In this document: positions 1 through 64,000 of the stretch, one piece after another
Position numbering within the stretch: the stretch's first letter is position 1
How the letters are laid out: each line of letters begins with the position of its first letter
From: Bacteroidota bacterium
GTDB taxonomy: Bacteria > Bacteroidota > Bacteroidia > UKL13-3
Length of the DNA stretch: 64,000 nt
Assembly: GCA_051715425.1 (NCBI GenBank)
Contig: JBPXJS010000011.1
Coordinates: forward strand, 33,581 to 97,580
Direction of reading: 5' to 3'
Made by a program: the position numbers and the translations under genes
The notes under the pieces: generated by a model
Database searches by the model: none
The model's input: the letters and a program-made list of their open reading frames with translations, nothing else
Told to the model about the DNA's origin: nothing

Positions 1-933
1 CAGATAACCTGATTGTAAATAAGTGGTATATGCCCAGGGAATAAGAATAAACGCTGCAGCAAGCACGAGAAAGAGAAAAACGCGTTTACCCGGTTTGTAA
101 AATAAAACGATCCAGCCTACCGGTAAGAATAACGCAATGGCAGATAGTTTAAAGGTAACCATAACCATCAGGACGAAGGAAAAAAGAAAGAGGAATCCTT
201 TGGTTTTTTGGTGATTTTGAACCCACTCTGAAAACAAGATGACACTGAACATGGTAATCACATAATCATTGGTTACAGCTCCGGTGTATTTTCGGAAACT
301 CATGGCACACACATATAACAGAATGATAAATTTAAGCATCGGGTACTTGTCTGTTTTGTTTGGGAGGAAATAAAAAACAGCAAGAACCAGTAGCAATGCA
401 TTTAGTGTATACACAGATCTTAAGCCCAGAAAGTGCATACCGGTAAAGGCATGCAGCAAAAACCAGTTGGAGTTGTTTCCCAGTTGTCTGCGCACGTTAC
501 CTACACCAGGCACAGTAGCATATTCCTCTATCCATCTGATGGCCTGAAGGTGGTAATCTCCAATATCACCAGTACCGGCCCGGCCAACAATATTAATCAG
601 TGCAGCAGCTATTCCTGAAAGAAGAAGCCATTTCCCGGATGATGTTTCCGGCCATTCTATCTTAGGAAAGGAGTCAATGCACTCTTTTCTGAAAGGAAGA
701 AATATAAACGCCTGAAGTAACCAGAAATAGAGATGTGCCCATATTCCTATGTGTCCAAAAAGGTGAAATAATTGCAATACAACTGCGGTCCAGCAAAGTC
801 CCGCAATTATTTTTATCACCGGATGGGTAGTAATTTTTTCTCTGGTTATTTTCTCAATAAGAAGAAGAAATAAGGTACCGGCTATCCAGGTTGCAATAAT
901 GGCATAAGCAAGCAAAAATATTCCGGCCAGCAT
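1..933 (-). CDS. Polytopic integral membrane protein, first 311 codons only (ORF runs off the window start); function unknown
   Basis: My own minus-strand translation starts at the ATG at 933-931. No tta/cta/tca triplet occurs in that frame down to position 1 (MLAGIFLLAYAIIATWIAGTLFLLLIEK...). The product has many hydrophobic helices. The gene starts 10 nt after the stop of the upstream YfhO-like gene, so it is probably co-transcribed. It is missing from the ORF track because the window edge truncates it. Confidence 0.6.
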   Translation of the reverse strand, partial: MLAGIFLLAYAIIATWIAGTLFLLLIEKITREKITTHPVIKIIAGLCWTAVVLQLFHLFGHIGIWAHLYFWLLQAFIFLPFRKECIDSFPKIEWPETSSGKWLLLSGIAAALINIVGRAGTGDIGDYHLQAIRWIEEYATVPGVGNVRRQLGNNSNWFLLHAFTGMHFLGLRSVYTLNALLLVLAVFYFLPNKTDKYPMLKFIILLYVCAMSFRKYTGAVTNDYVITMFSVILFSEWVQNHQKTKGFLFLFSFVLMVMVTFKLSAIALFLPVGWIVLFYKPGKRVFLFLVLAAAFILIPWAYTTYLQSGYL

Positions 934-942
934 GGTTGGTTT

Positions 943-3402
943 TTATGCTGTTGGTTCAGCATTCTTTTTCCTGCGCATAAATTCAAATCCACCTGCAATT
1001 ACGATTCCGCCATATAAAAGGAATGATGCTATCAAGGAGATACCCTCACCTTTTGAAACCACTTCAGGTTCAAATTTAAATTCTATCTGGTGTTTACCTG
1101 ATGGTATTTTCATGCCACGCAACACATAATTACAGCGAAGGTATTCAGCCGTTTTGCCATCTATTGTTGCATTCCAACCTTTATCGTAATAGATCTCTGA
1201 AAAAACGGCCAGGTTATCGGATGTGGTATTTGCCTCATATACCAGTTTGTTTGGCGCATAAGAAATTAATCTGATGGATGCAGTAGAGTCAGCAGTCGGC
1301 TTAAGATCCTTAATCTGATCTGCAAACCGCTTATCAATAATAGCAGTTGTTTTAGAGTTAAAACGGCTCATGGAGTCTATTTCGGCATTTGCATCCGCCA
1401 CTGTGATCATATTGTTTACAAACCAGGCATTGCCGTTGGCATCAGGATTTAGCTGAGGGTACATATTGTTGCTGCTGTCGCCAACTATAAAGTATTTTAC
1501 ATTAAGCATATTATAAACCTCGGGATTGCCCTTGGAGAGGTGATAATCCACCAGTTCCTGGTATCTGCGCATTTTGGCACCATGGTATCCTCCGATGGAT
1601 TTATGCCAGTAGGATGTGATGGCATCCTGATCAAGCCTTTGTGTTGTATTGTAAACCCGATAGTGAATATCCTTGTCCTGAAGAATAAGCTCATCAGCCT
1701 GTGTTTTTGGAAATGCGGCATCGGGGTTTTTCTTTTTGGTTTCAAAGTCGGAGTCGTTTAAATAACGTTTGTCAACCCCCCACAGGTCAATTACAATTAA
1801 TAAGGTGAGTGAGGTAAGAAAAATATGTTGTTTTATTTTACCTGCAACAAAAAACCATATGAGTCCAAAAGACGCAGCTATAAACACAAGTGAGCGCAAA
1901 GCATCCATCTTTAGCAGGTTTTCCCTGTCAGAAATAAGTGAACCTCTCAGCCACTCAGGTAATCTTTCATCCATTGGCGATGAGTAGCTAAAAAACATAC
2001 CAGGTACCAAGGCAAAAATGAGGCATAAACCTCCTGTTATATAAAAACTATAAAGCAATGGCTTTTTAAAGTCGGCCGGCTTCATTTTACCCGATATTAA
2101 ATCACGTAATGCCAGCAGAGCAAGCAAAGGGAAAGTAACCTGGGTAATACACAGAATAAAGGTTACAGAGCGGAATTTGTTGTACAACGGAAAGTTATAG
2201 AAGAATAAATCGGTTAGAGGCATAAAATTTCGGCCCATAGAAAGCAAAATGGCTAGGACGGAAATGCCAAGAATCCACCATTTTTCTCTTCCTTTAATTA
2301 CAAATAAACCCAGAATAAAAAGGAAGCATACAATGGCTCCATAATAAATGGGTCCGGCCGTAAACGGCTGATCTCCCCAGTAAATAGGCAATCCCTGAAT
2401 AACCTGTTTGGCATTTGGTATACCATTATCTTTTAACGTTTTATAGGTTTGGGAACTCGTACTTAATTCTCCGCTGCTCGAACCACCATAGAAATTTGGA
2501 ATAAGCAGGGTAAATGGTTCTGCAACCCCATTGCTCCACTGCAAGGCATAATCTTTGTCAAGTCCAGTTGAAGCAGGTGCTTCCGCAGTTTCTCCCCCGG
2601 TTTCGCCCGCAGCACTTTTGGTTAGCTCAGATTGCCCTCTTATGCTATATTTACCATATTCTTCGGTAGGCAACAGGTTATTGGCATTTGTGGCTGCACC
2701 AATAGCTGCTGCCACACCTAAGTAAATGCCACATATAATCAGGTGAGTTAGTTTTTTCTCTTTTATTGCTGTAATAGCTTCCGCAATCATCCATACCAGT
2801 ATTAACAACATCAGGTAATAAGAAATCTGAACGTGGCCGGCTGTAAGTTGCAGCGAAAGGGCAATCCCCGTAATTAAGGCACCGATAAGTTTGTTTGTTC
2901 GAAAGGTATAGTTAATACCCGCAATTACCAGGGGCATATATGCAATGGCGTTGCCTTTACCCACGTGGCCTGCATCTATATTGATCAGGTTAAAGGAAGA
3001 GAACATGAAAGCCATACTGCCTGCGATTGCCAGCCAGGCGGAAACACCAAATGACAAGAGCATAATATAGAAGCAAACAAACATCAGCAACATGGTATCT
3101 AAGGGGTTAGGTAGCACTACACTTATATAGTGACTAACCGTTGTTGTAAAGTTGTTTTTATAGGAAGGACCAATCAGATATGTTGGCATACCACTAAATA
3201 TGGCGTTTGTCCAAAAAGTACGTTCTCCACTGGTTTTTTGAAATTGGTCAATTTCATGAAAAGATGCCTGCCATTGCTTAACGTCATGCTGCTTTAATGC
3301 TTTACCCGAAAGCATCGGATTAAAGTACAATACAACAGTAAAAATAGCGATAATGAGTGCAGCTAAATGGGGGAACCATTTCTTCTGAAAAAGTGGATTC
3401 AT
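943..3402 (-). CDS. YfhO family large polytopic membrane protein (glycosyltransferase-like)
   Basis: 819-aa ORF. The N-terminus (MNPLFQKKWFPHLAALIIAIFTVVLYFNPMLSGKALKQHDV..WQ) and more than 10 predicted TM helices followed by a C-terminal soluble beta-rich part and a final TM match the YfhO-family architecture as I recall it. Confidence 0.65.
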   Translation of the reverse strand: MNPLFQKKWFPHLAALIIAIFTVVLYFNPMLSGKALKQHDVKQWQASFHEIDQFQKTSGERTFWTNAIFSGMPTYLIGPSYKNNFTTTVSHYISVVLPNPLDTMLLMFVCFYIMLLSFGVSAWLAIAGSMAFMFSSFNLINIDAGHVGKGNAIAYMPLVIAGINYTFRTNKLIGALITGIALSLQLTAGHVQISYYLMLLILVWMIAEAITAIKEKKLTHLIICGIYLGVAAAIGAATNANNLLPTEEYGKYSIRGQSELTKSAAGETGGETAEAPASTGLDKDYALQWSNGVAEPFTLLIPNFYGGSSSGELSTSSQTYKTLKDNGIPNAKQVIQGLPIYWGDQPFTAGPIYYGAIVCFLFILGLFVIKGREKWWILGISVLAILLSMGRNFMPLTDLFFYNFPLYNKFRSVTFILCITQVTFPLLALLALRDLISGKMKPADFKKPLLYSFYITGGLCLIFALVPGMFFSYSSPMDERLPEWLRGSLISDRENLLKMDALRSLVFIAASFGLIWFFVAGKIKQHIFLTSLTLLIVIDLWGVDKRYLNDSDFETKKKNPDAAFPKTQADELILQDKDIHYRVYNTTQRLDQDAITSYWHKSIGGYHGAKMRRYQELVDYHLSKGNPEVYNMLNVKYFIVGDSSNNMYPQLNPDANGNAWFVNNMITVADANAEIDSMSRFNSKTTAIIDKRFADQIKDLKPTADSTASIRLISYAPNKLVYEANTTSDNLAVFSEIYYDKGWNATIDGKTAEYLRCNYVLRGMKIPSGKHQIEFKFEPEVVSKGEGISLIASFLLYGGIVIAGGFEFMRRKKNAEPTA

Positions 3403-3737
3403 ATTTGTGTTTTTAGGTTTGTAGAAACGATCAGACCTCTCTTCTGGTTCATAAAATAATCATAAAACGCAAAGGCATTTTATGGTTGCTTATGGCAAAA
3501 GAATCCGGGTATTTCATACAGTGTTCAGCTTCCGAATATATGTTTTGTAAATTAAGCTGCAAAATATGACGAAAATCACCTTGATTTTTAACAAATCACG
3601 TGTTGTGTCAAAATAAGGTAAAATGAGGGTTTGAGGCGTGATGAACCAATAAACACACCATTACTTTGTGCCACGTTTTGCATGATCGTTATAGGTATAT
3701 GCAAATTGTTAATCCATTATAAACCAATTAATAACAA

Positions 3738-5036
3738 ATGAAAAAAGTATTACTTCTTATCGCAGCCGCATTTACCACTACTCTTCTTTCAGCTCAGGTA
3801 CAGGATTCTGTGTCAATGGGGGCGGGCTCTCCGTCTTACCCGCTTGATGTATATTACAATATGTCAACCGGAGCAAAAGATACAGTTAGAAATACCAACT
3901 GGCACCTGGCTTTTTCTGTGCGTAATGTGCAACCGCCAAACAATGTGCTTCTGGCCGCAACAGTAAGAATTAATGAAGCAAGAGGTGTAACGGTTTACAA
4001 ATCATCACAATCCCTTGGCAACTGGACAAATTTCGACACCACCAACTGGCGTTTATGGCCTGCTGGAAAGGACAGTGATTCTTCCTGGGATGTTGGCGCT
4101 CTTAATCAGGGACGAACCAATGGGTTTGATTTTGGCTGGGGGGATTATAACATGACCTCTCACCATGTGGATGGCAAAGCGATTTTCCTTGTAAGGATTG
4201 CGAATGGCAGTTCATTTACCTACAAAAAACTAATGATTACTCAGCTAACCTTAGATACTACCTGGAATTTTACTTTTGCCAATCTTGATGGGTCAGATAG
4301 TACTGCGGTGAGTTTTAATAAGGCTACTTATGCCAATAAGTTTTTTGCATATTATAACCTGGTTTCAAAAACATTTGCCGATCGTGAGCCTGTGCGCAGC
4401 GGATGGGATTTGCTTTTTACCAGATATGTGGCCAAAGTGAGCTTGTTTGGTGTTGATACTTTTTATGCTGTATCGGGCGTATTAACAAACCCACTAAATG
4501 TAACAACAGCCAGAGTTAGTGGTGTGCACAGAGACAGCTCCAACAGATCAATGGTTAGCGCTTATTCTCCTGTAATCAATACCATAGGCTGGGATTGGAA
4601 AATTTCCCCAATGGGACCTCCGCCACCTACCTGGCCTATTGCTGATTCGCTTACTTTTTTTGTTAAGAAAGGAAACATCATTTATAAAATGCTCTTTGAT
4701 AAGTTTGCAGCCAATCCAAACAATATTGTTTTTAATAAATCTTCTGTTGATGTTACTGCAGTAAGTCACGTAAAAGGAATGATGGCAGATGTACAGCTTT
4801 ATCCAAATCCTGCAAAAGATTACCTGAATATTGTTGCCCATACTAAAATAAATTCTTCCAATGCTACCGTTTCCATAATTGATATGACCGGACGCACCAT
4901 ACTTTCCCTTCCAATGAGTAAATTTTCCGGAGGGTTTGAAAGCAGGTTAAATCTTACAGGAATAAATAAAGGAGTGTACTTTTATCAAATCATCACCTCT
5001 GAGGGGCAAATCTCAGGCAGGTTTATTATTGAGTAA
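3738..5036 (+). CDS. HmuY-like domain protein with T9SS type-A C-terminal sorting domain
   Basis: Signal peptide (MKKVLLLIAAAFTTTLLSAQ). WHLAF and GWDLLFTRY motifs are typical of the HmuY family. The C-terminus (LYPNPAKDYLNIV...GVYFYQIITSEGQISGRFIIE) is a canonical Por/T9SS CTD. The gene sits immediately upstream of a TonB-dependent receptor. Confidence 0.6.
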   Translation: MKKVLLLIAAAFTTTLLSAQVQDSVSMGAGSPSYPLDVYYNMSTGAKDTVRNTNWHLAFSVRNVQPPNNVLLAATVRINEARGVTVYKSSQSLGNWTNFDTTNWRLWPAGKDSDSSWDVGALNQGRTNGFDFGWGDYNMTSHHVDGKAIFLVRIANGSSFTYKKLMITQLTLDTTWNFTFANLDGSDSTAVSFNKATYANKFFAYYNLVSKTFADREPVRSGWDLLFTRYVAKVSLFGVDTFYAVSGVLTNPLNVTTARVSGVHRDSSNRSMVSAYSPVINTIGWDWKISPMGPPPPTWPIADSLTFFVKKGNIIYKMLFDKFAANPNNIVFNKSSVDVTAVSHVKGMMADVQLYPNPAKDYLNIVAHTKINSSNATVSIIDMTGRTILSLPMSKFSGGFESRLNLTGINKGVYFYQIITSEGQISGRFIIE

Positions 5037-5041
5037 TATCC

Positions 5042-7084
5042 TTGCGTATTCCGTTTTCATATTTTATAAAAACAACAATCACCATATTCATCATGGTGTT
5101 TGTTGTTTTTACTCATGCCTTAGCACAAACAAAGGACTCCATCAAAACACAGGCTACCGAAGAGGTAATTATAACAGGTCAATATGGAGAGAACAGCCTT
5201 ACCAAATCGGTTTATAAGGTAAAGGTTATTGACCAGAAGAGAATACAAATGCAGGGAGCCAATAACCTGAAAGACCTGCTGGCAAATGAATTAAACATCA
5301 GGGTGAATAATGATCCGGCATTGGGCAGTGGTTTGAGCATACAGGGAATAGGCGGGCAGAATATAAAAATTATGATTGATGGGGTTCCGGTAATAGGAAG
5401 GGAAGGCAATTTTATTGACCTGAATCAACTCAACCTGAATAATATTGAACGTATTGAAATTGTGGAAGGCCCTATGAGTGTTAATTTTGGCACCGATGCA
5501 TTGGGCGGAGTAATAAACCTGATTACCAAACAAAATCATAAAGCCAGCCAGCATGCCGGTGTTAAAACCTATTATGAAACCATAGGGCAATACAATGCGG
5601 GTATTAATTATGGGGCGCATCTTGGAAAAGAATGGCGTATTGAATTGAACATGGCCCGCAATTTTTTCGAGGGGTATTCAACCGGAGAGCAGTCAAGGGT
5701 AAAATTGTGGAAACCCAGAACCCAGTACTTTGGCGATATAAGTGTGAGTAAAAAATTTAAGAAGGCTACCGTTCGAAACATTTCATCTTTTTTTGATGAG
5801 AAAGTAACCAACCGGGATTCAGGCACCATTACTCCATACAGCGCATACGGCATTGATCAGTATTACTACACACGCAGGATTAGCAACACCGTGTTTTACG
5901 ATCATAAATTGTTTTCAAATCATCAGCTTCACGTCATTGGTTCATATAACTATTACAGGAGAATGATCAATACGGTAAGAAAAGATCTGGTATCACTTTC
6001 AGAAGCCATGATTCCTTCACCTCAATTTCAGGATACAGGTTATTTTGATAACTGGATGAGCCGGGGAACATTCTCACGCAATAAAGACAAATCGAAATTT
6101 AACTATCAGCTTGGATACGAAGTAAATTACGACCGCTATACCGGAAGCAGAATAGATGGAGGGAAACAATCCGTTTATGATATGAATGTATTTGGCAGTG
6201 CAGAGTTAAAATATATCAAACATGTGCTTATTCGCCCCGGGTTGCGCATTATGCATAACAGCAAGTACAATGCACCGCTCATACCATCTGTAAATATAAA
6301 GTGGGATGTGAACGAAAAAATAAGTGTTCGCGCATCATACGGCCGTGGATTCCGATCGCCTACACTTAAAGAACTATATCTGAGTTTTACAGATCCCTCC
6401 CATAATATTATGGGAAATCCTGAACTGAAAGCAGAAACACAAAACAACTATCAGTTAAGCACGTCTTATGAGATAAAAAGGGTTGATCGCATTTTTAAAA
6501 CCGATCTTGCTTTTTTTTACAACGAAATATTTGACAAGATTGATCTGGCTTTGGTTGGAAACAATTCTGTTGATGCAAAATATATTTCTGTAAGTAACTT
6601 TAAAAATGCCGGAACCAATGTAGGTGCTGAATATAAAGCCCCGAATTATGCCATTAGCACGTCTTATGCTTTTACCGGTATTAATAATTCGTTTATCAGC
6701 CAATCAGAAACCAACAAGTACTTTTTAAGTCATGAGTACCGGGTAAATGTGAGGTATTTATGGAAGAAAATAAAAACCAATATCGCCTTGTTCTATAAGT
6801 ACAATAGCCGCATTCAATCCTATCAGTATAATTTAAGTGATGGAACCATTAAAACCGGATTTATTGATGGTTTTGGGTTATTCGATGCCACTGTAGGTAA
6901 AAACTTTTTTAAAGATCACCTGAATATAAATGCAGGAGTTAAAAACTTATTGAACGTAATAAACGTAAATGCAAATATGACAGCAGGTGTGCATAGCAAT
7001 AATCAGGATGCCACTCCGGTTGCCATGGGACGAACCATATTTTGTTCCATTCAATATACCTTTGAATCGAAACTAAAAAAATGA
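5042..7084 (+). CDS. TonB-dependent receptor (HmuR-like position)
   Basis: 680-aa ORF. Plug-domain motifs are present (NLKDLLANELNIRV, IERIEIVEGPMSVNFGTDALGGVINLITK), followed by a long beta-barrel region. The TTG start at 5042 gives a plausible signal peptide; an alternative ATG lies at 5093. Confidence 0.85.
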   Translation: MRIPFSYFIKTTITIFIMVFVVFTHALAQTKDSIKTQATEEVIITGQYGENSLTKSVYKVKVIDQKRIQMQGANNLKDLLANELNIRVNNDPALGSGLSIQGIGGQNIKIMIDGVPVIGREGNFIDLNQLNLNNIERIEIVEGPMSVNFGTDALGGVINLITKQNHKASQHAGVKTYYETIGQYNAGINYGAHLGKEWRIELNMARNFFEGYSTGEQSRVKLWKPRTQYFGDISVSKKFKKATVRNISSFFDEKVTNRDSGTITPYSAYGIDQYYYTRRISNTVFYDHKLFSNHQLHVIGSYNYYRRMINTVRKDLVSLSEAMIPSPQFQDTGYFDNWMSRGTFSRNKDKSKFNYQLGYEVNYDRYTGSRIDGGKQSVYDMNVFGSAELKYIKHVLIRPGLRIMHNSKYNAPLIPSVNIKWDVNEKISVRASYGRGFRSPTLKELYLSFTDPSHNIMGNPELKAETQNNYQLSTSYEIKRVDRIFKTDLAFFYNEIFDKIDLALVGNNSVDAKYISVSNFKNAGTNVGAEYKAPNYAISTSYAFTGINNSFISQSETNKYFLSHEYRVNVRYLWKKIKTNIALFYKYNSRIQSYQYNLSDGTIKTGFIDGFGLFDATVGKNFFKDHLNINAGVKNLLNVINVNANMTAGVHSNNQDATPVAMGRTIFCSIQYTFESKLKK

Positions 7085-8082
7085 AATACCTCTATACCAT
7101 ATTAAGCCTTTTAGCCATTTTGTTTTCATCATGTGAGAAGGAGGAAACCCCGGTAACATTACCCCCGCGCGATTCTTCGGTTCAAATGACTTCTGTGAAC
7201 ATGGGAGAGGAATATGGCAACCAGATATTTTTTAATATTGATAATGGCCAAACCGCTGTGGTTGATAATAATTTATGGGACTTAAGTTTTGATGCCACTC
7301 CATCTGGTTTCAGCATATATATTAACGGAGGGAAAAATGTATTGGTTGCCAATACAGGTTCAAATCAATTCAGAAGCGGAATAAAAACGGCTGATCTCAA
7401 GTGGAGATGGGATGAGTCTTCCGGAAAACCAGATTCATTGGTGTTGGGAAGGTGGTGTAACTGGAGTTCCGGAAAAAGTTACGACAGTGTATATGTCATT
7501 GATCGTGGATTAGGGAAAGATAAACCGGAGAATTTTTATCAGTTTAGAATTAAACAGGTTACCCCTCAAAAGTACCTGGTTTCTGTATCTGATATGAATG
7601 GGGTAGAGTTAAAAGAGGTTTCAGTAATCAAAAATCCGGTGAAAACGTTGGTTTATTTCTCATTCTCGGGTGGGGGTGAATTTGTTGACTTCGAACCGGC
7701 AAAACATACCTGGCATTTTACCTTTTTAAGATACCGTTGGATCTATTATGAATATAATCCACCTCTCTTATATCAGGTATGTGGTATTCATCTCAACAGG
7801 CATATGGTGGATGTTGCGGTAGATAGCACCATGAGTTTTTACCAGATAAAACGGGAAGATGTAATGGGACTTCACTATGCTGATAAGCGTGATATTATTG
7901 GCTTTGACTGGAAGTTCCCTGATTTTACACCCAATGGGGTAAGATACAGAACCCGTACGTATGTAAATTACATTATCAGAGAAAAAGGCAGCGGCAAAAT
8001 TTATAAATTACGTTTCCTCGATTTTTACGATGATCAGGGCCGCAAAGGCGCACCAAGATTTGAGTATCAGCAGTTAAAGTAA
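7081..8082 (+). CDS. HmuY-like lipoprotein
   Basis: Lipobox (LFSSC). HmuY-family motifs NLWDLSFDA...IYINGG and TWHFTFLRYR are present. The start overlaps the receptor stop (ATGA), which implies translational coupling. Confidence 0.55.
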   Translation: MKYLYTILSLLAILFSSCEKEETPVTLPPRDSSVQMTSVNMGEEYGNQIFFNIDNGQTAVVDNNLWDLSFDATPSGFSIYINGGKNVLVANTGSNQFRSGIKTADLKWRWDESSGKPDSLVLGRWCNWSSGKSYDSVYVIDRGLGKDKPENFYQFRIKQVTPQKYLVSVSDMNGVELKEVSVIKNPVKTLVYFSFSGGGEFVDFEPAKHTWHFTFLRYRWIYYEYNPPLLYQVCGIHLNRHMVDVAVDSTMSFYQIKREDVMGLHYADKRDIIGFDWKFPDFTPNGVRYRTRTYVNYIIREKGSGKIYKLRFLDFYDDQGRKGAPRFEYQQLK

Positions 8083-8088
8083 AAGCTT

Positions 8089-9354
8089 TTATGCTTTAAC
8101 CAACCTTACTTCATTCAACTTGGTTTTATCTGTTGAAATGATGGTAAACTGAAAATTATCAATGGTAATAATTTCTCCCCTGCGCGGCAGGTCTTCGTGC
8201 CTGGAAAGGATATACCCTCCAAGTGTCTGATAATCCCCTTCAGGAATATTCAGTTCATACTTGTCATTCAGGTAATCAATTTCAAGCCTTGCATTAAATA
8301 GAAACTCTTTGTCGCCCAATTGTTTTTCGGTAAGCTGGTCCACGTCATGCTCGTCTTCAATCTCACCAAAAATTTCTTCCATAATATCTTCAATGGTTAC
8401 AATGCCTGCTGTAACTCCTAATTCATCTACAACAAGGGCAATGCTTTTATGCGATCTGGTAAAAATATTCAGCAATTCGTTGGCTGCCATTGTTTCGGTT
8501 GCAATTTCAATGGGAATCAAAATGGAGCGTATGGTTAATGGGGTTTTAAACACATCTTTTTGATGCACATATCCTATAATATGATCTACATTGTTGTTGT
8601 GAACCAGGATTTTTGACAGGCCTGAAGAAACAAATTTTTTATACAACTCTTCCACCGATGCCCCGATGCCAATGCTCACCAATTCTGTTCTTGGTGTCAT
8701 ACAATCCCTTACCCTCACATTGGCAAAGTCAAGTGCATTTTTAAATATTTCAGTATCCACATCCGCATCATCTTCCAGGTCTTCGCGGCTGTCAGAAATA
8801 TATTGGTCGAGATCCACTTTGCTGAAAACGGGTGTGTTCTCTGTAAAGTTAAGTTTAAACAGGTTGTTTAGAATAAACTTAGCCAGCCAGGTAATAAAAT
8901 GCACCAACGGCCAAAACAGGTAATAGGCAAAAAGAAATGGAACTGCCAATACCCTCAGGATAATATCAGGGTTAATCCGGAACAACGCCTTAGGAATAAA
9001 CTCTGCAGTAATAAGCACAATAAAGGTGGAGATAATGGTGGAAATAGCCAGTATCACAAATTTTTTCTCCGCAATTCCGGGTAATACACTTCTCAGAAAC
9101 GGATCGAGCAAAGCACCCATATAAATACCATAAAGCACCAGCCCCAGGTTATTTCCTACAAGGGTGGTACTGATAAACCGCGATGGGTTACTTACAAAAG
9201 GTGATAGTATTTTGGCAGAAAAACTGCCTTGTTTATTCTTCAACTCTATCAGCAATTTATTGGCGGTAATAAAAGCAATTTCAATACCCGAGAAAAAGGC
9301 GGAGATAAGTATGCTGATAAGAATAATAATCAGTGTATTGGAATCCATTAACAA
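8089..9354 (-). CDS. CNNM/hemolysin-family protein (DUF21 TM domain + CBS pair + CorC_HlyC)
   Basis: 421 aa. The N-terminal 4-TM DUF21-like region (FFSGIEIAFITANK), a central CBS region and a C-terminal CorC/HlyC-like part (GDYQTLGGYILSRHEDLPRRGEIITIDNFQFTI) are all recognisable. Confidence 0.8.
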   Translation of the reverse strand: MLMDSNTLIIILISILISAFFSGIEIAFITANKLLIELKNKQGSFSAKILSPFVSNPSRFISTTLVGNNLGLVLYGIYMGALLDPFLRSVLPGIAEKKFVILAISTIISTFIVLITAEFIPKALFRINPDIILRVLAVPFLFAYYLFWPLVHFITWLAKFILNNLFKLNFTENTPVFSKVDLDQYISDSREDLEDDADVDTEIFKNALDFANVRVRDCMTPRTELVSIGIGASVEELYKKFVSSGLSKILVHNNNVDHIIGYVHQKDVFKTPLTIRSILIPIEIATETMAANELLNIFTRSHKSIALVVDELGVTAGIVTIEDIMEEIFGEIEDEHDVDQLTEKQLGDKEFLFNARLEIDYLNDKYELNIPEGDYQTLGGYILSRHEDLPRRGEIITIDNFQFTIISTDKTKLNEVRLVKA

Positions 9355-9519
9355 ACTAGTTTATGTGCACAAATGTAGGGCATTTATAGAATAATTCTTA
9401 AGGGGTATAAAATCAGGCACTTATATGGCTTATGGTGTTTTGTTTAACCTTACCGGCAGCAACAGGTAATTTTTCATTTCCCTGCCTTAAATGCTATATT
9501 TACCGCCAAACTATTACCA

Positions 9520-10929
9520 ATGGCAGATAAACGAACAGAACATGATTTTCTTGGCGAAAAAGAAATAGATAATGATAAGTATTACGGGGTGCAAACACTT
9601 CGTGCATTGGAAAACTTTGATATTACGGGACTTCCTATTTCAAGAGAGCCGTTACTGCTCAAAGCATTCGGTTATGTAAAAAAGGCAGCCGCACTGGCAA
9701 ACAGAGATTGCGGTGTGCTTGATGCGAAAATTGCAGAAGCTATTTCTTATGCCTGCGATAAACTTATTGCCGGAGAATACGGTGATCAGTTTGTAAGCGA
9801 TATGATTCAGGGTGGTGCGGGAACTTCCTGTAATATGAACGCCAATGAAGTAATAGCGAATATCGGGTTGGAATTTATGGGGTATGCCAAGGGAGATTAT
9901 GATCATTTGCATCCCAATAACCACGTCAATTGTTCGCAGTCAACCAATGATGCTTATCCAACGGCATTTCGCATTGCCCTTTACCATAAAATGGATCAGT
10001 ACCTCAACGCATTGGATTCCCTGCAAAAAGCTTTTGCAAAAAAAGGCGAAGAGTTTTGTGCGGTATTAAAAATGGGTCGCACCCAATTGCAGGACGCTGT
10101 GCCTATGACACTGGGCGATGAGTTTAAAGGGTTCAGCACTACCATCAGGGAAGATATAGCAAGGATAAGGGAGGTGCAACAACTTATTACGGAAGTAAAT
10201 ATGGGGGCAACAGCTATAGGAACCAGAATAAATGCCCCCGAGGGTTATCCCGAATTATGTGTGAAATACCTCGCTGAATTATCCGGTTTACCTGTTGTAT
10301 TGGCAGAAGACCTTATTGAGGCTACATCCGACACCGGTGCTTATGTTCAAATCTCGGGCACACTAAAACGCAGTGCCATCAAAATATCCAAAATTTGTAA
10401 TGATCTCAGGCTATTATCATCCGGTCCGCGTGCAGGTTTTAATGAAATAAACCTTCCTAAACTGCAGCCGGGTTCGTCTATTATGCCCGGAAAAGTTAAT
10501 CCGGTAATGCCCGAGGTGGTTAATCAAACAGCATACTACGTGGTTGGTGCTGATGTAACCATTACCATGGCGGCAGAGGCCGGACAGTTGCAACTCAATG
10601 TAATGGAACCTGTTATTGCCTTTAGCCTTTTCACGTCATTTACTTATATGGCCAATGCCATACATAGCCTGGTAGATAAATGTATATTGGGTATTACGGC
10701 AAATGAAGAAGTATGCCGCAATATGGTAATGAATAGCATTGGCATTGTTACCGCTCTCAATCCAATACTTGGTTACGAACAATGTTCTGCAATAGCTAAA
10801 GAGGCCCTGGAAACCGGTAAGTCTGTGCATGATATTGCCGTGTTGGAAAAGAAATTACTTTCACAGGAAAAATGGGACGAGATATTCAATATTGAAAACC
10901 TGATTCACCCCAAATTTATAAACAGGTAA
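9520..10929 (+). CDS. aspA: Aspartate ammonia-lyase
   Basis: 469 aa. Carries the fumarate-lyase signature GSSIMPGKVNPVMPE. The N-terminus (TEHDFLGEKEIDNDKYYGVQTLRALENF) is typical of AspA rather than FumC. Confidence 0.88.
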   Translation: MADKRTEHDFLGEKEIDNDKYYGVQTLRALENFDITGLPISREPLLLKAFGYVKKAAALANRDCGVLDAKIAEAISYACDKLIAGEYGDQFVSDMIQGGAGTSCNMNANEVIANIGLEFMGYAKGDYDHLHPNNHVNCSQSTNDAYPTAFRIALYHKMDQYLNALDSLQKAFAKKGEEFCAVLKMGRTQLQDAVPMTLGDEFKGFSTTIREDIARIREVQQLITEVNMGATAIGTRINAPEGYPELCVKYLAELSGLPVVLAEDLIEATSDTGAYVQISGTLKRSAIKISKICNDLRLLSSGPRAGFNEINLPKLQPGSSIMPGKVNPVMPEVVNQTAYYVVGADVTITMAAEAGQLQLNVMEPVIAFSLFTSFTYMANAIHSLVDKCILGITANEEVCRNMVMNSIGIVTALNPILGYEQCSAIAKEALETGKSVHDIAVLEKKLLSQEKWDEIFNIENLIHPKFINR

Positions 10930-10931
10930 AT

Positions 10932-11825
10932 ATGGCTGAGAAAGCAAAAGGTAAATGGTATTATGTTGTGCTTGCTGCACCCATTTATTTTTTAATGTTG
11001 CTCCCGTTTCCAATATTATACCTCCTTTCCGACTTTCTTTATCTGATCATGTATTATGTGATTGGCTATAGGAAAAAAGTAGTTTATCAGAACCTGCGCA
11101 ATTCTTTTCCTCAAAAAACAGATGAGGAAATAGCAGGTATTGCAAAAGCGTATTATCAGTTTATGATAGACCTTTTCATAGAAACTTTTAAAACCCTCAC
11201 CTTATCAAAGAGGGAGTTAATGAAGCGATGCACTTATGCTCAGGGGGCACTGGAAATGAGTGAACATTATTACCTGCAAAAAAGAAGTATCATGATGGTA
11301 ATGGGCCATTACGGCAACTGGGAGTGGGGTGGTCATGTATTCAGCCAGCTTGCTAAACATGGTGCATATGCCTTGTACCATCCGGTGAAAAGTCCTTTTT
11401 TTAACTGGCTAACATCTGTAATCAGAACAAAATTTGGTATCGGATTAATTAATATGCATCATTCCATCAAACAGATGATAACCCTGCGACATGAACTTAC
11501 TGCAACCGCTTTTATTGCAGATCAGACACCTTCAAATCCCAAAGAAGCTTATTGGACCAACTTTCTCCATCAGGATACACCTGTTCTTTTGGGTACAGAG
11601 TTGATTGCCGGAAAACTAAACTACCCGGTAATATTTGCCAGTGTGAGAAGAAAAAAAAGAGGTTATTATGAAGTCCATTTCGAATTAATTACCGATCAGC
11701 CAGCTGTTACAAAACCTGGTGAAATTACGGAAAAACATTGCCGGTTACTGGAAGCGGAAATCAACCGTCAGCCTGAAATATGGCTGTGGAGTCACAGGCG
11801 CTGGAAACACAAAAGACCCCATTAA
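10932..11825 (+). CDS. Lysophospholipid / lipid A (LpxL/HtrB-type) acyltransferase family protein
   Basis: 297 aa. N-terminal TM segment, HYGNWEW catalytic-type motif (H-x4-E/D-like), and a C-terminus (PEIWLWSHRRWKHK) typical of lauroyl/myristoyl acyltransferases. Confidence 0.7.
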   Translation: MAEKAKGKWYYVVLAAPIYFLMLLPFPILYLLSDFLYLIMYYVIGYRKKVVYQNLRNSFPQKTDEEIAGIAKAYYQFMIDLFIETFKTLTLSKRELMKRCTYAQGALEMSEHYYLQKRSIMMVMGHYGNWEWGGHVFSQLAKHGAYALYHPVKSPFFNWLTSVIRTKFGIGLINMHHSIKQMITLRHELTATAFIADQTPSNPKEAYWTNFLHQDTPVLLGTELIAGKLNYPVIFASVRRKKRGYYEVHFELITDQPAVTKPGEITEKHCRLLEAEINRQPEIWLWSHRRWKHKRPH

Positions 11826-12916
11826 TTATTTTTTTGAAACAGGGTGGTAGGGCTGATATTATCCATTTTATCCGAAATTTTCTTCAGCGATTTGGGAACT
11901 CCAAGCCTCACGCCCATAAACAATGAAGCACTTCCAATAAAATAAGTAAGTTTGGTTCGTTGTCCAAGCGGGAGGTTATAGCTTTCAACCATAGAAGTTA
12001 AACCACTGTAAAACCGTTTACCATTGTATCCAAAACCCAATCTCGACATTGCCCTCGGCAGAAATACGAGCTTCTCGATATTCTCCCTTCCGGCAGTATT
12101 ATATGACTGATACTGTGCTGTAACACCGGCTGAAATAGAAAATGTTAAATAAAACCGATGCCACGCCACAAGGGTATGCGCATATCCGGGAAGTACACTC
12201 AGGCTGTAAAAATCACCATCTTTAAATTGCGATCTCGATTCATAATATTGCCTGATGGCGGGATGAATAATGGTTGAATCACCCCGGATATTGAAGTAAG
12301 AAAATGAACCGGTAAGTAAAAAAGAGCCGGCACTTTTTTTCTGGATTTCATTTTGGATAAAACTGGAGCGGTAGGAGAATTTTTTGTTGTTAAAAATGTA
12401 GTGAAAATTACCACCTAAACTCAAGGTACTTATATCGGGTCGTTGAGGGAAAACATCTCCAAAGATGGAATCGAGCTTGGGGAATTTTCTGTAGTTCTCC
12501 AGGTAATAGCCGGAATAATCTGTGTAATAAATATCGAATCCGAATTTTTTTCCATAAGAGTTAAGCTGAAAATTAACATAGTCTGTAGAGCCTTTTTTGT
12601 CGGCCTGCAGGTTTTTGGGACCGTATGAAAAAGCCAGACCAAGCCATTTGTGCATTACCCTTATTCCTATATTGGCACTCTCATTGGGCTCAAATGTGAG
12701 AATACGCTGATCCTGTATTTCAAAATGGTTACGGGAGCTGTAAATAAAGGGAGCAATATGGATATACGAAGTCATATCTTCTATATATTCTGCCCGTGTA
12801 TAGGGTTTGCCTTTTTTTGTGTAATAAATGGTGGTGTCCTGTGCGCTGGTGCTCAGAATACCAAAACAAATGAGTATTGTTGAAAGTAAAAGTTTCAAGG
12901 AATAGTTTTGATACAA
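11822..12916 (-). CDS. Putative outer-membrane beta-barrel protein (resembles DUF4421 family)
   Basis: Signal peptide ending SAQ, followed by alternating beta-strand-like sequence rich in Y/F/G. The family name is from memory only. Confidence 0.45.
   Translation of the reverse strand: MYQNYSLKLLLSTILICFGILSTSAQDTTIYYTKKGKPYTRAEYIEDMTSYIHIAPFIYSSRNHFEIQDQRILTFEPNESANIGIRVMHKWLGLAFSYGPKNLQADKKGSTDYVNFQLNSYGKKFGFDIYYTDYSGYYLENYRKFPKLDSIFGDVFPQRPDISTLSLGGNFHYIFNNKKFSYRSSFIQNEIQKKSAGSFLLTGSFSYFNIRGDSTIIHPAIRQYYESRSQFKDGDFYSLSVLPGYAHTLVAWHRFYLTFSISAGVTAQYQSYNTAGRENIEKLVFLPRAMSRLGFGYNGKRFYSGLTSMVESYNLPLGQRTKLTYFIGSASLFMGVRLGVPKSLKKISDKMDNISPTTLFQKNN
12903..12910 (+). promoter_or_regulatory. Candidate Bacteroidota -7 promoter box (TAGTTTTG) for the amidohydrolase gene
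   Basis: Matches TAnnTTTG and lies 30 nt upstream of the ATG at 12940. Confidence 0.3.
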
Positions 12917-12939
12917 ATATTTGTAAAAGGTTTAAACAA

Positions 12940-14580
12940 ATGTATATGAAGATTTTTAAACTACCTTATCTGTACCTTGCATCGTTGCTTATTCTTGCCG
13001 GTTGCGGGCAAAAGCAGCAGGTTGATCTGGTGATAAAAAATGCCACTGTTTATACCATGGACTCTGCCATGAGTAAAGCATCAGTGGTGGTAATTGATAA
13101 AGGAAAAATAATTGCCACAGGCGAAGCAGATTTGCTTCAGAAATATGAGGGAAGGCAAACCGAAGATTATACCGGAAAATTTGTATATCCCGGATTAAAT
13201 GATGCCCACGCTCATTTTTATGGCCTGGGTATGTATAAACAAACGGTTGACCTCACAGGAACCAAAAGCTGGAAAGAGGTACTGGAGCGTTGTGAGGTTT
13301 TTGTTAAAGCCAATCATCCGGCCTATCTGACAGGTCGCGGATGGGATCAGAACGACTGGGAAATAAAAGAGTTTCCCTTAAATGATGAACTAAACCGGTT
13401 GTTTCCTGCTATACCAGTTTTGTTAAAAAGAGTTGATGGCCACGCTGCCATTGCCAATGATGCCGCACTAAAACTGGCCGGATTAAATTTATCTTCAACC
13501 ATACCGGGAGGGCAGGTTATTGTTCAACATAAAAAATTAACAGGGTTATTGGTCGATAATGCTGTTGATGCTGTTCAGGATCAATTTCCAAAACCAGATA
13601 GAAAGGCAATTGCCAACTCATTGTTATTGGCTCAGCAGGAGTGTCTGGTGTTTGGGTTAACAAGCATAACAGATCCAGGTTTGGAAACAGAAGTGATTGA
13701 GGTAATTGATTCCTTGCACAAAGCAGGCACCCTTAAGATAAGGATAAATGCCATGATTAGTATTTCAGATCGGAACATTGCCTATTGGTTTTCACGCAAG
13801 CCATATATTACGGAAAGGCTCAATGTGTCGTCATTTAAGATGTATGCGGATGGTGCCTTAGGTTCGAGGGGTGCGTGTTTGCTTCAACCTTATTCAGATA
13901 AACACAACCATTTTGGAATGCTTATTACCTCACCGGAAAAAATGGAAGCTTATGTATCGCAAATGGCAAATTCCCCTTTTCAGTTAAATACACATTGTAT
14001 AGGTGATTCAGCTAACCATTATGTGATGGGGCTTTATGCAAAGTATCTTGGCAAAAACAATGGCAGGCGATGGAGAATTGAACATGCCCAAATCATTCAT
14101 CAGAAGGATTTTAATTTATTCGGGTCTTATGGAATTATCCCATCCGTTCAACCTACGCATGCCACAAGCGATATGTATTGGGCTTCGGAACGTTTGGGTG
14201 AGGAGAGGTTAAAAGGATCCTATGCTTTAAAATTGTTACTCAGGCAAAATGGATGGTTGCCTTTGGGAACCGATTTTCCGGTGGAGTATGTTAGTCCTTT
14301 CTTCACATTTTATGCCGCTGTTGCACGCAAAGATTCAAGCGGATTTCCTCCTCAGGGCTTTCAGGCTGAACACGGGTTAACACGAGAAGAGGCATTGAGA
14401 GGAATGACCATATGGGCAGCAAAAGGATCATTTGAAGAAACCACCAAAGGTTCGTTGGAAGCAGGCAAGGTGGCAGATATTGTGGTGCTTAATGAAGATC
14501 TTTTTTCTGATGACCTTTTAAAGATCAGAAAAGCAAAAGCGGTAGTTGTATATATTGGTGGGGAAAAAGTAATAAAGTGA
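12940..14580 (+). CDS. Amidohydrolase family (Amidohydro_3-type) lipoprotein
   Basis: The ORF track begins at 12877. The ATG at 12940 gives a lipoprotein signal (MYMKIFKLPYLYLASLLILAGC) and removes the overlap with the upstream gene. Metal-binding motif YPGLNDAHAHF and later HCIGD and EHAQ motifs are present. Confidence 0.8.
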   Translation: MYMKIFKLPYLYLASLLILAGCGQKQQVDLVIKNATVYTMDSAMSKASVVVIDKGKIIATGEADLLQKYEGRQTEDYTGKFVYPGLNDAHAHFYGLGMYKQTVDLTGTKSWKEVLERCEVFVKANHPAYLTGRGWDQNDWEIKEFPLNDELNRLFPAIPVLLKRVDGHAAIANDAALKLAGLNLSSTIPGGQVIVQHKKLTGLLVDNAVDAVQDQFPKPDRKAIANSLLLAQQECLVFGLTSITDPGLETEVIEVIDSLHKAGTLKIRINAMISISDRNIAYWFSRKPYITERLNVSSFKMYADGALGSRGACLLQPYSDKHNHFGMLITSPEKMEAYVSQMANSPFQLNTHCIGDSANHYVMGLYAKYLGKNNGRRWRIEHAQIIHQKDFNLFGSYGIIPSVQPTHATSDMYWASERLGEERLKGSYALKLLLRQNGWLPLGTDFPVEYVSPFFTFYAAVARKDSSGFPPQGFQAEHGLTREEALRGMTIWAAKGSFEETTKGSLEAGKVADIVVLNEDLFSDDLLKIRKAKAVVVYIGGEKVIK

Positions 14581-14618
14581 AGGGGAAAATTTGCGGGGTA
14601 GGGCGGTATTTGATTAGA

Positions 14619-15158
14619 TTATAAAATCCGGTTATTGGTTAACTGATGAGGGAAAGTTGGTCCTGGGGGACGTTTGGCAGGTTTCCCAAGTCTTCTTAAA
14701 ATTTCAAGTTTCAGGCTTTCTTCCCCTTTTTTCATTGCCCACTGATGATTCCATGCAAACAGTGGTTTCATTAAAAAAGAAAGGTGTTTGAGTAATCCCT
14801 TTTCCGCATTTATTTGCCAGTCGTACACTATATCCGTGAACTTACCTTGTTGCGTAAATGTCCAGATGCCCTTTCCTTCAAAATCTCCAAATGCTTCAAT
14901 GGTATATCCCCGGGGTGCATCAGATGCTGTTACCCTGAATTTCCACTCCAGGGTATAAGGCAACCAACCTTTGGTATATAGTGATACCACTTTCCCAATT
15001 CCTTTGTTGTTTCCGGGCTCTATTACTTTTACATCAAGATAAACGCTTGGCCACCATACCTTAAGGGCTTCGGCATCTTCCAGAATATCGCATACCAGGG
15101 CGGCATCGGCTTCTATCTGCCAGTTTGAAATGAAATGATAGGAGTTTGATTTGCTCAT
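14619..15158 (-). CDS. SRPBCC (START/polyketide cyclase-like) family protein
   Basis: 179 aa. The size and sequence pattern (SNWQIEADAALVCDILEDAEALKVWWP...) are typical of SRPBCC proteins. Confidence 0.55.
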   Translation of the reverse strand: MSKSNSYHFISNWQIEADAALVCDILEDAEALKVWWPSVYLDVKVIEPGNNKGIGKVVSLYTKGWLPYTLEWKFRVTASDAPRGYTIEAFGDFEGKGIWTFTQQGKFTDIVYDWQINAEKGLLKHLSFLMKPLFAWNHQWAMKKGEESLKLEILRRLGKPAKRPPGPTFPHQLTNNRIL

Positions 15159-15216
15159 ATAATCACTTACGTAAAGATGCTAAAAACAGTTTTAAGAAAA
15201 AATTTTGATTAAAATG

Positions 15217-15247
15217 TTTGTACAATAAATGTATATACATATATTTG
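15217..15247 (+). promoter_or_regulatory. Candidate promoter (TTTG -33, TATATTTG -7) with an overlapping 12-nt perfect palindrome ATGTATATACAT (15229-15240)
   Basis: TTTG at 15217-15220 and TATATTTG at 15240-15247, separated by 19 nt, 16 nt upstream of the MarR start. The palindrome was read directly from the sequence. Confidence 0.45.
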
Positions 15248-15262
15248 CATCACAATTAATGA

Positions 15263-15718
15263 ATGTTCATGCAATTAGAGCAGGCCATACAACAGAGCAA
15301 GTTTAAGTCGGAATACGAGAAGGTAATCATCAATCTCTTGTATACCAGTGGCTGGCTGCAGGTGCATCAACAACGTTTTTTTAAAGGGTTTGATATTTCC
15401 CCTCAGCAATACAACGTGCTCAGGATATTGCGCGGACAACATCCAAAATCAGCAACAGTTTCTTTAATTCAGGAACGTATGTTAGATAAGGAATCAAATG
15501 CTTCCCGCTTAATAGAAAAACTGAAACAAAAAGGGTATGTGGAAAGAAACGAGTGCCCTTTGGATCGCAGGCAGGCCGATGTAATTATTACCAAACAAGG
15601 GCTAAAACTGCTGGAAGAGATTGATGAAAGCAGGGATGATATTAAAACGCTCACGGGAACATTAAATACAAAAGAGGCAAAAGAACTGAATCAATTACTG
15701 GATAAACTAAGAACCTAA
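15263..15718 (+). CDS. MarR family transcriptional regulator
   Basis: 151 aa. The winged-helix region (SPQQYNVLRILRGQHPKSATVSLIQERMLDKESNASRLIEKLKQKGYVERNECPLDRRQ) is typical of MarR. Confidence 0.85.
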   Translation: MFMQLEQAIQQSKFKSEYEKVIINLLYTSGWLQVHQQRFFKGFDISPQQYNVLRILRGQHPKSATVSLIQERMLDKESNASRLIEKLKQKGYVERNECPLDRRQADVIITKQGLKLLEEIDESRDDIKTLTGTLNTKEAKELNQLLDKLRT

Positions 15719-15728
15719 ACAACTTAAC

Positions 15729-16349
15729 ATGAAAAAACACATCTTAACTATTGCCTTTGCAGGCCTGGGATTGCTTGCAATGGCTACTCCCCCAAAAGGA
15801 AAACCAACAGCAGCCGATACTTATAAAGTTGACAGCGAAAAAAGCACCTTAAAATGGCACGCAAAAAAAGTAACCGGTGAACATTTTGGCATCGTTAAAA
15901 TTTCTGGTGGCGAAATTTTTGCAGCGGGATCAACCTTAAACAGTGGTACCGTTAATGTAGACATGACTACCATAGATGCAACCGATTTGCAAGGCGAATG
16001 GCATGATAAACTGGTTGGTCACTTGAAATCTGACGACTTCTTTTCTACTGCAAAATTTAATACTGCTGTACTTAAAATTAAATCTGTTACGCCCATAAAA
16101 GGTGCAAAACCCGGAACAAATAACTACACGGTTGTGGCTGATTTAACCATCAAAGGCATTACCAATGAGGTAACTTTTGAAGCCATGGTGGTTATTAATA
16201 AAGGGCAGGTAATTGCCAATGCCGATTTTAATATCGACCGCTCTAAATATGATATCCGTTATGGTTCAAAAACCTTCTTTGCCGATATCGGAGATAAAGC
16301 AATCGACAATGATTTTAATATCAAAGTAAGAATTGTTGCCAATAAATAA
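15729..16349 (+). CDS. YceI family (polyisoprenoid-binding) periplasmic protein
   Basis: Signal peptide, then YKVDSEKSTLKWHAKKVTGEHFGIVKISGGE, typical of YceI-like proteins. The gene lies 10 nt downstream of MarR. Confidence 0.8.
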   Translation: MKKHILTIAFAGLGLLAMATPPKGKPTAADTYKVDSEKSTLKWHAKKVTGEHFGIVKISGGEIFAAGSTLNSGTVNVDMTTIDATDLQGEWHDKLVGHLKSDDFFSTAKFNTAVLKIKSVTPIKGAKPGTNNYTVVADLTIKGITNEVTFEAMVVINKGQVIANADFNIDRSKYDIRYGSKTFFADIGDKAIDNDFNIKVRIVANK

Positions 16350-16369
16350 TTAGTTTCATATTTGCTATT

Positions 16370-16406
16370 AAAAGCGGGGTTACTCAAGGGTTTCCGCGCT
16401 TTTTTT
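16370..16406 (+). terminator. Rho-independent terminator after the MarR-YceI operon
   Basis: AAAAGCGGGG ... CCGCGCTTTTTTT. The stem has 9 of 10 positions paired, with one G.G mismatch, and is followed by a T7 run. Confidence 0.6.
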
Positions 16407-16486
16407 ATGGGTGCTGAGCGATACGGATATTTCTGTGTAATCAGCAGATTTAAACCTAAATTGCGCCCTGTTTGTTATAAGAAATA

Positions 16487-17572
16487 ATGGAACTAACAGA
16501 AGAAATTTTATTAAAGGCACTTTCCACTGTAATTGAACCGGATCTGAAAAAAGACCTGGTTTCATTAAACATGGTAAGAAATATTAAAATAAATGGTAAG
16601 CAGGTTGAACTTACCATTATGCTTACCACACCTGCATGTCCGCTAAAAGAAAAAATAGAACAGGACTGTATCAATGCCATTCATGCACTTGTTGATCCAA
16701 CCCTTGAAGTGAAGGTGGAAATGACAGCCAATGTAACCACCCACCGCCTTGATAAACTGACCTTGCCTGGTGTTAAAAATATTATAGCCGTGGCTTCAGG
16801 AAAAGGAGGAGTGGGCAAATCAACCGTATCAACCAACCTGGCTATGGCACTGGCCCAGCGGGGAGCCAAAGTGGGCCTGCTTGATGCCGATATTCACGGC
16901 CCGTCTGTGCCCATGATGTTTGGGGAATTAAACAGTCAGCCTTTAATGCGTAATGTTGACGGGCGTGAGCTGATGGTGCCGGTTGAAAAGTATGGCATAA
17001 AACTGCTGTCGATAGGGTTTTTAATAAAGCCCGAGCAGGCCGTTGTATGGCGTGGACCTATGGTATCATCGGCATTGCGACAGTTTATTAATGATACGGA
17101 TTGGGGAGAGTTGGATTACCTGGTACTGGATCTTCCTCCGGGCACGGGAGATATTCACCTCACCATGATACAAATAGTACCTCTTACCGGTGTTGTAATG
17201 GTTACCACACCTCAGGCTGTAGCGCTTGCCGATGCTTTTAAAGCGGCTACCATGTTTAATATGATGCCTACAAAAATTCCGGTTTTAGGAGTGGTGGAAA
17301 ATATGTCGTGGTTTACCCCTCAGGAACTCCCTGATAATAAATATTATATTTTTGGGAATGGCGGAGGAAAAAAAATGGCGGAAGAGCTAAATGTGAAATT
17401 TTTAGGTGAAGTGCCTTTGTTCATGGGTATCCGCGAAGGTGGAGATACCGGTATACCAGCCGCAATGGACAAAGATAGTCCGGCACGGGTCTATTTTATG
17501 GATATTGCAGAACGTGTGGCTCAGCAAATTGCCATCCTTAATGCACAAAAAGCAGCTTTGGCAAATAGCTGA
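16487..17572 (+). CDS. Mrp/NBP35 (ApbC) family Fe-S cluster carrier ATPase
   Basis: N-terminal DUF59-like region (EPDLKKDLVSLNMV) and deviant Walker A motif (SGKGGVGKSTVSTNLA). Confidence 0.88.
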   Translation: MELTEEILLKALSTVIEPDLKKDLVSLNMVRNIKINGKQVELTIMLTTPACPLKEKIEQDCINAIHALVDPTLEVKVEMTANVTTHRLDKLTLPGVKNIIAVASGKGGVGKSTVSTNLAMALAQRGAKVGLLDADIHGPSVPMMFGELNSQPLMRNVDGRELMVPVEKYGIKLLSIGFLIKPEQAVVWRGPMVSSALRQFINDTDWGELDYLVLDLPPGTGDIHLTMIQIVPLTGVVMVTTPQAVALADAFKAATMFNMMPTKIPVLGVVENMSWFTPQELPDNKYYIFGNGGGKKMAEELNVKFLGEVPLFMGIREGGDTGIPAAMDKDSPARVYFMDIAERVAQQIAILNAQKAALANS

Positions 17573-17594
17573 AAAGAATAACTTTGTTGAACAA

Positions 17595-17831
17595 ATGAAT
17601 AACGAGATTAAAGCCAAAATAGAAATAGCCCTTAACTCTATGCGTCCGTTTTTACAGGCCGATGGAGGAGATGTGGAACTGGTAGAAATAACTCCTGAAA
17701 TGGAGGTAAGGCTTAGGCTTGTAGGCAATTGTTCATCATGCGAAATGAGTCATATGACCATGAAAGCAGGAATTGAAAACGGACTTAAAAATGCCATACC
17801 TCAAATAACCAGAGTAGTAGCCGTAAACTAA
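17595..17831 (+). CDS. NifU-like Fe-S cluster assembly domain protein
   Basis: The track ORF 17406..17831 overlaps the mrp gene. The ATG at 17595 gives a 78-aa NifU C-terminal-type protein (LQADGGDVELVEI...GNCSSCEMSHMTMKAGIE). Confidence 0.8.
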   Translation: MNNEIKAKIEIALNSMRPFLQADGGDVELVEITPEMEVRLRLVGNCSSCEMSHMTMKAGIENGLKNAIPQITRVVAVN

Positions 17832-17834
17832 TCT

Positions 17835-17860
17835 AAATGATGCTTTCATCATTTGTTTTT
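17835..17860 (+). terminator. Rho-independent terminator after the NifU-like gene
   Basis: AAATGATG-cttt-CATCATTT followed by GTTTTT. Confidence 0.55.
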
Positions 17861-17963
17861 GTGCTTTGAGTACATCATCTGCCCGATTAGTTTCCAAAGA
17901 AAAGACCTTTGCACCGCTTAAATTTTTGCACGCTGCCACAACAGCAACTGCAGCGGCTACTCT

Positions 17964-20375
17964 ATGCTTATGAAACACACTAATTTTTACCACCAGCCTT
18001 TTATCAGGGTATCAGCTCTCCTTGTTATTTTTACATTATTGGTTCCGGCCGTTTCTTTTTCTCAGGATCTTATACAGGTTATCAGGGGAACGGTGGTTGA
18101 CAAAGAATCCCGAGAACCATTAATTGGTGCCACGGTTCAGGTTATTGGAGGCCCGGATGTAATTGGAACTGTTACCGATATTGATGGAAAATTCAGAATT
18201 GGCAATGTAACACTTGGACGTAAAACCATTAGAATAAGTTATATCGGATATGATGATGCTGTTTTAAGCGATATCATCGTTAACTCGGCTAAAGAAGTAG
18301 TTCTTCATATTGAATTACTCGAGAAGGTTACAAAGATGGAAGATGTGGTGATTAAAGCGAAGGCCAATAAGGCTGCTCCAAATAATGATCTGGTGCTCAT
18401 CAGTGGAAGGGTGTTCACCATTGATCAGGCAAACCGCTATGCCGGAGCATTGGCAGATCCTTCCCGCATGGCGGCTAATTTTGCGGGTGTTGCCGGAGGA
18501 GGAAATGATCAGCGAAATGATATTATCGTAAGAGGAAATACCACTTCCGGTTTATTATGGAGAATAGAGGGGGCTGATATTTTTAACCCAAATCATTTTT
18601 CTTCACAGGGTTCCAATGCGGGAGGTATTAGCATATTAAACAACAATACACTGAGTAATTCCGATTTTCTTACCGGGGCATTTCCTGCAGAGTACGGCAA
18701 TGCCATGGCTGGGGTATTTGACCTTAAAATGCGCAATGGCAATAACGAAAAACAGGAGTTTATTGGTCAGGTTGGGTTTAATGGGATTGAATTGCTGGCC
18801 GAAGGACCTATAAAAAAGAACGGGGCTTCATACCTGATTGCCTACCGTTATTCCACCTTTGCTTTTTTTGGAGCACTTGGCTTAAAGTTCGGAAGTAATG
18901 ATGTGGGTATTCCCTATTATCAGGATATTACATATAAAATTAATTTGCCAAAAACAAAACTCGGATCATTCAGTATCTGGGGACTCGGTGGTATGAGTTC
19001 TACCGAAATTCTTGATACTGAAAAAGACGAAGCAGAACGTAAAAAACTGGCTGATCCCAGAAATCAGTATTACTCAAGTAAAACGGGTACTGCTGGTATC
19101 ACCCATTCAATTATGCTTGGTAAAACAGCTTATATCAAAACCACCCTGTATGCCACAGGTGCCGATTATCGCGCTCAGGTTGATACCATCAGCAATAATA
19201 ATCAGGCATTTTATTTATATAATTCGGATTCAAAATATGGTAAGGCCGCAGTGCATAGTTTTATTAATAAAAAATGGAATGCCCGCCATTCGTTCCGTTA
19301 TGGTTTTATTGGTAACCGGTTGTTTGCCTATAGCAATGACAGTGTTTGGGTAACCGAATTAAACGGGTACCAATCTCAGTTTGATTTCTCGGAAAAAGCC
19401 TACCAGGCACAAACCTATTTAAACTGGAACTACAGAATTACAAATGACCTGGTATTAAACACCGGATTGCATTACAATTATTTTTTCTTTAACAACACAG
19501 CTTCTCTTGAACCCCGGGCCAGCATGAGATGGGCGTTTACACGCAGACAATCATTGAGTGTGGGTTATGGTTTGCACAGTCAGGTGCAGTCTCTCATCAC
19601 TTATAATGAGAAAACATTAATTGATACCCTTAACCGAAGTTATATATACACCAATCGAAATCTTGGAATGAATAAAAGCCATCATTTTGTATTGGGTTAT
19701 GAAAAGATGTTTGGTGAAGATATCCGTTTAAAGGTGGAAACATATTATCAGTATTTATTTAACCTGCCTGTAACCCAGTCACCCAATTATTTTTCGTCAA
19801 TTAATACTGGTTCCGATTACATTACCCCACATGTAGATAGTTTGGTAAATAATGGTGTGGGAAGAAATTACGGGGTTGAACTTACCCTGGAAAGATTTTT
19901 CAGTAAGGGTTATTATTACCTGATCACTACCTCACTCTATAAGTCGGAGTACAAGGCAAGTGATCAAAAATGGAGAAGCACAGCTTTTGACGGGAACTAT
20001 ATTTTTAATATGCTGGGAGGAAAAGAGTTTGCATTGCGTAAAAACAGGATATTGAGTATAAGCATTAAAGTTACCTATGCCGGATCCAGAAGATATGTAC
20101 CTATTCTGGAGCAGGAATCTGCAAAAAAGGGAGAGGCTGTTTATGATGAGGATAAAGCTTTTGAGCTTCGTCTGAAGGATTTTTTCAGAACAGACCTTAA
20201 AATCGGGTTTAAGATAAATGGCAAACGGGTAACCCAGGAGTTTGCATTAGACCTGCAGAATATGTTTAATACCCAAAATGTGCTCACTAAACAATTTAAT
20301 CCGCGTTCCGGTAAGGTAGAAAACCTTTACCAGATTGGAATTTTCCCGATACCCCTCTACCGGATTTATTTCTGA
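17964..20375 (+). CDS. TonB-dependent receptor-family outer membrane protein with N-terminal CarboxypepD_reg domain (paralog 1)
   Basis: 803 aa. Signal peptide, carboxypeptidase-regulatory-like motif (IRGTVVDKESREPLIGATVQV...TDIDGKFRI), plug-like segment (DPSRMAANFAGV...IIVRGN) and a terminal aromatic residue (YRIYF). Confidence 0.75.
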   Translation: MLMKHTNFYHQPFIRVSALLVIFTLLVPAVSFSQDLIQVIRGTVVDKESREPLIGATVQVIGGPDVIGTVTDIDGKFRIGNVTLGRKTIRISYIGYDDAVLSDIIVNSAKEVVLHIELLEKVTKMEDVVIKAKANKAAPNNDLVLISGRVFTIDQANRYAGALADPSRMAANFAGVAGGGNDQRNDIIVRGNTTSGLLWRIEGADIFNPNHFSSQGSNAGGISILNNNTLSNSDFLTGAFPAEYGNAMAGVFDLKMRNGNNEKQEFIGQVGFNGIELLAEGPIKKNGASYLIAYRYSTFAFFGALGLKFGSNDVGIPYYQDITYKINLPKTKLGSFSIWGLGGMSSTEILDTEKDEAERKKLADPRNQYYSSKTGTAGITHSIMLGKTAYIKTTLYATGADYRAQVDTISNNNQAFYLYNSDSKYGKAAVHSFINKKWNARHSFRYGFIGNRLFAYSNDSVWVTELNGYQSQFDFSEKAYQAQTYLNWNYRITNDLVLNTGLHYNYFFFNNTASLEPRASMRWAFTRRQSLSVGYGLHSQVQSLITYNEKTLIDTLNRSYIYTNRNLGMNKSHHFVLGYEKMFGEDIRLKVETYYQYLFNLPVTQSPNYFSSINTGSDYITPHVDSLVNNGVGRNYGVELTLERFFSKGYYYLITTSLYKSEYKASDQKWRSTAFDGNYIFNMLGGKEFALRKNRILSISIKVTYAGSRRYVPILEQESAKKGEAVYDEDKAFELRLKDFFRTDLKIGFKINGKRVTQEFALDLQNMFNTQNVLTKQFNPRSGKVENLYQIGIFPIPLYRIYF

Positions 20376-20515
20376 TCGGGTAGTCCGGTACAATATTTCC
20401 CTGTCTTTTCGTCCGGCTGTTTATACGTTTCATCGTTCCGGAATTCCATTTTATCGGCACCCGCTGTTTTCATATCATCCTTAGGTACACATTTGCATCA
20501 CAAACCTATACTGAT

Positions 20516-22945
20516 ATGAAATTGACCAGACTGCTACCAAACCTTACATTTGCTGCCATATTTAACCTGTTTGGCACCATTATGAGAGGAATTTTTACCC
20601 TATTATTTATTAGCGCCCTGTTTATAGAAGCAGATGCACAGCAGAGCACCCAAACCATCAGAGGGCGCATTATTGATCAGGAAAGCAGGCAACCATTAAT
20701 CGGGGCAACAGTTGTAATTTTAAACGGTGGTTTAGTTGGTGGCGGAACAACAGATATTGACGGTAACTTTAAAATAGATCAGGTGCCACTTGGCCGCAAA
20801 ACACTAAAGGCTACTTATATCGGATACGAAGCGTTAACGGTTCCTGATATTATTGTTACAGCCGGTAAAGAAGTGGTTCTTACCCTTACCATGACAGAGG
20901 CGGTTACTAAAATGAATGAGGTAACAATTACATACGACAGAAAAAAGGATGTAACAGTTACCAATAATGAAATGGCCACAGTGAGCTCCAGATCGTTTAA
21001 TCCGGATGATACCAAAAAGTATGCAGGTGCTCTTGGCGACCCGAGTCGTATGGCAGCTAATTTTGCTGGTGTTGTTGCCGGAAACGATAGCCGGAATGAT
21101 ATTGTGGTGCGCGGAAATTCTCCTAATGCCATGTTATGGCAACTCGAGGGAGTTAACATTTTTAATCCCAATCACTTTGGAAGCAATTTTAATACCGGTG
21201 GTCCGGTAAGCATGCTCAATGCCAACAATATTGGTAAATCAGATTTTTTTACCAGCGCTTTCCCCGCTCAGTATGGCAATGCCAATGGTGGTGTTTTTGA
21301 TCTGGTGATGCGTGAAGGAAATAATGAGAAAAGAGAGTATGTGGCTCAGATAGGATTTAATGGTTTCGAATTGGGTGCTGAAGGCCCGTTTAGTAAAAAA
21401 TCTAAAGCCTCTTTTATCTTTAATTACAGGTACTCTACCCTTGGTGTGATGAAAGCCTTTGGTGTAGATGTGGGAACAGGTGCCGCAGTGCCTTTATATC
21501 AGGATATGAATTTTAAAATGGCCTTCCCATTAAAGAATAAAGGAAAGATCACGGTATTTGGTATGGGTGGTATCAGCGCCATTGATTTATTGGCCAAAGA
21601 TGTTGATACCAGCGGTGTTGATTTTTATGGCGATATAAACAGCAACCAATACCCTCGTTATGGTAAATTGATTACCGGTGCTGCTTACGAAAAAAACCTT
21701 ACCTCAAAAACATGGGCAAAACTTACCCTTGCCGGCAGTTACTCCAATGATTATTATAAAGCTGATAGCATTAGTCTGCCTTCAGAAACAACATATATCA
21801 GGTCGAAAGGGGAGTTTATTGATAAGAAGTACTCCGTGGTTTTTAATCTTACCCATAAGTTTAATGCAAAAAATTCTTTGAATGCAGGAGTTAGTAACGA
21901 CATTACTTTTTTTGATTATAGCAATACCGACTACTATAACCTAGGTATCACCGATTCTGTCAGGGTTAAACAAAATGGTTCAGTTAACCTTACACAGGCT
22001 TATGTGCAATTTAAACACCGGTTTAATGCCCGCTTATCAGCTACTGTTGGTTTACACGGACAGTATTTTAATATCAATAAACAGGCTGTTGCCGAACCAC
22101 GCTTCGGACTCCGTTTTGCTATTGATGATAAGTCGAGTATCAATGCCGGTTATGGTTTGCATCATCAAACATTGCCCATTTATAATTTGTTTGTAAAGGA
22201 TATGAATGGCGATGAACCTAATAAAAAACTGGATTTTATGAGGTCAAATCATTTTGTATTGGGTTATGAAAGATTATTGGGAACAAGCATGAAGTTTAAA
22301 CTCGAAACCTATTACCAGGTGGTAGATCAGGTTCCGGTGAATACGTACCCATCTTCCTTTTCTATGATGAATGTGGGGGCTTCATTTGACCCGAATGATG
22401 ATGCTTATCTGGAGAATAAAGGTACAGGAACAAATTATGGGGTAGAGCTTACACTGGAAAGATACTTTAACAAAGGATTTTATTTTCTGATTACAGGCTC
22501 ATTGTTTGATAGCAAATACAAAGGCAGTGACGGAATTGAAAGAAACACGGCATTTAATTCCAGGTATGCAGCAAACGCATTGGCCGGTAAAGAATTTAAA
22601 GTGGGTAAAAAGGGTACCGTTATTTATGCCAATCTTAAGTTTACCACCATTGGCGGAAGATATTTTACCCCTGTTGATCTGGCTGCCTCACAACAAAAAG
22701 GAGAGGCTGTGTATGATAAGAGCAAAGCATTTAGTGTGCAACAAACAGAATATTTCAGGGCTGACGTAAAAGTGGGTTACCGCATGGATTTTAAACGCAG
22801 CTCTATGGAATTTGCCGTTGACTTTCAGAACGTAAGTAATAACAAAAATATCTTTTCGCAAGGCTATAATAAAAGAACAAACAGCATTTCTACTGAATAC
22901 CAGCAAGGCTTTTTCCCGGTACCAACATTCAGGTATACCTTTTGA
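20516..22945 (+). CDS. TonB-dependent receptor-family outer membrane protein with N-terminal CarboxypepD_reg domain (paralog 2)
   Basis: 809 aa, collinear with the upstream gene (IRGRIIDQESRQPLIGATVVI, DPSRMAANFAGV, ends FRYTF). An alternative start at 20582 gives a cleaner signal peptide (MRGIFTLLFISALFIEADAQ). Confidence 0.75.
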   Translation: MKLTRLLPNLTFAAIFNLFGTIMRGIFTLLFISALFIEADAQQSTQTIRGRIIDQESRQPLIGATVVILNGGLVGGGTTDIDGNFKIDQVPLGRKTLKATYIGYEALTVPDIIVTAGKEVVLTLTMTEAVTKMNEVTITYDRKKDVTVTNNEMATVSSRSFNPDDTKKYAGALGDPSRMAANFAGVVAGNDSRNDIVVRGNSPNAMLWQLEGVNIFNPNHFGSNFNTGGPVSMLNANNIGKSDFFTSAFPAQYGNANGGVFDLVMREGNNEKREYVAQIGFNGFELGAEGPFSKKSKASFIFNYRYSTLGVMKAFGVDVGTGAAVPLYQDMNFKMAFPLKNKGKITVFGMGGISAIDLLAKDVDTSGVDFYGDINSNQYPRYGKLITGAAYEKNLTSKTWAKLTLAGSYSNDYYKADSISLPSETTYIRSKGEFIDKKYSVVFNLTHKFNAKNSLNAGVSNDITFFDYSNTDYYNLGITDSVRVKQNGSVNLTQAYVQFKHRFNARLSATVGLHGQYFNINKQAVAEPRFGLRFAIDDKSSINAGYGLHHQTLPIYNLFVKDMNGDEPNKKLDFMRSNHFVLGYERLLGTSMKFKLETYYQVVDQVPVNTYPSSFSMMNVGASFDPNDDAYLENKGTGTNYGVELTLERYFNKGFYFLITGSLFDSKYKGSDGIERNTAFNSRYAANALAGKEFKVGKKGTVIYANLKFTTIGGRYFTPVDLAASQQKGEAVYDKSKAFSVQQTEYFRADVKVGYRMDFKRSSMEFAVDFQNVSNNKNIFSQGYNKRTNSISTEYQQGFFPVPTFRYTF

Positions 22946-23008
22946 TTTTAAGAACCCACTGAATAATGATGGGATTTTAGTTACCTTGGTAATTAGGGAT
23001 ATACATTC

Positions 23009-24043
23009 ATGGCATATACAAACAAAACCGGACCTGATTTTTTTGACAGAAGAGACCTGCTCATCAGGCATGGTATTATTTTTCTACTCTCTGTATTTTT
23101 CGGGGTAATAGGGAAACATGCCCAAAGCAGCGGTGAGATTATCAGAAATATCATTTCAGATATGATCTATATTTCTATTATCTGGAACGGTAATATAGCC
23201 ATTATTAATCTGGAAGACCGCCTGCTTTCATGGGACAACAACCTGAGGTTAAAACTCATTTCCAATTCCATTATTGCTGTTTTGTGGCCTACCCTGATTC
23301 ATTACCTGTATAATATATACCTTTTCCCTATCATCAATGGTCATCCATGCGACCTCACTTCCAAAGAGAATATTACCTATCTGGTAACGAGTGTAGTAAT
23401 TACCATGTTTATAAACAGTGTTTTTGTTGCAACCGCATTTTTCAGATTCTGGAAAAGAACCCTTTTGGAAAAGGAGGAATTGAAGCGAGACAGCATTTCA
23501 GCGGAGTTTGAAACCTTAAAAAATCAGATTAACCCACATTTTCTTTTTAATTCATTAAACACCCTTACCAGTTTAATTGAAGAAAACCCAAACATGGCCA
23601 CCAATTTTGTTCAAAAACTTTCCAGTGTTTATCGGTATGTGCTTAGCCAAAAGGATAAGGAAAAGGTAAGTCTGGAAGAGGAATTGCAGTTTATTGAGGC
23701 CTATGTTTATCTCAATAAAATAAGATTTGGAGAGAACCTGAACGTAACTATTCAAACAGACGAGATATCAGGGAAAAAGGAAATAGCTACGCTGGCTTTG
23801 CAAATGTTATTGGAGAATGCCATTAAGCATAATATCATTTCTTCTAAAAATCCGCTACATATTGTGATTAAAGCTGCGGGAGATAAGGTAGAAGTTAGAA
23901 ATAACCTGCAACGCAAAACCCATGTGGAAAGCAATGGCATAGGATTAAATAATATTGTGCACCGTTATAGTTTTTTAAGTAAACAACCGGTGGAAATAGA
24001 AGAGGAAACAAATGAATTTGTGGTAAAATTACCGCTGTTATAG
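23009..24043 (+). CDS. LytS/YehU-type sensor histidine kinase (His_kinase PF06580-like)
   Basis: Several N-terminal TM helices, then the INPHFLFNSLNTL H-box and a HATPase region (LLENAIKHN). Confidence 0.85.
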   Translation: MAYTNKTGPDFFDRRDLLIRHGIIFLLSVFFGVIGKHAQSSGEIIRNIISDMIYISIIWNGNIAIINLEDRLLSWDNNLRLKLISNSIIAVLWPTLIHYLYNIYLFPIINGHPCDLTSKENITYLVTSVVITMFINSVFVATAFFRFWKRTLLEKEELKRDSISAEFETLKNQINPHFLFNSLNTLTSLIEENPNMATNFVQKLSSVYRYVLSQKDKEKVSLEEELQFIEAYVYLNKIRFGENLNVTIQTDEISGKKEIATLALQMLLENAIKHNIISSKNPLHIVIKAAGDKVEVRNNLQRKTHVESNGIGLNNIVHRYSFLSKQPVEIEEETNEFVVKLPLL

Positions 24044-24046
24044 AAC

Positions 24047-24808
24047 ATGAAAATTGTAATTGTTGAAGATGAAGTACCTGCCCTTAACCGCTTGAAAAAG
24101 CTGGTGACTGCTGTTGAACCGGAAGCCCATATTATTGCTACAGCAGATAGTATTGAATCAGCGGTAGAGATATTTTCCAATCATGCGGATATTGATCTTG
24201 CCTTAATGGATATTGAACTTGCCGATGGACGTAGTTTCGATATTTTTAAACAGGTAACAGTAAACTGCCCTGTAATCTTTACCACGGCTTATGATGAGTT
24301 TGCATTACAGGCTTTTAAGGTGAACAGCATAGACTACCTGCTAAAGCCGGTTGATACGGAGTTGTTAAAACAGGCAATTGAAAAGTTTAAGAGGCTTAGA
24401 AAGGAAAAGGGGACTATTCCTGATTTGAGTCATCTGCTGATGCAGTTACAACAGCCTCATCCCACAACCTATAAATCAAGGTTTTTGTTAAAGGTAGGTG
24501 TTAAATGGATATCTCAGCCGGTAGAATCTATAGCTTATTTTTTTGCTGCCGATAAATCAGTTTACCTGGTTACCAAGGGTAATCAGAAATATATTATGGA
24601 CGAATCGCTGGATCAGTTAAATGCCTTGCTGGATCCGAAATTGTTCTATCATGCAAGTCGTCAGTTTATCCTTTCCTATTCCTGCATCCAAAGCGTAAAC
24701 AGCTACTTCAATGGTAAATTGAAAGTGGAAATAAATCCAGCGGTAACAGAAGAAGTTACAGTAAGCAGAGAGAAATCTGCAGATTTTAAAAAGTGGCTTG
24801 ATCGTTAA
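24047..24808 (+). CDS. LytR/AlgR (LytTR DNA-binding) family response regulator
   Basis: REC domain (MKIVIVEDE..., LALMDIELADG) plus a C-terminal LytTR-like domain. The gene starts 3 nt after the kinase gene. Confidence 0.85.
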   Translation: MKIVIVEDEVPALNRLKKLVTAVEPEAHIIATADSIESAVEIFSNHADIDLALMDIELADGRSFDIFKQVTVNCPVIFTTAYDEFALQAFKVNSIDYLLKPVDTELLKQAIEKFKRLRKEKGTIPDLSHLLMQLQQPHPTTYKSRFLLKVGVKWISQPVESIAYFFAADKSVYLVTKGNQKYIMDESLDQLNALLDPKLFYHASRQFILSYSCIQSVNSYFNGKLKVEINPAVTEEVTVSREKSADFKKWLDR

Positions 24809-25845
24809 TTCCAGTTGTAATTAAAATCGATCATTTTGGTTCTTCTTGTAATTTTATGTGCAGCACCAAACCAGCCCAGTGCCCTTACTTTTGACTTAGG
24901 GTTTAAAGGAAAAATATTAGATGGAACATTGGAAACCGGCTCTGCAAATAAGCCGGCAAATCCACCACCGGTGCCATTGGTAAGTTCCTTTTTTAACCTC
25001 ACATAAAAATAAAGTTGTTCCCTGGTAATACTGTATACTTCTACTTTAATAGAATCTCCGGGATAGTAAGCAGGCCTTTTAGCCAGTTCTTCTTCCACTA
25101 TATTAATGGAGCGCCTCAGCGGAAAGTTAAATGCCGACTCAATATCAATCTGGGCATTAGGAGAGTTTTCGCCTCCGGTTGATTCACTTACCACCTGAAA
25201 ATTGCGGATCTGATCATAATATAACCAGCCTGTATTAGGAGATTCCCTGTAATATGGGTTTTCATTTACCGGATTTCTTTTTACATAAAATTTCATGCGG
25301 TAACTGTCTCCCAATCCGGCCGGATCTATCGGCTTCATTTCAACATATCCCCAGCCTTCCGGTATGGGTCCACCCGGACCATTGCTGCGCTCAGTTAGTA
25401 TCGTGGTATAGAAACTATCTTTATCAAAAATTACGGGTCTGTTAATTTTAGATTGGGATATCAAGGTATCGCCCTCAGGAAGTTTAATCAGCAAAATATA
25501 AGTTCCGTTTGGTTTAGGAACAGTGGTAGTTGTTACATAATTTCCATTTCCAAGATTGGTGCACAAATCAATTACCAGGCTGCCATTGGTGGTATCAATG
25601 ATGGCTACTTCGGCATTTCCCACTTTTTCCGGCTCCCCGTTAAACAGGTATGGAACAGAACGGCTAATTTTAATGGTATCCTTAATCAGTTTTAAAGGAT
25701 CTTCCGGATCGTACACAATCATGCCTTCCACCACGTATTGGCTTTCTCCTTCATCGCCATCAATATCTACAGGTTCAACACAGCCCGCAAAAACAACAAG
25801 GGTCAAAGCAAGCAATAAATTAATTTTAACTTTTATCGTTTTCAT
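24805..25845 (-). CDS. DUF4249-like lipoprotein (partner of the adjacent TonB-dependent receptor)
   Basis: Lipobox (VFAGC), 346 aa, immediately downstream of a CarboxypepD_reg TonB-dependent receptor. This is the usual DUF4249 context. The family name is from memory. Confidence 0.55.
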   Translation of the reverse strand: MKTIKVKINLLLALTLVVFAGCVEPVDIDGDEGESQYVVEGMIVYDPEDPLKLIKDTIKISRSVPYLFNGEPEKVGNAEVAIIDTTNGSLVIDLCTNLGNGNYVTTTTVPKPNGTYILLIKLPEGDTLISQSKINRPVIFDKDSFYTTILTERSNGPGGPIPEGWGYVEMKPIDPAGLGDSYRMKFYVKRNPVNENPYYRESPNTGWLYYDQIRNFQVVSESTGGENSPNAQIDIESAFNFPLRRSINIVEEELAKRPAYYPGDSIKVEVYSITREQLYFYVRLKKELTNGTGGGFAGLFAEPVSNVPSNIFPLNPKSKVRALGWFGAAHKITRRTKMIDFNYNWN

Positions 25846-25854
25846 GCTCTATGG

Positions 25855-28257
25855 TTAAAATTTAAAGTTATAGGTAAATGCAGGAATAGGAACAGCAAAA
25901 AGAGAGAACTGAACCATCTCGGTAACCCGGGTAGAATTCTCAGCAACACGCGGATATACAGCAAATGCATTTTTCCGGCCCAGTACATTGTACACACCAA
26001 AAATAATTTCCCATTCGTAGGTATGTTTTATTCTTTTGAAAAAGGACTTTGGCATTACTTCAGGTTTTTTACGCTCCTTACTTTTTACACTTGCAGTAAG
26101 ATCTATGCGGAAAAAGTCGGGTATGCGGATATTGTTGCGTGGCGCATTGGGATTATGTGGTACACCAAATCCTTCATAAATAAATTTATTGCTTGGCAGG
26201 TTCACAGGCGACCCGCTGCTGTATACGGTTGTGCTGTTAATGGTCCAGCGTTTATTCAAATCATAACTCACAATCAGATTCAGGTTATGTAGTTTATCAA
26301 AGCGGGTGGGGTACCAGTTACCGTCATTTATTTCCTCCACCTGACGTTCTGTTCTGGCAATGGTATAACTAATAAAACCATTCAGTTTACCTGTGTTTTT
26401 CTTTACATAAAATTCAAGTCCAAAAGCACGGCCTTTGCCACTTAGCAGTTGCCCTTCAAGGTAAGGATTTAATAAAAGGTCAGCTCCATCAATATAATCA
26501 ATCTGGTTTTGCATGGTTTTATAATAGGCTTCTACCGATGTTTCATAATCACTGTTGGCACCAAAATTTTTAAAGTACCCCAAAGCAACCTGATCAGATA
26601 ATTGTGGTTTTATATTATTTGTGCTGGTGGTCCAAACATCCAGCGGAATGGATGCAGCCGTATTGGAAATGAGGTGAACGTATTGCGTGGTGCGCATATA
26701 ACTTGCCTTTATACTGCTGCTGGCATTTATTTCATATTTTACGGATGCACGTGGCTCCAGGTTATTATATGATTGTATGCTTTCAAACCGGTCGAAAGAA
26801 TCGGTACTGTTCAGGTATTTTCCAAACAAGGTAAAACTATCGGCATAGTTTTGTTTAATCCCTTTTCCTAAATAATGAAAGTTGGAAAAACGCAATCCGT
26901 AAGTAACAGACCAGCGTGAGTTAATGGTTTGTTCATTTGAAATATACAAGGCATTCTCCAGGGCATATTTGTTTGGAAGGGTAATTTTTTGTTCCACTCC
27001 TTCGCTTTTAAAACTGGCTGTTCCAGGTTCAAATTGATAATAGATACTTTGACCACCAATATTAAACATGTTTTTATTGTTCATATACCAGGTAAAATCC
27101 TGTTTCACACTATAGTTAATAATTCGTGATGTCCAGTTAAATCCATCTCTGGCTCCGATTACACTGGCACCAATTCCGTAATCGTAATTGCTGTAAAAGG
27201 CAGTGGTATTACTAAAAAGTTTATTACTAAAGAGGTGATTCCATCTGGCTGTTAGTGTAGAATTACCCCAATTAAATCCGAATTGGGCAATACCAAAAAC
27301 ATCTCTTCCAAGATAGCCGGAAAGAAATACCTTGTCTTTTTCGCCTATGCTGTAGTTTGCTTTAAGGGTAAGGTCATAAAAATACAATTGCAGCCCTTTA
27401 AAGTCCGGATCACCTGCCAGAAAAGGAGCAGCAAGTACATCTCCGTAACTTCTGCGTCCTGCAATAATAAAAGAGCCTTTATCTTTATAAATGGGACCCT
27501 CCAGGGTAAGGCGGGAGAAAATTAAACCAATTCCACCCTGGGCGGCAAACTCTTTTTTGTTGCCTTCTTTTAAACGCACATCTAAAATAGAAGAGAGACG
27601 CCCTCCATATTTTGCATTAATTCCACCCTTATACAGTTTCACATCTTTTACCGCATCCGGATTAAAAACGGAGAAAAAACCAAACAAATGTGATGAGTTA
27701 TAAACCGGAGCCTCATCAAGCAGAATCATATTCTGATCAATACTGCCACCACGCACATTAAAACCAGAAGCTCCTTCACCAACAGTACTTACACCAGGTA
27801 ATAGTTGAATACTTCTTACTAAATCAACCTCACCCAATAATGCTGGTATCTTGCTGATGGTTTTCATATCAAGTTTAATCACCGACATCTCATTGCGTGT
27901 TATATTTTCATCTTTCCGTTCGGCCGTAATATTTACTTCGTTTAACTCTTTTGTGGCTGGTAATAACTCAAAATTAAGTTTGAGGTTTGCCGTTAGCGTA
28001 ATCTCTTTGGTGATGGTTTGATAACCTATATATTGACATAATATGGTATATGTTCCACCTGGAAGTGATATGGAATAATAGCCATACTCATTGCTTACCA
28101 CCCCTATATTTTTATCCTTCACTATCACGGTAGCTCCAATCAGTTCTTCTCCTGTTTTCCCGTCTTTAAGGTATCCGTTAACATTATATTTTTGTTGCGC
28201 AAACAAAACGGGTATGCAGCCTAAAATAAAAAGTATAAAGAGAAACGTTTTTTTCAT
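25855..28257 (-). CDS. TonB-dependent receptor with CarboxypepD_reg domain and Plug
   Basis: 800 aa. Carries YNVNGYLKDGKTGEELIGATVIV and plug motifs (LVRSIQLLPGVSTVGEGASGFNVRGG, ILLDEAPVYN), and ends FTYNFKF. Confidence 0.85.
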   Translation of the reverse strand: MKKTFLFILFILGCIPVLFAQQKYNVNGYLKDGKTGEELIGATVIVKDKNIGVVSNEYGYYSISLPGGTYTILCQYIGYQTITKEITLTANLKLNFELLPATKELNEVNITAERKDENITRNEMSVIKLDMKTISKIPALLGEVDLVRSIQLLPGVSTVGEGASGFNVRGGSIDQNMILLDEAPVYNSSHLFGFFSVFNPDAVKDVKLYKGGINAKYGGRLSSILDVRLKEGNKKEFAAQGGIGLIFSRLTLEGPIYKDKGSFIIAGRRSYGDVLAAPFLAGDPDFKGLQLYFYDLTLKANYSIGEKDKVFLSGYLGRDVFGIAQFGFNWGNSTLTARWNHLFSNKLFSNTTAFYSNYDYGIGASVIGARDGFNWTSRIINYSVKQDFTWYMNNKNMFNIGGQSIYYQFEPGTASFKSEGVEQKITLPNKYALENALYISNEQTINSRWSVTYGLRFSNFHYLGKGIKQNYADSFTLFGKYLNSTDSFDRFESIQSYNNLEPRASVKYEINASSSIKASYMRTTQYVHLISNTAASIPLDVWTTSTNNIKPQLSDQVALGYFKNFGANSDYETSVEAYYKTMQNQIDYIDGADLLLNPYLEGQLLSGKGRAFGLEFYVKKNTGKLNGFISYTIARTERQVEEINDGNWYPTRFDKLHNLNLIVSYDLNKRWTINSTTVYSSGSPVNLPSNKFIYEGFGVPHNPNAPRNNIRIPDFFRIDLTASVKSKERKKPEVMPKSFFKRIKHTYEWEIIFGVYNVLGRKNAFAVYPRVAENSTRVTEMVQFSLFAVPIPAFTYNFKF

Positions 28258-28344
28258 AGAAGTAATTTAACGATGCGGTAGGAGCTTTGGTTTAATAACA
28301 ACAAATATGCAATAGTGTTTGAGTGAACATCAAAGAAGGAGTGT

Positions 28345-28379
28345 TAAAAAAGGTAAACCGCAATAACCAATCGGTTAAC
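28345..28379 (-). terminator. Possible terminator after the cpsB-like gene
   Basis: On the minus strand: GTTAACCG ... CGGTTTAC (8-bp stem, one mismatch) followed by CTTTTTT. Confidence 0.3.
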
Positions 28380-28413
28380 AAACGCCCCGTATAGATTAAA
28401 ATCTTAAATAATA

Positions 28414-29160
28414 TCAGAGCTTATTATTCAACAGGTTCAGTGAGCAGGCTCTTTGGTAGTTAAAACTGTTGATGGCTGAGTGAAATACATCCAAATGACG
28501 CGTGCCATGTGTGTCTGATCCAACCATATTTACCATTTTTTTATCAATAAGCCACTCAGCTGTTTTCTGAACGTCTTTGGAGTAATAGCCTACCAATGAA
28601 AACAGATTTATCTGAAAGAGGATACCAGATTCAAACAACTCTTCGTATTTATCCTTATTGTTTGCCATAAACCCGTAACGCTCCGGATGGGCAAGTACCG
28701 GCTTATATCCGTTTACCTGCAAATCGAACAGTACCTGTTTAAAGTTGGCTGGTTGTTCCGTAAAAGGCAGTTCAATGAGAACGTGTTTTTGGCCAAATGA
28801 GAGGATATTGTTTTCTTTAATCTTTTGTTCAAGGGTATCGTCTACCATATATTCTGCGGCAGCGTGAAGCTCAATTCCCAGCCCTTCTTTTTTAATAGCC
28901 GTCCTTAGGTCTTCAAGCAGGGGGAGTATGTTTTCAGGGCCATTGCGGTAAAAATCACCCATGATATGCGGGGTGGTAATTACTTTTTTATACCCCATTT
29001 TAGCCATTTCTCTTAAAATAACAAGGCTCTCATCAATGGTACGCACCCCATCGTCAATACCCGGAATCAAATGAGAATGCAATTCGGTTTTTACCGGATT
29101 TACGAAACCGGCATCTGCGCGTTGCGGTTTGGAAGAAAATAAGCTGCCAAATATTCCCAT
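28414..29160 (-). CDS. CpsB/YwqE-type (PHP family) protein-tyrosine phosphatase of capsule/EPS biosynthesis
   Basis: 248 aa. Contains the HSHLIPGIDDG motif and later HPERY and SDTHG motifs typical of the CpsB family. Confidence 0.8.
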   Translation of the reverse strand: MGIFGSLFSSKPQRADAGFVNPVKTELHSHLIPGIDDGVRTIDESLVILREMAKMGYKKVITTPHIMGDFYRNGPENILPLLEDLRTAIKKEGLGIELHAAAEYMVDDTLEQKIKENNILSFGQKHVLIELPFTEQPANFKQVLFDLQVNGYKPVLAHPERYGFMANNKDKYEELFESGILFQINLFSLVGYYSKDVQKTAEWLIDKKMVNMVGSDTHGTRHLDVFHSAINSFNYQRACSLNLLNNKL

Positions 29161-30152
29161 TATTCTGCGTGTTCTAAGAACTCCTTTAAAGAAGCAATAT
29201 TTGGTACATTCAGAGAGTCGACTCTCCTGTGATCTGCAATGTATAAGGACAACCAGTCGAGCATATGAATGGTTTCATAAACAGTTTTAATACTAAATTC
29301 GTCAGAGATAACATTTACTATTTTATTGTACTCTACCTCAAGAAGGTTGTTTAAAAACTCAAATCTGGATGCCACCCGGTTGTTTTGCTGGGCGTGAATA
29401 AACAGGAATATGGTTTCCAACTGTCCATAGTAACTTTCAATCACATTGTGATTCATCTCAGGTAATACATGATTAAAGCACTCATGCTTGGCATTTTCCT
29501 GTATTTGTTGTGCAAACCTGATCCCTACAGGTTCAAATGGTCCATCGGTTAGGGCAACCAGTTTGTTTTTTAGTTTTGGTTTTACAGATTCAAAAATCTG
29601 GGCGGCTTCTTCTTCAAACATAGAAGTGTCGGCAAACAAATTTACCAGCTCTTCCAGTTCAGGTTTAACATCTTTACCCGCTAATTCAGCAAAAATCTGA
29701 ATGAGGTAGGTAAGAGAAAAACCAAGTGCCATGCGAGGTTGAAACCCGGGCTCGATATGGTAGGTATGAATATTATTTTCTGCCGCCAGTTTTCCAAGTG
29801 TTCCACCAGAAGTTAAAATCAGCAACTTGCATCCCCTCTTTTTTACCTCTTCATACATTTGTAAAGTTTCTTCTGTATTACCTGAGTAAGACGCCAGAAT
29901 AACAAGCGTGTTTTCATTCACATAACCCGGCAGGCTGTAATCTGCCACACATTCCACCGGCAGCGGAAACGAATCGGCAAAAATGGATTTAGCAATACGT
30001 CCACCAATACCTGATCCACCCAGACCACCAATCAAAAGATTTCTGAATGCTGAACTATGTAAACCATGTGGTTTATAGTTGCTAATGGCATACTGTATCT
30101 GATAGCTGAATTTTTTTAATGCTTCGTGTTGAGGATTGCCCATTTGATACAA
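29160..30152 (-). CDS. SIS-domain bifunctional phosphoglucose/phosphomannose isomerase-like protein
   Basis: 330 aa. SIS motifs (IGGLGGSGIGG and ILASYSGNTEET) in a sugar-nucleotide gene context. Confidence 0.7.
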   Translation of the reverse strand: MYQMGNPQHEALKKFSYQIQYAISNYKPHGLHSSAFRNLLIGGLGGSGIGGRIAKSIFADSFPLPVECVADYSLPGYVNENTLVILASYSGNTEETLQMYEEVKKRGCKLLILTSGGTLGKLAAENNIHTYHIEPGFQPRMALGFSLTYLIQIFAELAGKDVKPELEELVNLFADTSMFEEEAAQIFESVKPKLKNKLVALTDGPFEPVGIRFAQQIQENAKHECFNHVLPEMNHNVIESYYGQLETIFLFIHAQQNNRVASRFEFLNNLLEVEYNKIVNVISDEFSIKTVYETIHMLDWLSLYIADHRRVDSLNVPNIASLKEFLEHAE

Positions 30153-31013
30153 TTATTTAATGAGATTTAATAAATATTGACCATACCCGCTTTTCAGGAG
30201 TTTGGTCGCTTCTTCCTTCAGTTTTTCTTTACTGATCCAGCCATTTTTATAAGCGATTTCTTCTATGCATCCTATTTTTAATCCCTGTCTTTCCTCTATT
30301 ACCTGCACAAACTGGCCTGCCTGCATAAGTGAAGCAAAAGTGCCGGTATCAAGCCAGGCGGTACCGCGCTGCAATACCCCAACCTTTAGTTTGTTTTTCT
30401 CCAGATAAACCCTGTTCACATCAGTAATTTCGAGCTCCCCGCGCGGAGATGGTTTGATGTTTTTGGCCACCTCAACCACGGAGTTATCATAAAAGTATAA
30501 TCCCGGTACGGCATAGTTGGATTTAGGATGTTGTGGTTTTTCTTCTATGCTTATGGCATTCATATTGGAGTCGAATTCCACTACACCATATCGTTCAGGG
30601 TCGCTTACATGATAGGCAAATACCACTCCGCCATCCGGATCATTGTTTTCTTTAAGCAATTTGCTAAGGCCTGAACTGAAGAAAATATTATCACCTAAAA
30701 TAAGTGCAACTTTATCTTTTCCGATAAATTTTTCGCCAATAATAAATGCCTGCGCCAAACCATCAGGACTTGGTTGCTCGGCATACTCAAACTTGCATCC
30801 CACCTGAGATCCATCGCCCAACAATTTTTTAAATCCGGGCAAATCATGAGGCGTGGAAATAATCAGAATTTCGTTTATCCCGGCAAGCATCAATGTGCTT
30901 AGCGGGTAATAAATCATTGGCTTATCGTACACAGGCATTAATTGCTTGCTTACGGCAAGGGTAAGTGGGTGTAAACGGGTGCCGCTTCCTCCGGCTAAAA
31001 TAATTCCTTTCAT
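30153..31013 (-). CDS. rfbA: Glucose-1-phosphate thymidylyltransferase
   Basis: [46 protein letters not shown] is a near-canonical RmlA N-terminus. 286 aa. Confidence 0.92.
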
Positions 31014-31023
31014 ATTTTCCTTC

Positions 31024-32085
31024 TTATCGGGTGGCGTACATGCCTTCGTAATATTTTTGGTAATCTCCGCTGGTTACATCATCCATCCATTGCTGATTGG
31101 CCATATACCAGTCAATTGTTTTTTCAATTCCCTCTTCAAACTGAAGGCTGGGTTGCCATCCAAGATCTTTCATTATTTTGTTTGCATCAATGGCATACCT
31201 CAAATCATGTCCTGCACGGTCTGTTACATAGGTAATCAACTTTTCAGATTCACCTGTTGCCCGTCCAAGTTTTTTATCCATTGTTTTACAAACCACCTTA
31301 ATCAGGTCAATATTGGTCCACTCATTAAAACCGCCAATATTATAGGTTTCTCCGGTTTTGCCTTTATGGAACACATCATCAATGGCACGTGCATGATCAA
31401 CCACATACAACCAGTCGCGCACATTTTCTCCTTTACCGTAAACAGGCAGTGGTTTGTTGTTGCGGATATTATTAATAAAAAGCGGAATCAATTTTTCAGG
31501 AAACTGGTTGGGGCCATAATTGTTGGAGCAGTTGCTTAATACCACGGGAATTTTGTAGGTATTGTGATAAGCACGCACAAAATGATCAGAACTTGCTTTA
31601 GAAGCAGAGTATGGAGATTGCGGATCGTATGGTGTGGTTTCAAGGAAAAATCCACCATCATGCAGGCTTCCGTAAACCTCATCTGTACTTACATGGTAAA
31701 ACAGTTTGCCTTCGTAATTTCCTTTCCAGCTATTTTTAAAAGCATTCAGCAGGTTTACCGTTCCCACCACGTTGGTCATAACAAACTCCATGGGGTTGGT
31801 AATACTTCTGTCTACATGGCTCTCTGCGGCAAGGTGTATAACCGCATCAAAACAGTCTTTTTCAAAAAGGGAATTAATCTCTTCTGCGTTTACGATATCA
31901 GCCTTAATAAAATGGTAGTTTGGGGCTTTTTCAATATCCGTAATATTGCGGAGGTTGCCTGCATAGGTAAGTTTATCCAGGTTAAAAATTTCGTACTCCG
32001 GGTATTTATTTACAAACAGGCGCACCACATGGGAGCCAATAAAACCTGCTCCTCCGGTAATCAATATTTTTTTCTTAGTAGCCAT
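31024..32085 (-). CDS. rfbB: dTDP-glucose 4,6-dehydratase
   Basis: GGAGFIGSH Rossmann motif, STDEVYG and YSASKA catalytic motifs. 353 aa, adjacent to rfbA. Confidence 0.9.
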
Positions 32086-32122
32086 ATTTCTTATTCATAT
32101 TATAACAGCAACATCTTTCTGT

Positions 32123-33148
32123 TTACTGCAATTTTAGTTCGTTTAATTTTAATTCCCAGTTCCAGGCTGTTTGCATACAGTTTTCCAGGTCACGTTCGGC
32201 TTTCCAACCCAGTTCTGAAAGGGATTTATCGCATTGTGCATAAATCTGCACCACATCGCCTGCCCTGCGGGAGCCAATTTCGTAGCGCAGGTGTTTGCCA
32301 CTAACCTTTTCAAAAGCATGAATCACTTCCAATACCGAATTGCCCCTGCCTGTTCCTATATTAAACACATGATAGCGGTTTTTGCCTTTTCCTGATGATA
32401 AATACTTAAGAGCTGCCACATGTGCTTTTGCCAAATCTACCACATGGATAAAATCTCTGATACATGTTCCGTCAGGTGTAGGATAATCATCACCGAATAC
32501 CGTTAATTGAGCTCTTTTGCCAATAGCGGTTTGTGTGATAAATGGCACCAGGTTATTGGGAACACCAACAGGCAACTCACCAATCAGTGCCGAATCATGT
32601 GCGCCTACCGGATTAAAGTAGCGCAAAGAAACAGTATGAAGGTCTGATGCATGGCAATGATCCGTAAGCATTTCTTCGCAGATTTTTTTGGTATTGCCGT
32701 ACGGAGAGTTGGCTTTAACGGTAGGAGTGTTTTCGTCCACCGGAGGGCTGGCCACATCACCATAAACCGTGCATGATGAAGAAAATACCAGTTGGTTGAT
32801 ATGGTGTTTTTGCATGATACCCAACAGGTTGGCAGTGCCTCCGATATTGTTTTGATAATATTTGAGAGGTTGTGCCACTGATTCTCCAACCGCCTTGTAT
32901 GCTGCAAAGTGAATAACCGCAGCTATATCGGTATATGTTTTAAATACAGATTCCAGAGCCATGGCATCTCTGATATCCACCTGCTCAAAATGGGGGCGGA
33001 TACCAGTTATCTGTTCTATATGATCAATAACAAAAAGCTTTGAGTTTTCGAGGTTATCAATAATCACTACCTCATAACCGGCCTGCTGCAACTCAACCAC
33101 TGTATGTGAGCCAATAAATCCCGTTCCACCTGTAACTAATATTTTCAA
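32123..33148 (-). CDS. galE: UDP-glucose 4-epimerase
   Basis: MKILVTGGTGFIGSH, SSSCTVYG and YGNTK motifs. 341 aa. Confidence 0.85.
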   Translation of the reverse strand: MKILVTGGTGFIGSHTVVELQQAGYEVVIIDNLENSKLFVIDHIEQITGIRPHFEQVDIRDAMALESVFKTYTDIAAVIHFAAYKAVGESVAQPLKYYQNNIGGTANLLGIMQKHHINQLVFSSSCTVYGDVASPPVDENTPTVKANSPYGNTKKICEEMLTDHCHASDLHTVSLRYFNPVGAHDSALIGELPVGVPNNLVPFITQTAIGKRAQLTVFGDDYPTPDGTCIRDFIHVVDLAKAHVAALKYLSSGKGKNRYHVFNIGTGRGNSVLEVIHAFEKVSGKHLRYEIGSRRAGDVVQIYAQCDKSLSELGWKAERDLENCMQTAWNWELKLNELKLQ

Positions 33149-33165
33149 GATTCCTCTTTATTTGG

Positions 33166-34332
33166 TTATTGATAGTTAAATGAATCAAAAGGTGTGGTAA
33201 TGCATACTTCATTTTGCGCAGCCTCTTCCACATGACCAATTATTCTCGCATCTATCTGGAAGGTAGAAGCAATGTTGATGAGTTGTTCAGCCGTTTTTTC
33301 ATTGGTATAAAACTCCAGCAGGTTACCCATATTAAACACCTTATACATTTCTTCCCACGATGTTTCCGATTGTTGTTGTATCATTTGAAACAACGGTGGT
33401 GTAGGAAACAAATTGTTTTTTACCACGCGCAGGTTATTTACAAAATGCAAAATTTTGGTTTGGCCTCCTCCTGTATTATGCACCATTCCGTTAATCTCAT
33501 GGAAATGATTTTCGAGTATTTCCCCGATAACCGGAGAGAAGGTGCGGGTAGGAGAGAGTATCATTTTCCCCACATCAAGCAGATGTCCGGGTAGCTGATC
33601 GTTCAGTTTAAGGTTGCCTGTATATACCAGTTCATCAGGCACCAGCGGATCAAATGATTCGGCAAACTGTTTATAGTAAGAAGAAAGTGTATCGTGCCTG
33701 GCCAGGGTAAGTCCGTTGCTGCCCATACCTGCATTGTAGGAGGTTTCGTATGATGTTTTACCAAAGGAGGCAAATCCCACAATTACATCTCCGGCTTTAA
33801 TGCGGCTGTTATCTATAATTTTATTTTTGGGAAGGCGGGCGGTAACGGTGGAGTCAACAATAATGGTTCTCACCAGATCGCCCACATCGGCAGTTTCTCC
33901 TCCAGTTGAGTGAATATGAATGCCGTGTGAGCCCAACATATCGATAAACTCCTCAGTGCCCTCAATAATAGCTGCAATAATTTCTCCCGGTATCAGGTTT
34001 TTATTTCTGCCAATGGTGGAAGAGAGGGTGATATGCTGGTAAGCGCCCACACACAACAAATCATTAAGGTTCATTACAATGGCATCCTGAGCAATATTTT
34101 TCCAAACACTTAAGTCACCGGTTTCTTTCCAGTAAAGGTATGCAAGGGATGATTTGGTGCCAGCCCCGTCTGCATGCATGATATTGCAAAAGTTCTCATC
34201 ACCGCCAAGGTAATCAGGCACAATTTTACAGAAGGCCTGAGGAAACAATCCTTTATCTACTTTTTTGATGGCGGCATGCACATCTTCTTTTTTAGAAGAT
34301 ACACCGCGTTTCATATACTTATCTGAACTCAT
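33166..34332 (-). CDS. AIR synthase-related (PurM-like fold) protein
   Basis: The track ORF extends to 34449 and overlaps cdaA. The ATG at 34332 gives MSSDKYMKRGVSSKKEDVHAAIKK...HADGAGTKS, which is typical of the Bacteroidota AIR-synthase-related family. Confidence 0.7.
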   Translation of the reverse strand: MSSDKYMKRGVSSKKEDVHAAIKKVDKGLFPQAFCKIVPDYLGGDENFCNIMHADGAGTKSSLAYLYWKETGDLSVWKNIAQDAIVMNLNDLLCVGAYQHITLSSTIGRNKNLIPGEIIAAIIEGTEEFIDMLGSHGIHIHSTGGETADVGDLVRTIIVDSTVTARLPKNKIIDNSRIKAGDVIVGFASFGKTSYETSYNAGMGSNGLTLARHDTLSSYYKQFAESFDPLVPDELVYTGNLKLNDQLPGHLLDVGKMILSPTRTFSPVIGEILENHFHEINGMVHNTGGGQTKILHFVNNLRVVKNNLFPTPPLFQMIQQQSETSWEEMYKVFNMGNLLEFYTNEKTAEQLINIASTFQIDARIIGHVEEAAQNEVCITTPFDSFNYQ

Positions 34333-34438
34333 GAATATTTTGCCGTAACGGGTGCGAAGGTAAGGAAAACCATGTAGTTTTAAGGCTATAATTTTGATTG
34401 GTGAAAGAACTGGAAAACAGGCCGGTGAGGCTAATAAA

Positions 34439-35257
34439 TTATTTATCAACCCTCACCATTTCACTGGCGAATTCGCGGTTTAAAAACTCAACTATTTCCT
34501 GCCGGCTCATTCCTTCATACATTTTGCCTCCTTTGGCAATGGCCATGGTGCCTTTTTCTTCTGATACCACCAGGGCAATGGCATCGGTTTGCTCGGTAAT
34601 ACCAATAGCTGAAAGGTGGCGTAAGCCGTATTTGTTCTGAATTTCAGGATTATCACTCAGGGGAAGAACCGCATTTACAGCCTTAATTTTGCTGTTGGCA
34701 ATAATGGTGGCTCCATCGTGCAGGGGGCTGGTTTTGTTAAAAATACTCATCAGCAGCCGTTTACTTATATTGGCATCAATCCATTCTCCGCTGGCTCCAA
34801 TAAATTTCATTTCTGAGGTTTTGGGGAATACAATAAGGGCACCGGCATTGCTTTGGGCAAGGGTTTCGCAGGCATCTACAATATCATCAAAATTGGTATG
34901 AAAGCCTTTTTCTATTTTCCAGTTCCAGGGTAAAAACCGGAATATGGATTTATTCTCACTCCCAAAAGTGCCTTTACCTATAAGCAGCAAAAATTTTCTT
35001 ATTTCCTGCTGAAAAACAATGAGAATGGCTATAAACCCCACCTTTGTAAATTCCCCGAGAATGGTTTCCAGCAGGGGCATTTCGAACAGGCGAACAATTA
35101 CCCAAAAAAGGTAAATGGTAACCAGCCCTATAAGCATATTAAAAGCCAGACTGCCTTTAAGCAAACGATACAGTTGATGGATAATACCGGCAACCAGAAG
35201 GATATCGATAATATTAATAAGGGTGAACTTAAAATCGTAAAATTTAAATAGTTCCAT
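34439..35257 (-). CDS. cdaA: Diadenylate cyclase (DisA_N domain, membrane-anchored CdaA type)
   Basis: Three N-terminal TM helices, then a DAC domain with motifs GALIVF, PLHDGATII and GLRHLSAIGITEQTDAIALVVSEE. Confidence 0.85.
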   Translation of the reverse strand: MELFKFYDFKFTLINIIDILLVAGIIHQLYRLLKGSLAFNMLIGLVTIYLFWVIVRLFEMPLLETILGEFTKVGFIAILIVFQQEIRKFLLLIGKGTFGSENKSIFRFLPWNWKIEKGFHTNFDDIVDACETLAQSNAGALIVFPKTSEMKFIGASGEWIDANISKRLLMSIFNKTSPLHDGATIIANSKIKAVNAVLPLSDNPEIQNKYGLRHLSAIGITEQTDAIALVVSEEKGTMAIAKGGKMYEGMSRQEIVEFLNREFASEMVRVDK

Positions 35258-36173
35258 TTACAGCGTTTACTATATTAATGCATTCAACCGCTTCTTTTAC
35301 ATCATGAACCCGCAATATAGTGGCTCCTTTGGTTAAAGCAAGGGTATGCAATACGGTACTGCCATTCAGCGCGTGTGCTGTATCCACTTTTAGGAGCTTC
35401 TGTATCATGCTTTTACGCGAAATTCCAACCAAAACCGGCAGCCCAAACAGCTGAAAGTCGGATAAGGCTTTAAACAAGGTATAATTATGTTCCAGGTTTT
35501 TACCAAACCCAAAGCCCGGATCAATAATCAGGTCTTTGATACCTGCTTTGTTGCAAGCCTCTACGCGTTGCTTCAGGTAATCAATTACTTCGGTTACAAT
35601 ATGGCGGTATTGAGGGTTTTGCTGCATGGTTTGCGGATTTCCCTGTTTATGTATCAGGATGTATGGAACCTGCAACCTGGCCACAGTGGTAAGCATATCC
35701 GGATCGTCCTCACCGGCAGAAATATCGTTTACCATGGCGGCACCTGCCAGCACTGCTGCCTCTGCCACCCGAGCCCGAAATGTGTCGATGGAAATAATAA
35801 TACCGGGAATGTTTTTGTTAAGTGCCTCAACTACAGGAATTACCCGGTTAAGTTCTTCTTCCTGGCTCACCTCTGTTGCACCGGGCCTGCTGGAGTAACC
35901 ACCCACATCTATCATGGTTGCCCCATCAGCCAGCATTTGAGAGGCCTGTTTCAGGGCTGCTTCTTCATCTGCCTGCCTGCTTTGCCGGTAAAAGGAATCG
36001 GGTGTGGTATTGATAATACCCATTACCACCGGTTTATCAAGCAACAGGAGTTTGCCTTTTACGTTTATGGTTATTTTTGGGGAAAGTGCTTGCATTTTGA
36101 GCGGCTCCATTATTTTTGTGACGCTTCTGTTCTCCGAAGTAAAACCATTCATCACGAATTTCAATGGGTACAT
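35244..36173 (-). CDS. folP: Dihydropteroate synthase
   Basis: Motifs VMGIINTTPDSFY, IIDPGFGFGK and SRKS. The true start is probably an internal Met (36110 or 36095). The 3' end overlaps the cdaA start by 14 nt. Confidence 0.88.
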   Translation of the reverse strand: MYPLKFVMNGFTSENRSVTKIMEPLKMQALSPKITINVKGKLLLLDKPVVMGIINTTPDSFYRQSRQADEEAALKQASQMLADGATMIDVGGYSSRPGATEVSQEEELNRVIPVVEALNKNIPGIIISIDTFRARVAEAAVLAGAAMVNDISAGEDDPDMLTTVARLQVPYILIHKQGNPQTMQQNPQYRHIVTEVIDYLKQRVEACNKAGIKDLIIDPGFGFGKNLEHNYTLFKALSDFQLFGLPVLVGISRKSMIQKLLKVDTAHALNGSTVLHTLALTKGATILRVHDVKEAVECINIVNAVNGTI

Positions 36174-36218
36174 TTAATTTTTTTATGAATGGAGTGAACA
36201 TCAGGTTTATTAAACAGG

Positions 36219-36803
36219 GTGAGCGGAACAAGGGGGTATCTAAATAAAACTATTTTGAGTACGAAAACATCTACACAATACGATAAGGCCATTGAGTTAT
36301 GCAGAAAAATTTTCCTGCATAAGAGCAAAGATTACGGAACCTCCTGGAGGGTGATGAGGGTATCTTCTATTATGGATCAGATTTTTATTAAAGCACAACG
36401 CATCCGAACCATTGAAGAGAAAGGTACCAAAAAAGTAAATGAGGGTGAAGAAGCCGAATTTATGGGCATCGTGAATTACTGTATCATTGCCCTTATTCAA
36501 CTGGAGTTAAAAGATTCCGGAGAGTTAAGCCTGGATATACCCTTACTGGAAAAACTATATGATAAGCAGGTGCTGGAAACCAAAACCCTGATGGAACAAA
36601 AAAACCACGATTATGGAGAAGCGTGGAGGGATATGAGGGTAAGCACGTTTACGGATATGATATTGATGCGTTTGCTAAGAATCAGACAAATTGAAGAAGC
36701 GCAGGGACAAACCATTATGTCGGAAGGTATTGATGCCAATATCAGAGATATGATGAACTATTCCGTATTTGCCCTCATACATTTGGCAGGGAATGGAGCA
36801 TAG
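36219..36803 (+). CDS. DUF1599 domain protein (two internal repeats)
   Basis: Repeated motif KSKDYGTSWRVMRVSSIMDQIFIKAQRIRTIEE / KNHDYGEAWRDMRVSTFTDMILMRLLRIRQIEE. Divergent from folP, as commonly seen in Bacteroidota. The start codon is uncertain (GTG at 36219 or TTG at 36255). Confidence 0.65.
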   Translation: MSGTRGYLNKTILSTKTSTQYDKAIELCRKIFLHKSKDYGTSWRVMRVSSIMDQIFIKAQRIRTIEEKGTKKVNEGEEAEFMGIVNYCIIALIQLELKDSGELSLDIPLLEKLYDKQVLETKTLMEQKNHDYGEAWRDMRVSTFTDMILMRLLRIRQIEEAQGQTIMSEGIDANIRDMMNYSVFALIHLAGNGA

Positions 36804-36867
36804 CAGGTTTTAAAGAAATATTTAAGAACAGGTTAACGTTTGGTTGGCAACTATAAAAAATAAGAAT

Positions 36868-37986
36868 ATGAAAATACTGGTTCAAATAAGCAGGGTATTG
36901 GTGGGTGTACTTTTTATTATCTCCGGTTTTATTAAAGCCAATGATACCATTGGTTTCTCCTATAAACTGGAAGAGTATTTTGAAGTTTTCCATATGCCGT
37001 TTTTTGCGCATTATGCCGTTCCCATGGCTATGTTCATTTGCATTTTCGAGATAGTGGTGGGTGTGGTATTGCTCCTTGGTTCATATGCACGGATCAACGC
37101 CTGGCTTTTATTGCTTATGATTATTTTCTTTACCCTGCTTACGGGTTATTCTGCCATTACCAATAAAGTTACCGATTGTGGTTGTTTTGGCGATGCCATT
37201 AAACTCAAACCTGTGCAGTCGTTTATGAAAGACCTGGTGCTGCTGGTATTTATTGCAATCATATTTATCGGTCATCAGCATATCAAACCACTGTTTAATA
37301 AAAGCATCAACGGTATTGCCATTTTTGTTTCGCTGGTGGTTACTACCTTTTTCACCATTTACACGTATATGTTTTTACCTAAGGTTGATTTTCTTCCTTA
37401 CAAAATCGGGAACGATATTGCCAAACTCAGGGAAATTCCGGATGGGGCCCCACGTGATGAGTATGAGATGATTTTTATTTATGAAAAAGGCGGACAACAA
37501 CACGAGTTTACGGCCAATAACCTTCCAACTGATTTGGATACCTACAAGTTTATCGACAGAAAAGACAAACTGATTAAAGAAGGATTTAAACCTGCCATAC
37601 ACGATTTTAAATTGTACAACGATGCAGGTATGGATTATACAGACTCATTGCTGGCAGATAAGGAAAATTATAAGCTGGTACTGGTTCAAAAAAGTATAAC
37701 AGAATCGCGTGCAGGAATAGAACCTAAAATAGCCGAACTCGCTAATGCCTATCAAGGTGCAGGTTATAAATTTTGGGCATTAAGTGCCACAGCACCCGAA
37801 GAGGTGGAAGTTTACCGCCATGAGCACCAGCTTGCCTTTACCTATTACCTGATGGATGCTACACCACTTAAATCCATGGTGCGTTCCAATCCGGGGTTGT
37901 TATTGCTAAAGGGCAATACCGTTGTAAAAAAATGGAGTGCGTATAATTTCCCTTCGTTTGAAACGGTGAAGAAGTATATGAAATAA
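36868..37986 (+). CDS. DoxX-like membrane domain fused to a thioredoxin-fold-like C-terminal domain (BT_3928-like family)
   Basis: The ATG at 36868 gives MKILVQISRVLVGVLFIISGFIKAND... with 4-5 TM helices including a TDCGCFGD motif, followed by a soluble C-terminal half. Confidence 0.6.
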   Translation: MKILVQISRVLVGVLFIISGFIKANDTIGFSYKLEEYFEVFHMPFFAHYAVPMAMFICIFEIVVGVVLLLGSYARINAWLLLLMIIFFTLLTGYSAITNKVTDCGCFGDAIKLKPVQSFMKDLVLLVFIAIIFIGHQHIKPLFNKSINGIAIFVSLVVTTFFTIYTYMFLPKVDFLPYKIGNDIAKLREIPDGAPRDEYEMIFIYEKGGQQHEFTANNLPTDLDTYKFIDRKDKLIKEGFKPAIHDFKLYNDAGMDYTDSLLADKENYKLVLVQKSITESRAGIEPKIAELANAYQGAGYKFWALSATAPEEVEVYRHEHQLAFTYYLMDATPLKSMVRSNPGLLLLKGNTVVKKWSAYNFPSFETVKKYMK

Positions 37987-38035
37987 GACCTAAAACGCCC
38001 TGTTTTCGTTACTAAACTTTATTTATTAATACACG

Positions 38036-38749
38036 TTATTTTAAATACTCTTCAGTAGTGTATGCCCTATTGATATATATGTTTTTGTTTACATCAATCA
38101 CAAACTCGCAGAGGCCACGGTGAGATTTATTGGCAGGGTTCCAGTCGTAGGTGTATCCCAGTTGGGTCCATGGGTATTGGCTAAACAGGCCACAGGCATA
38201 ATAGCGGGAAATACGTGTATCGTTTACCCATTTAATATAGGCGGTATCAAGAGAGTCTTGCGCGCTAAAACAAATATTACAGCTTTTGTCGTTTATTTCT
38301 TTATCAGGGCAGGGGCGGAAAAGATCAGCCGGTTTTACCCAAAATTCTATAAAATAATTATAAGTTGCATTGGGAGGTAAGCCTAATAATTGCTTCAGAC
38401 GCAAATCCACATTTTTTGGTTTCTCTTTTTTAATCCGCTCTTTTAATTCGGGAGCGGTAGTAACCCAAATTTGCCAGCCTTGTGTATTATATAATCCGGA
38501 GTCGCCATAGAAATTGGATTTTTTCCAGGTAACCACTAGCACATAATCTTCACCGTTAATGGTTTTCCAGGTCAGGTTTTTGTTATCGCGGGTAATGGCA
38601 ATCAGGTTGGTATCCCTTGCATCTGTTTCCGGATACATGGATTGTTTAATGGCATGGCGGTAAGGTTTTTCAAATTTGGATTGGGCAAAAGATGGCAGGC
38701 ATAGCGCAAATGCCATCAGCATAAAAAGTGCGGATTTCATGGTTTTCAT
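38036..38749 (-). CDS. Hypothetical secreted protein
   Basis: The ATG at 38749 gives the signal peptide MKTMKSALFMLMAFALCLPSFAQ. I recognise no family. Confidence 0.5.
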   Translation of the reverse strand: MKTMKSALFMLMAFALCLPSFAQSKFEKPYRHAIKQSMYPETDARDTNLIAITRDNKNLTWKTINGEDYVLVVTWKKSNFYGDSGLYNTQGWQIWVTTAPELKERIKKEKPKNVDLRLKQLLGLPPNATYNYFIEFWVKPADLFRPCPDKEINDKSCNICFSAQDSLDTAYIKWVNDTRISRYYACGLFSQYPWTQLGYTYDWNPANKSHRGLCEFVIDVNKNIYINRAYTTEEYLK

Positions 38750-39032
38750 AGGGGGTTGGTGGTTGTATCCCGAAGGTAAATAAAGCAAGATAATGCTGTA
38801 CAACACTTTTTAAAATACCACAAAACAGTTTCATAATCACCCGAATATTTTTGGAATAAATTATTCGTGAGGAGGAGTTTGTGAAATTTAGCAATGAAAT
38901 ATTAGTAACAGGTACTGATAGTACTCATTCAAATAAAAAAGAGGGGCATTTGCAAGGGATAAAAACTACTTGTTATTATTAAACAAAGATAATGATACAT
39001 CATCATTGCGGTAGTTGTATAAAGGAGTGCAA

Positions 39033-39290
39033 TTAAATTACGCTGTTTCTGGTTTTTGCCCTTTCCTTTTTCAACTCCAGTATGGATATTACATCTTTCT
39101 CAAAGAGTTCTGAAACACTTATATGATAGTAGGCTGCAATCTTTTCAATGTAACTAAGTTTGGGATCTGTATTAGAATTTTCAATTCTTGAATATGTACT
39201 CTGGTTGATATCTATAATTTGAGCAAACCCTTCCTGTGAAATATTTTCTATGAGTCTAAGGTGTTTTATTTTATTACTTAAGTTGCTCAT
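39033..39290 (-). CDS. XRE family helix-turn-helix transcriptional regulator
   Basis: 85 aa. IKHLRLIENISQEGFAQIIDINQSTYSRIENSNTDPKLSYIEKIAAYYHISVSELF is a classic HTH_3 domain. Confidence 0.85.
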   Translation of the reverse strand: MSNLSNKIKHLRLIENISQEGFAQIIDINQSTYSRIENSNTDPKLSYIEKIAAYYHISVSELFEKDVISILELKKERAKTRNSVI

Positions 39291-39335
39291 GGTTGTGGTT
39301 TATTATCATTACAGCTAATTTAAATAGTAATTATC

Positions 39336-39381
39336 GCATAACAACATAAATATTTGCATAATATATTAGTTTTTTGCATAA
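39336..39381. promoter_or_regulatory. Three GCATAA boxes spaced exactly 20 bp apart in the divergent XRE/LamG intergenic region (candidate operator array or promoter elements)
   Basis: GCATAA occurs at 39336, 39356 and 39376. Copies 1 and 3 share GCATAACAA; copies 2 and 3 share TTTGCATAA. Confidence 0.4.
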
Positions 39382-39453
39382 CAAATATGTTGCTGTGTTT
39401 ATGAATTTTGTTTGGTCGATATTATTAACAATTACACCATCAATCTAAACACT

Positions 39454-41187
39454 ATGAAAAATTTCAAACATTCATTTTCAATCCTCGCTTTTTATTTTAT
39501 TTTTAATCTGGGTGTTTCTCAAGCACAAATCATTAATGGGTTACAAGCTTATTATCCGCTTAACGGCAATGCTAATGATTATAGTGGTAATGGTAACCAT
39601 GGAACACTTCAAAACACACCGTCTGTAGCTTCAGATAAATATGGAGGAACAACGCATGCTTATGCCTTTGATCCTGGATCAAGTGAATATATAAGATGCG
39701 GTGATATCCTTGATAATTTATTTTCACCACCAAGTTCGGCTGCTCAATTTACCATTACAGGATGGGCAAAAAGTGATTCATGGGCATCGGTTCAAGGGGG
39801 TAATATTATTGTAGGGAAGTCGCCAGGGGGATTAGGTTCAACTTATCAATGGCTTATCAACCATGATGACGATGGAAAAATAAAAGGAGTTGTATGTACG
39901 GATGGAAGTTCAGCAGAATTTGTTGAAAGGGAGAGTGGTACAGTCAGCACTGGTGTCTGGTTTCATTTCGCACTTATTTTTGATGGGTCCCAGGCAAATG
40001 ATAATGATAAAGTGCAACTCTATATTGATGCTGTTGCTGGTTCAGTTAGCAGAACCGGGATCAATCCTCTGGGGAATAAAACAGTTAATACCAATCAGGA
40101 AATAACCATTGGTGGAGGACATGATCAGGGAAATCCTGCAAGTCCGAATAATCTTTATGATGGAACAATAGATGATATTAGAATTTATGACAGGGTGCTA
40201 ACACATGATGAAGTAAAAACACTTGCTGATTTTGATCTTGTTGTATATTACCCTTTTGATATGGATGCTAACAATTATAGTGGAATTGGAGGTTACCACT
40301 GCACACCACAAAATAGTCCAATTCATGATACAGACCGGTTAGGAGATTCTCTGTGGGCTTATGAATTTGACCCAGGATCAAGTCAATACTTAAGGTGTGG
40401 AGATATTCTTGATAGCATATTTTCCCCTTCATCTGACACGGCACAATTTACAGTTACCGGCTGGGCAAAAAGTAATTCCTGGGCTCCCTTTCAGGGTGGA
40501 AATGTAATTATAGGAAAAGTTCCCGGAGGTAATGGAACCTCATACCAATGGTTTATTAATCATGATAATGATGGTCGGATAAAAGGAGTTATTTGCTCAA
40601 CAGGTAACTGTTCAGATTATATTGAACTGAAAAGTGCAGTAGTTGGGACAAGTCAGTGGTTCCAGTTTGCACTTGTATTTGATGGTTATCAATCAACTCC
40701 TTCTGATAGGATAAAACTTTATGTTGACGGAGTAGCCGGGACCAGCTCAAGAAGCAATGGCACCTTGGGAACAAAAACAGCCAATACCAATCAGGAAATA
40801 ACTGTTGCCAGCGGTCACAATCAAAATAGTCCGGGTACACCAAACAATCTTTATGATGGTCATGTTGACGAAATTAGAATTTTTAGCAAGCCACTTACAC
40901 TTGATCAAGCTTATATCCTCAGAAAGAGTATTCCTACGGGTTTAAATAGTGTTAAGTCTAATAATAGCGGTGTTTTCCCTAACCCATCTCAGTCTGGTAT
41001 CTTTACTATTTCCAATGGTAATCGCTCCGTATTTGAGGTGAGGAGCATAACCGGATGCAGTATTATGTCTGGCAATATTAATGCAGAAAATTATAAACTG
41101 GATTTGACTGGGTATTCTAAAGGCGTTTATCTTTTGAGTATTAAGTCCGGATCCCACACAGATATTGTAAAGTTGGTTATCCAATAA
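39454..41187 (+). CDS. Tandem LamG (concanavalin A-like lectin, Laminin_G_3-type) domain protein with T9SS C-terminal sorting domain
   Basis: The ATG at 39454 gives the signal peptide MKNFKHSFSILAFYFIFNLGVSQAQ. Two collinear modules of about 230 aa follow (YYPLNGNANDYSGNGNHG...LYDGTIDDIRIYDRVLT and YYPFDMDANNYSGIGGYH...LYDGHVDEIRIFSKPLT). The CTD reads VFPNPSQSGIFTI...GVYLLSIKSGSHTDIVKLVIQ. Confidence 0.8.
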   Translation: MKNFKHSFSILAFYFIFNLGVSQAQIINGLQAYYPLNGNANDYSGNGNHGTLQNTPSVASDKYGGTTHAYAFDPGSSEYIRCGDILDNLFSPPSSAAQFTITGWAKSDSWASVQGGNIIVGKSPGGLGSTYQWLINHDDDGKIKGVVCTDGSSAEFVERESGTVSTGVWFHFALIFDGSQANDNDKVQLYIDAVAGSVSRTGINPLGNKTVNTNQEITIGGGHDQGNPASPNNLYDGTIDDIRIYDRVLTHDEVKTLADFDLVVYYPFDMDANNYSGIGGYHCTPQNSPIHDTDRLGDSLWAYEFDPGSSQYLRCGDILDSIFSPSSDTAQFTVTGWAKSNSWAPFQGGNVIIGKVPGGNGTSYQWFINHDNDGRIKGVICSTGNCSDYIELKSAVVGTSQWFQFALVFDGYQSTPSDRIKLYVDGVAGTSSRSNGTLGTKTANTNQEITVASGHNQNSPGTPNNLYDGHVDEIRIFSKPLTLDQAYILRKSIPTGLNSVKSNNSGVFPNPSQSGIFTISNGNRSVFEVRSITGCSIMSGNINAENYKLDLTGYSKGVYLLSIKSGSHTDIVKLVIQ

Positions 41188-41202
41188 AGGTTATAAGTTA
41201 TT

Positions 41203-41256
41203 ATTATTCTATAAGATGTATGCAAGCCTTAACTTGCATACATCTTATAGAATAAT
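41203..41256. repeat. 24-bp perfect inverted repeat with a 6-nt loop between convergent genes; probable bidirectional transcription stop
   Basis: Arm 1 (41203-41226) is attattctataagatgtatgcaag. Arm 2 (41233-41256) is its exact reverse complement. The loop is ccttaa. Arm 2 encodes the last 8 codons of the 97-aa ORF. There is no flanking U-tract on either strand. Confidence 0.9.
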
Positions 41257-41522
41257 GCCACTCCCCAATCAGATTTAGAATATTTAATCCATTGGTTTAT
41301 TCTGTGATTTTTCTTAAAAATAATGCTTAGATAAATTAGTCTAAAAAGAAAATAGGCAAGAGCTAAAATGTAAAGGAATATAAAAAAACCGAATGTTATG
41401 TTTAGTAGAATTATGAGTATTACAAAGAAAAATGTTCCAAAAACCAATATAAATCCAGAGATGATAAATTGTATCAAAGCTTTTCTCATGATACCTAAAT
41501 CCATATTATGGGAGAATTTCAA
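41229..41522 (-). CDS. Small hydrophobic (about 2 TM) membrane protein, last gene of the four-gene operon
   Basis: The product is 86-97 aa depending on the start: TTG at 41522 overlapping the upstream stop, or ATG at 41504 or 41489. It has very hydrophobic F/I/L-rich helices and a basic C-terminal tail. I recognise no family. Confidence 0.5.
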   Translation of the reverse strand: MKFSHNMDLGIMRKALIQFIISGFILVFGTFFFVILIILLNITFGFFIFLYILALAYFLFRLIYLSIIFKKNHRINQWIKYSKSDWGVALFYKMYAS

Positions 41523-42199
41523 TAACTTATGGTATAGGAATTAACCTCGGGTTCGAGCTTGGAGAGGGTCACCGGAATGGTTTCATGTTTAGTAAATTTA
41601 GCCAAAAGATTTTGATAGCCTTTCGCAATGACAAAGTATGTTGACTCATTACCACTGAAGTAAGGAATTCGTACAAGTTTCGTGTTATTTATATCCATTT
41701 GAGCTTTTGTAAAGGTAAAAAAGGGATTACGATAGGTATAATCATCATAATATAATGAAGCTGTTGGTGCGCATAAATAGACAGTATCGCTTTCATTTAA
41801 AGGGTTACCTGTCATAGTTATGAGAATTGTCGTAGAGTCGGGTATGTTGAAGGTTCGGTTTATATTCTGATTGATTGGCAGACCTGCTATGGTATTTGGC
41901 GATAAATTGGGACTGTGGATGGATGCACTGGTCATCTCGTCATTGCAGTCGTAGGTGATTTTAAAGTACCCATTATTATCGGTTCGGTTTTTCCCTAAGT
42001 CTTTCACATTTGAACCCGTGGAGAACAAACTATTGTTTTTGCCTGCAACCGCTTCAATAGTGATCCCTGATCTCGGAGTGTTTTTAGTGCCATTCCAAAT
42101 AATGCCTTCTATGGTATATGATCCCTCACAATCGCTTTTACAATTACTTAGGGTAGAGTATAATATTAATATGCAGGCATAAAGTGCTAACCTATTCAT
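41519..42199 (-). CDS. Hypothetical lipoprotein with a CarboxypepD_reg-like N-terminal motif
   Basis: Signal peptide plus lipobox-like LSNC. The segment YTIEGIIWNG...GITIEAV...TDNNGYFKITY resembles a carboxypeptidase-regulatory/Big-like beta-sandwich. The gene starts 6 nt after the 972-aa gene. Confidence 0.5.
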   Translation of the reverse strand: MNRLALYACILILYSTLSNCKSDCEGSYTIEGIIWNGTKNTPRSGITIEAVAGKNNSLFSTGSNVKDLGKNRTDNNGYFKITYDCNDEMTSASIHSPNLSPNTIAGLPINQNINRTFNIPDSTTILITMTGNPLNESDTVYLCAPTASLYYDDYTYRNPFFTFTKAQMDINNTKLVRIPYFSGNESTYFVIAKGYQNLLAKFTKHETIPVTLSKLEPEVNSYTISY

Positions 42200-42205
42200 A
42201 CGTGT

Positions 42206-45124
42206 TTAATTAGAGATGATAATCCGTCTTATATAGTTCTGGGTGGATGTATGTATCTTAAAGATGTATATCCCAGACTTTAACTTAGAAATATCATACG
42301 TTAAAGATATAACGTTTTCATTCATATTATAACCGGTATCTGATAAAATGATATCTTTTCCATGTAAGGAGAAAACTTGTACAATTGGCTTTTCTGGTTT
42401 ATTGGCATGAATCCTCACAGTTAGATTGGTTTGCGCAGGATTTGGAAATAGGAATACTTTTTCAGATATATTGTTATCATTTATGAATGTATCCTGTGTT
42501 GAATTGGAACTTTTTATGCTATGAGTGAAAATTTCATCCATTTGTTTAATATTACCCCTGATATTTTCTTCAGAATCGTAATGACAAAAAGGAATAGCTG
42601 AAATAACCGCATGGAACCGGGAATTATAGGTGGAGGAGAATCCTGGTTTTAGAATAATCTCTTTGCCTGATCTAAAGGTTACATAACTCCACTCAGGTGG
42701 CATGGAAATATCAAGATCAATTTGATTTATAGAAAACCCGTTCTCTTTGCTTAAAGGCTTATTATAGTCCAGACTTAAACTAGAGGGGTAAGTGTATTCA
42801 TGTGTTGTTCCTTGATCATACAACCATGAGCCCGCCTCAATAATAAACCTTGATTCAAAATACGCTCTTCTGGATAAATTATAGTTATCCAGTTTCATAT
42901 GATCAGGAGCTATTTCTTTAGGTTTAATGAATAGGTTTGCGAGATAGGGTTGATCTGGTTTGGCTCCCCATTGGTTATGTGTCCAGTTGCCCGGGCTGCC
43001 TATAAAAACATGTGCACCTGTTGAGTTTACTATTTGGCTAACCGGCATTTGTGTAAAATTGATATGTTCAATCATATTGCCGTTTTTCGGTCCCCCATAA
43101 TCAAGGGCACTTGATGTTCTTACAAAGCTTGGAGATTGGTTTTCTGCAACAATGCCTGTAAACGCACTTAAAGGACCAATTGATATACTCGGAAATAAAG
43201 AACCTGAACGTACAAAAGAGACATCTCCACCAGAAATATCATCAATAGGTTTTGTATTTAATGCATAGTCGTCTCCCAGATAAACAAGGGAATGAATGCA
43301 ACCACGCACCGCACTCAAAAATGTGGAGGGATGCCAAAGGGCCACCATAATGGATCGAAAACAACCTATTATTTTTAAGGATTTAAATGCAGAAGGCAAA
43401 TGGTTAGTTTGCCCAAAACCATCTGGTGTTGATCGGATATCAACGCTCCAATCCCAGATGGGTAAATATATTTTCTTAAATATTTTTACTTTAATGGTTG
43501 ATCCTACTCCAAATAACAAATCTCCCGGTTTTGTTGGCCCTCCACCAAACCTATCCTGCGGTGTTCCATCAAGCATACCATTACTGATCAATACCACACG
43601 GCATTGGGTAGGATATCCATTTGTTGCAGGATTCAGCAAATACAGTTCATTGAGGAATTGCTGCCTTTCCGGGGTAATAGGATATTCCCCTAAAATCGTT
43701 TTCTGTGAAATATGATAAACCAGCATTTGTTTAACTCCTGTTTGATCTAAAAGTTCGGTTACAATTAAACCACTGTGAGTTAATTCGTCTAGCAGAAAGG
43801 TGGTTAAGCGCAAGGGTGGTGGTATCAGGTTTACCAGTGTATTAACAAGGTTCTGTATTCCTATAGACACATTTGCTCCCTGATGAGGAGAATCCAATGT
43901 AACCAATAAGCGGCAGTTGTGTGATGCTCCGGCCGGTGTTTCCATTGAAGTAAGGGCATACCTGCTGATTATCCCGCCTATACTGGATCCTAATATGACA
44001 ATCTGATTCGGATTGCCCTGAGCTTTCATATCGTTATTTATTTTGGTAATCAGGTTCTTTAAATTGTTGGCATTATCAGCCAAACTAATCCGGCTGTTTT
44101 TCCAGTCAACCACATAAATGCGGTATCCGTAATTAATCAGTTCTGCCAGATTACCCTTTTCAAAGAACTCGTCATATAGTTCCAATTCGTTTTTCATTTC
44201 CGTCAGGTCAATTCCACTCACATATATCAGGGGTTTATATTGCAGATGCTCATCACACTCATTGTAAATGGCAATATTCATTCCTGAGAAATCCATTGAA
44301 GAGCTGGGTTGTTTGGGTTCAAGATCATCAGTTGTTATTTCAATAAAGGAACTACACTCACGCAGAACGTTCCCGTCTTCAAATATTCTGAATTTAATCT
44401 CATACCGGCCTTTTTTAGGGTATTCAATTTCAGTATCGGTAAGATTGGATGTATTAATGGTTTGCCATCCGCTTCCGAAATTTACCTGAAATTCATTTAC
44501 CGGAATTTGTTTATAGAAGCAACTATATTGTTGATCATAGAACGAAAATCTTGGACTAAACGTAAAAATAATTTTTCTGTAGTGGTAATAATCCCTTAAA
44601 GGTGCGCACTTAAAAAAAGTAAGATTGTATTCGCCCGGAGTTAATTCTTTATACGGCTCTTTGCTTCTTCCTGAAACATCCCAAATGGAGTTATCGTCCC
44701 AGTCGAAATATTGTCCCTGAACATCAAATGCATCATCTGTAAATTCGTAATAACTAAAATCCATTATTCCGATGGCAATTTTTCTGGAGCTGTTATAAAG
44801 GTCTTCAGCTTCAGTTTTTACCTGCCGGGTAAGAGGAAGTAAACCTTTTGTGTAGGATCTGAAATAAAACTCCTGGTGTTGTGTGAACCAGTCGAACGAT
44901 ACTCCGGGGTCTTTTATACCTATGGTGCCGTTATAATCACTTGATATTTCGGTAGCCATATCCCATAGGAAGTTTGATTGACATGATATTTTATTGCCAG
45001 GTTTGTTTAATCCGGAGAACAATTGGTGCAGTTCATCATTCATGTCGGGCAATCCCTGTGATTTGACACCGAAGGGCAGTGCTAGGCTAATACACAAAAC
45101 AAAACCCAAGCTGATTACTTTCAT
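42206..45124 (-). CDS. Large T9SS-sorted protein with a central lipase-like alpha/beta-hydrolase core (GxSxG)
   Basis: 972 aa with a signal peptide. The nucleophile-elbow motif VILGSSIGGIISRYAL places the Ser381 codon at 43984-43982. It is followed by LLVTLDSPHQGA, a PGAP1/lipase class-2-like motif. The C-terminus (LFPNPAQTNLTVRIH...GIYIFKIHTSTQNYIRRIIISN) is a T9SS CTD. The first 290 aa or so and residues 520-880 match no family I recognise. Confidence 0.65.
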   Translation of the reverse strand: MKVISLGFVLCISLALPFGVKSQGLPDMNDELHQLFSGLNKPGNKISCQSNFLWDMATEISSDYNGTIGIKDPGVSFDWFTQHQEFYFRSYTKGLLPLTRQVKTEAEDLYNSSRKIAIGIMDFSYYEFTDDAFDVQGQYFDWDDNSIWDVSGRSKEPYKELTPGEYNLTFFKCAPLRDYYHYRKIIFTFSPRFSFYDQQYSCFYKQIPVNEFQVNFGSGWQTINTSNLTDTEIEYPKKGRYEIKFRIFEDGNVLRECSSFIEITTDDLEPKQPSSSMDFSGMNIAIYNECDEHLQYKPLIYVSGIDLTEMKNELELYDEFFEKGNLAELINYGYRIYVVDWKNSRISLADNANNLKNLITKINNDMKAQGNPNQIVILGSSIGGIISRYALTSMETPAGASHNCRLLVTLDSPHQGANVSIGIQNLVNTLVNLIPPPLRLTTFLLDELTHSGLIVTELLDQTGVKQMLVYHISQKTILGEYPITPERQQFLNELYLLNPATNGYPTQCRVVLISNGMLDGTPQDRFGGGPTKPGDLLFGVGSTIKVKIFKKIYLPIWDWSVDIRSTPDGFGQTNHLPSAFKSLKIIGCFRSIMVALWHPSTFLSAVRGCIHSLVYLGDDYALNTKPIDDISGGDVSFVRSGSLFPSISIGPLSAFTGIVAENQSPSFVRTSSALDYGGPKNGNMIEHINFTQMPVSQIVNSTGAHVFIGSPGNWTHNQWGAKPDQPYLANLFIKPKEIAPDHMKLDNYNLSRRAYFESRFIIEAGSWLYDQGTTHEYTYPSSLSLDYNKPLSKENGFSINQIDLDISMPPEWSYVTFRSGKEIILKPGFSSTYNSRFHAVISAIPFCHYDSEENIRGNIKQMDEIFTHSIKSSNSTQDTFINDNNISEKVFLFPNPAQTNLTVRIHANKPEKPIVQVFSLHGKDIILSDTGYNMNENVISLTYDISKLKSGIYIFKIHTSTQNYIRRIIISN

Positions 45125-45128
45125 CGGA

Positions 45129-45620
45129 TTATTTTTTGGATGTTTTTAATGCCTCTATTTCTTTATGAAGTCTGATGATGTATAACGTAAGCTCTTCTAT
45201 CTTTTCCATCATCAGTTGTTGCGTTTCGCCAACGGAAAGCCCGTTTTCTTTTATATAAGCCGCATTGGGTACACCAGGAAGATGTTTGTTGGCGTATATG
45301 TAATTTTCAAGTTCGGTAAAGGAGAGCAGCACATAGTCATCTTCAAATACATAATCAGCCCATGCTTCATTATTCACATAAATTTCACGGGCTCTTATTT
45401 TACCGTTCACCGATAATTTAAAATCCTGAGAACTACCCGATGAAGCAGAAGTGATCCAAACCCGGCCTGTGGTGTCAATCATAAACAGGGAAGAATGGTG
45501 ATGTTTGATCTCCATTGGAAGCGAAGCCTTGCTTGTTTCAATTACCCATCCCTGAGCGTTTGCATTTAAATAGGTAATGGTTACTATAACCAAACCAAGA
45601 AGTAGTTTTAAATATTTCAT
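45129..45620 (-). CDS. Small secreted protein with a recurrent Bacteroidota C-terminal helical module (tail-fibre-like C-terminus)
   Basis: Signal peptide MKYLKLLLGLVIVTITYLNANAQ. The C-terminal part reads KLSVNGKIRAREIYVNNEAWADYVFEDDYVLLSFTELENYIYANKHLPGVPNA...GLSVGETQQLMMEKIEELTLYIIRLHKEIEALK. The gene ends 4 nt before the 972-aa gene starts. Confidence 0.55.
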   Translation of the reverse strand: MKYLKLLLGLVIVTITYLNANAQGWVIETSKASLPMEIKHHHSSLFMIDTTGRVWITSASSGSSQDFKLSVNGKIRAREIYVNNEAWADYVFEDDYVLLSFTELENYIYANKHLPGVPNAAYIKENGLSVGETQQLMMEKIEELTLYIIRLHKEIEALKTSKK

Positions 45621-45701
45621 ACCATCGAATTTTGTAACACGAATTTTTTATCTTCGACTTGTCTTTAAAAGGACTATTTTGACCTAAAAAGCGGCAAGCC
45701 T

Positions 45702-46103
45702 ATGAACTACTCTGAAAAACTGGTTATGTTAAGAAAGCTTAGAAGCCTTACGCAGCAAGAGTTAGCGGATGCTATTCCGGTTTCTTTAAAAACATTGCAA
45801 CGTATTGAAAATGGAAGTGCTCAACTAACACAATTGATGGAAGAACGAATAGTAAATGCACTTAAACTTACAAAAGAAGAGTTTGAACGATTTGAAGTGA
45901 CCGAGGTATTTAATGGATTAAAAAAAGGTACTAACAAAGTGAAAAAAAAGGGCAATATTGATATTTCACCCGAATACATTTCTTATCTCGAATCAACTTT
46001 TCTTGAGGTAAACCGGGAAAATATTTTTTTAAAACTCAAGCTCCAGTTTGCACAGGAGGAAACTTCTGATAAAGACGGCAAAACTAATTTGTTTCATTCG
46101 TGA
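45702..46103 (+). CDS. XRE-type HTH protein with a C-terminal extension
   Basis: LVMLRKLRSLTQQELADAIPVSLKTLQRIENGSAQ is an HTH_3 domain. The stop overlaps the aroK GTG start (GTGA). Confidence 0.7.
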   Translation: MNYSEKLVMLRKLRSLTQQELADAIPVSLKTLQRIENGSAQLTQLMEERIVNALKLTKEEFERFEVTEVFNGLKKGTNKVKKKGNIDISPEYISYLESTFLEVNRENIFLKLKLQFAQEETSDKDGKTNLFHS

Positions 46104-46609
46104 ACATCTACCTCACCGGCATGATGGGTGCAGGTAAAAGTACCCTTGGAAAAAAACTGGCCAAAAAGCTGGGATATGATTTCATTGATTTGGATGAATT
46201 AATAGAAAAGAGAGAAGGATTGCCCCTGGCTGAAATATTTAATTTCAGGGGAGAACATTATTTCAGAACACTGGAGGCAGATATATTAAAGGAAACGGTT
46301 TTATTAAATGATACGGTAATAGCAACCGGAGGAGGCACCCCTTGTTATTTTGATAACCTGAACTGGATGAATAAGCATGGAAAAACCATCTATTTAAGGG
46401 GAAATATTACCCTGCTGGCCCAGCGTTTACTGCCCGGAATGTCCAAAAGACCCTTGCTTGCAGGACTAAAACCGGATGAATTGCCCGGTTTTTTGTCGGT
46501 TTTAATGGCCGCCCGCGAGCCGTTTTATACCCAGGCACACATCATTGCCGACTTACCCGTAAAAAACCTTATTTCCCTTGCCAGACAAGCAGTTGAGGCC
46601 ATTGTTTAA
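46100..46609 (+). CDS. aroK: Shikimate kinase
   Basis: 169 aa. P-loop sequence NIYLTGMMGAGKSTLGKKLAKKLGYDFIDLDELIE, and a GGG motif (IATGGGTP). Confidence 0.88.
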   Translation: MNIYLTGMMGAGKSTLGKKLAKKLGYDFIDLDELIEKREGLPLAEIFNFRGEHYFRTLEADILKETVLLNDTVIATGGGTPCYFDNLNWMNKHGKTIYLRGNITLLAQRLLPGMSKRPLLAGLKPDELPGFLSVLMAAREPFYTQAHIIADLPVKNLISLARQAVEAIV

Positions 46610-46707
46610 ACAACATTTTTATATACAAACTGGGGCAAACCCCTGTTAATGTTGAAAACCTGTGAAAATCTATTTTTCAAAAAAGTACCTGAACCCACTG
46701 ATATCAC

Positions 46708-46737
46708 TTGATTTCTTCATTTCCTTTCCTATGTTTG
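46708..46737 (+). promoter_or_regulatory. Candidate Bacteroidota promoter for the HU gene (TTG -33-like, TATGTTTG -7)
   Basis: TATGTTTG at 46730-46737 matches TAnnTTTG. TTG at 46708-46710 lies 19 nt upstream. The start codon is at 46765. Confidence 0.45.
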
Positions 46738-46764
46738 TTACCGTAAAATCAAACCTTAATTATT

Positions 46765-47037
46765 ATGAACAAGTCAGATTTAATCGACAAAATGGCCGGA
46801 GATGCCAAACTCACTAAAGTACAAGCTGCTGCTGCATTAGATTCATTTATGGCTGCAACACAAGGCGCATTGAAAAAAGGCGACAAACTTATCCTTGTTG
46901 GATTCGGTACTTTCTCAGTAACTAAACGTGCTGCACGTAAAGGACGTAACCCACAAACAGGAAAAGTGATTAACATCCCTGCTAAAAAAGTTGTTAAATT
47001 TAAAGCTGGTGCCGGTTTACAAGGCAAAATCAAGTAA
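46765..47037 (+). CDS. HU family DNA-binding protein
   Basis: 90 aa. MNKSDLIDKMA...GFGTFSVTKRAARKGRNPQTGKVINIPAKKVVKFKAG is canonical HU/IHF. Confidence 0.92.
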   Translation: MNKSDLIDKMAGDAKLTKVQAAAALDSFMAATQGALKKGDKLILVGFGTFSVTKRAARKGRNPQTGKVINIPAKKVVKFKAGAGLQGKIK

Positions 47038-47058
47038 TTGATAAAAAGTATTGTGAAA

Positions 47059-47087
47059 TAAAAAACCCCGGCATGCCGGGGTTTTTT
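47059..47087. terminator. Bidirectional rho-independent terminator between HU (+) and the DEAD-box helicase (-)
   Basis: AAAAAAA-CCCCGGCATGCCGGGG-TTTTTT. A perfect 16-nt GC-rich palindrome is flanked by an A-run and a T-run. Confidence 0.85.
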
Positions 47088-47107
47088 GTTGTATAAAGTT
47101 GATATAA

Positions 47108-48946
47108 TTATCCTTTTCTTCTGGAGAAACCTCCACGGTCGCCACTTCCACCTTCTCTTCTTCCTCCTCCACCATAAGAACGGTTTCCTGATCCACCTCT
47201 GTCTCCACCGTATGAGCGGCCTCCACCACCTTCACGTCTTCCTCCACCGCCACCATATCCTCCACCACCGGAGCGTCTTCTTCCACCTCCACCGTATCCG
47301 CCTTCATCACCACCACGACCTTTAGAGTAACTTTTATCCTGCTGTTCACCGGAAACTTCAACACGCACATTTCTTCCGTGATAATTGCTTCCATGCAAAC
47401 CTTTGGTTACCTGATCTACTACTTCCGGGTCAACATTAATAAAAGAGTATACTCCTTTTACATCAATGCGCAACAATTGTTTGCCGGTAATACCGGTAAG
47501 TTCCAATACCAGGTCTTTCAGTGATCCGGTATTTAAACCATCTTTAGAACCAATGCTCACAAACAATCTTGCTCCGCGGCCTTTGGCATCTCCTTCGGCA
47601 CGGCTCGAATCCCTGTCCTGAACATTCAGATCAGGTGCATTCATATAATCCGCACTAAATCTTCTTAACTCAAGGGAAAGCATTTTTTTCAATACTTCTT
47701 CCTTATCCAGCAGCAATAATGGCTTCAGGTGTTTCTCTACCACATCATCAAAAAATGTTTCTTCAATTTCTGTAGAGTTAATGGTATCAATAAAAGCTAG
47801 TAGTTTTTTATCACGAACCTCCATTGCTGATGGAACGAGTACGCGCTTAAATTTGATATTGGCTAATTTTTCAATTTCACGCAGGCGGTAAAATTCTCTT
47901 ACATTTAATAAGGTAAGTGAGGTACCTGTTTTTCCTGCGCGGGCTGTACGTCCGCTGCGGTGTGTGTAATTTTCAATATCATCAGGCAAATGGAAATGGA
48001 TAACGTGGGTTAATCCGCTTACATCAATACCGCGTGCAGCCACGTCTGTTGCCAATAATATTTTAATGGCATGATGGCGGAAACGGTTCATTACCTTTTC
48101 GCGTTGCGACTGGCTTAAATCACCATGCAGGCAATCTGCATTGTAGCCATCACGTATCAGCTTATCGCTTATATCCTGAGTCTCATGTTTGGTTGTACAA
48201 AAGATAATGCCATAGAAGTGATCACTGGTGTAATCAAGAATACGTTTCATGGCAGCATATTTATCCTTTGCGTGAACTACTGCGTACTCATGTGCAATAT
48301 TTACGTTTGATGAGTTGGCTTTACCAACAGATACCTCTACAGGATCTTTCATGTAGCGGTCGGCAATTTGCCTGATCTCTTTTGGCATGGTAGCACTGAA
48401 AAGGCATACGCGTTTGCTGTCGGGTGTTACAGACAGGATGTTTTCAATATCATCCCTGAAACCCATGTTCAGCATTTCATCTGCTTCATCAAGCACCACA
48501 TACTTAATATTTTTAATGTTTACAGCTTTACGCTCCATTAAATCCATCAGGCGGCCAGGGGTGGCTACCACAATATGTGCTCCCTTGCGCAGTTCATCCA
48601 TCTGGCCAAAAATGCTGGCTCCACCATAAACGGCAACCACACGCACATTTTTCATATGTGTGCTGTAACTGCTCAGGTCGCGTGAAATCTGCATGCACAA
48701 CTCGCGGGTTGGGCAAATAATAAGGGTTTGTGTGCTTTTTGCACTAAAATCTGTGAGCTGCAAAATGGGTAAACCAAATGCTGCTGTTTTTCCGGTACCG
48801 GTTTGTGCTAATCCTAAAATGTCTCTTTCAGTTTCTAAAAAAACAGGAATGGACTTCTCCTGAATAGGCGTGGGAGTTTCAAATCCCAGTTCCGAGATGG
48901 CGCTTAAGACGGACGCGTCCAAGCCCAGGTCGTTAAATGTTGTCAA
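47108..48946 (-). CDS. DEAD-box ATP-dependent RNA helicase (DeaD/CsdA-like) with DbpA-type domain and a C-terminal RGG/GY-rich low-complexity tail
   Basis: Q-motif, AQTGTGKT, DEAD (VLDEADEM), SAT, HRSGRTARAG. The last 80 aa or so read GGYGGGGRRRSGGGGYGGGGGRREGGGGRSYGGDRGG... Confidence 0.9.
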   Translation of the reverse strand: MTTFNDLGLDASVLSAISELGFETPTPIQEKSIPVFLETERDILGLAQTGTGKTAAFGLPILQLTDFSAKSTQTLIICPTRELCMQISRDLSSYSTHMKNVRVVAVYGGASIFGQMDELRKGAHIVVATPGRLMDLMERKAVNIKNIKYVVLDEADEMLNMGFRDDIENILSVTPDSKRVCLFSATMPKEIRQIADRYMKDPVEVSVGKANSSNVNIAHEYAVVHAKDKYAAMKRILDYTSDHFYGIIFCTTKHETQDISDKLIRDGYNADCLHGDLSQSQREKVMNRFRHHAIKILLATDVAARGIDVSGLTHVIHFHLPDDIENYTHRSGRTARAGKTGTSLTLLNVREFYRLREIEKLANIKFKRVLVPSAMEVRDKKLLAFIDTINSTEIEETFFDDVVEKHLKPLLLLDKEEVLKKMLSLELRRFSADYMNAPDLNVQDRDSSRAEGDAKGRGARLFVSIGSKDGLNTGSLKDLVLELTGITGKQLLRIDVKGVYSFINVDPEVVDQVTKGLHGSNYHGRNVRVEVSGEQQDKSYSKGRGGDEGGYGGGGRRRSGGGGYGGGGGRREGGGGRSYGGDRGGSGNRSYGGGGRREGGSGDRGGFSRRKG

Positions 48947-49061
48947 TGTACGTTGTTTATTAAAATGAGCGGCAAAGATAGGTGCAATGTTTGGAAAAAC
49001 AGCGAGGGTCAGACAAAATAATGCCTAACCCTCAGCCGTATATGAAAAAACTACTACTTAA

Positions 49062-52000
49062 TTACTCATACCTGATCAGCTTGTGAATAATGCTCTTTCC
49101 CCCGTCTGTACTGATATGTACTGTATATATTCCTACCTGTTTGGTGGCAAAAGCCGAAGCTAAATTTATTTCTTCATCACTGCACGATATATGCTTTATT
49201 TCTTTTCCGGTGAGGTCGGTAATTCGAATCTGAAGCATCAATTTATCCGGATTGGTTAAAACAACCTCTGCATTACTTGGATTTGGATAAAGCACAATAC
49301 CGTTTGTCTTATCTTCTTCTTTTTCGAAAACAAGAACCTCAGAATATTCATACGAACCGTTTTTATCTGCTATACGCAAACGAAAATAGTTTTTTCCATG
49401 GCGGATATGAATACCGGTACTTTTGTATTCTAAAAGGGAAGAGGAGTTGCCGGCTGCTTTAATGGTTTCCATTTCTTCAAAGTGTTTTCCATCATTGCTT
49501 TTTTCTACAATAAAGTGAGAGGTATTTACCTCAGATGATGTTTGCCAGTGCAGATAAACCTCATTTTGCTTTTGGTAACCCGCAAATTGTACCAGGGTTA
49601 CAGGTAAAGAACCACCACCGGGTGAAATCACCATATAAAACCTGAACTCACCGTAGGAAAGCGGGTTTGCAGTGGTGGTATTAAAAGGGTATTGGTATCC
49701 ATTGGTAATATCTGTGGTTGTATTCAGGTATTTGTCTACAAGCGTTGCGGTAGTTCCACTGCTCCAGTTTCCGTTGGCAAAGTTTAAGGAAAAGGATTTG
49801 TTTGTTGCCGGAAGTCTCATACAAAGAGCAACGGTATCTGTTGTTGAGGGAATACCTATTCCGTTAAAAACATACCTGGTGGTATCGCCCGGAACAAAAG
49901 ATGCAATGGTTTGATTGCCATAGCCGGCTTTGGTCATATCAAACAGGATATTAAATCCTTTGGTGGCTTGCTGATGCAGGTATACAACTGTTTCATCAAG
50001 CCTGCCTGTATCTGCAAGTGTGATCTTTACATTATTATTATTGCTCACACCGGATTTGCCAAAAAAACCTTTATGGCTATCATCCCTTAATTTGTATTTT
50101 TCTTCAAAAACCAGGTTGGTATTGCCGTTGGCCAAAGCAAAAAATCCCTGACCAGATTCTATCACAGGAGAACCGCCATTAACAGATCCACCTACCGGAT
50201 GCCAGTTGGAGTATGAAGCTGATTTGGGGTTGTATACATAAGTTCCCGGTGAAATATTGCTGCCACGCGCTGCCACCCAATCAGGATGATTCCAGTCAAT
50301 ATCCGATGCGTAGGGATTACCCACGAGGTTAAACCCTTTTCCTTTTGAGTTGGTACGGGTGAGCGGAACAGTGAGTTGTCCGGTATGAAGTGTACCTTTT
50401 GCCCTGATGGTAACACTGCTTGTATTGTTTAGTAAAAGAGTGAGCAGGTCGCAACCATCGCTCCTTTTTCCTCTTACCAATACATTATATCCTTTGCCTG
50501 GTTCGAGTAAAGTATTTGATGTGCCTGATGGTGTTTCCCAACGTCCATTAGTTTCGCTGTACATCTGAAGCGATGGACTGTTAAAATCTGTGGCGTCAAA
50601 TCCGTTGCTGTGTTTGTTAAAAGAAGGGCAGGGGCTTCCACCTGATCCCTGTCCGGTAATATGTATACTATCCTGCCAGCTGGCTTCTATACTCACTCCT
50701 GAAACGGGTGCGGCCAGAAACCGCCACTTGCGAAGATTCTCTCCGCCCTGAATAAAACGTTCAACAGTTACGGCACCTGATATATAAGTACCCGAGGGCA
50801 TTTCAGCTATACGCGCTGTACCTATAGAATCTGAAACAAGGGTTAAAAATCCGTTACTAACTACACCACCGGTTTGTATTTCCAGTTCATCGAGTATGTA
50901 TGTTTCACTGCTCAATGTAATACCGGCCGCATTATTCACATGCATGCTGGTAAAGGTATCGCCTCTTATCACCTGCGCGGCAGAACCATCCAACGCAATA
51001 TCCGATGTTATGGTAGTTAGTTCACCGCTTAAGGTGTTGCTGCCTGCCAAAAATATTTTTGAATGATTAAAAAGTAAATTTCCCGTTCCGGATATGCTGC
51101 CATTGATATCTACTGTATCACAGTTCAGATGAATGGAAATAATTCCGGTATCAATATTATTATTCAGGATAAAATTTCCCTGTACAACAAATTTAAGATC
51201 GTTAATGGTTATTGTTCTTGGTGATAAGCCGGTATTAACAGTTAAATTTCCATAAGGTATGCCATTCCTGATTGTTTGCGAAACATGGCCGGCACCGTAA
51301 ATAAGGGTTGATGTGGCATGCAGCTGAATATGATTATCCGTGAAGCCCGCAGGAAATTGAATGGGATTATTTTCTCCGTTATTTCCTATTACCACCGTTA
51401 CACCAGATCCAACGGTAAATAGCCCGCTGTCTGTTCCGGTAATTGCAGCTGCAGCTCCTGTTAGCGTGAGGCGACCGGCATTCAGTGTAAAGTTTTTATC
51501 TATACGCACAGAACCATTCACTGTTAAATTTCCTGCCCCGCTTTTTATGAGGTGATAGAATCGGATATTTTTAGCTGTTTGAGAGCCTGCATTATTATAT
51601 TCAACCGTATTGCCGGGTGCAGAAGCGGTTAACACACCCATAGCAGATAATAAACTTCCGTTCACTTTTAAAGTGCTGTATGAATCATTGATAAAGGTGC
51701 CGTTGGCATTGTTGGCTGTAAGGTTACCTGTGATCTGAATGGAAGTTTTGTTGGTGAGGTTTATGGCTCCGGAAATAACCATATTACCACCAAAAGTGAT
51801 CGGGGTATTTGATACAATCTCCTGATGGTTGGTGGAGAAAGTATAAGCACCTGTTCCCGGGGTAAATATGCCCTGATTGCTAATTCCGTTTCGGATGGTT
51901 ACGGGATTATTGCTGCTTATTTTATAAGTACCGTTAACGGTGAGTTTGCCTAATATGATAGTGCCTGCCACCAGATCGTCATACAAGGTACCATTCACCA

Positions 52001-53423
52001 GCGTAGTTCCTGTTACATTGAGGGTGCTGTTTCTTAAATTATATATACTGCCTGCATTAATAACCAGATTATTTAATATAATTACTTCTCTGTTATTGTT
52101 TTTTAAAGTGTCTTTGGTGGCTACTACCAAATCATTAAAAGTGGCAGGAGATCCGGATGACATGGTGATATTCTGGGTAACTGTTCCATTAAATTTTACT
52201 ACACTTCCTGCGGTGGCAAACGGGGCGATGGAACCTCTTGTAAAGTTCCCGCGAATATAAATGGTGTCGGTATTTTGTAAGGTGCGTGTACCGGCTGTGG
52301 CACTTGACGCAATGAGGTTCATATAACTACCGCTCACTATGGTTTGATTGGTGGTTGAATTGGTGTAACTCACTGTTCCCACCCAGGTGACACCTGAAGG
52401 TAAAGGACTTGTGGAGTTATTGGTGGTTTGTAACGTACCGGTACCGGCAGTGGTAAAAACCCCGTCAAGCTTGTAGGCCGACATATTAAAGGTTGTTGAA
52501 TAGGTGAGCAGGCCGGTTACGGTTATATTTCCCCTTGCAGTTTTGGTGCCTGAGTTAATTACAGAAAGGTTGCTGTACGTGCCTGGTTGAATGCTTTGCG
52601 TATTCGTGCGATCAAAGATTACCGTATTGATCCAGGTAACTCCTGAAGGAATAGGTGATGTGCTGCTGTTTTGGGTTCTTATTGTTCCGGTTCCTGCATT
52701 GCTGAGTGTACCAGAAAGCAGGTAAGTACCCATATTTAATGTACCTGAATTATTCAGAATGCCATTTATATTTAAGGTTCCACTCGCGGTTTTAGTTGCT
52801 GTAACCGGTATAGTGAGGTGATGATAAGTGGCTGCCGGAATGGTTTGTGTGCCCGGAGCATCAAATATAACGGTGCTTGAGTTGCTGTAACTGGCTGTAT
52901 AGGTTGTTATTTCTACGGTACCTCCATAATATATCCTTCCTGATGAGGTAATTTCAATGCGGTTTTCTGCAGAACTGCTGCCATTAAAGTCCGTTAACCC
53001 ATTAATATCAGCACTTCCGGTTGTAATGGATAAAATGGTTCTGCTGTTGGATGTATTATTAGCCATTACCATGGAACCCGCAGTAAGTGTTCCGGCATTT
53101 ACGTTCAACCTTTTGGTAATTCCACTCCGTCCGGGATTTAAAAAATTGAGCGACCGGGTAATATTTAGCGAATTGCTTCCACTTATAGTTACAGTGGTAT
53201 TGGTGCTGCCGTTTAGAATAGTTAGAGCCCGGCAGTTTGCTGCTGTATTAATGGTGCAGTTTGCCCCATTGGCTATCAGTACAGAATCAGAAACACCCGG
53301 AATGCCATTATTCCATCGTCCGGCATCAGTCCAGTTGCCCGTCCCGCTGAAAGTAGTTGTTACCTGTGCAGAGCCCACACAAGCAAAAACAATCAAGCAT
53401 AGTGATACAAGTAAAGACTTCAT
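49062..53423 (-). CDS. Giant (about 1450 aa) repetitive beta-helix-like surface/adhesin protein with T9SS C-terminal sorting domain
   Basis: The ATG at 53423 gives the signal peptide MKSLLVSLCLIVFACVGSAQ. T/N/G/S-rich repeats are present (AGTGTIRTQNSSTSPIPSGVTWINTV / AGTGTLQTTNNSTSPLPSGVTWVGTV). An Ig/FN3-like module (VTLVQFAGYQKQNEVYLHWQTSSEVNTSHFIVEKSNDG) follows. The CTD reads LYPNPSNAEVVLTN...GIYTVHISTDGGKSIIHKLIRYE. Confidence 0.8.
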   Translation of the reverse strand: MKSLLVSLCLIVFACVGSAQVTTTFSGTGNWTDAGRWNNGIPGVSDSVLIANGANCTINTAANCRALTILNGSTNTTVTISGSNSLNITRSLNFLNPGRSGITKRLNVNAGTLTAGSMVMANNTSNSRTILSITTGSADINGLTDFNGSSSAENRIEITSSGRIYYGGTVEITTYTASYSNSSTVIFDAPGTQTIPAATYHHLTIPVTATKTASGTLNINGILNNSGTLNMGTYLLSGTLSNAGTGTIRTQNSSTSPIPSGVTWINTVIFDRTNTQSIQPGTYSNLSVINSGTKTARGNITVTGLLTYSTTFNMSAYKLDGVFTTAGTGTLQTTNNSTSPLPSGVTWVGTVSYTNSTTNQTIVSGSYMNLIASSATAGTRTLQNTDTIYIRGNFTRGSIAPFATAGSVVKFNGTVTQNITMSSGSPATFNDLVVATKDTLKNNNREVIILNNLVINAGSIYNLRNSTLNVTGTTLVNGTLYDDLVAGTIILGKLTVNGTYKISSNNPVTIRNGISNQGIFTPGTGAYTFSTNHQEIVSNTPITFGGNMVISGAINLTNKTSIQITGNLTANNANGTFINDSYSTLKVNGSLLSAMGVLTASAPGNTVEYNNAGSQTAKNIRFYHLIKSGAGNLTVNGSVRIDKNFTLNAGRLTLTGAAAAITGTDSGLFTVGSGVTVVIGNNGENNPIQFPAGFTDNHIQLHATSTLIYGAGHVSQTIRNGIPYGNLTVNTGLSPRTITINDLKFVVQGNFILNNNIDTGIISIHLNCDTVDINGSISGTGNLLFNHSKIFLAGSNTLSGELTTITSDIALDGSAAQVIRGDTFTSMHVNNAAGITLSSETYILDELEIQTGGVVSNGFLTLVSDSIGTARIAEMPSGTYISGAVTVERFIQGGENLRKWRFLAAPVSGVSIEASWQDSIHITGQGSGGSPCPSFNKHSNGFDATDFNSPSLQMYSETNGRWETPSGTSNTLLEPGKGYNVLVRGKRSDGCDLLTLLLNNTSSVTIRAKGTLHTGQLTVPLTRTNSKGKGFNLVGNPYASDIDWNHPDWVAARGSNISPGTYVYNPKSASYSNWHPVGGSVNGGSPVIESGQGFFALANGNTNLVFEEKYKLRDDSHKGFFGKSGVSNNNNVKITLADTGRLDETVVYLHQQATKGFNILFDMTKAGYGNQTIASFVPGDTTRYVFNGIGIPSTTDTVALCMRLPATNKSFSLNFANGNWSSGTTATLVDKYLNTTTDITNGYQYPFNTTTANPLSYGEFRFYMVISPGGGSLPVTLVQFAGYQKQNEVYLHWQTSSEVNTSHFIVEKSNDGKHFEEMETIKAAGNSSSLLEYKSTGIHIRHGKNYFRLRIADKNGSYEYSEVLVFEKEEDKTNGIVLYPNPSNAEVVLTNPDKLMLQIRITDLTGKEIKHISCSDEEINLASAFATKQVGIYTVHISTDGGKSIIHKLIRYE

Positions 53424-53635
53424 AAACATAGGAAATAGTGCAGTACAAAGATATAGAACAAAAAAGCATAAAAACAAAATAAACGGAATAATAATGAAAT
53501 AAACAGCTGTATTGTGGTACGAAATAATTAAACCAGAATGAGAAATAAATGTGACGTAACTTTCAGGTAATCAGTAAAAAAGTATTTGAAGGATTTTAAA
53601 TTTAGCCTGCTAAAACTACCCCATAAAAAAAATGG

Positions 53636-53643
53636 TAACTTTG
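53636..53643 (+). promoter_or_regulatory. Candidate -7 promoter box (TAACTTTG)
   Basis: Matches TAnnTTTG and lies 20 nt upstream of the ATG at 53663. Confidence 0.35.
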
Positions 53644-53662
53644 AACTTCAATTTTTCAAAAA

Positions 53663-54670
53663 ATGAGCATTAAGGAACATTTAGACAAAAGAATTTTGAT
53701 TTTGGACGGTGCCATGGGTACCATGATCCAACGTTATAAACCGGAAGAGCAGGATTTCAGAAACGAGGCATTAAAAAATCACCCCCATTCTCTTAAAGGG
53801 AATAATGATTTATTATCCGTTACCCGGCCTGATATTATTAAAGCCATACACGCCCAATACCTTGAAGCCGGAGCTGATATTATTGAAACCAATACCTTTA
53901 GCGGAACAACAGTTGCCCAGGCTGATTATCGTCTGGGAGAAGATTGGGTGTGGGAAATCAATTATCAGTCGGCAAAACTGGCCCGTGAGGTAGCCGATGA
54001 ATTTACCAAACGTAATCCGGCAAAACCTCGTTTTGTTGCCGGAGCCATGGGACCTACTACAAAATTGGCCTCTATGTCGCCCGATGTAAACAACCCGGGT
54101 TACCGCGCAGTATCTTTTGATGAATTGGCCAAAGCATTTAAACTTCAGGTAAAAGCATTGATAGAAGGAGGGGTGGATTTGTTGCTTATTGAAACCATTA
54201 CAGATACCCTGAATGCGAAGGCGGCTTTGTATGCTGCTCAGGAATATTTCGAAGAAACCGGTAAAACATACCCGGTAATGATTTCCGGTACGATAACGGA
54301 TGCGTCAGGAAGAACTTTATCCGGACAAACAACAGAAGCGTTTCTGATTTCGGTGCAGCATGTGCCTTTATTAAGTATAGGTTTAAATTGTGCCCTTGGT
54401 GCAAGCGCTTTGCGTCCTTACCTCCAGGTATTATCAAATAAAGCACCATTTTATATAAGTGCCTATCCCAACGCAGGTTTACCAAACGAAATGGGGCAAT
54501 ACGATGAAAGCCCGGCAGCCATGGCCAAACAGGTAGAGGAATTTTGCAAAGAAGGATTGGTAAATATACTTGGCGGTTGTTGCGGAACAACTCCGGATCA
54601 TATAAAAGCCATTGCAGAAGCGGCTGCAAAACATACCCCGAGAAAATTGAATGTTGCGGTTGCCATGTAA
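53663..54670 (+). CDS. Homocysteine S-methyltransferase domain protein (stand-alone MetH N-terminal Hcy-binding module)
   Basis: 335 aa. [14 protein letters not shown], the NCALG motif, and the Zn-binding motif [11 protein letters not shown]. The ORF ends right after the Hcy domain. Confidence 0.85.
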
Positions 54671-54695
54671 CTTAAATAAACACGTATAAGCAATA

Positions 54696-54830
54696 TGGTT
54701 AATGCGCAGCTTATTATAGTTATCCTACTTATTACCGGAGCGGTTTTGTATATTCTGAAAAGCATGTATAAAAGCGCAAAAGGCCATACCTGCGAACAAG
54801 GCAGTTGTAAATGCAGCAATAAAAAAGTAG
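54696..54830 (+). CDS. Small single-TM ORF (44 aa), possibly a frameshifted TM + Cys-rich mini-protein
   Basis: My own translation gives MVNAQLIIVILLITGAVLYILKSMYKSAKAIPANKAVVNAAIKK. The neighbouring frame from 54782 to 54844 encodes GHTCEQGSCKCSNKKVETGN. Confidence 0.3.
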
Positions 54831-54890
54831 AGACGGGTAACTGATTTTTATGCTATTCCTCTATATTGCTGTTTTAAGCAATAAACCATA

Positions 54891-56582
54891 GTGAGTAATT
54901 CATCTTTGTTCAGAAGAAAATCGGTTAAACAAATTGCGGCCGAAGCCGAAGAACTGCAACAGCAGGAACATCAACTTAAAAAAACGCTTTCATTGAGGGA
55001 TATTACCTCGCTGGGTATAGCTGCTATAATTGGTGCGGGTATTTTTAGTACCATTGGCAATGCCAGTGCTTCAGGTGGTCCGGCAGTTATTTTATTATTT
55101 ATATTTATAGCTATTGCCTGTTCTTTTTCTGCCATGAGTTATGCAGAATTTGCCTCAAGTATTCCTATTTCAGGCAGTGCCTATACCTATGCTTATGCTG
55201 CCTTTGGTGAGGTGGTTGCCTGGATTATCGGGTGGGCATTAATTGTAGAATATGCTATTGGAAATATAGTAGTAGCCATTTCCTGGAGTGATTATTTTAC
55301 CGGGTTAATGGATGGAGTAGGAATGCATATACCGGAATTTCTCACCATGGATTATCTAAGCGCAAAAAATGGTTTTGCAGAGGGTATGGCGGAATTAGCA
55401 AAAGCACCCGGAACGTTGTTGCCACAGTTTATGCAGGATCAGATGCTGGCCTGGCAACAGGCTCCTGAAATATTGGGAATGAAACTGATCTGCGACCTGC
55501 CCGCTTTGGCCATTGTGTTTGCCATCACAGCATTGATTTATCGCGGTGTGCACGAAACAAAAACCGTGGGAAACTATTTTGTTGCACTTAAACTATCTGT
55601 TATTGTTCTGGTAATTATTGTGGGGGCTTTTTATGTGCAGCCTGGTAACTGGAGTCCCTTTGCACCAAACGGAATGGCCGGAGTATTAAAAGGTGTGGCA
55701 TCCGTATTTTTTGCCTATATCGGATTTGATGCCCTTGCCACAACAGCAGAAGAGTGTAAAGATCCAAAACGGGATTTGCCTAAAGCCATGATCGCTTCAT
55801 TAACTATTTGTACGGTATTATATATTCTCATTGCATTAACACTAACAGGTTTGGTAAGCTATAAAGAACTGGCTGTTGGTGATCCGCTTGCTCATGCTTT
55901 TGAACTGATTAACCTGAGGTGGATGCAGGGTATTGTTGCCGTGAGCGCGGTAATTGCTATGGCCAGTGTACTGCTCGTTTTTCAAAACGGGCAACCCAGA
56001 ATCTGGATGAGCATGAGTCGGGACGGGTTGTTACCAAAACGTTTCAGTACCATTCATAAAAAATTTAGAACACCTGCTTTTTCAACTATTGTTACCGGCC
56101 TGTTTGTAGCCATACCTGCCTTGTTTCTAAACCTTAAAGAAGTAACGGATCTGTCGAGCATAGGAACCTTGTTTGCTTTTGTGGTGGTAAATGCCGGAGT
56201 AATCAGGATGGAGAGTCATAAAAATGAATACCATGTGGGTTTCAGGGTGCCTTATTTTAATGGTCGTTTGTTGGTTCCCATCTTATGCCTTGTTTCCCTT
56301 TTTCTGTTTATTGTGTTTGATGATCAGGAAGTGTTTCAACACATAGATAAACGTGAAAACTGGGCTATAGTGTTATTCTGGATATTATTTGTTGTGCTCA
56401 GTACCTTTACTTTTTTAAAGCGTTATTCAGCTATTCCTGTTTTAGGTATGATAACCAATTTTTATCTGATGGCTCAGCTTAATTTTACCAACTGGGCTGC
56501 ATTTATTATCTGGTTATCCATAGGTTTGGTTATTTATCTTACCTACGGAAGGTTTCACAGCAAACTGGCAAAAGCAGCCTGA
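54891..56582 (+). CDS. APC-superfamily amino acid permease
   Basis: 563 aa, GTG start, 12 or more TM helices. Motifs SLRDITSLGIAAIIGAGIF and FAYIGFDALATTAEECKDPKRDLPKA are typical of CAT-type amino acid transporters. Confidence 0.85.
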   Translation: MSNSSLFRRKSVKQIAAEAEELQQQEHQLKKTLSLRDITSLGIAAIIGAGIFSTIGNASASGGPAVILLFIFIAIACSFSAMSYAEFASSIPISGSAYTYAYAAFGEVVAWIIGWALIVEYAIGNIVVAISWSDYFTGLMDGVGMHIPEFLTMDYLSAKNGFAEGMAELAKAPGTLLPQFMQDQMLAWQQAPEILGMKLICDLPALAIVFAITALIYRGVHETKTVGNYFVALKLSVIVLVIIVGAFYVQPGNWSPFAPNGMAGVLKGVASVFFAYIGFDALATTAEECKDPKRDLPKAMIASLTICTVLYILIALTLTGLVSYKELAVGDPLAHAFELINLRWMQGIVAVSAVIAMASVLLVFQNGQPRIWMSMSRDGLLPKRFSTIHKKFRTPAFSTIVTGLFVAIPALFLNLKEVTDLSSIGTLFAFVVVNAGVIRMESHKNEYHVGFRVPYFNGRLLVPILCLVSLFLFIVFDDQEVFQHIDKRENWAIVLFWILFVVLSTFTFLKRYSAIPVLGMITNFYLMAQLNFTNWAAFIIWLSIGLVIYLTYGRFHSKLAKAA

Positions 56583-56590
56583 ATAGTAAA

Positions 56591-57046
56591 TTAGCTGCTG
56601 TGGTCACTTACGATTACCCATTTGTTATCGAGTTTTTTAAGCAATAAGCTAAAATAGCCACTCAGGTTTCCTTTTTCTTTGCGGGTTAAATCCCATTTGC
56701 CAACAACATACGCAGAAGTAGGGGAGAGCAGTTCCACTTTCAAAATATCAAACTGAAGCTGACCCATGGCTGCTTTATCCGGGTACGACTTTTTATAGGT
56801 ATCAAGTGTGGCCTGCCAGCCTTTGGTAATTCCTTTTTTGCCAATAAATGACAGCGAGTCATTTTTCCAGTAGCCCATCATGTATTGATCAAGGTTGCCC
56901 TCATTCCATGCACTTTTCTGGTTCATCAGCAGGCGTATAATTTGTTGTTTATCGGGCAACTGTTGTTTGTGGTGTTTTGGATGTTTCTTTTGGGCAAAAG
57001 AAGGGATGCTAAGCAGCACAAGAATAAGAAAGAGGATGTTTTTCAT
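56591..57046 (-). CDS. Secreted SnoaL/NTF2-like (DUF4440-type) protein
   Basis: Signal peptide. The pattern WNEGNLDQYMMGYW...YVVGKWDL...WVIVSDHSS is typical of the NTF2-like fold. Confidence 0.6.
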   Translation of the reverse strand: MKNILFLILVLLSIPSFAQKKHPKHHKQQLPDKQQIIRLLMNQKSAWNEGNLDQYMMGYWKNDSLSFIGKKGITKGWQATLDTYKKSYPDKAAMGQLQFDILKVELLSPTSAYVVGKWDLTRKEKGNLSGYFSLLLKKLDNKWVIVSDHSS

Positions 57047-57074
57047 ACTGGTAAGTTTAGTAGCAAGTTAAGGG

Positions 57075-58211
57075 TTAAGAATCTATTCCGCAGAATTTTG
57101 TGAAGTGAGAAGGGGTAATTATTTCTGAGCCTGCCTCCGGGTATAGATTTATGAATGCTTTGGAAATTTTCTTATTTCCTTTTGTTCCCCACTTCATCTC
57201 GAACGCAGTTATCCCTCCATCTTTGGTTTCCACATAATCTACTTCACTCTGATTGTAGCTGCGCCAGAAATAACTTTTTACGGGTGTATGTAATGTGAGA
57301 TGAAGTTTCATTCGTTCACTTATCATCAGGTTTTCCCAAAGTTTTCCAACGTCATCCCGCATAGAGAGGTCGTTGTAATTCCCTATCACCGCATTGCGGA
57401 TCCCATTGTCCCAAAAATAAATCTTACTCATTTTGGTTACTTCCTTGCGTGCATTTGTACTGAACGCATTTAAGCGAAACACCACAAACGATTTTTCCAG
57501 CAGACCGATATAACTTTCTACCGTTTCTGATTTTACCCCAAGAGAGTTTGATAACTCGTGTATCGAAACTTCATTCCCTGTTTGAAAGGCCAGTAATTTC
57601 AGTAGTTTGTCTAGTAATTCCGGTTTACGTAAATCTTTCCATGCCAACACATCTTTATATAAATATTGGTTAGCCAGATTTTTTAAAAGGGTTTGGGCAT
57701 CATGCCGGTTATTGCATATATCCGGATAGTTTCCGTAAACGAGGTGAAAGGGAAGTTGTTGTTCTATTTCAAAGGGTGATTTGCCATCGTATAGTTCTGA
57801 CAACGAAAATGGATATAAGTGAAAGAGCAGATGCCTGCCTGTTAAGGGTTCGAAAATTTTTTCGGAAATATCAAGAGCTGATGATCCTGTTGCTATAAAC
57901 TGCACGTCTTTGAAATGATCAACAAGAAGTTTAAGCAGCAGCCCTGGGTTTTTTATTCGCTGCACTTCATCAATTACCACTGTTTTATAATTACCTACTA
58001 CTTGCTTAAGAGAAGGGAGATCCTGTTTCTCCAAACGCTCCCTTACTGCCGCCTCATCCGCATTAAGCCATAATACAGTTGATTGATCGGAAAACAGCGA
58101 GGAGAGCATAGTGGTTTTACCCACCTGTCTGGCTCCGGTAATAACCAATGCTTTGTGTTTATTAAGCCATTGTATAAGGTTAACTTCTGCCAAACGGCTG
58201 ATGGAATTCAT
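57075..58211 (-). CDS. AAA+ ATPase with C-terminal DUF4143-like domain
   Basis: 378 aa. Walker A (ITGARQVGKTTML), Walker B (VVIDEVQ), and a C-terminal region typical of the AAA_14/DUF4143 architecture. Confidence 0.75.
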   Translation of the reverse strand: MNSISRLAEVNLIQWLNKHKALVITGARQVGKTTMLSSLFSDQSTVLWLNADEAAVRERLEKQDLPSLKQVVGNYKTVVIDEVQRIKNPGLLLKLLVDHFKDVQFIATGSSALDISEKIFEPLTGRHLLFHLYPFSLSELYDGKSPFEIEQQLPFHLVYGNYPDICNNRHDAQTLLKNLANQYLYKDVLAWKDLRKPELLDKLLKLLAFQTGNEVSIHELSNSLGVKSETVESYIGLLEKSFVVFRLNAFSTNARKEVTKMSKIYFWDNGIRNAVIGNYNDLSMRDDVGKLWENLMISERMKLHLTLHTPVKSYFWRSYNQSEVDYVETKDGGITAFEMKWGTKGNKKISKAFINLYPEAGSEIITPSHFTKFCGIDS

Positions 58212-58220
58212 AGGTCAAAA

Positions 58221-58283
58221 GTACAAAAATTTCCAGTATAGTGGAAATTTTTGTACTAATTTTTCCACTATACTGGAAAAATT
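58221..58283. repeat. Two adjacent palindromes sharing the core TTTCCA-[G/C]TATA[G/C]-TGGAAA; candidate operator pair and/or terminator of kmo
   Basis: 58221-58256 is gtacaaaaatttccaGTATAGtggaaatttttgtac (15-bp arms). 58258-58283 is aatttttccaCTATACtggaaaaatt (10-bp arms). The segment 58229-58246 is the exact reverse complement of 58264-58281 (18 nt). The palindrome centres are 32 nt apart. Confidence 0.9.
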
Positions 58284-58304
58284 AATGGTTTTGTGATGGG
58301 TTTA

Positions 58305-59639
58305 TCACGCAATCAGGTGCCAGATTTTCTCCATATAAGCAGCGTCCCTGAGTTTTTCTTCTCCACCATCGGCAATTATTTTTTCAAGCAACACATCGTT
58401 TTTCTTTCCCTGCTCCAGGGCATAGGCGTAAGGTGAGGTGCTAAAGGTGACCAGTTCGTATTGCGATTTAAATTTATCGGGATACAGTTCGGAGAGTTCG
58501 TGTTCAATAAATTTTTTATGAAGAAAATGTTTGTCGCCAACCTTATCAGCCATTTCCGAGTAGTTTTGAACGGCCAGATCGGCAATAGCATCGGCATTTG
58601 GTTTGCGTAATACCTGATATTCGGCAAAAGCTTTTTCCCAGTTGGGATAGTGTTTCTCTATGCACTCATCCAGTACAATTACATCTTCGAAGGAGCAGTT
58701 CATGCCCTGGCCAAAAAAAGGAACCACTGCATGCGCAGCATCGCCAGCCATCGCCATTTTACCTCCCCTTACCCATGGGTAACATTTTACCGTAACCAAA
58801 GATGAAGTGGGATTGGTAAAATAATCTTCAACCAAAGTTGGCATTAAAGGAACCGCATCGGGGAAATATTGATTAAAGAAGGTAACTACATCTTCTTCTG
58901 TTTTTATTTTTTCAAAACTTACTTCGCCTTCAAATGGCATAAACAGGGTACAGGTAAAATCGCCTGCCGGATTTGGAAGGGCAATCATCATAAATGCACC
59001 ACGGGGCCAAATATGCAGGTCATTCTTTTTCATCATAAACTTACCGGCTTCTCCTGCAGGGATGGCAAGTTCTTTATAACCTACATGCAAATAAGTTTGC
59101 GAATAATTAAACCTGTCGGTTGTTTGCATTCTGGCGCGGGTGGCGGCAAAGGCACCATCGGTACCAATAATGCGGTCGGAGTGGAATACCTTAAATGTGC
59201 CATCTTCCATTTCAAACTTAGATATCCCGTTTTCAATATCAATATCAACACATTTGGTATTAAAGTGAAGGTGAATATTGCTGAACTCATCGGCCAATTC
59301 CAATAAACGGATATTTAAGCGCCCGCGTGAAACGGAATTGATGGCCTGCCCCTCTTTTCCATAGGGTTGAAAAGCAAGCTCTCCGGCAATATTGTGAATC
59401 ATGCGTCCGTACATGGGTATGGCATCACTCATGATATCCTTATCGAGTCCCACTTTTTCCAGTGCCCTTAAACCCCTTACCGATAAAGCCAGGTTAATGG
59501 ATTTGCCGGCCGAAATCCGGTTTTTACGCATATCTGGTCTACGTTCAAAAAGGTTAATTTCAAAACCCCGCTTAGCCAGGTATATAGCAAGTAAGCTGCC
59601 TGATAATCCGCCTCCGATAATATTTATTTTCTCTGCCAT
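58305..59639 (-). CDS. kmo: Kynurenine 3-monooxygenase (FAD-dependent)
   Basis: 444 aa. FAD-binding N-terminus (INIIGGGLSGSLLAIYLAKRGFEINLFERRPDMR) and GDAAHAVVPFFGQGMN motif, adjacent to kynureninase. Confidence 0.8.
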   Translation of the reverse strand: MAEKINIIGGGLSGSLLAIYLAKRGFEINLFERRPDMRKNRISAGKSINLALSVRGLRALEKVGLDKDIMSDAIPMYGRMIHNIAGELAFQPYGKEGQAINSVSRGRLNIRLLELADEFSNIHLHFNTKCVDIDIENGISKFEMEDGTFKVFHSDRIIGTDGAFAATRARMQTTDRFNYSQTYLHVGYKELAIPAGEAGKFMMKKNDLHIWPRGAFMMIALPNPAGDFTCTLFMPFEGEVSFEKIKTEEDVVTFFNQYFPDAVPLMPTLVEDYFTNPTSSLVTVKCYPWVRGGKMAMAGDAAHAVVPFFGQGMNCSFEDVIVLDECIEKHYPNWEKAFAEYQVLRKPNADAIADLAVQNYSEMADKVGDKHFLHKKFIEHELSELYPDKFKSQYELVTFSTSPYAYALEQGKKNDVLLEKIIADGGEEKLRDAAYMEKIWHLIA

Positions 59640-59706
59640 GTGTAATTGATCAATGGTTCAAATTATTTAAAAAACTCCCGATTATTAAATGAGTAAAGTC
59701 AGTTTT

Positions 59707-60969
59707 TTATCTGTTAAAATACATGTGAAGGGCTTCACCTATCCTGTATATATCTTCAAATGAGTTATACATAGGCACCGGACTCATCCTGATCACATCC
59801 GGCTCCCGCCAATCGGGCATGATATTGTTCTCAACAAGAAAATCGAACAATTGTTTGCCGTTTTCTTTAACAATAATGGATAACTGGCAACCTCTTTCAG
59901 CAGGATTTGCAGGTGTGATAACTGTAAGGTATTGCTCAAATTGTTTCAATACAGATTCCAGATAGGCGGTGAGTTGTTCACTTTTTTTACGAAGGTTTTC
60001 TATTCCGGCTTTATCAAATAATTCAAGTGAAGCTTTGTGTATAGCCATTGGAAAAATCTGGGCATTGCTGAGTTGCCAACCGGCTGCCCCTTCCATGGGT
60101 TTAAATCCTTTCTTCATTTGAAAGCGTGTTGCCTCATCATGCCCCCACCATCCGGCAAAACGGATAAGGCCGGGGTTGGATCCGTGGCGCTCATTTACAA
60201 ATACCCCGCTGGTGCCTCCTGGTCCGGAGTTTAAATATTTATAAGTACACCATACGGCAAAATCCACGTCCCACTCATGCAGTTTTAAATGCAGGTTACC
60301 GGCCGCATGTGCCAGATCAAAACCTGCCACAGCTCCAACTGCATGTGCTGCCCTGGTAATAGCAGCCATATCAAACGCCTGACCGGTATAATAGTTTACC
60401 CCGCCTATCATCACAATAGCGAGGTCGTTTTGGTGTTCGTTAATTTTGGCAATAATATCCTCAGTACGCAAGGTGTATTCACCGTCTCTTGGTTTCAGTT
60501 CAATAATGGCATCATCCGGATCTAACCCGTGAAACCGGGCCTGGGTTTCCATAGCATACTGATCGCTTGGAAATGCCGAAACCTCCATCATGATTTTGTA
60601 CCTTGTTTTGGTGGGTCGGTAAAAACTTACCATCATTAGATGCAGGTTGGCTGTAAGGTTATTCATTACAACTACCTCTTTGGGTAATGCCCCAACTACT
60701 TTTGCCGCTTTTTCGGTAAGAAAATGGTGGTAATACATCCACGGGTTTTTTCCATCAAAATGTCCTTCTACTCCCAGTTCTGCCCAATCTTTTAATTCCT
60801 GATCAATGGCGGCCTTTGCCGCTTTGGGTTGCAGTCCGAGAGAATTACCGCAGAGGTAAACCACAGGCTTTCCGTTTTTTTGCAATAAATGATACTCGTT
60901 TCTAAAGGCAGCAAGCGGATCCTGTTTATCTAATTGCTGTGCAAATGCTAAGGTATGTTCAACGTGCAT
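59707..60969 (-). CDS. kynU: Kynureninase
   Basis: 420 aa. PLP-lysine region (AVWCTYKYLNSGPGG) and N-terminus (LDKQDPLAAFRNEYHL) are typical of KynU. Confidence 0.88.
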   Translation of the reverse strand: MHVEHTLAFAQQLDKQDPLAAFRNEYHLLQKNGKPVVYLCGNSLGLQPKAAKAAIDQELKDWAELGVEGHFDGKNPWMYYHHFLTEKAAKVVGALPKEVVVMNNLTANLHLMMVSFYRPTKTRYKIMMEVSAFPSDQYAMETQARFHGLDPDDAIIELKPRDGEYTLRTEDIIAKINEHQNDLAIVMIGGVNYYTGQAFDMAAITRAAHAVGAVAGFDLAHAAGNLHLKLHEWDVDFAVWCTYKYLNSGPGGTSGVFVNERHGSNPGLIRFAGWWGHDEATRFQMKKGFKPMEGAAGWQLSNAQIFPMAIHKASLELFDKAGIENLRKKSEQLTAYLESVLKQFEQYLTVITPANPAERGCQLSIIVKENGKQLFDFLVENNIMPDWREPDVIRMSPVPMYNSFEDIYRIGEALHMYFNR

Positions 60970-61084
60970 AATGGCTCAATCTATGCGCAAGTTTAACAAG
61001 AAATATTGAATGAAACAGCAGGATTATCATGCCCTTCACTAACAAGGATTTAGCATTAAGACAGGCAGTATAAAGAAGAAGAAG

Positions 61085-61738
61085 TTAAAGTACAGGTTCT
61101 GATTCCGGCTCCCCGGGTACGATTTCCTGGTTTTCTACAATTTCAGTGATATTGATATTCCAGTACCCATGCCTGATGGCAAATTCAAACAAGGAAAGTT
61201 TGTTGTTATCAATGGCCAGTTTAAGGCAAAGCTTTTTGAGGTTTTTTTCTACTGTTTTTTCTGATTTGCTCAATACCACAGCAATTTCCGAATTGGTTAG
61301 CTTACGGCATACCAGGTTTAACAGCCCTATTTCAGAGGAGGTTAAAGGCTCATGGCTGAACTTTTTTTTCTCAATACCCGTGATGGTTTTTAAAATACTT
61401 CCCAGGTTAAAAAAGTTGGATTTATGGATATATCCTTTCACTCCTATCGAATTAAAAAAGGAGATATCACTGGCACTGCTGGAAGAGGTAAAAACGATAA
61501 TGGGTAACCAGGGGCATTCGTTCCGTAGCCTTTGTGCAATCATAATACCGGAATCGCCAGGAAGATTTATATCCAGCAACAGGTAATCAATCTGATGGTT
61601 TTTGTATTCTTCAAAAAAAGTCAAACCCCACTCACAAGTTAGCACAATCCTGAAGTGAGGGTACTTGTTTAATTCATAAGCAACAATATACCGCCATAGA
61701 TTCGCATCTTCGATAATGGCGAAGTTGATCGTTTTCAT
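61085..61738 (-). CDS. NarL/FixJ-type response regulator (REC + LuxR HTH)
   Basis: REC residues are present (IIEDA, LLLDINLPG, VFTSS, HK). The LuxR-type HTH reads LTSSEIGLLNLVCRKLTNSEIAVVLSKSEKTVEKNLKKLCLKL. Confidence 0.85.
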   Translation of the reverse strand: MKTINFAIIEDANLWRYIVAYELNKYPHFRIVLTCEWGLTFFEEYKNHQIDYLLLDINLPGDSGIMIAQRLRNECPWLPIIVFTSSSSASDISFFNSIGVKGYIHKSNFFNLGSILKTITGIEKKKFSHEPLTSSEIGLLNLVCRKLTNSEIAVVLSKSEKTVEKNLKKLCLKLAIDNNKLSLFEFAIRHGYWNINITEIVENQEIVPGEPESEPVL

Positions 61739-62030
61739 AGCTGTGTGTGTACGAATATAACGATGAAATAGCTATAAAATTGGTTGATTACCCTAAATAT
61801 TGCTTAATTTATGGGGGAGCAGGTACCTCTCTACTTTTAGTTCCTGTTTTGGAGGCTAAATAGTTTGTTAATGGCTGTTAATGCCAACCAAAGAGCAGCG
61901 GGATATTGGCGCGTATGTATTTGGCATTTCGCGAAATCCAATATTGATTTTGCCTGAATGGAAAAAATCCCAATTGAAAATTTAAATAGATAAGTTCTTA
62001 TTGGTTACCTGAAGAAGCAATATTAATTAC

Positions 62031-63752
62031 TCAGGCAATTTTCAGTTTAAAGTAAAAACGACTGCCTTCACCAATATTGGTTTCTAAACCAATTTCACCT
62101 TCCTGTGCCTCTATAAACTCTTTGCTTATTGCCAGCCCAAGCCCTGTGCCTGATTTGCTGCTGCCGGGAACCTGAAAATAGCGGTTGAATATTTTGTCGG
62201 CATATTTGCTGTCAATACCTTTTCCGTAGTCTTTTACGGAAAACAATAAATCGTTATGTTCCCTTCGTAGTTCTATCCTTATGTCATTGTTTTCCGGTGA
62301 ATACCGGATAGCATTGGTAAGCAGATTAATCAGTACCCATGCCGTTTTTTCGGAATCGGCTTTAACAAATGGCAAGGGTTCTTCTGTATGAATATCAAGA
62401 TGTACATGTTTGTGCTCAGCTTGCAGTTTTACCGCCTCTATGGCGTAATGAAGAATCTGCTTAGGATCACTTTGCTGGATAGAAAGTTGAATATTGCCTG
62501 TTTCAACCTGTGAAAGATTTAACAATTCTCCTGTAATTTTTAATAAGCGATCGCTGTCTTCTTTAATACTGGTGATGAGTTTTTTTTGTTCCTCGTTTGC
62601 CTTCCCCACCCTTTCATCTTCCAGGAGCTGGAGACTCATTTTAATAGACGATATGGGTGTTTTGAGTTCATGAGAAATGGTGGCAATAAAATTTGTTTTG
62701 GCTGAATCCAGTTCTTTAAAAGGGGTAATGTTTTGAAGGATAATCACATGTCCGATATCGCGGCTTTGCTTTTCCCCTGTTGGTATTATGGATATGGGAA
62801 TGATATCTTTTTCAAAGTAGCTCTCCTTATTATTTGCAAATATTTTTAAAGGACGCTGAGAGCCGGTTTGTTCAGTTGACATATTTTGCAGAAGCGACCG
62901 CATGAGGTCATTTGTAATGGAAATTTCCTGAGCAGATTTACCAATGGCATTTTCCGTTTTTAATCCAAGGATGGTTAATGCTTCTGTATTTGCAAAAACA
63001 ATGTTTTTTTTATCGTCAAGCCCTATTACCGGATGATGCAGTTTGCTGATCAATGTTTCAATGCGTTTTTTCTCAATAAGAAGCCGGGCAAGGTTGCTGT
63101 TATCATATTCTTCAAGCTTGGCTGCCATGGTATTAAATGCAGCCGCCAAATCGCCAAACTCGCTTGTGCTGCTAAAATGTACGCGTTCTTTATATTGTTT
63201 GGCTGCAATCTGTTTAATACTGTTTGTTAATTCTTTTATCGGGTTTGCAATGCTGTCTGGCAAATTCATCAGCAGTATCAGGGAAAGAATAAAAGATAAT
63301 GTACCTGTTATGGCAATCCATTTGGTTGACCGGTCAGCGGTTTCTTCTGCTACTTTGCTTTTTCTCTCAATGGCCTGCATATTCAGCAGCATAATATCAT
63401 ATAGATCCTTTCTTATTTCTTTTTGCAACCTGGTCTCATCATCTTCAGCCAGTAGTTTCTGGAAATGATTGGTTAAACGTTCTGTTGCTTCTTTTTCACC
63501 CTTTTCGGTGATATTATTTTGCTGCCTGGTGAGGTTTACCAGAAAGGTATTGAGAGACACGCTGTCTGATCTTATTCCGTCCAGGGCCATCATCATTTGC
63601 CTTGTATAATCAAGGGTATTATAGTTGGCAACCAATATATTTTTGGTATCACCGGAAAGTGCATTAATCTGTTTGGTGCCAAGCACGCCAAGCAATACAA
63701 TATTGGCAAACAGAAATCCTAAACCCAGAATGAGCCGTGTTTTTATTTTCAT
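62031..63752 (-). CDS. Membrane sensor histidine kinase (TM-sensor, HAMP, PAS-like, HisKA, HATPase_c)
   Basis: 573 aa. H-box (ISHELKTPISSI), N-box (LLTNAIRYS) and G-boxes (DYGKGI, GTGLGLAISK). Confidence 0.88.
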   Translation of the reverse strand: MKIKTRLILGLGFLFANIVLLGVLGTKQINALSGDTKNILVANYNTLDYTRQMMMALDGIRSDSVSLNTFLVNLTRQQNNITEKGEKEATERLTNHFQKLLAEDDETRLQKEIRKDLYDIMLLNMQAIERKSKVAEETADRSTKWIAITGTLSFILSLILLMNLPDSIANPIKELTNSIKQIAAKQYKERVHFSSTSEFGDLAAAFNTMAAKLEEYDNSNLARLLIEKKRIETLISKLHHPVIGLDDKKNIVFANTEALTILGLKTENAIGKSAQEISITNDLMRSLLQNMSTEQTGSQRPLKIFANNKESYFEKDIIPISIIPTGEKQSRDIGHVIILQNITPFKELDSAKTNFIATISHELKTPISSIKMSLQLLEDERVGKANEEQKKLITSIKEDSDRLLKITGELLNLSQVETGNIQLSIQQSDPKQILHYAIEAVKLQAEHKHVHLDIHTEEPLPFVKADSEKTAWVLINLLTNAIRYSPENNDIRIELRREHNDLLFSVKDYGKGIDSKYADKIFNRYFQVPGSSKSGTGLGLAISKEFIEAQEGEIGLETNIGEGSRFYFKLKIA

Positions 63753-63788
63753 GCGAAACGGGGTATAGCTGTTAACATAAATGGATCA

Positions 63789-64000
63789 TTAAGAAAGAAT
63801 AATTAAATCTACATCAAAGGAAGATAGTTTTTTTAACAACTCCCTGAAAACGTTATTGGCAACAATAATACGAAGAAGATTGAGATGCGGTTTTCCAATA
63901 CACACGGTGGTGATATTTTTTTGTTCCACTACATCAACAATAGCTTTAGCAATATGTTTACTTTCCATCTTCATTATTTCGGCACCTAACTCTGTAGCCA
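63789..64000 (-). CDS. C-terminal end of a KdpD N-terminal/Usp-domain sensor protein (partial; continues beyond the window end)
   Basis: The reading frame is open to position 64000 (..ATELGAEIMKMESKHIAKAIVDVVEQKNITTVCIGKPH...DLIILS). It resembles the Usp-like part of KdpD and lies directly upstream of a separate kinase gene, the split-KdpD layout common in Bacteroidota. Confidence 0.55.
   Translation of the reverse strand, partial: ATELGAEIMKMESKHIAKAIVDVVEQKNITTVCIGKPHLNLLRIIVANNVFRELLKKLSSFDVDLIILS

Follow-up and report, generated by a model that had tools for sequence, protein, structure and literature searches.

Could four tightly packed genes in a Bacteroidota genome encode a lipase that is exported through the T9SS together with proteins that keep it in check? 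The question was raised by an earlier note on the window analyzed here, a 64,000-nucleotide stretch of contig JBPXJS010000011.1, which read four minus-strand open reading frames as an effector-immunity operon. The frames were all re-found, at 45129-45620, 42206-45124, 41519-42199 and 41229-41522, with the same tight packing (a 4-nt gap, a 6-nt gap and a 4-nt overlap). As delimited by sequence comparison, the conserved core of this locus is three genes, for a 163-aa secreted fibre-like protein, a 972-aa hydrolase and a lipoprotein. Across the phylum, similarly judged, the core is two genes, the hydrolase and the small lipoprotein(s). Sec signals are predicted on all three conserved products, of the signal-peptidase-I type with Gln at +1 on the 163-aa protein and the hydrolase, and with a lipobox on the 226-aa product.

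The 972-aa product of gene 2 (42206..45124, minus strand) is T9SS cargo because it carries a type A C-terminal sorting domain (CTD) at residues 892-970 (42215..42451, minus strand), which is matched by Por_Secre_tail PF18962 (E=2.8e-11, 44 bits against a cut-off of 27) and by TIGR04183 (E=3.8e-11, 42.8 bits against 23). Its N-terminus is hydrophobic and Gln23, at the predicted +1 position, is invariant in 12 relatives, as expected of a Sec signal peptide; both export signals that had been proposed for this protein thus hold. It is one of three T9SS-CTD proteins in the 64-kb window (591, 972, and 1471 aa), and a PDB profile search returned only matches to the CTD (such as 8glk, E=4e-10) and marginal PGAP1 matches. 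In the ORF translation, the alignments and an AF2 model, the signal peptide is followed by a helical and beta-sandwich region (~28-290), an alpha/beta-hydrolase domain (~297-720, modeled with cap helices at 421-497 and a beta-rich insertion at 536-660), a low-confidence region with a GCX_COOH motif (814-841) and the CTD.

The lipase-like GxSxG core ascribed to this protein is likewise borne out. Residues 347-421, and these only, match PGAP1-like PF07819 (43862..44086, minus strand; E=1.2e-8, 35.5 bits against a cut-off of 24.3) and DUF676 PF05057 (E=4.4e-5, 23.5 bits against 20.3). The nucleophile elbow G379-S-S381-I-G (Ser381 codon at 43982-43984) is invariant in 27 relatives, S381, G383, and G384 standing unchanged in all 27 aligned sequences, and in the model it joins a strand (375-380) to a helix (382-394). 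A further conserved motif, D411-S-P-H414-Q-G-A-N, lies inside the same match. D411 is invariant and D628, H716, and H414 are at least 90% conserved, so that the partners of Ser381 in a catalytic triad would be D411 or D628 and H716 or H414, with the model at low pLDDT over 700-720. The 50 best Foldseek matches of the model all have the alpha/beta-hydrolase fold and are mostly esterases and lipases, with esterases, monoacylglycerol lipases, and PhaC at the top. Together, these features point to a putative serine esterase/lipase exported by the T9SS.

Gene 1 (45129..45620, minus strand) encodes the 163-aa secreted protein, with a signal peptide predicted to be cut before Gln23. Residues ~67-160 represent the C-terminal domain that is conserved in a large family of fibre-like Bacteroidota proteins; 548 homologues were found, some annotated as “tail fiber” or “Peptidase S74 domain.” The family profile matches Bdellovibrio fibre proteins (8ond, E=5e-10) in a GNVGIGT repeat part that is mostly missing from the short 163-aa member. 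Orthologues lie upstream of the hydrolase gene at six related loci (L001, L002, L003, L009, L014, and L015), and the order 163-aa gene, hydrolase, lipoprotein is kept in relatives at 29-93% identity. The protein could serve as an adaptor or anchor.

The leader upstream of gene 1 (45621..45701, minus strand) is shared with a divergent XRE gene and, on reading the sequence, is presumed to be the promoter region. The exact Bacteroidota -7 motif TAnnTTTG was not found in it, and a sigma-70-type scan of the same interval stayed at background level and located no promoter. This XRE-family HTH gene (45702..46103, plus strand; HTH_3 E=2.7e-9), which overlaps aroK by 4 nt, adjoins the module only in the window's own lineage, where it is kept beside it at L003, L095, and L096; L009-type relatives lack it and have the module flanked by ctaA/cyoE. 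The locus was said to lie between two XRE genes. The first is indeed directly adjacent, but the second (39033-39290, minus strand; HTH_3 E=1e-11) is set apart by a plus-strand gene for a protein with two LamG domains (Pfam) and a T9SS CTD (39412-41187). The neighbors of the module are housekeeping and T9SS cargo genes; VgrG, PAAR, and Hcp genes were not found near it, an Rfam search of 38500-47200 gave nothing meaningful, and the window's three small proteins had no match in PHROGs.

At the other end, ORF4 (41229..41522, minus strand) was called as a hydrophobic 2-TM protein of 97 aa from a TTG start or 91 aa from an ATG. It has no family match in Pfam/NCBIfam, clusters as a singleton, and among 1.84e9 representative proteins finds itself and one marginal 29-residue match only. 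No counterpart of it follows the lipoprotein arrays at L002, L009, and L012. Homology with the sister strain (L008) ends at window position 41445, at about codon 26 of ORF4, and beyond this insertion breakpoint the sister strain has a different hydrophobic ORF of 72 aa. The singleton status, the lack of homologues and the breakpoint rule ORF4 out as a conserved mini-membrane partner, and the fourth module member that had been proposed is thus lost; ORF4 would be a lineage-specific orphan outside the conserved module, and its status as a gene is doubtful. The perfect hairpin that had been noted here, between convergent genes (41203..41256), was confirmed by folding: its 24-nt arms (41203-41226 and 41233-41256) are 100% complementary around a 6-nt loop, with a folding z of -9.8. 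It covers the last 8 codons of ORF4, whose stop codon falls inside the loop. The hairpin is probably a bidirectional terminator, with no U-tract after it and no place in the output of a consensus terminator scan. BLASTN of the window against the sister locus showed that a 2.57-kb segment (38873..41444) is missing there. This segment holds the second XRE gene, the LamG gene, the hairpin and two-thirds of ORF4, from its 3' end, and it identifies the module's downstream edge as a hot spot for indels.

The lipoprotein itself is more informative. Gene 3 (41519-42199, minus strand) encodes 226 aa beginning with a signal helix that ends in LSN|C20, in agreement with its earlier assignment as a lipoprotein. 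Its 5' part (41834..42199, minus strand) encodes the lipoprotein signal peptide and a conserved N-terminal beta-sandwich (residues 20-122, up to a YNIPDS junction), and its 3' part (41519..41833, minus strand) a hypervariable C-terminal beta-sandwich (residues 123-226) and the stop codon. The AF2 model (pLDDT 77) is nearly all-beta, and the lipoprotein is, as modeled, a constant membrane-proximal domain carrying a hypervariable distal one. Foldseek returned only generic Ig/pilin/adhesin-like structures (TM 0.2-0.34), among them Bacteroides “cell adhesion” proteins and, weakly, the lipid-binding C-domain of an A. fulgidus lipase. In Pfam/NCBIfam at E<=0.1 the sole match was a spurious, sub-threshold one to CypR (E=0.04); the N-domains of relatives bear a weak, sub-threshold likeness to CarboxypepD_reg. 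We also scored the K-(D/E)2 surface-export signal, following the rule of PMC5080379. It occurs in just 1 of the 13 members of the window's own subfamily, which fits a periplasm-facing partner.

Is the lipoprotein a regular companion of the hydrolase? In species-representative genomes the hydrolase family counts at least 392 relatives, and we examined the neighbors of 79 species-level loci. Small lipoprotein genes on the same strand and within 3 kb were found at 45/79, at 34 of the 54 with full flanks and at 28 of the 40 that have both full flanks and a detectable hydrolase CTD; the last figure does not differ significantly from that for loci without a detectable CTD (28/40 vs 6/14, Fisher p=0.11). 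Two unrelated families make up these neighbors, class A on the downstream side of the hydrolase and, in distant relatives, DUF6252 on the upstream side; elsewhere in the flanking DNA of the examined loci these families gave only 1 match. A PDB profile search found nothing useful for either the lipoprotein or DUF6252, and we found no mention of DUF6252 in the literature searched. The earlier note had let its proposal depend on conserved neighbors, and the module withstands this check: the lipoprotein is retained, the mini-membrane gene is not. Metagenome contigs were scanned with two profiles, one built from the lipoproteins (alignment A2) and one from the close hydrolases (alignment A5), and gave no confirmed relative. 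Overall, the enzyme-lipoprotein pairing recurs through the phylum and is apparently undescribed.

Tandem copies are frequent, with 2-4 lipoprotein genes at 21 loci and up to five in metagenome relatives, some of them truncated. Within arrays the N-domains are 81-99% identical, against 21-60% for the C-domains of paralogues, and the domains are shuffled at the YNIPDS junction: the C-domain of L014_lp1 is 100% identical to that of L009_lp1, although their N-domains are only 46% identical. The window's single lipoprotein is itself a recombinant of two copies, joining the N-terminus of lp1 to the C-terminus of lp2 of the sister strain, and its 5' part (41834..42199) aligns to both. The hydrolase has a dS of 0.44-0.59 and the lipoprotein one of 0.24, compared to 0.03-0.08 in the flanks, a roughly 3-20-fold elevation. 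Arrays, truncated copies, domain shuffling, a change of copy number between sister strains and raised dS form a pattern typical of immunity loci. We considered whether the hydrolase might also be a polymorphic toxin cassette and rejected this: its identity declines gradually, from 64-67% in the core to 23-32% over the last 160 residues, divergence is evenly spread, and dN/dS of 0.07-0.20 indicates purifying selection. The sharp boundary between conserved and variable parts sits in the lipoprotein.

Such variation, together with the indel hot spot at the module's downstream edge, is also what would be seen if the lipoproteins were variable surface antigens that travel with the hydrolase in a recombination hot spot and have no functional tie to it. 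We regard this as highly improbable, as two unrelated lipoprotein families occur almost only beside this hydrolase, on the same strand, in many Bacteroidota families, and the gaps of 1-7 nt (6 nt in the window; 1-7 nt at L001, L002, L005, and L009) imply that hydrolase and lipoprotein are co-translated. The same coupling, the strictly conserved position of the partner and a constant N-domain that could dock on conserved machinery might instead mark a folding or secretion helper, either a lipase-specific, foldase-like protein or an adaptor for passing the enzyme on to the T9SS or for anchoring it once exported. A helper of this kind is very unlikely, however: the partner matches neither the Lif family nor any other Pfam/NCBIfam family, and a chaperone is not expected to occur as 2-5 hypervariable paralogues or to be gained and lost between sister strains. 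Type A CTD cargo is not known to require a private partner.

We thus favor, tentatively and at a little short of an even chance, a compact, recombining cassette that encodes a serine esterase/lipase exported by the T9SS and, as its cognate partners, lipoproteins that inhibit it or confer immunity; the module is found at different genomic sites in different lineages, once beside an integrase. Most likely, the lipoprotein would bind the enzyme and block it. The hydrolase would fold in the periplasm and exit through the T9SS, and the lipoprotein would remain on the producer's outer membrane, where its variable C-domain could occlude the active site or cap. Blocking the enzyme, in transit or at the surface, would spare the lipids of the producing cell, much as Tli lipoproteins guard against Tle lipases and potempins against KLIKK peptidases, and the extra paralogues of an array might neutralize enzyme variants from neighbors. 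The target of the enzyme could be other bacteria, a eukaryote or food lipid.

Several observations count against an inhibitor or immunity function. About 40% of the hydrolase relatives have no lipoprotein neighbor, putative surface-export signals are carried by 6/17 distant class A proteins and 8/19 DUF6252 proteins, and the enzyme is a large multi-domain protein of the kind that the T9SS uses for degradative work. The generic Ig/pilin/adhesin-like fold could equally belong to a surface stalk or to an inhibitor. These points could suggest nutrient acquisition, with the esterase/lipase freeing fatty acids or esters from the environment or a host and surface lipoproteins binding substrate or product or holding the enzyme; their membrane-distal domains, which are the variable ones, would then be tuned to different ligands or be under phage or predator pressure. 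PKD-like and GCX_COOH modules are typical of large degradative T9SS cargo, and the two-domain stalk resembles pilins, the Bacteroides adhesion proteins and, distantly, the lipid-binding archaeal domain. We consider this reading the main alternative, if an unlikely one. Transporter genes, whether SusC/D, FadL or others, were not found linked to the module, the surface-export signal is mostly missing from the window's own subfamily, and accessory binding modules usually also occur fused to enzymes, whereas there were no fusions in 88 loci and every lipoprotein has its own lipobox. Truncated copies, C-domain swaps and raised dS are also more typical of conflict loci.

In a stronger version of the conflict reading, the hydrolase would be a diffusible or surface-displayed antibacterial lipase and the class A and DUF6252 arrays would confer immunity, with orphan copies directed against the variants of neighbors. 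This is rather improbable. Conserved pairing, arrays, shuffling and high dS agree with the effector-immunity logic suggested at the outset, but the hydrolase is not cassette-like, no specific similarity to Tle4/Tli4 was found, and the mini-membrane partner is not conserved. A role of the T9SS in conflict between bacteria has so far been a hypothesis (PMC7073777), and a 2024 review of T9SS functions mentions neither lipases nor effector-immunity pairs (PMC11205867). Were the antibacterial reading true, it would give the type A CTD its first effector-immunity class, one widespread in Bacteroidota; immunity against non-self enzymes would make it a new weapon class. The outcome is a concrete gene pair that is both widespread and open to testing, in which a T9SS hydrolase of the PGAP1-like kind is linked at the majority of the 79 loci to class A or DUF6252 proteins. 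Either way, modular, recombination-driven diversification is clearly exemplified by the lipoprotein arrays, with their constant N-domains and variable C-domains.

Among known systems, the T6SS lipase effector-immunity pairs (Tle1-Tle4 with Tli, such as Tle3-Tli3 of AIEC and Tle4/TplE-Tli4 of P. aeruginosa) likewise have a gene for a GxSxG alpha/beta-hydrolase followed immediately by one for a small beta-rich lipoprotein, and immunity genes at Tle loci often come as tandem paralogues. Tli1 and Tli3 are lipoproteins of the outer membrane, and their genes directly follow tle genes (PMC9860674). The hydrolase also matches the PGAP1-like Pfam family from which Tle4/TplE takes its name. In contrast to Tle proteins, it would be exported by a Sec signal and a type A CTD, with no VgrG, PAAR or Hcp gene nearby, and its partner has two domains, one constant and one variable; as the T9SS does not inject, no route by which the enzyme could enter a target's periplasm is known. 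Neither Tle4 nor Tli4 appeared among PDB profile hits (E<=1 for the hydrolase, E<=10 for the lipoprotein) or the best 50 Foldseek hits of each, and the likeness is one of analogy only. The same holds for LipA-Lif of T2SS lipases, where a secreted lipase has a dedicated membrane-anchored partner encoded immediately downstream. Lif, a steric chaperone, is helical, anchored in the inner membrane and encoded by a single gene copy, whereas the module's partner is a multi-copy, hypervariable beta-sandwich lipoprotein with a lipobox, nearly all-beta in the model.

TANFOR proteins are Bacteroidota polymorphic toxin systems that were proposed to use the T9SS, with a competition role that is hypothesized only (PMC7073777). 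They too form conflict-type loci tied to T9SS substrates, with downstream genes read as immunity. They have a conserved N-terminus, swappable C-terminal toxin domains and no reported CTD, whereas in the module the enzyme is uniform along its length and the modular part is the lipoprotein. The KLIKK peptidases of Tannerella forsythia are T9SS-secreted and each is co-transcribed, across gaps of at most 5 nt, with a small outer-membrane lipoprotein inhibitor that shields the producer's surface; these potempins have conserved leaders and very divergent mature parts, fill one role with several unrelated folds and include “orphan” lipoproteins (PMC9890683). The module shares the close adjacency of T9SS enzyme and small lipoprotein genes (predicted to be co-transcribed in the window). 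It differs in pairing an alpha/beta-hydrolase, not a peptidase, with two-sandwich class A partners downstream (DUF6252 being upstream in distant relatives), whereas potempins are encoded upstream and are single OB or 8-stranded barrels of 98-132 residues for which there is no description of arrays in tandem or of shuffled domains. Enzyme type and partner fold place the module outside the potempin family, and here again we draw an analogy only. T9SS lipase-immunity modules had been called no established class, but KLIKK/potempin already pairs T9SS cargo, there proteases, with lipoprotein inhibitors, and this precedent makes the logic of the module less unprecedented than the earlier note stated. 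If the lipoproteins do inhibit, the potempin principle would extend beyond the proteases of a single oral pathogen and take in lipases throughout the phylum.

The four minus-strand ORFs of the module were recovered as tightly packed as the earlier note had described, with a 4-nt gap between the gene for the 163-aa protein (ORF1, 45129-45620) and that for the 972-aa hydrolase (ORF2, 42206-45124), a 6-nt gap before the 226-aa lipoprotein gene (ORF3, 41519-42199), and a 4-nt overlap of the latter with ORF4 (41229-41522; 97 aa from TTG or 91 aa from ATG). The ORF1, ORF3 and ORF4 products had no curated-family match. Also confirmed was a perfect 24-bp hairpin at the operon end (24-nt arms 41203-41226 and 41233-41256, 6-nt loop), which lies between convergent genes, covers the final eight ORF4 codons, and has a folding energy of -38 kcal/mol vs -13.8 for shuffles (z = -9.8). 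Another structured element, after an HU gene (47019-47120), gave a sub-threshold rimP leader match (43.5 bits; gathering score 47) and is probably a mere terminator hairpin. The proposed location between two XRE genes held on one side only: a divergent plus-strand XRE gene (45702-46103) directly adjoins the module, whereas the minus-strand one (39033-39290, 85 aa; HTH_3, E=1e-11) sits past a plus-strand gene, divergent from it, that encodes two LamG domains and a T9SS CTD (39412-41187). These last two, inside 38873-41444, form a second pair of XRE and T9SS cargo genes beside the module. The adjoining XRE-family gene shares 4 nt with aroK, which encodes shikimate kinase (45702-46609). This unusual pairing is kept in the hydrolase-relative locus L003 and in sister-strain contig L095; contig L096 has the XRE gene beside the module and ends before aroK.

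All three conserved products (ORF1-ORF3) are predicted to be exported, the hydrolase as T9SS cargo with a serine-hydrolase core. As anticipated, it has a T9SS type A sorting domain (residues 892-970; PF18962, E=2.8e-11; TIGR04183, E=3.8e-11), a GCX_COOH motif (814-841) and, at its lipase-like GxSxG core, PGAP1-like and DUF676 alpha/beta-hydrolase matches above curated cut-offs (347-421). When 12 and 27 sequences were aligned, residues N351, S381, G383, G384, D411, P413, H414, G416, G516, D628, S672 and H716 proved invariant or near-invariant. In the AlphaFold2 model (mean pLDDT 63; good for 30-300 and 330-430, poor for 720-888), Ser381 lies between strand 375-380 and helix 382-394, a classical nucleophile elbow, and Foldseek returned esterases, monoacylglycerol lipases and PHA synthases, every one of them an alpha/beta-hydrolase but a remote match. 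Ser381 is thus well supported as the catalytic nucleophile by conservation, strand-Ser-helix placement and structural matches; its putative acid and histidine partners are proposed from conservation alone. Beyond the CTD, a PDB profile search matched the hydrolase to PGAP1 only, and marginally. Full-length family members are few in the indexed protein collection (28 matches, 3 above 45% identity), and a pattern scan that took one genome for each species turned up at least 392 relatives, nearly all in Bacteroidota. The window encodes a third CTD protein (49062-53477, 1471 aa), with no Pfam match besides its sorting domain.

At the predicted signal-peptide cleavage site of the hydrolase, Gln23 never varies, and a Gln23 also follows ANA in the 163-aa protein. 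The latter is one of the shorter proteins in a very large Bacteroidota family (548 matches, with names that include "tail fiber" and "Peptidase S74 domain") with the C-terminal domain pattern W.DYVF..DY.L..L.E.E.YI..NKHLP..P.A...G...GE....L.KIEELTLY.I; in longer members there are GNVGIGT fibre repeats, which match Bdellovibrio fibre proteins of solved structure (8ond, E=5e-10). Its gene is kept only in the window's subfamily.

Among close relatives, the 163-aa homologue is upstream and the lipoprotein homologue downstream of hydrolases 46% (L001) and 51% (L002) identical to the window's, and all three genes remain in order in L015, where the hydrolase is only 29% identical. Lipoprotein paralogues number two in the sister strain (L008, hydrolase 86% identical), at least two in L014 (50%) and five in tandem downstream of the hydrolase in L009 (47%); L012 has three complete copies and part of a fourth where the contig ends. 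The module sits downstream of ctaA/cyoE in L001, L009 and L014, and COX3 genes follow the array in L009, L011, L012 and L013, a different site from the window's. A distant pair (L004, 8535-10301) adjoins a tyrosine integrase gene and an excisionase-like HTH_17 gene and so may be carried by an integrative element. One locus (L062, 2956-10854) has two hydrolase copies, with a class A lipoprotein gene downstream of each.

We then called ORFs at 79 species-representative loci, clustered the neighbours and searched with cluster-derived profiles, which uncovered two unrelated lipoprotein families: class A, the window's own (N-domains weakly CarboxypepD_reg-like), downstream of the hydrolase, and class B, DUF6252 (E=2.5e-8), upstream of more distant hydrolases. 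Co-occurrence was seen at 45 of the 79 loci, which have a same-strand class A or B gene within 3 kb (class A alone at 14, class B alone at 28, both at 3); among the 54 full-flank loci, 34 have one, including 28 of the 40 with a CTD-detectable hydrolase. Two to four copies occur at 21 of the 79 loci. No lipoprotein of either class is fused to a hydrolase, and the flanking DNA available for these loci has a single lipoprotein match elsewhere. Mere co-location of the two genes is unlikely because the association is specific. In L055, L076, L078 and L028, distant hydrolase relatives (at ~8000) have 3-4 tandem DUF6252 lipoprotein genes immediately upstream. Tannerella forsythia ATCC 43037, also a potempin-bearing oral pathogen, encodes a hydrolase relative (L041, 7833-9938) with a same-strand DUF6252 ORF ending 261 nt upstream. 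DUF6252 had no PDB relative and was mentioned by no paper in the literature searched.

The lipoprotein is a predicted lipidated, two-domain partner, its gene tightly coupled to that of the hydrolase, and evidently evolves by domain swapping. Its AlphaFold2 model (pLDDT 77) comprises a signal helix and two beta-sandwich domains, for which Foldseek gave generic Ig, pilin and adhesin-like matches (TM 0.2-0.34) and nothing more specific. A comparison of 14 homologues shows near-invariance over the first ~122 residues and hypervariability in the rest; a domain-wise identity matrix gave 81-99% for N-domains within an array and 21-60% for C-domains. Since the first copies in L014 and L009 have 100% identical C-domains on 46% identical N-domains, the halves evidently recombine at the conserved YNIPDS junction. 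Truncated copies exist (L009_lp5; P0042, 136 aa). The lipoprotein could instead be a foldase for the hydrolase, which is unlikely because of the tandem arrays and hypervariable domains.

Comparison with the sister MAG (GCA_943372105.1, contigs L095 and L008) places both modules at the same genomic site, in flanking DNA of 97.7-98.5% nucleotide identity. The MAG has two lipoproteins; the single one in the window matches lp1 in its signal peptide and N-domain (97% identity) and lp2 in its C-domain (94%), and its N-domain coding stretch aligns to both MAG copies, a chimera bearing the signature of deletion by recombination between repeated N-domain sequences. Flanking housekeeping genes (DEAD helicase, aroK, XRE, 256-aa, MauE/DoxX, DUF1599, FolP) have dS of 0.02-0.08 and dN/dS of 0.01-0.52, as against dS of 0.15 for the 163-aa gene (dN/dS 0.09), 0.24 for the lipoprotein gene (0.22) and 0.44-0.59 for the hydrolase gene (0.07-0.20). 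The hydrolase is under purifying selection, and the excess dS indicates module alleles far older than the divergence of the two strains, suggesting that alleles were exchanged or kept by balancing selection. The flanking DEAD-box helicase (47108-48946) has a long Gly/Arg-rich C-terminal tail, with spurious ORFs overlapping on both strands.

The conserved mini-membrane partner suggested previously was not borne out. The gene calls of the source genome include the 91-aa form of ORF4, which forms a singleton cluster, and a HMMER scan of 1.84 billion representatives returned only itself and one marginal 29-residue match. Sister-strain homology stops ~26 codons in, where a different 72-aa hydrophobic ORF continues; the MAG has 183 bp in place of window positions 38873-41444 (2.57 kb: XRE, LamG-CTD gene, hairpin and 3' two-thirds of ORF4). 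With no such ORF after the arrays of L002, L009 and L012 either, ORF4 was rejected as a conserved module member. It is somewhat surprising for DNA of 34% G+C to have two independent open frames for hydrophobic products at the same place, and ORF4 may therefore encode a small membrane protein specific to this lineage, outside the conserved module.

We propose that the variable lipoprotein domain binds and blocks the hydrolase, which would protect the producer cell; extra paralogues could also guard against neighbours' enzyme variants. The main rival is that the lipoprotein serves as a surface accessory or nutrient-capture factor. Under the K-(D/E)2 surface-export rule (PMC5080379), the signal occurs in 1 of 13 lipoproteins of the window's subfamily, 6 of 17 distant class A and 8 of 19 DUF6252 proteins. 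A role of the T9SS in bacterial competition has only been hypothesised (PMC7073777), the literature searched held no paper tying a T9SS lipase to lipoprotein immunity, and we consider a T9SS antibacterial effector-immunity class unlikely. Membership of the pair in the Tle/Tli family of T6SS lipase effectors and immunity proteins was rejected, with no Tle4 among the PDB profile matches of the hydrolase, as was membership in the potempin or lipase-specific foldase (Lif) families. An inhibitory, protective lipoprotein is supported by analogy. The small outer-membrane lipoproteins Tli1 and Tli3 have their genes downstream of tle lipase genes (PMC9860674). Potempins, outer-membrane lipoproteins as well, are co-transcribed with KLIKK peptidases secreted by the T9SS, which they inhibit, and they shield the surface of the cell; their leaders are conserved and their mature parts 4-14% identical (PMC9890683). 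The pairing is best classed as an enzyme with a dedicated lipoprotein that would act as its inhibitor or immunity protein.
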